This document shows positions 1 through 32,435 of a stretch of DNA of 32,435 nt, piece by piece (the stretch's first letter is position 1; the number at the start of each line of letters is the position of its first letter). Source of the DNA: Anthoceros angustus (taxonomy: Eukaryota > Plantae > Anthocerotophyta); NCBI GenBank assembly GCA_010909165.1, contig VJWM01000369.1:1-32435 (forward strand). The letters are read 5' to 3'. The translations under genes and the position numbers were made by a program. Below the pieces are notes generated by a model. The model searched no databases. It was not told the DNA's origin and saw nothing but the letters and a program-made list of their open reading frames with translations.

Positions 1-259
1 ACCAAGCGCTCGACACCATTGCCCGACTTGCGAATCATGTAGCCATCACGCCAATAGTCTTGACCAGCTGCCTGTTCTTTTCGGTGGGTCGGGCCTCGTC
101 CATATACAGTGCAAATCTTGAAGAGCATTCACATCTTCCCAAATGTCCTTTGCATTAGGTGAGCAAACACAATCATCCAAGGCGGTCATGGCAACAAGGG
201 CTGCGACATGACATCGGCACCAATCTCCTCCTCATGGTCCTCCCTAGCCTCGGTGACAT

Positions 260-1660
260 CACTGCACGTCCGGATTTCTAGATAGCATGTGCATTTTGGT
301 GTGTCACTCGGCTGTGCTCCACAAGGAAGTCATAATCTTGAAGTATCATGGCCCGTGAGCCGACTTCCCACTCAATTTTGTGTTAGTCATCAGCCATTTC
401 AATGGCGATGATCGATCACTAACAAGCTGCGACCATACAAATATGGGCGGAAGTGGCAACGGCCCAAACAAGCATGAGGCACTCCCCTCATAGCTGTGGT
501 GGCCTCCGCTCGGTTATTACTCCTCGAGGCATAGCGATCACGCGCTCCTTGCCTGCTCATCCTCTTGTGCAAGCACCGCCCCAAGTCCCGCATACCCAAT
601 CGGTGTAACACAAATGGCTTGCTAAAATCGCCTAGCCATGGTGACCTGGTCAATTGCTCCTTCAACATGTCAAAAGCTTGCTGCGCCAACTCTGTCCATG
701 CCCATTCCACGTCTTTCCTCAACATGTCATTCAAGGGTTTCGCAATTCGGCTGAAATTCTGAATGTAAACCCTGTAATAGTTGCATAACCCAAGAAAGGC
801 ACGCAAGGCTGACACGTTGGTGGGCTCCTTCACCTGCAGGATAGCCTGTACCTTGGCTGAGTGGGGCATCACCCCGTTAGGCACGATTCTGTGACCTAAA
901 TATGCCACCGTGTTCATTCCAAATTCACATTTGGACGGGTGACATGTGAGCTCTGCCTTCCTTAGCCTACGGAACAGCTCCTCTAAGTGTGCCGGTGATC
1001 CTCAAAGGCGATCTTGTGAACCCGGCCGCGTCGTCGATATAGCACAACAAGTTGGCACATCCGGTAAAACGGATCCATCACCGAAAAGTGGCGGGTGCGT
1101 TCTTGAACCGAATGGCATCACCAGCCATTCCACGGTATTGGGACCCGTGAACGCGGTCTTCTTGATGTCCTCTTACGCAGCGGAATCGTTAAAACCACAT
1201 CGAAGGTCCAAAGTAGAGAAGAAGGCAGGCGCCCAATCTTGTCAAATATCTCCTCCGGTCGGCATTGGGTACCGATCCTGCGGTGATGCATTGATGGGAC
1301 GATAGTCCCCACATCCGTTCTCCGTCCACCCTTGGCATCCTTCTTTAGCGGCATGACGATTCTTTGCGGCATAATCGGCTGGATAGCGGATAAGCCACCT
1401 TCAAGAAGCTCACGACACCTAGCATCGACCATCTCCCACTCCGTCTTGCTCAACCTGTAGCGGCGCCGGTAGATGGGCTCACTGCTGGTCAGGTTGATCC
1501 GAAATACAGTCACATTGCAGCGCTTGAGGTCCTTCATGGTAAAGGCAAAGCAGTCCTGATACTTGAGCAGGAGAGTGTGGATGCGTGTCTTCTGCCCATC
1601 TGTCAGTCCATCCCCCATGCGCCACGGGAAAGTCTCAGCATTTAGCTTAGGCTGCGGGAC
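260..1660 (-). pseudogene. Gypsy pol reverse transcriptase + RNase H (frameshifted in this sequence)
   Basis: RT: PIYRRRYRLSKTEWEMVDARCRELL, CGDYRPIN, FSTLDLRCGF, EDIKKTAF, YIDD (1030-1041), VAYLGH, LRAFLGLCNYYRVYIQNFSRIAKPL. RNase H: YASRSNNRAE, HFRPYLYGR, KWLMTNTKLSGK. Confidence 0.93.
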
Positions 1661-1859
1661 TGGATCATCTAAGCACTCTCTGGCTGGAGGCGGAAAAAGC
1701 ACTGTAGGGGCGCCACGGACTGCTCCACCCCCATCCGGCCAGAAAGGCATGTATGCATATCCGAGAAAAGGAGATGAAGCTGCGTCATTTGGACACATCT
1801 TGTGATGGGCTGGTACCATGGCTGCCAAGCGGCGTGGAGCTGAAAAGCCAAGCACGGAC

Positions 1860-2343
1860 TCACTAACCACGTGAGTGCGTGAACATCCATGGCTCGCCTA
1901 GAGCACGCTTCTTGTTGTGGTGTAGTAGGGCTGGCATAGAATGGGTGAAAGCCCATAATGCGTTCCGCTCCGGCGGTGGGTTCCTCCCAGCTGCTGCGTG
2001 TTGGTGTTCAACGGCCATCCCTCGTACATGGCGAATGAACGGAAAGCTAACGGTGGGCGGTCTGCGGTGGCGGCGGTGTGTTGGTTTTGAACCAAGGCGC
2101 CGCTCACTTGTGTAACAAGCTGGTGGTGATGATCCTCGCACCGATTGAAGGCTGCAAGGACGGGTCCTGTGTGTGCCACGAAGCCAGTCTGGCGGGGCGG
2201 GGACCAAGTTGGTCGATAATTCCTCAGCGGTGAGCAAAGGCGCCCACACAGGCGCATCTAACAGGATGGGAGGCCCGGCATAATCTTGGAACCTGACGCC
2301 ATGTCTGTGCACATATACTGCGTCAAATTGCGCGGTGTGTATT
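1860..2343 (-). pseudogene. C5 cytosine methyltransferase, C-terminal half (motifs VIII, IX, X)
   Basis: Stitching frames across small deletions gives GPPILLDA..GAFAHR-LRNY-TNL (2205-2276; compare DNMT3A PVMIDA..AAHRARYFWGNL), ERIMGFHPFY (motif IX, ~1947-1971) and KRALG/RAMDVHALTWL (motif X, ~1865-1907). Confidence 0.82.
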
Positions 2344-2594
2344 TGATGAAATAGGTCTAGCTTAGGGCACTATTCATTAGGGCCTCATTACTTAAACATT
2401 AATTTAGAGCTAGGGCTTTAGGTAGTTAGTTGTTACAACTTATAGTTGCAACAACTTATGGTTGCAACTACTTATGGTTACAACAACATATTGTTGTAAC
2501 CACACCACCCACCCTATTTAAAGGCTTGTACTTTACTCATTAATCAATTCATTCCATTGTTTCTCTTCTATCTAAGAGCTATTGATTCTCATCA
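2344..2594 (+). repeat. Copia 5' LTR (251 bp)
   Basis: Direct repeat of 9583-9839, with 6-bp terminal inverted repeats TGATGA/TCATCA, internal ~16-bp repeats and TATA-like TATTTAAA at ~2515. Confidence 0.97.
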
Positions 2595-2605
2595 TGGTAT
2601 CGAGC
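2595..2605 (+). promoter_or_regulatory. Primer binding site, tRNA-iMet type
   Basis: TGGTATCGAGC directly after the LTR equals canonical TGGTATCAGAGC missing one A. Confidence 0.85.
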
Positions 2606-3539
2606 ATTTAGCTCTTTGTGCTTGAGCACCTCGCTTCCTTATGCTCTAGGCAATTTTCTCTCCAATGCTTTTGCGTTTGTAGTACTTCAAATGAAGATAA
2701 TGCGTGGAGATTTCGCCTTTAGACAATCATCGGTGACACACAATGATGCACACATTGTGCATCAATTTCTTATCGCTCCTCATGGATTCCTTTAATCCAA
2801 GGACAAGAATTTAGGAGGAAGATCAAGGCTTCAAAGAAGAAGAAACAACATCAAATCAAATCTTCTTACATTCGGGAGGAGTTTGACCTCAATTCTCCTC
2901 AGTTGATGTTTTAGAGGCACAAGTATGTTGTCTCATTGAAGCCCTTTTGTCTAAGTCGAGATAGAGTACAAGATATCATTTATGCTCGTAAAGCTCTCCT
3001 TTCTACATTTAGCCTTTATCAATATAGTGCTATAGAGTCCCATCTCTAAGTACATAAAAATAAGGCTAGTATCTTCGCTCCTAATCCGGATCATCTAGCA
3101 ATCTCTTGATTCCATTAGAGCGAGAACTTAGAATAAATCACTCGCTATCAATGAGAAATTGACTTACAATACACAACAAATCAATATTATCACGATAGAC
3201 TTGTTGACCGAGACCTTTCACAAGGTCTCTTCTCACTTGATTGTAAGTCTGCAGATTCGATTATGATGCGAAATTCATAATTTGAAGAAATGTTGTGCAC
3301 GCCTCTTTCCGCAAAACAATGCAAGAAGGCGGCGTGTCAACCACGCATAACCTGCATCATTAAAATTACTTGCAATGGTGGGGTCGGACGATCTCGACGT
3401 GGATATTGATGACTTGGTAGCGAGCAAAATTTTGGCCAAAAGACCAAATGGCTTGAAGAACAACAATCTATATGGCGAGATGAATGGGAGCAATTTAAAA
3501 GGAAGAAAAGGAGAAAGCTAAAAGCGTAATGAATCCAAG

Positions 3540-6500
3540 CCTCAAGTGATTCAAGGTGACAACTTTAAAGACAAAGATAGATTCAACGGCAGGCGATGTA
3601 TGGCAACAGTGCCCAAGGTGTCTGCACGATGGACTTATGGAATATTGTCAGCGATGCGGAAGAATGTTCCACTTGGGACTCGATGCTATAGATGAATGGG
3701 AAGCCAAAGATCGGAGGCAGACGCGTTTTAATGAACGGACTTACAAGCAATGGTACTCCAAGTTGCGACGCAAAACACCGCATGAGATGTGGGAGAAGTT
3801 AGCTCGACTTTATGCCTCCAAAGATGGAATGAGCTTATTGATCGCCACCGTCACTTATATACTATAAGGATGAAGGAGATTCCTTACAACAACACTTGAG
3901 CAACTTCCGTGTGCAAAGAATAATTTCAATGCATCCTCAAGAAAACTTACAGAGAAACAAACTTTTATTGCTCTCTCGCCACTTGCCGCCTCCTATAGGC
4001 CCTTTGTGACAACGCAAAATGCGGTCCTTAGAGTGCACAAAAGCAGAAATTAATCGGCTCCCAACGCTGGATATCGGTAAGTGAATTAATTGGAGCACTT
4101 ATTGAGGAGGACGCGTCGAAATGAAAATCCCGATCAGCCCGCCAAGTAATGTACGGCCGAGGAAGAGGGCGTGGCCGAGGCGCGGAAACTTCACTCCTAG
4201 GACTCCTACTCAAAATTTTCAAGGACCATCCACTTCTTCATTTAAACCTTCAAAAGGCATGAAGAAGGCTGGAGTTACAATTGGTGCAAGATGACCAACC
4301 ATATGGAGAAGGATTGTTGGAAGAAGAAAAATGGTGAGCCAAAGAAGGAGGTCACCGGGCACATGTTGCCGTTAAGAAGAAGCCCTCCACGGCAACTCCA
4401 TCAGCACTCATGCCTTGGCAAGTTCCAAGCCATCAAACCAAAATTGGTATTTAGACAGTGCAACATCTCATATATGTCACGACTTAACTTTTTGAGTCGA
4501 TTCGCCATCAAAAGGACAACAACTCCTAGGCGGCGACCATAACCTCACCATATTTGGTAGGTTCCGTGGCATTAAAGTGCTCCACCGGGTTCTTACTCTC
4601 TCCCATGTCCTTTATGTACCCTCCATGTGCAAGAATCTAGTGTCACCGCTAGTTTATGTCAAGAACATAACATGCAAATTATCCTTGAAGCCGATTTGTG
4701 TCTCCTTTACTATCATACTAATAAGTATCACACAACTGCTCGGAACACTAGAAGATGGACTCTATAAACTCTCGGTCAAGTGGGTCCGTTACACCTCATC
4801 AATGTAGCCTCCCATTCCACTCTTCAAGCACCATGCTTTGGCTGTCGATTAGGTCATCCGAATAGCCAAAAGCTTATCCAAATGTCTAAGGAAACATAGA
4901 ACTCCTGTATTCCTAAACTTGAACCTCTCACGGTGTGAAGCTTGCGTCATAACCAAAAATTCCACAATCCATCCCCTCGGAGGCTAGGCACCCTTAGAGT
5001 TGGTTCACCAGACATTTGTGGTCCCTATATCGCACCTTCATTTAGTGGTTGTAGATATTTTTAACCTTCATCGATGATTATTCCGGTTCGTCCTCACCTA
5101 CATCCTCCGCCATAAGAGTCGCCTTTTCTTTCTTCAAAGAATATATGATGTGGGCGAGAGACTTAACAGAAGCTTAAAACTCTTCGCTCCGATAATGGAG
5201 GAGAGTTCACTTCAAAATTTTTGAATTTTGCACAAGGTATAGCGCAACAACTTAGTGTGGTACACACCTCACAAAATGTAGTGAAAACAAAATTTACGCC
5301 TCCGAGATCACAGTGTTTGCTCACCCAAGCTACATTATCTAAAAGTTATTGGGTGAAGCTATATTGACAACATATCTCCTTAATAGATAACTTGGTCAAG
5401 GCATGACTCCATATGAAGCTTTCTTGGGAAAACCTTCATTGATCATTTACGAATCTTGGATCCCCGCTATGTGTTCATCCCCAAAGTACAACGCAGAAGT
5501 CGATCCCAAGGCGACCAAATATACCTTTATTGGCTACAGAAGGCATTAAGGGTTACAAGTTATTTGACCCATCTACCCGAAAGCTCATTTATGCTAGGGC
5601 GTGACCTTTCATGAATCTCATATTCTTTCTCCTATTATGGCATCTGCTCCCATTACTCCCGATGCTCCTTCCTCTGCGCATCCGAGCCTTCCACTTTGAT
5701 GACGATGATTTTGTCATCATTCATTCACTCCCTCCAGCAAGCTCCTATGGATGAACCTCATTGCGAGGAGGAGGAGGAGTTAGAATATATTCCAAGGCGA
5801 CCAACTACTCCGGATCGATTTAGAAGAACCTCAACATTTAAGCGATGATGAAATCGACTATGATGTTGAAATTCGTGAGGAGGATCGTATTCCTTTGAGG
5901 ATGAGCCGTCGGCGAGCAAGTGGATGAATTCGACGACGAGCGAGCAAGAACTGCGTTACACCGCACAGAACCACTCAACAAGTGGTCGACATTGAAGAAC
6001 ACATTCAACAACCGCACCAAGGTACAATCTTAGGACTAGACCACTGTTGCAGGACTGCTGGATGGAAGGAACCACCTTTGGGATATCTTGTCACTGACCC
6101 CATTTCTCCTCTCACACCTTATTATCAAGCTGTTTACAAAGCCACAGTTGATCCGGAGGAACCGCTAACCTTGAAACAAGCATTTTCCTCTCCGAGAAAG
6201 ACACATGGAAGGTAGCGATAGATTGATACAACTCTTTAGTAGAAAACTCCACATGGGAATTAGTTAAACCACCCAAAGGGAGAAAAATAGTGGGAAGTAA
6301 ATGGGTCTTTAAAATCAAACGTAAGGGTGATGGTTCTATTGAGCGATATAAGGCAAGTAGCGAGAGGGTTTACCGATACCGGGTTTAGATTACATACCAG
6401 GCTACCTATGCACCTGTAGCAAAGTTTGCCTCCTCGAATTATAATAGCCTTGTGCTCAACATGACTTACATCTTCACATGATGGACGTCAAAGCGCCCTG

Positions 6501-7665
6501 CATGGCGAATCCAAGAAGAAATATACATGAGACAACAAGGCTATGAAGTCAAAGGTAAAGAAGACCATGTATGCTCATTAAAGGCATTTATGGCCTTAAG
6601 CAATCGAGCAAGGAATGGAATAATGATATACATGACAAGCTTACAAAATATGGTTTTGTTCAAAGCAAAGCGGATGCTAGCATGTATATCCACGACTAAA
6701 CGATTACACAATTTTACCTCTTACTATATGTGGATGACTTATTTTTAGCTTCATCTTCACTCTCCCATCTAGCTGAAATTAAAGCATGGTTGAGAAGTCA
6801 TTATGAAAATGACGGACACAGGAGACCTTAGTTATGCCCTTGGCGTTAACATTATAAGAAATAGAGGTAATAAATCCATTTCCTTGGTTCAAACAAAATA
6901 TATAAAAGAAAGCTTAAATAAGTTTGGACTAGAAGATGCTAAGCCGCCACACCATTTCCAAGTGGCACAAGGCTTACAGCAGATATGAGCCCTAAAACGG
7001 ATGCTGCAGAAATGTCAGCGGTACCATACGGACATCTTTGTTGGCACCTTAATATATTTAAGTAACTTCACAAGACCCGATATATCTTTTGAAGTTAGTG
7101 CGATCTCACAATTTTTGAGAATCCACGACAACATTGGCAATGTGTCAAGAGAATATTCAGGTATTTAAAAGGGACTATGCACAGGATTGATGTATAAACA
7201 TGTTCGGCATATCTAAGTTACAATTAACGACTTATCGATGCCGATCTTGGAGATCCCGATAGCCGCAAATCAGATCCGGCTATGCATTCGCTAGGAGGTG
7301 CACCCATTTCATGGTCAAGTAAGAAACAACCAACCATTGCTTTGTCTGAGTCGAGTATAGGGTCCTCACCTCGTCTCCAAGGATATAGTGGAGTAGGTTA
7401 GCATTGAGAGTTGAATTATCCCAAGATGGACCTACACCTCTACGGATGGCGGGGGCTATTGCCTTAGCTAGGAACCCTGCTTTCCACTCGAACTAAACAT
7501 ATAGCGATCAGTATCATTACATACGGAAATGTTAGAAAATAAAACAATAGATATCAATTATATACCAACTCAAACAACCCAGCTGACCTTTTAACCAAGT
7601 CATTAGGAAGAGATTTGCATTTAAAACACATGAAAATGTTAGGAGTACAAGAGGTTAAGCCCTAG
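3540..7665 (+). pseudogene. Copia gag-pol polyprotein (frameshifted in this sequence)
   Basis: Gag HEMWEKLARLY; knuckle YNWCKMTNHMEKDCW (~4277-4320); protease WYLDS(G)ATSH (~4445); RLGHPN; integrase LELVH.DICGP, FIDDYS, LRSDNGGEF (~5182); RT WELVKPPKGRKIVGSKWVFKIK and LLYVDDL (6721); RNase H SWSSKKQPTIAL, RTKHI, QPADLLTKSL; stop TAG at 7663-7665. Confidence 0.93.
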
Positions 7666-8173
7666 ATGTAGGTATTTCCAATTTTACAATCCACAAAGTT
7701 TATCTAGCATGTTTATTTCCTCTTCTATTTCCAAGTAATCATCACTGTACTCCTTCTCTTCTCTCTAATGCCCAAAAGGACCCTACAAAACACTCCATGG
7801 GTTACGGGAAGAAAAATGGTGTTGAGTTAGTCATTCGGGTTAGGTCACTTACTATACAAGTGCTTGGTGTGTCCTTCGTACTCTTCACATGGATATGCAC
7901 CTAACCACATCATTTTTATCCCTTTTCTCACATACATATTCCATGGGGACTTGTGGTCGTCCTTTCCTCCGGAAGCACCATGTATGTTGCTCATAGGTTT
8001 CGGTGGCAAATAGGAGTTTGGTATTTTCCTTTTGTTTTGTTATAGGTTGTAGAGGTAGGGCAAACCTCACATGGCTTGTGCCTACCCTTTCTCCACATCC
8101 AAAATAGATGTAGATTAGCTTATTATTAGCATAGGTTACACTAGTTACTAGCCCCTAACTATAGGTTTTACAC

Positions 8174-9033
8174 CTACTCACTTTTCTTTTCCCTAGCCCC
8201 TACTTCTCCTATGTCGTAGCATATGCTCTCCAGGCTGCCCTCACATCTGACTGCTGGGGCCTCTCTGTTTATGGAGTCCCACTCCTCACTCTTCTTCTAT
8301 GTTGAAGTCATACCCGGGACACTCAGGATACGCTCCAGGCCCTCGGTAGTTGGATTATCTACATCAACAATCATTAGTATTTTTATGCAATCAAATTATT
8401 TATTGCAATTTATTTTGCATTTGTTGGCTTACCAGCCCCTCGACTTCTTTGATGACAACATCGGTTTTTAGTGCTTGTACCACCAAGGCGTCATCTTCTC
8501 CATCGGCTTTTCTCCACTGTTTTAGCCACCTCGGCACATGCTTGCGAGGAATTCACAGAGAAATTAGGATCTTCCATATCATTTCCTATATTACGGCCGG
8601 GTCCCGACATCGGGATCTCTTCACCCCGTGCGAGTGCATCTCTATACCACAAGATGCGCCCACGGGCGGCTTCCCGGCTCAATATATCTTTTTCTCTACG
8701 TGCGGCAAGTTTTCTTCTCCTTCTTGCTACTCGGTTTGCTCTCTTCATTTTCTTTATGGCCTCGTCCTTTGGAGCACGGGGGGGGGCACGGGAGCCTTCC
8801 TCCGCACGACAAGGACCTGCCACCACATTAGGCCTTTTTATTTCTTAGAGACCAAGACATGGAAAATGGAAGAACAGGCATGGAAAATGGAAGAACAGGC
8901 ATTGAAAATGGAAGAACAGGCATTGAAAATGGAAGAATATGCAAAATTCAGGCAACTCACCTACTATCAAGCGTGCCATATTAACACGAGATAGTCTCCA
9001 CTCCAACTTTGTGGCCTGCAACACTATGGACAT
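8174..9033 (-). pseudogene. Putative spliced antisense accessory ORF inside the Copia 3' region; exons 9033(or 8979)-8961, 8816-8433, 8358-8174; two in-frame stops
   Basis: Intron 8817-8960 reads GTGAGT...CCTAAT...GCAG and intron 8359-8432 reads GTAAGC...TACTAAT...GTAG. Both are phase 1 and splicing keeps one frame. Product is basic in the middle (KKMKRANRVARRRRKLAARREK). Confidence 0.55.
8858..8941 (+). repeat. 21-bp tandem repeat x4 (CATKGAAAATGGAAGAACAGG)
   Basis: Copies start at 8858, 8879, 8900 and 8921; the array lies inside the predicted antisense intron. Confidence 0.95.
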
Positions 9034-9093
9034 ATAACAAACTGCATTTTTGGCCTGCGGGTGGCGGGGCGGCCGATTTAGGATAAGCCCGTG

Positions 9094-9500
9094 TGGGCTT
9101 ATCCATTTAAATATTTTGGCCTTTTTTGTTTTCGGAGCCCCATATTTATTTATTTTAGGCCTCTCTTTTAAGCCTATTTGGAGCTATTATTTTATCAACC
9201 TTATTCTGGTGAATATTTTGGTGGACATATTAAGTTTTCTATTTCAGGCTTACTTATTCATCAAAGCTTAAGTTATCGGCACTTTTCTTGGGCTTATCCA
9301 TTTAAAATATTTTGGCCTTTTTTTCGGGGCCGCTTTGATTATTTATTTTATTTTAGGCCTCTCTTTTAAGCCTATTTGAGCTATTTGCTATTATTTTTCA
9401 ACCTTATTGGTGAATATTTTGGTGGACATATTAAGTTTTCTATTTCAGGCTTACTTATTCATCAAGCGACTTAAGTTGTATGCACTTTTCTTAGGCTTAT
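9094..9500 (+). repeat. ~195-200 bp AT-rich tandem duplication (two copies plus start of a third)
   Basis: TGGGCTTATCCATTT...CACTTTTCT units start at 9094 and 9289; partial TAGGCTTAT at ~9492. Confidence 0.9.
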
Positions 9501-9570
9501 AACTTTTGATTAAGTGAGTCTATCTATGATTTAGACCTCATTTTGAGCTAGAATTCACCCCTACATTCAT

Positions 9571-9582
9571 AGTGAGTGGGAG
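9571..9582 (+). promoter_or_regulatory. Polypurine tract of Copia
   Basis: AGTGAGTGGGAG immediately before the 3' LTR TG. Confidence 0.8.
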
Positions 9583-9839
9583 TGATGAAATAGGTCTAGC
9601 TTAGGGCACTATTCATTAGGGCCTCATTACTTAAACATTAATTTAGAGCTAGGGCTTTGGGTAGTTAGTTGTTACAACAACTTATAGTTACAACAACTTA
9701 TGGTTGCAACTACTTATGGTTACAACAACATATTGTTGTAACCACCCAACCACCCAGCCTATTTAAAGGCTTGTACTTTACTCATTAATTAATTCATTCC
9801 ATTGTTTCTCTTCTATCTAAGAGCTATTGATTCTCATCA
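9583..9839 (+). repeat. Copia 3' LTR (257 bp)
   Basis: Differs from the 5' LTR by only a few substitutions and short indels; followed by TSD GTATT. Confidence 0.97.
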
Positions 9840-10245
9840 GTATTCTCAAGGAGGTAAGCACACCGCGGGTTGTATTGCTGAGCCCATGTGAGGACCTGAT
9901 GTAGATCCCTGAACAGCCCTGAGCGTGCATCTTGTAGACCAGCTCCATGCCCAGCTTGGGAGAACCCCTGGCATTCCCAGCCAGCAATCACCATATCCAC
10001 ATTTCCCAAGGCCTGAATGTGGCCTTCTTGAATGTAACGGACATCCTGCGGTAGAGCAGTGAAAGCACTGTGATAGGCCTCCAAGGCGATTCTTTGTGGA
10101 ACGCTCATGCACCCTTGCGGCTGAACTCTGCGATACGGCGTCTTTGTGACATCATTGTCACAATACACGTATCGTATATGGCGATCCATCATCAAGAGAG
10201 CCTCCGGCCCGATCAGATCCGCCAAAGAGTTCTACCACCGTGTCC
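9840..10245 (-). pseudogene. C5 cytosine methyltransferase, N-terminal half (motifs I-VI)
   Basis: Motif I VVELFGG (10218-10238, adjacent frame); II YVYCDND; III LPQDVRYI; IV VDMVIAGWECQGFSQAG (9950-10000, catalytic Cys 9971-9973); V GLQDARSGLF; VI YLLEN(T), which ends at the Copia TSD. Confidence 0.92.
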
Positions 10246-10599
10246 CAGACGATGGCGCCCATGTAATCACATTGTGATCCGGCCTCGATCTTGAGTGGTG
10301 GTTAACACTGAATCAACAAGTGCATCACTGCACTCTGTCTCTTACATCTTGTAGCGTGAGCTGCTCGGATGATCGGGTTGTGCAAGGGCATGTTGCAAGC
10401 TGTGAGATCCATGGGACTGGGAATGGCGTCATCAGCTTCAAGATTGTGCATACTGGCCTGGTTAGCATCTTGGACTAGCTTCACAGCATTGCACGGGACA
10501 GGCTCCTTGCTAGCATGGCACACCACTAACGTGACAGTCTCGGTGGCCACACTGCCGTGCAAGTCCAAGGGAATATGTGCTAAACGCCGTCCTCCCTGC

Positions 10600-10900
10600 T
10601 GCCAGTCAGGCGGATAGAAGGCCTGCTCCGTCCAATTATCCACTCCTACGCCAGGTGGGAAAAGAAACTCCTGTCCTAGCAGCAGGTCGTAGTTTGTGGC
10701 CGTGGTCACCAAGCACGGCAGAGACATGGTCATGGCATCCGATGAGCACGGATTCAATGTGATGTGCACAGCTCAAGTCTCGCCACACACAGGCTCCACG
10801 GCCCGGTGCGGATGTTCCATGGGGATTTGAAGTGCTTCTCCTGCAAACCAAGCCGTCTTGACTGCCTATAATGGTGGCGCGATGTCCAACACCACCACAG
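10600..10900 (-). pseudogene. Gypsy aspartic protease (retropepsin)
   Basis: Degenerate VVLD-x-A active-site region near 10885 and C-terminal YDLLLGQEFL motif (ORF 10302..10769). Confidence 0.7.
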
Positions 10901-11399
10901 GTGCAGTAGTTGTGATGACCCGTCCCTCTCGGTTGTCTACCACTGCGTTACTCACTCGCATTCGCTGTTGGTAAATTTGGATGCGTGGATGCTCCAGTGA
11001 CCTGTTGGAAATTGATCATGCGGTCATTTGCAATGGAAGCTGTCCACGGGCTCCACTGAATTTACTAACGGTGATCCGGAAAGGAACAAGTCCCCGGACG
11101 ACTACCAAATCTCCGGCACATGAGCAGCGGGTTGTGACTTCTGCAGCGGTTCTTTGGAGGCGTTCCACAGTCATGCCCATGTCCGCAAGGACATTAATAG
11201 TGCTGCAACAACCGTCTTTGCCTGCTCATGTGTGACCAAAGGGGCATCATGTACAATTGCCCTAAGCGAGGGCTGCCTCATCTCTGTCTGCATTGGCTCT
11301 GTCTTGTCACCGGAGTGAAGATGTATCCTGCCCGTAATGGGATGGCGGTTCAGTGTAAGGGCATAAAGGATTGAGGCATTGCTGCCTTGCTCCTCATTG

Positions 11400-12760
11400 C
11401 TGGTGATGGGCCTGCATTTGCTAACACGATGTCCGAGCCAAGATTAATGGCATGCCCAACCCATGTAGCACATCTTCCCTTAGCTTGTCACGAGGCAGCA
11501 GGCTACATCAACACCTCATGTGGGTGTCCATAATCTTCTCCATTGTTTCAGAACCCGGCTCTGCGACCCTGCAGCTTAGCTCCACCGCTTTCGAGGCTGG
11601 TTGTAAGCGTGCCACTGCCAAGGCAGCCACCGTGGCCTCCGGCGTCATCTTGTCGCGTTCTTGCAACCTTGGCTTCGCTTTCTCCTCATTGCTTGCTCTT
11701 AGAGTCCCCACCGCAGGAGTTGCTCCTGTCTTGATGCTAGTAGCATCTCCGGTGATGCCGACGGTATCTCCTCTCGGGGTGAAGTTGAAAGCACACGGTG
11801 CTCACATGACCATTCTTTTGACAATGAGTGCAAAGAGGCCTTAGGTGGGCACTTGCAATTCGGTGAGATGTGCTCGGGCGCCACAATGGTTGCACATGGT
11901 GGCCGGTAGCAGTGCGATCCTTCTTTGTTGCTCCATGGTGGCTTAGGGTGTAGTCCTTGAAGAAGTTCCCCAGGACACCCTTGGAAAACATGCCTTGATA
12001 ATGGTGGAAGGCCTTGGAATGCTTGGAGGAGAGAAGGCGGAGTAAGCAATCTCTTTCTTCTCCGCTTCCTCATGTACCTGCAAAGTATAGGCATCGCCAT
12101 ACTTATCCACAAGTGAGGACAACGGTGGAAATGAAACGGTGATCACCCTCAAGAATGAGGAATTTCTCACGCTTCTTGGTACGTGAGCATGCAGGTCCCA
12201 TCTCGCAGCTTTTGCGACCCTCACGGAAACACATGGGATCTCCCCTTTAGGCGTGCAAAGCTTGCCGCTCATAATCTTCTCGGGGTCTTGAGTGGAAAAG
12301 CCTTCTCGAGGATCTTCATGAACTCTTCCACAGGTTGGCATATTTGGGGGTGTGTATGAATTCATCAATCCCTGCGTGGTCATTGTCCTCTCTGTGGTGA
12401 GGAGGCATCACGGTGGGTGGCGGCAAGTGGCGGCGGCGATGCAGATATGGCTTTGGTGGGTGTCACTTGACTTGGCATTAGGCCATCTGCGGTGCCCTTG
12501 GAATAATGGATTGAGGCAGCCGTAGTTGAGGTCGGCTCGCTTGGTGGGCTTCATACAAATCCGAGGCCTCATCGACCATGTATCTTGATAGTTTGTTCGA
12601 ACATGTAGAGGTGGTTATCGCATGTTTGAACTTGACCTACTAATTGCCTCATTGACTGCAGCCTAAAATCCCTCAACGATTGTGTTCTGGCACTGAGAAT
12701 TTCTCACCGCCATTTGGCCCTCCTTCCATCGTGTCGAATCGCGAGTCCTCTTGCCACAGG
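11400..12760 (-). pseudogene. Gypsy gag with CCHC zinc knuckles
   Basis: Perfect CX2CX4HX4C CTHCQKNGHVSTVC at 11791-11832; a second frameshifted knuckle CNHCG..H....C at ~11855-11895; KFS..RTQSLRDF gag-like start near 12700. Confidence 0.75.
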
Positions 12761-12875
12761 TCTTACATGATAAATCGGGGCCAGCGAGCCACGAGGAAAG
12801 GCCTAATCCCAGCCCTCCGGGTGCACTGCACTCCCACCGCTGGCCCCTGCTCCTCCTTATCAGTCACACACAAGG

Positions 12876-14239
12876 TGTAAGTGGGGACCGGCTAACCCTA
12901 ACGGTGGTGCAAAGGATCCTTGTCCGGGCTCTACGCTGGTAGGTCCTCTAAGGACAAATCGTGGTGCCCTTCTCCTTCTCACGAAAACCACAGGGCCGTC
13001 CCTCGTTATAAGCGATGCAGTGGCTATCTCCCTCTTCACCGGTGGCATGCCCCATGTAATCCGCCCGATGAGTCAAGGAAGCCAGCATCAATTGTCATGC
13101 GGAGGAAAACCTTAGCTGCGAGAATCGGTGTGAAACACAAACACGCCAATCTAATGCTCGGATCCTCCCTCTGACCTCAAGCTTTTTAGATGCCTCACTC
13201 ACACGAGAATCCTCACTGTTGACTCACTCCTCGTGCTGTACAAGACCCAGCACCTACCCAGCAAGAGAAGTGTTGGCTGCACATAGCCAAATTCCCCAAC
13301 TAAAACCCTTAGTGATCAACTTCTCCCGGGCATTCAGTCCTGTTTCTCACTCGAAAGTAGACAAAAATGATACCAACGGATTCGTCTCAACGAGGCAAAC
13401 AAGATGGTATGCAAATTGAAAGCAACCGACTCGTGTGGCGATCGCTATGAGCTCTGGACGGCCGTGGAAACTTGCTGCGGTTGAGACATGGGAGGACTCA
13501 AAAATTATGAGAGGGCCTTGAGTTGTGCGGGCGGGCACGGCCTGGAAAATCCGCACCGCCCAGCACCCACGGTAGTAAAACCCAACAAGTCCTGCGACAA
13601 TCGACCATGCGAAACCCTAGCAAAATGCGTCAAGCCCATAGGCGGGGTCAAGCTGCGAGCCGTGTCAGACTCCTCCATGCTCAGGCCAAGGCAGAATCAA
13701 GTTGAATGCTTCTCGGCGATTGTCAAAATGACAAACACCGGCTCACATGTCTTGATGCTCACTTCGATTCGAGAAAATTAAAGGGGCTGCCCTACACGGC
13801 TGCCTAGGTGATAAGTCCGCGAACGCACATTACACACATTGCCACAATGCCGAGCAGCGACACACACAATAGGTCTTTGCATTCTGACCTAGAAATTCGA
13901 CAACAACAAAATTGCGTGTGTTTTAGCGTTCCTCCTAGGGACTTGACAAGCGCCTTCCACGAGCCTTGGTCTTGTGCTCCAACCGCCTTGCAACCACCTT
14001 GCGTCGTGCCGATGGCACCACACTCTTGGTGCGGCATCTCTTGGATTGGAGTGATCATATACGCTTTCTCCCACGGCTGTGAGAGGGAGACTGGCCCAAG
14101 CTTGGCCATTTTGCGGGTTATTTCCCGACTTTCTGTTTAAGGGCATTTTAGTAATTATCGGTGCAAGGGTTAAACTAAGCTAACAAAACCTACTTGCTAA
14201 GCCCTAGCTTCTAAGAGTTAGTTCTAGCATCGTTTCTCA
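12876..14239 (-). repeat. Candidate LTR of the DNMT-Gypsy element
   Basis: Non-coding ~1.36 kb directly upstream of gag, bounded on the minus strand by TGAG...TACA and preceded by a purine run AAAAGAG(n). No second copy in the window to confirm. Confidence 0.35.
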
Positions 14240-15037
14240 CCTTGCCCCCCCCTCTTTTGTTTTGCAGCCTTGAAGGTGCAGGCTTGAAGGTGCAGTGGGG
14301 TGCAAAATTCATCATAAATATGCAATTCATAATTTAGGATGATAAAAATTTATCATAAATATATAATTGTATACCCTTTGTAGACAAATATCTATCCTAT
14401 CTATCACTTGTCCCTTTACCTTGAATGTATTATGTGTGTATGCAAAGCACAAAAGGTATAGAATCCATAAAATCCAAAAGAGCGGGAGCTTTTGCGTTGG
14501 TGTGGGTCAAATCTGGTGTGTCCTAACCAAAATAACATATTTCCGGTCATTGGTATACAACGGGCATGTCCTGGTCTTGGGTTCAAGTTGTGGCTATGGA
14601 GTTATCGGGAATTAAAATATGGGCGCAACGACTGGACCCTAGTCTCTCGTACACCAACTACATGTCGTGCAGAGAGCGTGGTGTGTCATTATCAGCGAGA
14701 CCAAGTTGGGGGACTGGTCACTAGCAGCTGTCCTGATCCGCTTCCAGCTTGAGCTAGGGCGGCCGCTCTGGCCCCAGTCAGTCGGGCTACTGCGCCTGCC
14801 ATCGCCGGCCCCGCTGCTCCGCTCTGCATCTGCATGTGGAGCGTGAGCATGGAGGACGCAACAATCATTGCATCACCCCACCCTGCTGCCTTAAATGCGT
14901 CCCCTGTTGGAGCCTCGTGAAGAGCCTCGGAGAGTCTGAGAGCCATGCCATGTTTTTTGTGCAGGAGCCTGCGAATTGCGGCACGGGGACCAGTCTGCGA
15001 TTCCTCTCCCAGCGACGCACAGTCAACGTGACTCAAG

Positions 15038-15130
15038 CCAGACAGCTGGTTGTTGGAGAAGTCCATTGCCTGCTTCAGAAGCTGGTTTGGTGTGGTAGCC
15101 ACTGGACTTCTCCAGCAACCACCTTTCTGG
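15038..15130 (+). ncRNA. Pre-miRNA-like hairpin (candidate MIR locus)
   Basis: 36-nt arms 15038-15073 and 15095-15130 pair with 4 mismatches and 2 G:U pairs; the G:U pairs form only on the + strand transcript; no bulges; ~21-nt partly paired loop. I do not recognise a known family. Confidence 0.6.
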
Positions 15131-16361
15131 TTAGTTTTGAGATCTCGGTGTGCTAGTTGCTTCCGACGACTCCCGACCCGTGGCCGCCGGATGTGATTGT
15201 GTTGGACGCCGCCGCCCGGTTTGATCGCAGATCTTGCTGTCGAGGCTGCAGGCTGCTGCCTTGGTCTCTGTCGGTTCACCGATCTCCCTCGGCGGGAGCT
15301 GCGCGGGCGCTATCGCCAGGCGGATGTCGTAGATTCTATTTCTGCTGGCTAATTGCGTAAGTTGTGGCCAGGCAAGCCTTTGTTTGTTCCGCACTGATTG
15401 TCTCCACTCCCAGATCTATGAACTGGTACTGTGAATTGTGTCGACGGCTGCTCGTCTGATTTACGCCACTTCTGTGATGCATGCAAAAGACCATCATCTG
15501 CGTTGCCGAATTGTAGCTTCTGGTAGGCAGCTATTTAGAGATAGTCTACATTGGCGTAACTCCCCTGATATTGGTGAACAACACGTGCCTCCCGCTAAGG
15601 GCCTGTACGGACATCACTCTCCTTTCGCGCTCTTTCAGGCATGGTACTCTGGATCCGGAATTTGCTCACACTCCCGTGTACGTTTAGACGACAGATGCGC
15701 ATCAAAAGCATGATCGCCAATAGAAACAGTGGTTAACGGCTACGAAAAGGATTTGCCAGCTTTTAAGACCTACTCCTTTATTGTACATTAAGAGTCTTCA
15801 CAAAGGTCAGCAAGACAGCAGCAGAGAAACTTTTGCCATAAGGTAATCGCGCAAACTAGGTAGTCGAAACGTCAAGAAAACTCGAGTCTTAAATGTCAGG
15901 AAAACTCAAGAACTAGTTTCGAGTAAGAAAGCTCGAGCAAGCTAACTAGATAGTCCAAGTGTTAGAAAAACATTCTCATCCACAGTACAGCGCACTGCAT
16001 GCCAACCTTCCTACAAAAAACGAAGTGGCGTTACGTCCTCGCGGCTCCAATATATGAGAACGAAGGACTGCGGGTCATGTCGTTAAAAAGGAGCACCAGC
16101 TATGCAGATAACCTGTACAGAGATGAGTATGCTTCACTCTAAGCTGACCGAACCAATAGTCCCTTGTAACAAATATGGTAGGCTGGCACATCCTGGTCTG
16201 CAGAGGCTGTGCCCTGTCCTGGTGCTAGTTGACGCTCCCTGAAAGTCATAGCAAGGCTGTCTCAAGTAACAGTCTTCATTTATCTCCACCAACCAGAGGC
16301 AGACCTGGCCATGATGATCGGACGAGTACTCCATGTAACCAAGCTGAAATCACTACATGGC

Positions 16362-17746
16362 TCAGACTCCCAAGACCACTCTCCTCCTCTTTGCCAAGGG
16401 AGGGGAGGCCGGGGCCGACTGAAGACCAAGATCTGGAACCAGGAAAGCATCGTCAAACTCTGGAACCAGAGCCATGTCCTGCTTCCCTTTGCCCTTCAGG
16501 GTGCCGTTCACCCTTCCCGGTCTGCTAGACAATCCCGAGGCAGCAGTAGACAGCTGCGGGACTTCATGAAGCGATTCGGCATACACCTGCTCATCAAAGA
16601 GGCTAAGATCTGCGGTCCAGTCGAAGTCTCGAAGATTCGGCACATCGGCCTACACAAAAAGGAAAAAGTTAAAAAAACAAACCGATTCCTTAAAAACCTT
16701 TGTCCGTCGGGACACAAGACACCCACGCGAATCACAGAACATCTGAGAAAAGAAAACGACGACGACGGACGATTCCAAAGAAAATATTTCAAAACTTCAA
16801 GCGGCAGAAAACGTGAAACGAGATAGCTACCTTGGATGAGCAAACGTCTCCTAAACTGTAACCATCTGCCAGCTCCGGTATGTTGAGCAGCTCCTCCACA
16901 CGCCAACCGGGCACACTCTCGGTCAGGTACTCGGATATGCTGCTCCTCCTGGCGGCACCTCCATTCCCGCCCTGGCTGAACAACTGGCCGTAGGGAAGGG
17001 CGGAATAGGTAGGTCTAGAAAGAGCCCCTGCAGTCCCACCACCAGCACCGCCGCCGACCACGACAGCATTCCTCCCCGTGGAAACCCCGCTACTAGCAGG
17101 CTGCGGAGCAGGGGGCGGAGGCGAAGCCTTGGGCACCTGGTACAGCTTCCCACCGCTCACCGACGGGCTGGTGACGGCCACAGGCATGAGCGGCAAGGAA
17201 TGGGAGTGCGACTGAGAGTGCGAGTGCGAATGGGAGTGCGAGTGCGAGTGCACTGCATCCTCCGGCACCGAATCCCCGGCCCGCACCTCCCCCCGTATGG
17301 CCTCCAAGGCAACCCTGGTCCCAGGCACCAGGAACCGCTGATGGCCGGACGAAAGGTGGTTCACGGAGTGGATAGACACATCGCACTCCCGGCACAACAG
17401 CGCGCGATCCTCTAGGCAGAAAAAGAAGCCATTCTTTTCCTGCACACCACACCACAGCACACCATCCGACACCGTGAGCTTCCATCCATAGCCGTAGCCA
17501 TAACCGTAACCATGACCACAAACAAAGCTCCTCATTCCCCACATCCCCAGGTGTACCACTAACCTGGCAAATGTCGCAGCGGGGCGAGTCCCCGACGTTC
17601 CCGAGCAGCGGCACCCGGTGATGCTTGTTGGCCAACTTGTTGGCCGCGTGCACCCGCAGGTCGCAGTCCACGCAGAGCGCCGCCTCGTCCGCGCAGCACA
17701 TCACCGAGGCCGGCGCCCGCTCGCACACATCGCACTGCACTCGCAT
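16362..17746 (-). CDS. BBX22: Double B-box zinc finger transcription factor, structural group IV, BBX22/LZF1-like; exons 17746-17564, 17439-16831, 16649-16362; 359 aa
   Basis: B-box1 [45 protein letters not shown]; B-box2 CDICQ|[24 protein letters not shown]; two phase-0 GT-AG introns; [22 protein letters not shown]|AD junction, EVPQL..ASGL, FLVPDLG, C-terminal KRRR; no CCT domain. The symbol means closest resemblance; orthology is untested. Confidence 0.93.
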
Positions 17747-18232
17747 CTTGTTACGTCTCCGCCGCGGCGTGGCGGGGCCGCAGCATCCGCGATGGATCCA
17801 AGCTCTCCTCCCTGCCCTTACCTTTGCCTTGCCTTGCCTTCCCGTCCCCTCCGTTCCCCTGCAGCCTTCCCGCCTCCACGAGTGGCTGTGGCTGGAGAGC
17901 TCGCCGAGGCCGCAGAACAGAGGGTTGGCTGGGAGCTGGTGGCGCCAGCAGAAGGCCGTGTGTGGATGTGCGGAATGCGGTGGTGGGAGGGCAGCGGGAG
18001 CGACCGCCGGTAGCCGAGCCCGCGGCACCGACCGGCGGTCGCCAGGCCCGTGGCATCAAATATCCAGGAACCCTGGCCACAGAAAGAGAGGGGCCAGCGG
18101 GCACGTCCCGTCTCCAGGGTGCGGGAGACCCGGTCTCCGGCCCCCTGGTCCCATCGTCCCGCGGCCCCAAGTCGGAAGCCGCATCACGATTACGCCCGCG
18201 TCCCGGCAGCCGGTGGCGGGCACGGGCCACGG

Positions 18233-18824
18233 CACGTGCTGGTGCCGTCTACCCGCTCTGACCGCCAGGTGCCGGCGGCACCAGGGCGGATTTAGCAGAT
18301 AACAAGGAAATATCACCTGCAAAGGGTGAAGTGCTGAGCTGGAGGGTAGCAGACGGGAATGGATGCCGAAAAGGAGTTTCCTGTCGCGTAGCGGGGGAGC
18401 TTCCGCGCGACCGGCCCGCTGCGCCCACGACGGGAGACTCGTGTTGCGCGACCCCCGATCGGCGCGCTCCTCTACACCTCTCTTCCACCGCTGTCAGGGT
18501 TGCGGAATCGGATTTGCGATATGCGATTTGCGATGTGCTGTGATGAATTCGCCCTCTCAACCTGGGTTTGATGTACTGTTTTATAACCGTTGTCGCAGAA
18601 CACCACTGAGGGGCAAGAAGGGAATGAAAATGGGAATGGAAATGGAAATGGAAATGAAAATGATAATAGGAATGGAAATGAAAATGAAAATGAAAATGGG
18701 ATTTGGGATGCGCATATGGCCAATGTCGACGCCGCTGGGAGGCTGGAGCAAATCGGCCGGCACGTGCGAACACGGCTGCTGGAGCCTCTCCTCATCCGCT
18801 CCTTATCATCATCCGCTCCTTATC
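18233..18824 (-). promoter_or_regulatory. Candidate light-responsive elements upstream of BBX (G-boxes and I-boxes)
   Basis: CACGTG at 18233-18238 and 18761-18766; GATAAGG on the minus strand at 18801-18807 and 18818-18824, produced by a 17-bp tandem duplication. Confidence 0.45.
18620..18700. repeat. Hexamer microsatellite (GAAAAT/GGAAAT)n
   Basis: About 13 degenerate 6-bp units. Confidence 0.9.
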
Positions 18825-20048
18825 ATCATCACATGAGGGTTGCGGGGTTGCGGGGGAGTAGACTATGCTCATGAGAGCAGCGCACTGTGCACTATGCACA
18901 AAGCAGCGGCAGCCTTCACCCAGGGCGTGCTAAAAAGGACACGCTTGTCCTCTTGCGGTGCTGACATGCACCCCCGCTCTCCAGCCTTTGCCGCATGTAA
19001 TTGTGTCCTACAGCTGGCCCCATCATTTCCACCCTGTCCTGAACCTTCCTGGGGACTATCTTCCGTGTTGATCCAATTCACCACCTTCAACTGTTTTCAC
19101 ATTAGCTTATCTCCTCTAGCTTTTTGCGAGCTTCGAACAAAAGATATCCAGCTAGCTGTCTTATGTCTTCTTCTTTTTGAGTCACAAGCCTTCTTTTTGA
19201 AATAAATAGCCTGCCGTCCTCGAGAGGTAACCCATATGGGATAACGAAAATAGAGGAGAGAATCAAATGAGTATTAGCCATCTATACAACCAAGCTTTGG
19301 CATATTCAGCCGTCTTCTCTTTTTAAGCTCACCTCGTCAAGCTTCCATAGCCTCCCATAGCCTCTATAGACTCCCATAGTCAAATAAGGTTTTTTCAATC
19401 TCTACTTTTTCCTCACCTCTCCAAATACAATCTTTTTAAACAATCAAAACTCAACCTTCTTTTTTTGAGGACCTCGAAGGACCTTACATTAGAGATCATA
19501 TCTCAGGCAGCCCTTCACGCTTACATCAGAGATCATGTATCAAGTTGCCCTAAACGGCTGCAGGGCCTTATAATAGCAGCCCTTTTTTGCGGGTGAGACA
19601 ATAGAGATCATACATCAGGCGGCCTCGAAGGGCTTCAGAACACAGGCAGGCCACTTAGGGTTAGCATAATCGAGGGTGGGAGGTACCCTAATCACAATGG
19701 TACTCTGTCCAGAGGGTTGCTTAACCACAAAGTTCCAATGAACTCCTCCTAGCTAAGATGTCATTGTTGAAGGGAGGACAACCGAAACTTAACCTATTAA
19801 CCTCGGGGTAGCCTCTTTTCAAGAAACTCATGTTTTTTGATTTTTTAATGACTCTTTATTCTTGATTTGCCCATTTGCCTGACCATAGAACGTAAATATT
19901 ATTCAAATTAGAGTCAAAGTCTATATTCAGTAGGTAAGACACTAGGGAATAGCATTGTGCCTTGACAATCACCAAGTCAAAAGAATTTCTAGTTATAATA
20001 CTAAAAAACGGTCTATTTTCTATTGAATTCATGAAGGATTCAATATGA

Positions 20049-20076
20049 AAATAATAATAATAATAATAATAATAAT
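20049..20076. repeat. (AAT)n microsatellite
   Basis: About 9 consecutive AAT units. Confidence 0.9.
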
Positions 20077-20728
20077 TCAATCAATTTTTTTATCACCTAA
20101 AATAATTTCAATGAGCCACAATAAATTTTTTATTTCCTCTCTTGATGAGTAATATGCTAGCCACGAGTTTTTTGGATTAGTTAAGTGACCTTCCCGTCGG
20201 ATCACTATTAGGGCCTACCTATCCCGGATTACTCTTCAGCCTTGGTAGCCTGCCTATTGTTAAGCTCTTTAGAGCCCCTTATTATGAATTCCTTTCAAGT
20301 TCAATAATACATATCCTCTACTCCACTCTCAAGAAATGGTTGCTTGATATATGATCTTTACTAGCACGCCTTTGCCTTGGCTGTCTGTATGGCTTTGAGT
20401 AGCAACCCTTGACTGGCTTGGTGTGGCCCACTGCCCTATTTTTGGGGGAATTTCTGTATTTTTTATTTTTATTTTTATAAAATCTCAGGCTTTCGCCTTA
20501 AACAACTAGCACGCCCGTAAAAAATGGATGCATGAAATATTGTCTCTGCTCGCAATTGGCCACTATTGTAAGGCTTTTCGGACCTCCTAATTACCTCTGC
20601 TATTGTAAAGGTTTTGGAATCATCTAACTTAAGGGGATGATAAATATCCGATCTATTTACTAAAACAATTATTTCACCATTTGTGGCACTACTTTCGCTG
20701 ACAGCCAGCCGGGCGTACACAGATCTCG

Positions 20729-22245
20729 TGTCATTGTGGTATGGGGTCCGATCCCAAGGGAATGACCTTCAAAATCGACTGCGGTTTCCTACTCATTTCG
20801 CCACAACTTACCCTTCTTACGCATTTGGCAACCTTTATGATCCGACTATGACGACACAGTCCGCCTCACGTGCCTCCCTTGCACGGACTCTATTGGCGAG
20901 CACACAGGCACTCGGCGTAGGGCGGAGGAACCACTTGTGTTGTGTTCCTGGCCGGACGTATTACCCTCTACACCCCTTGAGTATACATGTCACTCACAGG
21001 TACAACGCCCCTTACTTTATGTCTCACCGGTATATTACCATACAGGCCCGGTATGGCCGAATGTTTAAGGACTCGTTCTCGTCCCAATGTTCTCTCTCTC
21101 ACCCGTGACTCCCTTGCCATTCCACTCTTGTTGACCTTGTACGCACCTAGAGGTGCTTGGTTATGAATTGCGCGTCCACGATGCAGTGGGTTTGACACCT
21201 CGCATTTCGACCCAGCCCGTCGATTTTGGCTCTGAGGCCCTCCACAGTGGCCCGGCTCTCCATAGCTCCGGCTGTTGGCCGTCGGGATCCTGCATTGGAA
21301 GAGCAGGGGTCCCGGTTTCTCCACACCTGCACTCACCACCACTCGTTAGGGTTCGTCACCAGATCCTGGATAATTCTCTCTGGAGTAGTCCGCCCGCTCG
21401 GTGACTCGGGACTCGCCTTGGTATTGGACTCACAAAAGCCTACAAGTGTAACGCGGCATTAACCCCAAAAGAAAGATCACATTACTGGGATGGCAACCCC
21501 CCTCTTATACTACGTTCCAAGACAGTACCTTTATTATATTCCTAGATTGGTCCTGCTTCCAACCAACTACATGCCTTGTGCGCGATCCCACGGCGTGAGT
21601 CCTATCTCGTCATGGCGGTGAGGGGACTCTGACTCGACCCTCGACCCAATCCCGGCTACGCGCACTTAAGGGGTGCCCAATCGGATTATTCTTGACCCCC
21701 GGAGTCCCGTAGAGGCCCTCCTCCTTCCTTTAATCGTCGGTGCCCTGGAAGGTGGTGACAACGTATCCTTAATTAAATCCTCCTCGCCATTGTCCCCATG
21801 CCCTAGTGGGTCCCCTTCCCTCGGGTCCGTCTGAGGTCCATTCGTCTTGAAATTTGGTGGGGCATAACCCACTGACCAAGTCCAGCTAACATTGGAGGTT
21901 GGACTTGAGTCCAGTCCTCACCTCACGGTCCGGGACCTGCAGGTTCGTCCTCACCTCCGGAGTCCGGACCTCTGGGTCCGCCCTCTCCTGGTCACGGACC
22001 ACGCTCAATCCTCTCCTCGAGTCAGGACCAGGCTCAGTCCTCTCCTCGAAGTCGGGACCTGCAGGTGGGTCTTTCGGTCAAACTTCTATAGCAAGTACCC
22101 TCCTCTGGCATCCGGACTTCCAAGTTCGGATCCGCCCTCGGTATCCGGAGTTCCAAGTCCGGACCTGCCTCCTGGGATCCCATGTTCCCCTACGCCATCT
22201 CTTCCCCCCTTTCCGGCCTTCCCTCCTAGCCGCCACCCGTCGACA
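20729..22245 (-). mobile_element. LTR-like segment B (diverged inverted homologue of 28650-29669)
   Basis: Its reverse complement shares ordered blocks with 29130-29680: TAATAAAGG, TATAAGAGG, ATCTTTCT.TTGG.GTT, TTTGTGAGTC, GTCCTTAA...GCCATAC, TCATTCCCTTGG..CGGAC, GACACG.GAT. GTCCGGAC-type repeats at 21900-22175. No TSD; inner boundary uncertain. Confidence 0.6.
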
Positions 22246-24279
22246 GTAGGAGGAAAACGAGCTACGGGCGTGTGTAGGGGAGGCCGCCTTTTCCTCAACG
22301 AACGAAGAAGAGGGTGGTGAACGACGGACAGACGAGTCGGAAGGCAAAGGGGCGGAGTTCACTGATAGCGAAAGGAAGGACGTCGTGGAAGAAGTGTTGG
22401 TATCGGGGAGTGAGGAGGAGGTACACACCCGGCGTGGCACGCACTCATGACCAGTCACGGGAATTTCCCTGTGTTGGACCTCGCGAGGCGGAGTCCACCC
22501 AACTTCGACCAAAGTGCCAGCGGTGACAGAGGTCCGTGTGGTGGGAATTTCGGAGGCTTCACGAGGGACACAATTGTGAGAGCGCCTCGATCGTATCCTG
22601 CTTTCCATTTCGATCGTTTGGGACGGACAACAGGGGAGGTCGCTACTCTCGATTAGTTGAACTTGACCCAAAGGCCGATTAGTTTTACGGTCCCGGGAGA
22701 GAAGCATAGGAGTAGCGTTGACGGCCAGGACAAGCAACATGAGTGGAGCCAGCATGGCGCAGAGGGCTGCCCGGCTCCACGATTGCCGACAATCGTCAAA
22801 TTTGGCGAGAAGAAGAAGGCGATGGCGGAGGCGTTGTGAGAACTTTCGAGCCGTCTCCCACCTTAACTTGGAGGATGGGTCATGTCGTACGCATCTTTCT
22901 TGGATGCTTTGAGAGGGCACTGTAACAATGGTATGGTCGCACCTAGCGGTGGCACCAACATGTTAGGAGCTCTCAAGGCATTTCTTAATGTTTAGGGGCT
23001 CGATTCTGGCATCATACTCTGCAAAGCGGGGACCCTCGTCGGAAGAAGAGAATCCTGTTCGATTATGTGGAGAGGTTCATGGATACGGATGGGGTTCCAA
23101 AGTGTGCACCGGGCGGGGATCCACCCACCTGCAGGTATTCACCGAGAACAAGGCGTGGAGCAAAAGTTTGGGCAACAGTCCAAAAGCGGAAGGCAAACAA
23201 GTTTGATTTTCTTTGGCTAAAAATGATTGAAGAGGAGCATGTCGGAAATTTTAGAACCTTGGTCAAGTTGTAGGATATTGTTAGGAAGTCGAAGAAGATA
23301 TCCCGGACAAAGAACGGGTCAAAAACGACCCCAGTGACAGAATGGCGGTCAAAAAGGCGGTGGTGGAGACTACCATCGTGGTCGCCACACTACAGTGATG
23401 GTGAGAAAAGGAAGCGGACTACGCGCGGTGGTGAGGCGGGGATCTCGGCCGGGAAAAGCAATGAATATAGGGGATATCCACTATATGCTCATCAATAGGG
23501 AATAAATATATAGGTTAATTAGGGGTGGCGGCTAGGATAGAAAATAGGCGTTTAGATAGGATTAGGATTTTTTAAATGATGAACCAAATCTAGGGTTATG
23601 CGACCTCGGTGGCGATCATCCAAAGAAAAAGCGGTTTGAGGCGCCAACTTCCTCTTCGATGGCGTCCTCACTTCCACAAAAGGCTGGGCGTAAGAGCGCC
23701 TTGAGAAAGAGAAGAAGGCTGCCATTGCCGCCGTCGGCTGCGACTTGTGAGCAAGAGGAGGCGGAGCGAGGAGGAAACCTAGGCGAGAAGGGGAGGAGGC
23801 GGACTCGCGCTCGAACACCAGCAGGTGTTTGGACCCGGTGGCTGTGAAGGGCAGTGCTGGAATTTGTCAAGGCGGGAGCCACGTCGAGGAGCCTAGCGGT
23901 GTGATTGAAGGGATTGAAGAGGCAGGAGAGCAAATTGCGAGCGGAGAAAAGAAGCGCTCACTGCCGTGGCTGCCTTGGGGAGGAGAAATCGCGAGAAAAT
24001 TAGCAGCGGCTAGAAGGCTCAAGCCAGGGCTAACGTGTACTTGTGCCTCGGGTTGGGTATTGCTAGTGACAAGGAAGGGGTGTTTGGGAGTAAAGCTTTG
24101 GAGCCCACGGCCACAGGTGGAGAGTAATTCTCTTCGTTAAGCGTTGGAAGTGAGAAGGTGCCATGCCTGGGAAGAGCAAGGGAAGGAGCCACCTGAGGTT
24201 CCTCCTCGAGGAGGAGGAAAGGGCCAAGCGCAGGCGCCCGCTGAGGAGGAGCTTATAATGCCCCAATTCACTTGTTTTG

Positions 24280-24900
24280 CAGCTTAACCCCGGATTTGGT
24301 TGATTTTCGGCAATGGGCGAGGAGGATAACATCAATTGGGATGGGTGTATGGCCGCCAATGGGCCTACACCAATTTAGAGTTGATTGAGGAGTGCTTCAT
24401 CAATCTCCATCAATCGCAGCCCTTGCCCGTTCAGGAAAGGAATGCTCGAGCGGATCCTCATTCTTTGGACCGTAAGGAGCATTGACGGTGTATGGGAGGC
24501 AGGAGGAAGCTCGGGTGCTCTCCTCGAAGGTCGAATGGAGGAAAGAGGGCCCTCTCAGAAATTCATGAGCTCCTCGACATGATGGACGGAGGAGTGAAGG
24601 CCCACGAGAATGGGTGGAAAAGCAGAGCATCAAGGAGGTAGTGGGCTCTTTGCGAAGATTGCTGGGTTGGTGAATTACCAAGGACTTCTTATTTCAACTT
24701 CCTCGATTTTGTGGAAGATTTCCATGGGAGCCAAGCGGTTGGGGAACAATTATATGTATGAACATCCACGAGAAGCTCCTCAAGCCGAAATTTGGATGAA
24801 GAAGGCCGAGCCTTGCTACCTTAGCACCTATTTGGTGCATTTGTGGAAGCGGAGGACTCCTCACAAGCAAGGAGTTGGAAGATGCTTGGCATCCTTGGAG
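24280..24900 (+). pseudogene. Degenerate retrotransposon accessory ORF (unknown function)
   Basis: Frame-stitched protein-like blocks: WAYTNLELIEECFINLH, LSEIHELLDMMDGGVKAHENGWK, LFAKIAGLVNYQ, SYFNFLDFVEDFHG, NIHEKLLK, CYLSTYLVHLWK. No RT, INT or transposase motifs. Confidence 0.4.
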
Positions 24901-25849
24901 ATAATCCATCTCAGCCAAGCTTGGAAAGGCCCTTGCCTTTTGCATTAAGGAAGGCGGTGGGGAGGTCGGACCTCCAAGCAGAGCAAGGCGGGAGGATGTA
25001 GAGGCAAGCAAGGTTGCGGTGGAATCTTTTCCCCAGGGGCAAGGAGAGAGGAGGCAGGCCGGCCGAGGCCGAATGGTAGTCTATGAGGGGAGGACTACCA
25101 CGGGAGGGTGACAGCCCAGGGTGGGGAGTCCCCACCATCTCGTTTGTGCCTAGCGGAGCACCCCGTGCCTACCGGTGAGGCGGCCTACCGAGGAGGTGGG
25201 ATGGGTCGACTACCACAGGGTGATGGACTACAGCGGTAGGGGAGACCTACATGATGGAAAAGCACCTCTGGGTGAGGTAAAGGAGGAAGGAGAAGCGGTA
25301 TGGCCTTGTGAGCGCCTAGGCCACCACTACCGTGCTTGGAGGAAGAGGAGGCGGATGGGGCGTAGTGAGGGGACCCAGCGCCGTCAGCGTGATATTGGGG
25401 AATGCGAGAGCTGGAGATTTCCAGCAAGGAGATGGTGGGCCCTTAGGAGACTTCTTTGAGAGTCTTGTATGGGCTATGCACTTCCACAGGAGTTAAGAAA
25501 TAAGTAGGGTTTGTTTTTTTTTTAGGATTGAAGGATAAATAAAGGCGGAAAGGAGGAATAAATTGGGGTGGCGCTTGGACGAGGCTCGGAGTATACTCGG
25601 ACTGGAGTGAACGGACCCCGGTACCACTATGGCAAGCTCCGGACTACGCGGAATGTGAGGATAAGTCGGAACCTCCCGGTCAAGCAGGATAAATCGCGAG
25701 TAACCTAGGGCGGGCGTGAGGGCAGACGGCGCCACGTGGGCGGCCACAGTGGAGGTCGGGCATCGATAGGCGGGGCCGTAACCTTGCAGGCCGTTATAGC
25801 GGTATTCACGCCCATGTGCAGCGTAAGGCAGTAAGCAGGCGTAGGGTCG

Positions 25850-28620
25850 AGTAAGCCATGCGGACCCACAGCGATTCTGGACACGCCTTCAGCCCGTGAT
25901 TACTTCCTGGCGGCCAAGGAGGAGGTCATTTTTTGACCTCGGACAATCCTCCACGGTCCCTTGCGCTCCATCTCTCTGGCGCTATCTTTTGGGCGATCGG
26001 ACAGGCGCGGCTCTCGAGGTTGGAGCGTGACAGCGGCGAAGGAGGAACATCGTGCCGTGGACTCGGCCAAGAGGAGGAGAATGGCACCCAAAAGCGGAGT
26101 CAGGGCCATGGACCCTCGTGGGCGCAACATTGTGACCGCTATCCGGACTTGAGACCTGGGAGGAGGCGGGGGAATTGGTGCGGGAGTGGCATCTGGGCGT
26201 GTTCCAAATGCGGACCTTTGAGCGTCACTCTAGTCGGGAGTTTGCGGAAGATGTGGCGATCAACAAGGAGGTCGATCAAGAACCTCGGGAGGACCAGGCG
26301 ATGGACCTTGGAGGTCCACGAGGGCCTACCTTAGAAGGAAGAAGGGCGTGGTGCAGGCCCCTTAAGGCGAAGGGAAGATAGGGGGCCGGCCACGGCGTCT
26401 TGAGGCACAGGCAGCGGACAACAACCAGCGGATGGTTGATATCCGTCTGCTGGGCGGTCGAGTAAGGCGGTAGCCGGATCATTATCCATTGGAACACCGC
26501 TCACCAAGGTGGATCACCTTGGTGATAACTGTTAGTATTCACATGCGCTCCGGTGAGGAAGGCGGAGGGAAGGATTATCTTCGCCGGTTCGATCGAGAAA
26601 CCAAGCTAAGGGCGAAGCCCTCGCCATCGGTGACCCATACGATTCATGGGGACATTTGAGCTCTGAAGGAGGGGAGCTTGAGCAGGCGCTCGGGAAGGGG
26701 CTGGAGGCCTGAGTAGGCGTGCAAGGGCGCGGGTGGGTCGTCCTTGAAGACCAAGCGGACTCGGGAGGAGGGCGGGAGGATTCGGACTCCATCGTGCAGG
26801 CGAACCCCTCACCACCCGGGGAAGTTTGGGAGGCGATTCCCCTTCCCTCCTTTTGGTGCCCCTCGGGCGGCAGCCGGGAGAGGCGTCTTGGGAGGCGTTG
26901 GCGGCTCGGCACCGGCAACCAACAACCACGGCGGGCTGCGGGCCGGCGAACTCAGCGGGGCCGAGGCGGAAGGCGGTGCCGCCTGCGCGGCACCTCGGAA
27001 GGTGCGGTACCCACCACCTTGCAGGGTAAAGAGGTGAGGCGGTGGAGGCGAGAAAGGGCGTGGCCCAAGGCGAGGAGGTCAGCGGCGGCCCACCCGGCCG
27101 GTCCCGGCGGAAGGGCAAAACTTGCTCCGGACCCCCTCACCTCCTCAAGCCCAGGAGAAAGGGCACAAAGGAGTTAGAGGCCAAGAGGGCCAAGAGGGTG
27201 AGACTCGGACCTCACCACTCGGGACTGAGGTCTGATTAGGTCAGGAGAACCCAGTCCGGACTTACTCGGGGTATGGAGGTCCTTGGCGGACCAGAAATGC
27301 GGCTCCACGGACTTTGTGGGGGCCTCACCGGCGGCGTGGAAGAAACAGGCGAGTCACAGCTTCGTCATGACGGAATGCTTTGGGGTCTCAGTAGTGCAGT
27401 GAGAAGACCCGAGTGGAGGCCACCGGAGGAGGATGGTGGAACTCAAGAGCAAGTGAGGGGCAAAGGCGGAGTCCCTCGCTCGGATCGAGGAAGGGGGTGG
27501 CCTTGAGGCCAGGCGGTTCGGGGGCCGGGCCAAGGTTCTTCAATTGTCTGAGCAGTGAACAAGAGGAGCAGGCGGAGGACCTTGCGGCGAAGAGAGCGCG
27601 GGAGGCGGAGGCCGGGCACAAGCGAGAGCTCGGGACTGGCGGCCCGGCTAAGCGGCGCCAAGTGGAGCCGAGGTAAAAGCGGCGAAGAGTGAGCCGCGGC
27701 AAGCGGCCGGATCACTACAGCGTGATCGGGCCGGTGGAGAGTCGGTGACGGAGGCTAACTCGAAGGCCGCCGCTATGGGCGAGGCGGTAGGGAGGAGAGA
27801 TGGAGGCCGGCACTCGGGAGATAGGAGATCTCAGTGCAGTGCGAGGAGTAGAGAGGCGGCGAGATGGAGGCAGCAAGGACCTGGAGCTACAACTCCAAGA
27901 TCGTCGGGCGGTGATTCTCAGCGAGAGAATCCACGACTTGAGCACGAAATAGAGTGCCTCGGCTCCGTCGAAGGCGGAGGAAAATCGGCGACTATCGAGG
28001 TTGGGCGTTGCAGGCTGAAGGAGGAGGAAGTCAGTCGGGAGGTACGACTTTGGAGAGGGCTGGCGGAGCTAAAGGCGGGAATGAGCGGAGGCGAGCCTGG
28101 GGCGAAAAAGGCTGGTCCGGTGAGAAAGGCGGAAGGAGCAGCTGCGCTATGGCGATGGATGGAAGGAAGCAGCGGGAGGCTGGGCGGTGGAACAGCAGCG
28201 GTGGAGGTGGAGGCCCTTAGCCTCGCGTGTCTGACCCGGCTCGTATCTGGCGGGAGAGGTGGCCCAACAAGCCCGGCACGCTCCGGAACACTTATGGCGG
28301 AGGGAGTATCGGGTGCTCGGGCACCGTGGAAGAGCAATTCAACAAGTCGATTCGGACTTTGCCTATTACCTGAGCTCTGAAGCGATGAAGCCTCTCGGCC
28401 GGCGCAAGCAGACGGACCCTGGAAGGCTCGAGAAGGAGATGAAGGCCACGGGGCCACAGGGGACCCTAGTGGCCTGTTTGGAGATAGCGGAGGCGGAGGG
28501 AGCGGAGGAGGCGGAAGCGAGGCGGCGGATCGGCGGTAAGCACCCGCACCTCACCATGGAAGGAGGGAAGGAGTCACTTGAGGCGATCGGGAGCAGCGGA
28601 GGACTTGAGAGAGCCACGGA
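25850..28620 (+). pseudogene. Degenerate E/R/A-rich, coiled-coil-like ORF region, probably TE accessory
   Basis: Fragments WEEAGELVREWHLGVFQMRTFE, EQEEQAEDLAAKRAREAEA, DLELQLQDRRAVILSERIHDL/EHEIECL, LEKEMKA..LEIAEAEGAEEAEARRR lie in shifting frames. Confidence 0.35.
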
Positions 28621-28649
28621 GGAGTCCGTGAGGAGAGCGGGTGGGCGTG

Positions 28650-29669
28650 AGTCGGACTTTGTCCGGACCCCGGAGGCCGGACCACGAGTCCGGACCCCGT
28701 GTCTCCGGACCACAGTCGGACCCCGTGTCGTCCGGACCACGAGGTCCGGACCCGAACAAGGTCGGACCTGGCCGGCGGACCGGAAATAAGCGGACTCCAC
28801 GAGTTGAGTCGAGGCGGACCTCGAGGCCGGTGCGGCGATGAGGAGCCCCCGCCGACTTACGCTAGGGAAGCCGATGGGGTGGCCACCGTGAAGGACCCGA
28901 GGAGGCGGCGGGGAGGATGGCGTCGTGGTAGCAGCGGTTGTCGCCCGCCGTGTAACTGGCGGATTCGGAGAGGAGGGCCCGCCTCACGGATCATCCTTAG
29001 TGCACAAGCTGTCGGGCGAGTTGGACCACCCATCCGGGGCCGGGACCTTCATTCGATCGGCGAAGGAGATAGGGAGGAAATAGGATGGTAGGCGGATTAG
29101 GGTATCTGGTGGCTGTCATTTCGAGAATAGGGGTGTAATAAAGGCCTTGCGCGATATAAGAGGTGAGGTCTAGTAAAGCATCTTTCTCTTGGTGTTGATC
29201 TGCGTTCTTGCGGACCTTTGTGAGTCTTCTTGCTAACGTGAGTCTGAGTCCGGCGAGCCGGACTCGGGAGATTGATCAAGGTCCGGTGGCGGACTTAGCA
29301 GCGTTGTGGTGTGTGCGGGGAAGGGGTGTGACCGTGCTCGTCCGGGAGCCGCGGCAGGAGCGTGGCCGGAGGAACTCGGAGAGCGTGTAGAGCACGGCGG
29401 AGGCCCGTGAGCAGCGGAGGAGGTCGGGGCTGCGTAACCAGCGTCTTTTCTAAGAAGAGTGTAGCGTGAGGAGAGAGAAAGGAATGGATCGTGAAGGATG
29501 TATAACGATCTGAGACAGGTCCTTAAGCGTTTAGCCATACAGGGCTGTCTGAGGTTGTGAGTAGTTAGGAGTATGTGTGTGTGTTGAGGTGAGCAGGCTA
29601 AGGGCAGTAGAATCACACAGTAAGCGGGCCTATCATTCCCTTGGAGCGGACTTCTTCCTACAAGCGACA
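28650..29669 (+). mobile_element. LTR-like segment A upstream of a Gypsy gag
   Basis: GTCCGGACC repeat cluster 28650-28810; TATAAG at 29155; hairpin GAGTCCGGC-GA-GCCGGACTC at 29246-29265; ends ...GCGACA; homologous to segment B; gag follows ~300 bp downstream. Left boundary uncertain. Confidence 0.6.
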
Positions 29670-29969
29670 CGGGATTGTGCGGCGGTGGCCATCGGCAAAA
29701 GTCGCCACATTTTGGCCGTTGCGAATGAAATCGATGCGTGGTCTTTAAGTCGTCCTTAGGAAGAAGGTAAGTGAATGCGTGGCGGTCGGCGGTCAGTGAG
29801 CGTCGGGAGGATCGGACGTGGTCACCTCGCGTGCTCTCGAGGCAGGGAGGAGAGGCGTCAAACCCAGCGAGAGACCGTCGATCGGAGGAGGAGAGCGTGG
29901 TCGGTGTCGGACCAAGGCAGTCACAGGGTACAAGGCGTAGCGGAAGAAGGTGGGGCGACGCCTAACCAG

Positions 29970-30400
29970 CGATGGCGTGACCATGGCCCCTACCTCGACC
30001 AAACAAGCGTACTCCATATTCGGAGGAAGAAGGAGGCGGGATCACGGAGACCTTTGTGGAGGACTTCATGTCCAAAGCCAACTTCAGCGGAGAGGAGGCG
30101 GCCTGACTCATCCAGCTTTTCAAGGGTTCTCAGGGCATGCTCAATGGTATCGGAGAAAGTACCGACCAGGAGAATGCCCCACCGCCTCGTTTGAAGCTTT
30201 GAAAATGCCTTCTTAGAGCGGTTTCGAGGATCGACCGGGAGGGTATGTATTATCAAAGTTGGAAAATGCGAGGAAGAAGGAAAGGCTGGGCTCATCGGCG
30301 GTTCTATGCCACGAGGATCGGCATCAACCCATACCACGATGCAAGCGGCGGTGGTTTGGCGGTCTAGCCAAACCCATGGCGAGCACGTCCTGGCTGGCCA
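29970..30400 (+). pseudogene. Gypsy gag (Retrotrans_gag-like) remnant, 3' truncated
   Basis: Stitched frames ETFVEDFMSKANF, LIQLF/QGF.GHAQWY and ASFEALK/NAFLERFR fit the L.G.A..W....LK..FL.RF gag pattern. Confidence 0.65.
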
Positions 30401-30504
30401 GGAAGGGCGTGGGCAAGGCGGTCGAGGCGGCGAAAACTACGAGAATCGCTACATCGGAGGACATGTCGAACATGTGCTGATTTTTTACTTCACTTCTATC
30501 TCGA

Positions 30505-31485
30505 TTTTGGAGTCAAGGACCTACGACTTCTTGGCCCCTCACTTCAACGGTTTGGCATGCATGCACAAGTCCGGGAATGTGTGTGTAAACTTCTGTGAGC
30601 CATGTGACGGCGTCAAAACATCCTTCACTATACAGCACCCAGAGCTGCACCCACTCCCCATCATGGGGCTCTTCTTGGTGGTCCTGCGACCTCATGGAGA
30701 GGCTGCCCAAGACACCAAGTAGCGTGTACATCTTGGTGATGATAGAGCACTTTAGCAAGTGGGTGGAGGCCGTGGCGTTGCCTGACAAGTCATCCAGGAG
30801 CACGTCACAGGCTTTCTTGCGAGCGTCTGAGCCGCTTTGGCAGTTCTTGAGTGTCTCACCGACCAAGGTTCAGATTCGGGGAATTCCAAGACCTGTTGGA
30901 TGTGGCACTAATTGACCACAGGAGGACCAGCAGGGACCACCCTCAGGCCGACAGGTTGGCTGAGAGGATGGTTCAAACCATCAAAAGGGCCTCCATAGCT
31001 CTGTCTGCAGCAGCGAAGGGGATTGGGACATCATGCTGCCTTATATATTGATGGGGTACGAATGAGCCGGCACGCTTCCTAGCTCATTTCTCACCCTATT
31101 TCCTTCTTTTGGCAGGGCCTGTTCCACCTAGCTCCATCGCTAAACAGATGCAGGCCGTGGTCTCGCTGGATGATCCAGCCACTTGGGCTAGGATGATAGG
31201 TGACAGGGCTGCCCTTTTCCGTCGGTGATGCCGATGGCTATGGAAAATTTGCACATTGCACAGCATCGGGACACACTAAAATGCGCCCCACTCGCGGGAG
31301 CTTCAGGCCCAAGCTTAAGAAATTCCAGGCTGGGGATTTGTGTATCTTCAACAGCTGACACTCTTGAGACTTCAGCAGCAGACATGTGCTTAGGATCAGG
31401 AGGTCAAGTCCAATGGAGTGTTGGTGCTGCAGGGATCTGATGGCAGGGTCATTTCTGATCACACCAAAATTGTGCCCGTGCCATC
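30505..31485 (+). pseudogene. Gypsy integrase fragment 1
   Basis: FGVK.TYDFLAPHF, CEPCD, LHPLPIMG, WSCDL, YILVMIEHFSKWVEAVALPDKSS, TDQG..F.GEF, DHPQADRLAERMVQTIK, SPYFLLFGR. Confidence 0.9.
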
Positions 31486-32435
31486 GGTGGTTGCGATGCT
31501 TCACGCAGCAACAATCGTGCTGAAGCCAACCATGAGCTACCAAGGGGAGTGTCTAGTCACCGATGCAAGGGTCATTTAGGCCCCACCGTATGGCAAGCCC
31601 TTCACTGGTCATCGACCATCAGCCCCTCAAATGGCTGATGACCAACACCAAGTTGAGTGGGAAGCTTGCAAGGTGGGCCATGATCTTGCAGACTATGAAT
31701 TCAAGTGGTGCACCGACCGAGTCACACACCAAAACGCTGACACTCTCGAATCCCAAGAAGGCGTAAGATGTTATGGCCGACAGACCAAGATGATGGAGAT
31801 CTGCATGTGTCGGTGGTCATGGTGGCTTTGATGCCTCGGGTGATGTCCAGTATGGGACAATCCCGAATATGGGACAGCCCCTTAGCATTGAGCACATATG
31901 TCGGGGACAGGAGGTCCAAGGACATCCGGGAAGACTCAACTCTCCTATTTGTCCAAACAGGACATTTGATCAGCCATTGAGCACGCTGAGCAAGAAAGAA
32001 TTCGCCAGCTTCCAAGTATCAATGGCGTGATGGGCATTTGCCGAGGAGGCTGACCAATGGCTGGAACGATTGGTGCCACCACGATAGGGAGCAGCTCATC
32101 CGTCGAGTGCACGATGACATGGGCCATTTTGGAGTCAAGCGCATTTTAGCTTTGCTCCTCCCGCATTTCCATTGGCAAGGGATGTACGCCCAAGTCTCAG
32201 TGGCCTGCAAGGATCGTGACAGGTGAAGACCTCCTTCACCATCCGTAACCTCACCTGCACCTTTGCCTATCATGGACCGTTTAGGTGGTCTTGTGACTTG
32301 TTGGGTGAACTACCCAAGACACCACGAGGGAACGTGTACATTCTCGCCATGATGGAGCACTTCTCAAGTGGGTGGAGGTGGTCTCTGGACAAGAGCTCCA
32401 AAAGCACCGCCAGCCTTTCTTTCAATGTGCCGAGT
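31486..32435 (+). pseudogene. Gypsy RNase H end + integrase N-terminus, fragment 2 (runs off window)
   Basis: ASRSNNRAEAN, DHQPLKWLMTNTKLSGKLARWAMILQ, HQNADTL, VHDDMGHFGVKR, MEHFS; the RNase H peptide nearly matches that of the element at 260-540. Confidence 0.9.

Follow-up and report, generated by a model that had tools for sequence, protein, structure and literature searches.

A disrupted Ty3/Gypsy retrotransposon copy with a DNMT3-type domain placed between its protease and its reverse transcriptase

Does a retrotransposon copy in this stretch of DNA (32,435 nucleotides in all, called the window here) carry its own cytosine methyltransferase, and what might such a domain do for the element? 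The original prediction placed a complete C5 DNA methyltransferase (DNMT) between the protease and the reverse transcriptase (RT) of a Gypsy element, concealed by a nested insertion. From the sequence, it is clear that a younger LTR element at 2344-9839 cuts the DNMT domain directly after motif VI:

2339..2343, no strand: target-site duplication GTATT, left copy (sequence)
2344..2594, plus strand: 5′ LTR of the nested, putatively Copia-type element (sequence comparison)
2595..9582, plus strand: internal region of the nested element, pol split into short frames
9583..9839, plus strand: 3′ LTR of the nested element, identical to the 5′ LTR at 247/251 aligned bases
9840..9844, no strand: target-site duplication GTATT, right copy (sequence)

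The LTR identity and the flanking GTATT copies bear out the concealment, and the excision proposed earlier (2344-9844) agrees with both, being the nested element plus one GTATT copy. The LTR pair has TG...CA ends and two 3-nt gaps in its alignment; a tRNA-Met-like primer site after the 5′ LTR (~2595-2605) and a purine tract before the 3′ LTR (~9571-9582) were recognized by eye, and the internal region is represented by many contigs from sequencing runs X1 and X3. A weak Pol_BBD match (E 0.0015), together with motifs seen by eye, hints at the Copia type. Because the nested insertion interrupts the domain, the window copy is unable to make the enzyme.

On either side of the insertion lie the two halves of the domain:

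9845..10241, minus strand: N-half of the DNMT3-type methyltransferase, motifs I-VI (Pfam and family profile)
1840..2343, minus strand: C-half of the DNMT3-type methyltransferase, motifs VIII, IX and X (family profile and tblastn)

The N-half matched Pfam PF00145 on 9824-10231 of the minus strand (E 2.9e-8, 33.9 bits, for a score cut-off of 22 bits), and a frameshift-aware family profile gave 125.9 bits at 10241-9845 with two breaks and no stops; the catalytic Cys codon is at 9973-9971 and the motif VI Glu codon at 9847-9845. The PF00145 search that had been proposed as a check missed the C-half (no match in 3/3 frames tested), which was recovered by the frameshift-aware family profile with 44.5 bits at 2288-1840 (six breaks, no stops), compared with at most 18.5 bits over 78 other window tiles and at most 15.7 bits in 25 shuffles. 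The C-half was also matched by tblastn to five relatives (E 0.001-0.015). Its motifs VIII, IX and X stand in canonical order and, across the rejoined halves, motifs I to X are unrearranged with no introns seen, so that the predicted order of motifs I-VI and VIII-X holds on family-profile matches to both halves. A read-through of the window keeps the catalytic Cys, the Glu and two Arg, and its motif IV is EC, with Glu standing in place of the Pro of PC. The domain is thus where it was predicted and both halves are there, but it can be called complete only across about eight frame breaks. Short indels are abundant in repeats across the window, and many of the frame breaks may be assembly errors.

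The host element is a Ty3/Gypsy copy with the minus-strand order gag-like region, protease, DNMT, RT and RNase H, and the parts outside the DNMT domain are as follows:

11700..12600, minus strand: gag-like region, approximate limits (weak basis; CCHC zinc-knuckle-like stretch near 11850-11770)
10480..10900, minus strand: aspartic-protease region (the alignment takes in its C-terminal part and leaves out the catalytic triad)
281..1648, minus strand: reverse transcriptase (YxDD retained) and RNase H (341.7 bits, 13 breaks, 2 stops)
109..162, minus strand: pre-integrase motif, common to chlorophyte relatives (20.9 bits, marginal)

Ty3/Gypsy-type RT and RNase H were found with a protease-like stretch upstream. 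The RT-RNase H score comes from a profile built from Gypsy relatives, and Pfam also recognized RVT_1 (E 9.5e-4) and RT_RNaseH_2 (E 7.1e-5) in this region. The protease-like stretch at 10824-10566 scored 54.4 bits with a profile of four protease-DNMT relatives, and the protease region matched relative P0201 by tblastn (E 2e-10) in a part of P0201 that itself matches Asp_protease_2 (E 0.015). The gag-like region had no match in a Pfam search, its knuckle gave tblastn E values of 0.45 to P0201 and 0.23 to relative P0324, and contigs of runs X1-X3 overlap it. With the pre-integrase motif at 109..162, a DNMT would not fit into the interval from RNase H to integrase here. The integrase and both ends of the Gypsy element were not located within the window, nor was a terminal repeat pair of this element found there, its 3′ end lying beyond the window.

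Judged by sequence and by the predicted fold of clade member P0308, the domain is DNMT3-type throughout. The family profile matched DNMT3A over its whole length with E 3.5e-20 and HhaI with E 1.6e-6, and the predicted fold of P0308 is complete (pLDDT 94.3; best Foldseek E 2.4e-20), all 35 of its 35 listed Foldseek matches being DNMT3 structures. The DNMT3 affinity noted originally for motifs VIII-X stands, but the Dcm-like reading of motifs IV-V gives way to the far better whole-length match to DNMT3A. A prokaryotic Dcm/HhaI-type identity was rejected on the same two E values and on the partial nature of the viral matches: phage methylases match weakly and in part (best E 2e-13), a first viral scan yielded no relatives from 10 candidate stretches, a second only partial generic methylases, and no close viral donor was seen in either. 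A search of the ESM Atlas with P0201 returned only leads under 0.9. The human DNMT3A catalytic domain (PDB 6w89, 5yx2) is the best match both in sequence and in fold (TM ~0.7 by query) and shares the canonical motif order at ~24% identity; unlike it, the family domain has ~17 additional residues following motif II and reads EC or PC in motif IV, and no PWWP or ADD domains were seen in the family.

In 203 of the 254 relatives the DNMT follows RT/RNase H or immediately precedes integrase, the named ones being chlorophytes, and a PHD finger forms the end of most complete relatives with an integrase-side DNMT. A protease-adjacent DNMT is found in four database proteins, P0201, P0294, P0324 (Closterium sp. 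NIES-53) and P0333, which form one clade with the window (SH-aLRT 95.2 / UFBoot 98). None of the 254 relatives has DNMT followed by RT within one protein; P0201 and P0294 end ~170-180 residues past the DNMT without an RT, and P0324 is partial. A family alignment whose profile included integrase was kept out of the database searches, and no Klebsormidium sequence is among the named family matches. The two positions, and the single clade of the protease-adjacent forms, suggest that the methyltransferase module has likely moved within Pol.

The residues expected of an active enzyme are widely kept, with the degree of conservation inflated by the redundancy of a set collected with a profile. Of 235 family domains, 232 have Cys, Glu and both Arg together; taken singly, Cys occurs in 236/236, the motif VI Glu in 236/236 and the two motif VIII Arg in 233/236 and 234/236. 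Motif IV is EC in 162 and PC in 59 of 236 relatives, and none of the titles listed in a literature search dealt with the Pro that precedes Cys in PC.

Is the domain a trait of the family or of this copy? Two contigs of run X2 join DNMT to RT without the 7.5-kb insert, at an identity to the window of only ~77-82%. One (7751 nt) has a spacing of 1443 compared with 1357 expected and also joins ~12005 to the DNMT half; the other (4374 nt) has a spacing of 993 compared with 893 expected. Sister contigs number two in X2, 18 in X3 and one in X1, and of the differences listed after filtering, 5/5 are at third codon positions. At a likeness of at least 80% the C-half has almost no contig cover in any run, save a trace in X3, and run X5 has no contig cover anywhere in the window. 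Read from these two uninterrupted sister contigs and the relatives, the DNMT domain is a trait of the Gypsy family; sister copies, which might have lacked it, carry it.

The closest known system, compared by its published description, is KnitGypsy-Dnmt3 of Klebsormidium nitens (PMC5890265), likewise Gypsy-type with an intronless, unrearranged Dnmt3-type domain, kept catalytic residues and a streptophyte host, the host here differing in being probably a land plant. DIRS-like split terminal repeats are a further feature of the KnitGypsy-Dnmt3 type. In that source its DNMT is said to share a reading frame with RT and RNase H (authors' reply to reviewers) and its domains have Ka/Ks below 0.2; it gave no methylation in yeast, which the authors deemed inconclusive, and SymbioDIRS-Dnmt3 domains showed de novo CG methylation there (PMC5890265). 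The kinship in kind with the retroelements described by de Mendoza et al. (2018), to which the original prediction referred, is supported in that a Gypsy-type element carries a DNMT3-type domain. As described in the same source, SymbioDIRS-Dnmt3 and SymbioLINE-Dnmt of Symbiodinium are also retroelement-borne C5 methyltransferases, SymbioDIRS being DNMT3-type with two domain orders of its own, but they differ in their DIRS or LINE backbone, dinoflagellate host and independent capture (PMC5890265). The EpiLTRs of Euglena and Cymbomonas, according to their preprint, are LTR elements whose pol likewise encodes a cytosine methyltransferase, but one that forms the sister group of DNMT4 and is accompanied by a DAM domain and a chromodomain; streptophyte Gypsy-DNMT3 is treated there as a separate acquisition (bioRxiv 10.64898/2026.05.21.726589). 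An EpiLTR identity was rejected here on the DNMT3-type domain and the lack of a DAM between gag and RNase H, the C-terminus lying beyond the window. In a search with most subscription literature outside its reach, we found no paper on Gypsy-DNMT3 in a land plant or on the chlorophyte RNase H-DNMT-integrase form, and PMC6317226, PMC11982613 and PMC6673714 contained nothing on such elements.

Taken together, the window holds a disrupted Ty3/Gypsy copy with a DNMT3-type domain between protease and RT, and we consider it fairly probable that intact members of the family methylate their own new cDNA. The domain would be made together with Gag and protease and packaged in the particle, where it may be freed by processing or stay fused. 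It would then put de novo 5mC on the cDNA once this is double-stranded, either ahead of integration or at that step, probably on CG first, as with other DNMT3 domains, and the new copy would arrive bearing marks like those of host chromatin. Base composition in the window gave no self-methylation signal: CpG o/e is 0.62-0.78 in the Gypsy-DNMT element, 0.70 in the nested Copia and 0.51 in another Gypsy remnant, so that the element is no more strongly depleted than these two, and dinucleotide composition fails to separate self-methylation from host methylation.

It is unlikely, to our judgement, that the domain has been retained as a non-catalytic or weak module, whether a binder of cDNA or SAM, a DNMT3L-like partner or a decoy for host DNMT3. 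The EC in the window and in most relatives, and the inactivity of KnitGypsy-Dnmt3 in yeast, would suit such a role; set against them are the retention of Cys, Glu, two Arg and the motif I glycines across ~40% identity, the intermixing of PC and EC forms inside the window's own clade, and the complete predicted fold. Still less probable is an active enzyme with another target, which after entering the nucleus would methylate integration-site chromatin, other elements or host DNA, perhaps with PHD as its guide. The integrase-side DNMT and terminal PHD of so many relatives suit action at integration; in the window's clade, however, the DNMT has left the integrase side for a place beside protease, and no PHD was seen, the integrase end of this copy being beyond the window.

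For the history alone, a rather doubtful alternative is that related Gypsy elements captured DNMT3 twice, one event giving the protease-adjacent and the other the integrase-adjacent form. The DNMT and RT trees, built without host DNMT3 and without an outgroup RT, leave room for it, as support is weak (87.7/54 and lower) on the branches uniting these forms; yet both are ~40% identical, have the extra residues behind motif II and show the unusual EC, and their protease, RT and pre-integrase motifs are common as well. As for an isolated event in which a fragment of a host or bacterial methylase was captured, or a chimera made in assembly, the wealth of short repeat indels and the poor cover of the C-half could be cited for it, but the clean target-site duplication, the colinear uninterrupted sister contigs, the identical protease-DNMT junction in four database proteins, the lack of visible introns and the DNMT3 rather than bacterial affinity make it extremely improbable, and in our view the relatives and the sister contigs already refute it.

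Returning to a single capture with self-methylation, one green-plant Gypsy lineage would have captured a DNMT3 domain, which came to lie between RNase H and integrase in chlorophytes and beside protease in streptophytes. A bolder version is possible, if somewhat doubtful: that the Gypsy-DNMT3 lineage dates back to the origin of green plants, with RNase H-DNMT-integrase-PHD in chlorophytes and protease-DNMT-RT in zygnematophytes and land plants, that its catalytic residues are intact in all three groups, that the DNMT moved across Pol in streptophytes, and that a Glu-Cys site methylates the element's own cDNA.

The host is probably a non-seed land plant, possibly a liverwort, judging by one further gene in the window that served solely to mark the lineage:

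16365..17746, minus strand: intact three-exon host B-box gene (zf-B_box matches; exons read; trees)

Its closest matches are in Marchantia (64%), Riccia (63%) and a lycophyte (61%), and the ML tree places it among land plants (91.5/74). AU tests with fast searches rejected placements with Mesotaenium, Coleochaete, Chara, moss and lycophyte; the fuller searches, which we prefer, covered 22 of 34 rows (the 12 left out were seed plants, ferns and near-duplicates; moss was not included) and rejected none of five algal placements (p 0.063-0.26). A motif, picked after viewing the alignment, is present in the window gene, in 10/17 named land-plant rows and in 0/6 named algal rows. No hornwort or Klebsormidium B-box protein is named among the 78 matches, and the ESM Atlas returned nothing for exon 3.

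Few retrotransposons bearing the enzyme class that hosts use to silence such elements have been published, and in one opinion paper land plants such as tracheophytes are said to lack transposons that encode methylases (PMC6338049). With a host of bryophyte grade, the system could be studied in plants that have tractable genetics and complete CG/CHG/CHH methylomes, in which self-methylation is testable, and the large chlorophyte set, the two Pol positions and the Glu-Cys motif offer natural variants for probing whether the domain is active, and when.

From the contig sequence, it is clear that a Copia-type retrotransposon interrupts the minus-strand Gypsy element inside its methyltransferase domain, and the boundaries of this insertion are exact:

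2344-2594 and 9583-9839, plus strand: LTRs of the nested Copia-type element, starting with TG and ending with CA
2339-2343 and 9840-9844: target-site duplication GTATT, flanking the nested element

The nested element is young; its LTRs are identical at 247 of 251 aligned bases, with two 3-nt gaps. On the minus strand the insertion point directly follows the motif VI Glu of the C5 methyltransferase, and since the insertion splits the domain, the window copy is unable to encode the enzyme. The LTRs of the nested element (2344-9839, plus strand) also contain 16-nt tandem repeats. Between them lie a 21-nt repeat (8855-8959) and a block of about 200 nt that is duplicated (9094-9465), and the minus strand carries an additional short frame (8491-8844) without a Pfam match.

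The original prediction of a C5 methyltransferase lying between protease and reverse transcriptase (RT), concealed by the insertion, was borne out, and the Gypsy-DNMT element in the window is real. The expected match to PF00145 was obtained for the N-terminal half (E 2.9e-8) but not for the C-terminal half, which had no Pfam match in the three frames tested. Since Pfam is blind to the latter, a frameshift-tolerant profile was built from 119 related domains, excluding the window and marking breaks as x. It recovered the N-half at 10241-9845 (125.9 bits, 2 breaks, no stops) and the C-half at 2288-1840 (44.5 bits, 6 breaks, no stops), compared with maxima of 18.5 bits across 78 other tiles of the window and 15.7 bits among 25 shuffles. 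Across the halves the canonical order is kept for motifs I, IV, VI, VIII, IX and X. Upstream lies a protease-like stretch (10824-10566, 54.4 bits) whose alignment lacks the catalytic triad; downstream are RT and RNase H (1648-281, 341.7 bits, YxDD retained), then a marginal match to a pre-integrase motif at 162-109. Neither an integrase nor either end of the Gypsy element was located within the window.

The Dcm-like character proposed for some motifs found no support, because the family profile matched DNMT3A best (positions 3-322, E 3.5e-20; plant DRM-type chains 6e-10 to 2e-7; HhaI 1.6e-6), the predicted model of P0308, a database protein in the window's clade, has a DNMT3 fold (pLDDT 94.3; all 35 Foldseek matches listed were DNMT3 structures), and phage methylases gave partial matches only (best E 2e-13). 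In a redundant, profile-selected set of relatives, the catalytic Cys and motif VI Glu are present in 236/236 and the two motif VIII Arg residues in 233/236 and 234/236, with all four together in 232 of 235 family domains. The canonical motif IV dipeptide is Pro-Cys, which the DNMT3A alignment shows as well. The catalytic Cys is preceded by Glu in the window and 162/236 relatives, and by Pro in 59/236; the window's clade contains both forms.

When public contigs were aligned to the window, a one-off capture, with sister copies lacking the domain, was not what emerged: contigs from run X2 carry DNMT and RT without the insertion, making the domain a family trait. A 7,751-nt contig has first the gag region, then the DNMT N-half and then RT, and its spacing is 1,443 bases versus 1,357 in the window minus the insertion; in a 4,374-nt contig, equated between two contig alignments by length and depth, the spacing is 993 versus 893. 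Both linking contigs, from this one run, match the window at about 77-82% identity over the aligned pieces, and therefore represent sister subfamilies. In run X3, with a second organism code, 18 contigs aligned on the motif IV region.

Among 254 database proteins, the DNMT directly follows the protease in three (P0201, P0294 and P0324, the last from Closterium sp. NIES-53), follows RT/RNase H or directly precedes integrase in 203, stands alone in 47 and is lacking in one; P0333, outside this first count, also has a protease-like region upstream of the DNMT. Of 37 metagenome loci, found with a search pattern unable to recover Pro-Cys members, 33 have the RNase H/integrase position, four are uninformative and none has the window order. 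Named members of this larger group are chlorophytes (Haematococcus, Monoraphidium, Hariotina, Cymbomonas), and our literature searches found no description of their RNase H-DNMT-integrase form. Chlorophyte Gypsy elements (P0104, P0107, P0126, P0155, P0295; L001-L037) read RT-RNase H-DNMT3-integrase-PHD with intact catalytic residues, and are often overlooked by precomputed Pfam. After its integrase, P0002 has a C-terminal stretch (about residues 1050-1210) with a DPWAG and later an FSPWF motif and no Pfam match, which on inspection by eye looks like an amino-type (N6A/N4C) methyltransferase fold.

In DNMT trees built without an outgroup and with the window represented by its N-half only, a single clade unites the window and P0001 with every protease-adjacent protein (FastTree 0.975, 92/236 domains; SH-aLRT 95.2 and UFBoot 98 with 34 chosen rows). 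The two positions could reflect two separate captures, but this seems somewhat unlikely: an insertion, the Glu-Cys motif, protease, RT and pre-integrase motifs are common to both forms, and we therefore favour a single capture that would have been followed by a move within Pol. Release of the DNMT from one Pol shared with RT is unproven, because DNMT followed by RT in one protein occurs in none of the 254 relatives, and the database sequences of P0201 and P0294 end about 170-180 residues past the domain without RT. These ends, which have a common Cys/His-containing stretch, hint that some subfamilies may encode Gag-protease-DNMT in an ORF of its own.

Self-methylation of cDNA by a packaged domain is most likely what the DNMT serves: it would be translated together with Gag and protease, enter the particle and carry out de novo methylation of the new double-stranded cDNA, and the new copy would integrate already marked. 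This reading is suggested by the domain position, by the conservation of catalytic residues, and by the activity on CG that SymbioDIRS-Dnmt3 (a Symbiodinium element) has in yeast, in the study that proposed self-methylation (PMC5890265). Counted against it are the inactivity of the Klebsormidium element KnitGypsy-Dnmt3 in the same assay, termed inconclusive by the authors (PMC5890265), the non-canonical motif IV, and an unremarkable CpG o/e, with 0.62-0.78 in the Gypsy element, 0.70 in the nested Copia and 0.51 in another Gypsy remnant. That the domain is a non-catalytic module is unlikely, and that it acts on chromatin, either at integration or later, is quite improbable.

Frame breaks besides the insertion may be largely assembly errors. 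In the RT-RNase H stretch short codons account for 11 of 13 breaks, with two stops only, the pol region of the young nested element has no frame longer than 105 residues, and seven close contigs from run X1 show 28 substitutions and 55 gap letters relative to the window; this excess of indels suggests uncorrected long-read errors in the window repeats. Against a general indel error, the LTR pair has no single-base gaps and the exons of the B-box gene are intact, so any assembly error is uneven. Frame-break counts in this assembly are no guide to how old the Gypsy copy is.

A related Gypsy element has left remnants in opposite orientation at 30493-32435, which match window 364-406 at 86% identity over 43 nt and in which RNase H and integrase lie too close together for a DNMT to fit between them:

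30493-31477, plus strand: integrase pieces
31602-31728, plus strand: RNase H end
from about 31931, plus strand: integrase again

An inverted repeat occupies 15038-15130 (34-nt arms, 85% complementary, 25-nt spacer). The GC-rich, purine-skewed stretch of about 10 kb at 20400-30400, without a Pfam match in 20 scanned frames starting there, is probably further repeats.

The host setting was judged from one gene:

17746-16365, minus strand: B-box zinc-finger gene, three exons, intact

Its closest likeness is to Marchantia (64.2%), Riccia (62.8%) and Diphasiastrum (61.2%), followed by Mesotaenium (59.5%), Coleochaete (58.1%) and Chara (49.1%), and its protein C-terminus is close to liverwort sequences. 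A short motif before the conserved Trp, picked after the alignment was viewed, is present in the window, in 10/17 named land-plant rows and in 0/6 named algal rows. The gene resembles an ortholog of Marchantia BBX4. Its exons are GC-rich, exon 2 contains a His-Ser repeat, and hexamer repeats occur both in intron 1 and upstream (18611-18718).

The proposed extension to a land plant is probable, with a liverwort as the likeliest host. In a maximum-likelihood tree of 22 rows, hornworts unsampled, the B-box gene falls among land plants (91.5/74), outside the moss clades, with liverwort and lycophyte placements costing 0.2 log units, and literature searches found no report of a land-plant Gypsy-DNMT3; however, none of five algal placements (cost 7-15) was rejected (AU p 0.063-0.26). 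The kind of element is already published as KnitGypsy-Dnmt3 (PMC5890265), with which the window element shares Gypsy-type RT and RNase H with a protease-like stretch upstream, an unrearranged DNMT3-type domain and the key catalytic residues. A 2026 preprint (bioRxiv 10.64898/2026.05.21.726589) still gives Gypsy-DNMT3 as streptophyte only and presents EpiLTRs, which are DNMT4-like and different from it; PMC12344493 restates the range of the 2018 work; and according to PMC6338049, land plants such as tracheophytes lack transposons of this sort.

Taken together, the window element is probably a land-plant member of the published Gypsy-DNMT3 kind, and most worth following are the wider green-plant range, the two DNMT positions and the Glu-Cys site.

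Follow-up and report, generated by a model that had tools for sequence, protein, structure and literature searches.

A Conserved Hornwort Hairpin with Arms that Spell a Plant LRR Core: a Candidate MIRNA Gene Directed against LRR Receptor mRNAs

Introduction

Does a short hairpin whose arms spell the repeat core of plant LRR receptors act on the mRNAs of such receptors, or does this spelling only record the origin of the hairpin? The question is raised by a locus in a contig of Anthoceros angustus (VJWM01000369.1, 32,435 nt, analyzed over its full length and referred to as the window). MicroRNAs that restrain receptor genes are documented in seed plants, as far as the available text of two reports goes (PMC4651229, PMC6289781). 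Judged by titles and the openings of abstracts, no literature on a miRNA directed against LRR-RLKs was found for lycophytes, bryophytes or hornworts, and according to the accessible part of a 2022 review, a characterized miRNA repertoire exists for only four bryophyte species. A conserved example from a non-seed plant that uses the same LRR core as conifer miR1313 would show that this type of control arose repeatedly and outside seed plants, and it would provide a single locus whose deletion would test the release of a set of LRR receptors. Although the class of mechanism is known, the locus is of use as a concrete and conserved candidate for which a target class can be predicted.

Results and Discussion

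A Stable Hairpin within a Transcribed Stretch

The locus is an inverted repeat with arms of 34 nt each (15038–15071 and 15097–15130), which are 85% complementary, spaced by 25 nt and second in length among the 97 inverted pairs of at least 20 nt in the window. On the + strand, positions 15020–15150 (131 nt) fold with −61.4 kcal/mol (z −6.35), which none of 200 shuffles equals; the corresponding − strand folds with −53.6 kcal/mol (z −5.26). The initial annotation had described a 36-bp imperfect stem: folding confirms a stable + strand stem, while the size was approximate, as 33 pairs are counted in 15038–15130 without a low-confidence inner helix. The core of this stem comprises 19 consecutive pairs with one G:U (15047–15065 with 15103–15121), and the G:U pairs formed on the + strand within the LRR-spelling part are 15037:15131 and 15053:15115. 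When 120-nt windows from the two strands (3232 in total) are ranked by energy index, the hairpin comes sixth, and the five ahead of it are part of a palindromic tandem repeat within the direct repeats 2344–2600 and 9583–9843. The stem is retained in the centroid fold of the entire 918-nt host stretch. It forms a single stem-loop of 93–110 nt, hence shorter than 300 nt, that is more stable than shuffled sequences and has an MFE index of −1.0. We place the predicted pre-miRNA hairpin at 15032–15141 (+), where the fold has a lower stem of approximately 15 nt beneath the 19-bp core.

Evidence for transcription comes from RNA assemblies of Anthoceros angustus and its relatives. The 23 runs available from four organisms and seven studies are all assembled contigs, and none is recorded as RNA; six of them were examined: X1 (organism A, the window's own) as well as X2, X3 and X7 (close relatives, organisms B, C and D) were compared over 14200–18000, and X2, X3, X14 and X20 over the hairpin. 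The neighboring B-box zinc finger (BBX) gene (15750–17746, −; CDS 17746–17564, 17439–16831 and 16649–16362; 3′ UTR to about 15750) is the sole intact gene found in the window and encodes a protein of 359 residues. The best matches that carry a name are proteins from liverworts, mosses and lycophytes, at 39–42% identity across all of exon 2, and no hornwort protein is named among the matches. A quick tree of 61 proteins leaves the BBX protein outside every well-supported named group, the top identity being 59% (Marchantia). Past the second B-box lies a His-Ser repeat (17204–17251, −; eight units of 6 nt), and unrelated contigs matched BBX solely through this repeat. Both BBX introns are skipped in all four runs compared over the gene (X1, X2, X3, X7), which identifies the contigs as RNA assemblies; they show neither strand nor ends.

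RNA contigs from the window's organism and from all three relatives span the hairpin, which sits roughly 600 nt from the BBX end within a transcribed stretch of about 0.9 kb located 3′ of BBX. In X1, one contig that is identical to the window (14763–17949) joins the hairpin stretch to the BBX mRNA, and the 2905-nt contig of X14 resembles it in length and layout. In X2, X3 and X7, separate contigs of 960–1159 nt cover 14806–15678, 14705–15559 and 14718–15678, respectively, and the BBX contig aligns only from 15738–15788, so that the contigs break at 15678–15788. No cover was seen over 14200–14700 in any of the four runs, which we do not take as proof of a transcript start. The base composition changes in the same region: Over 15000–15500 the + strand is T-rich, with an AT skew of −0.2 to −0.4, and over the BBX 3′ UTR it is A-rich (+0.2 to +0.35), with a flip near 15700, and an AATAAA occurs on the − strand of the BBX 3′ UTR at 15782–15777. 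Base skew and the breaks in the unstranded contigs suggest that the hairpin transcript lies on the + strand and converges on BBX; the skew thereby favors the + strand transcript proposed in the initial annotation. The host stretch at 14763–15680, assigned to the + strand by base skew, is likely an unspliced pri-miRNA, with contigs starting at 14705–14806 and aligning to about 15680. We infer two convergent transcripts with meeting 3′ ends, which would explain the fused contig of X1. At 15678–15790 the hairpin transcript and the BBX mRNA appear to meet or overlap with their 3′ ends, possibly as a short cis-antisense pair.

The Arms Read as a Plant LRR Core

The 3′ arm translates on the + strand as LDFSSNHLSG (15102–15131), and the reverse complement of the 5′ arm as MDFSNNQLSG (15037–15066, −), a plant extracellular LRR core; both translations given in the initial annotation are reproduced. 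The LRR peptide of the 3′ arm is non-coding, since in-frame stop codons flank it on both sides. Of 30 positions, 5 differ between the arms, and each of these differences preserves a strict plant-LRR pattern, in line with the earlier remark that they fall at variable or synonymous LRR positions. As 46 of 90 and 47 of 90 possible single changes preserve this pattern in the two arms, five out of five has a probability of about 0.035. The pattern is what we take to be the plant consensus and was composed after the peptide had been seen, which makes the test generous. In all six frames of the window the strict pattern matches at two places only, namely the hairpin arms, and it matches in none of 300 shuffled windows and in none of 20,000 shuffled hairpins, which strengthens the previously proposed LRR derivation of the arms. 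Among 20,000 hairpin shuffles, 36 match a looser pattern consisting of the core plus G, which has 1.1 matches per shuffled window.

Database searches with such short peptides need to be read with care. A 20-residue query around the 5′ arm gave 11 matches in the PDB, all of which are plant LRR receptor ectodomains, including BRL2 (which itself carries DFS-type repeats), an LRR-RLP, BIR2, SERK1, TDR, PSKR1 and At1g27190. The best E-value was 0.00093 versus 0.0011 for a control frame that matches a lectin; a second control frame had no match in the PDB. Because the lectin control scores equally well, the E-values carry no weight, whereas the purity of the PDB list for a single class does. Pfam found no LRR in arm peptides of 20 and 57 residues, and the 57-residue frame had no match in the PDB. 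A 30-residue query against 1.84 billion proteins in a representative-protein search returned three matches, all unrelated repeat proteins and none of them LRR; a search of the ESM Atlas gave no usable match, and a scan of bacterial and archaeal genomes with a 26-nt arm pattern gave none.

At the nucleotide level, the 19-nt stem core is found exactly in 30 metagenome loci, which is a raw count. Of the 28 frames that were long enough to be scanned, five (two of them identical) are LRR arrays above Pfam cut-offs in which the match lies in the D-F-S-x-N frame, and in three more, from one family, the 19-nt motif follows a weak LRRNT. In the printed frames of the 30 loci, neither a second hairpin nor anything that resembles a plant receptor gene is seen. 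Five loci (L002, L011, L013, L023 and L029) form one protein family in which the 19-nt motif is located just past a weak LRR N-terminal cap, recognized by Pfam in three of the five below the cut-off. Among the stretches listed from a supplement with Anthoceros receptor sequences, DFSSN repeats are present in a spruce and a Selaginella receptor. Judged from these sequence comparisons, an LRR origin of the arms is likely, though not proven.

The Arms Are Invariant among Close Relatives

In the three relatives, 70 of 873, 62 of 855 and 72 of 961 letters of the host stretch differ from the window (7–8%), in addition to 49–84 gap letters. Differences in the runs of B, C and D were examined over 14960–15215. 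Within this region, a block of 133 nt (15023–15155, +) contains only two substitutions, at 15088 and 15092, both of which are in the loop region and recur in every run compared here, one each of B and C and two from separate studies of D. Among the differences listed (8 of 9 by place for X2), none of the 68 arm bases is changed in any of the four runs. With regard to indels, the 12 of 22 that are listed all lie outside 14998–15155, and contig-end distances exclude them from 15022–15088, but not from 15093–15155. When both loop substitutions are applied, the stem remains intact (−57.8 vs −56.5). The binomial probability of at most two changes in 133 nt is 0.0003–0.0008 on the rate of the whole stretch and 0.005–0.08 on local flanks alone; because the three relatives share most differences, these counts amount to about one independent comparison. 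The neighboring BBX coding exons carry 19 changes in about 370 positions and 39–45 in 609, corresponding to 5–7% substitutions.

Conserved arms combined with a variable loop are a MIRNA-like pattern. Together with the RNA contigs that span the hairpin, this pattern adds weight to the MIRNA-like character that the initial annotation had proposed. At 80% likeness, one contig per run covers the hairpin in all four runs, so that no transcribed paralogue and no source gene with a long match appeared; a source transcript with a long arm match was found in none of the four runs at this likeness. The shortest contig pieces reported were 31–35 nt, which is longer than a 21-nt target site.

Candidate Mechanism and Targets

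Taken as a whole, these observations make it probable, in our judgment, that the hairpin is a lineage-specific MIRNA gene that was born from an LRR fragment and whose 5′ arm product acts on a subset rather than on most of the LRR-RLK/RLP mRNAs. The proposed mechanism would start from a primary transcript of the + strand, about 0.9 kb long, that folds into the stem and ends head-to-head with the BBX 3′ UTR. Base-to-loop processing by DCL1 cuts about 15 nt above the stem base. In the candidate, a lower stem of this length (15032–15046) is followed by the perfect core, which would fit such processing and would release the duplex 15047–15067/15103–15123. The predicted mature 5p small RNA (15047–15067, +) has 21 nt, a 5′ U and ends that we infer, and is antisense to D-F-S-x-N-x codons; the predicted miRNA* (15103–15123, +) follows from geometry, assuming 2-nt 3′ overhangs. 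The register with the widest LRR pairing is 15045–15065. Finally, the RNA of approximately 21 nt from the 5′ arm would direct the cleavage of this subset of receptor mRNAs.

Plant MIRNA duplexes have at most five mismatches and at most three asymmetric bulged bases, and the predicted duplex shows 19 consecutive pairs with one G:U. In other hallmarks of MIRNA genes, the locus is transcribed in four organisms with a coding role rejected, and the changes that separate the relatives within the block fall in the loop (two) rather than the arms (0 of 68). The LRR reading fills 30 nt of the stem, exceeds the 21-mer and stops at the stem base, which is why the hairpin may have originated by inverted duplication of an LRR-coding fragment, and 0 source transcripts were seen at 80% likeness. 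None of 4227 Rfam families matches at the gathering threshold; the best scores are 17–19 bits versus thresholds of 41–140.

How broad the target set might be can be estimated from codon usage. The G residues at 15049, 15052, 15055, 15058 and 15061 lie opposite third codon positions, where G:U wobble would accept C or U and tolerate synonymous variants; the same pattern also follows from a source gene rich in C-ending codons (BBX GC3 0.72). Using BBX codon usage, a target penalty of at most 3 is reached by encodings of LDFSNNQLSG with a probability of 0.08–0.39 (8–39%), by those of LDLSNNQLSG with 0.003–0.16 (0.3–16%) and by YNN variants with 0.0. The initial expectation that many LRR-RLK/RLP mRNAs could be targeted is hence too broad; because the modeled breadth is narrow, a subset or one clade of receptors is the more likely target, rather than the whole family. 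Anthoceros species possess 60–109 LRR-RLKs, of which 16–44 are in subfamily VIII-1, 10–13 LRR-RLPs and 3–4 NB-ARC genes, according to the available part of the survey (PMC9579050). As a lead only, subfamily VIII-1 would be a first place to look for targets.

A bolder reading, which we hold only tentatively and consider rather doubtful, is that a bryophyte-grade lineage arrived independently at a miRNA that recognizes the repeat core of surface LRR receptors; amplified through phasiRNAs, this miRNA would be a master brake for a receptor clade that has expanded. Given few NB-ARC genes and a sizeable subfamily VIII-1, miR482-style control would in that scenario have fallen on surface receptors. 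Moreover, as the 5′ arm of either strand is antisense to the LRR repeat, read-through from BBX could add a second silencing RNA, which, if true, could tie receptor levels to BBX expression.

Alternative Explanations

The preferred reading has to be weighed against four others. There is a minor though appreciable chance that the locus does produce a miRNA or short hairpin siRNAs, but with an LRR reading that reflects origin only, or chance, and with a loaded strand or targets unrelated to LRR receptors. Fold and conservation would agree with this, as they are silent on the loaded arm: Both arms are invariant, and both predicted strands start with U. It is also compatible with the lack of any LRR transcript on the arms at 80% likeness and with short-peptide searches that mislead. 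Evidence to the contrary is provided by the five arm differences, all of which keep the LRR pattern (p about 0.035), by the rarity of the strict pattern by chance, and by the antisense reading, which occupies the 5′ arm within the perfectly paired core. An unlikely option is that the hairpin is a structured BBX element, either in a long alternative 3′ UTR on the − strand or in a cis-antisense transcript that regulates BBX, and that no miRNA is made. The X1 contig joins BBX mRNA and hairpin as a long 3′ UTR would, the X14 contig is similar, and the − strand folds well, too. Yet the contigs of X2, X3 and X7 break between hairpin and BBX (a weak hint only), these breaks coincide with the flip of the AT skew and with the − strand AATAAA, the hairpin lies about 600 nt from the BBX end, and the LRR codons would not be accounted for.

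It is quite unlikely that the hairpin is a neutral relic, either a MITE-like element or a short piece of LRR sequence duplicated in inverted orientation, that lies in transcribed non-coding DNA. The window is rich in retroelement remains, the relatives are close, and the local flanks are fairly conserved in substitutions as well (P up to 0.08), all of which a relic would accommodate. Against it, no duplicated flank that could represent a MITE target-site duplication is present at three candidate end pairs, and the hairpin is single in the window and represented by one contig per run; the MITE fragment considered in the initial annotation thus finds no support. Furthermore, the arms are invariant, in contrast to the 5–7% substitutions in the neighboring BBX coding exons. 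It is scarcely credible, finally, that a short coding frame explains the conservation. Two frames that start with ATG do exist, of 68 codons on the + strand (from 14950) and of 120 codons on the − strand (from 15066), and the conserved block ends at the stop of the + frame (15154–15156). Both changes within the block, however, are non-synonymous on the + strand (W to R and C to F) with no synonymous change, indels flank the block, insertions of net 13 nt upstream shift the + frame in organism D, and Pfam matches neither frame. The frameshift largely refutes the coding explanation.

Relation to Known Receptor-Targeting miRNAs

Several known systems bear on the reading of the hairpin as a MIRNA gene directed against LRR receptors. 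The statements compared here derive from the available parts of the cited papers. In Solanaceae, sly-miR6022, sly-miR6023, can-miR-n026 and miR-n016 are likewise lineage-specific and aimed at surface LRR receptor families, namely RLPs and LRR receptor kinases: The tomato miRNAs miR6022 and miR6023 cleave Hcr9 RLPs, and pepper can-miR-n026, a trigger of phasiRNAs, has degradome support for 17 RLP targets (PMC6289781). Compared by description and across different plant lineages, miR-n026 and miR6023 strike the LRRNT region, whereas the candidate would strike the repeat core. A parallel at the motif itself is offered by conifer miR1313, whose reverse complement encodes, read by eye, S-N-N-N-F-S-G and hence the same LRR core motif (PMC4651229), in a register shifted by about 10 nt toward the S-G end relative to the candidate. 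For miR1313, 43 targets including kinases and resistance-type genes are predicted in Scots pine (PMC11765084), and a study in spruce gives its phasiRNA target as non-coding (PMC4651229). We also considered membership of the candidate in the miR1313 family and rejected it: Compared by eye with the sequence given in PMC4651229, 12 of 21 positions are identical to the 5′ arm, which makes miR1313 a parallel and not a relative.

With respect to its presumed birth, the candidate resembles MIR482/2118, which originated by inverted duplication of NB-LRR genes and whose arms, when translated, still give part of a protein of the targeted family; a conserved protein motif serves there as shared target site (PMC4651229), as it would in the candidate. 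The two differ in the target, which is the P-loop of intracellular NLRs for MIR482/2118 and would be the surface LRR core for the candidate. They also differ in what is left of the origin: Spruce MIR482 precursors have arms of 176 nt with BLAST-significant similarity, whereas 30 nt remain in the candidate and its source gene was not found.

In the genome paper of Anthoceros angustus, 180 novel miRNAs are described and made available through Dryad (PMC7027989, available part), and the candidate sequence may be catalogued among them without an LRR interpretation. Four arm motifs of 14 letters were absent from the main text of any relevant paper, with matches in two unrelated papers only, and arm motifs were also absent from two supplementary files of the genome paper; in the supplements of a 2017 paper on fern and lycophyte small RNAs they matched coding sequences only. 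According to the available portion of the latter paper, hornwort small RNAs were not sequenced there.

Retroelement Remains in the Rest of the Window

Apart from BBX, the window largely consists of retroelement remains. One set on the − strand (399–1897 and 9824–10772) is split by a nested insertion. A C-5 cytosine DNA methylase frame (9827–10231; Pfam DNA_methylase, E 2.9e-08) is located upstream of reverse transcriptase/RNase H remains (402–1001); retrotransposons that carry a methylase occur in charophyte algae and dinoflagellates. The direct repeats 2344–2600 and 9583–9843, each of about 260 nt, start with TG, lie 7.2 kb apart and enclose weak remains of a Pol polyprotein (4496–4804, E 0.0015); they are likely the LTRs of the nested element. 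The 16-nt palindromic tandem repeat within these direct repeats gives the strongest folds of the window.
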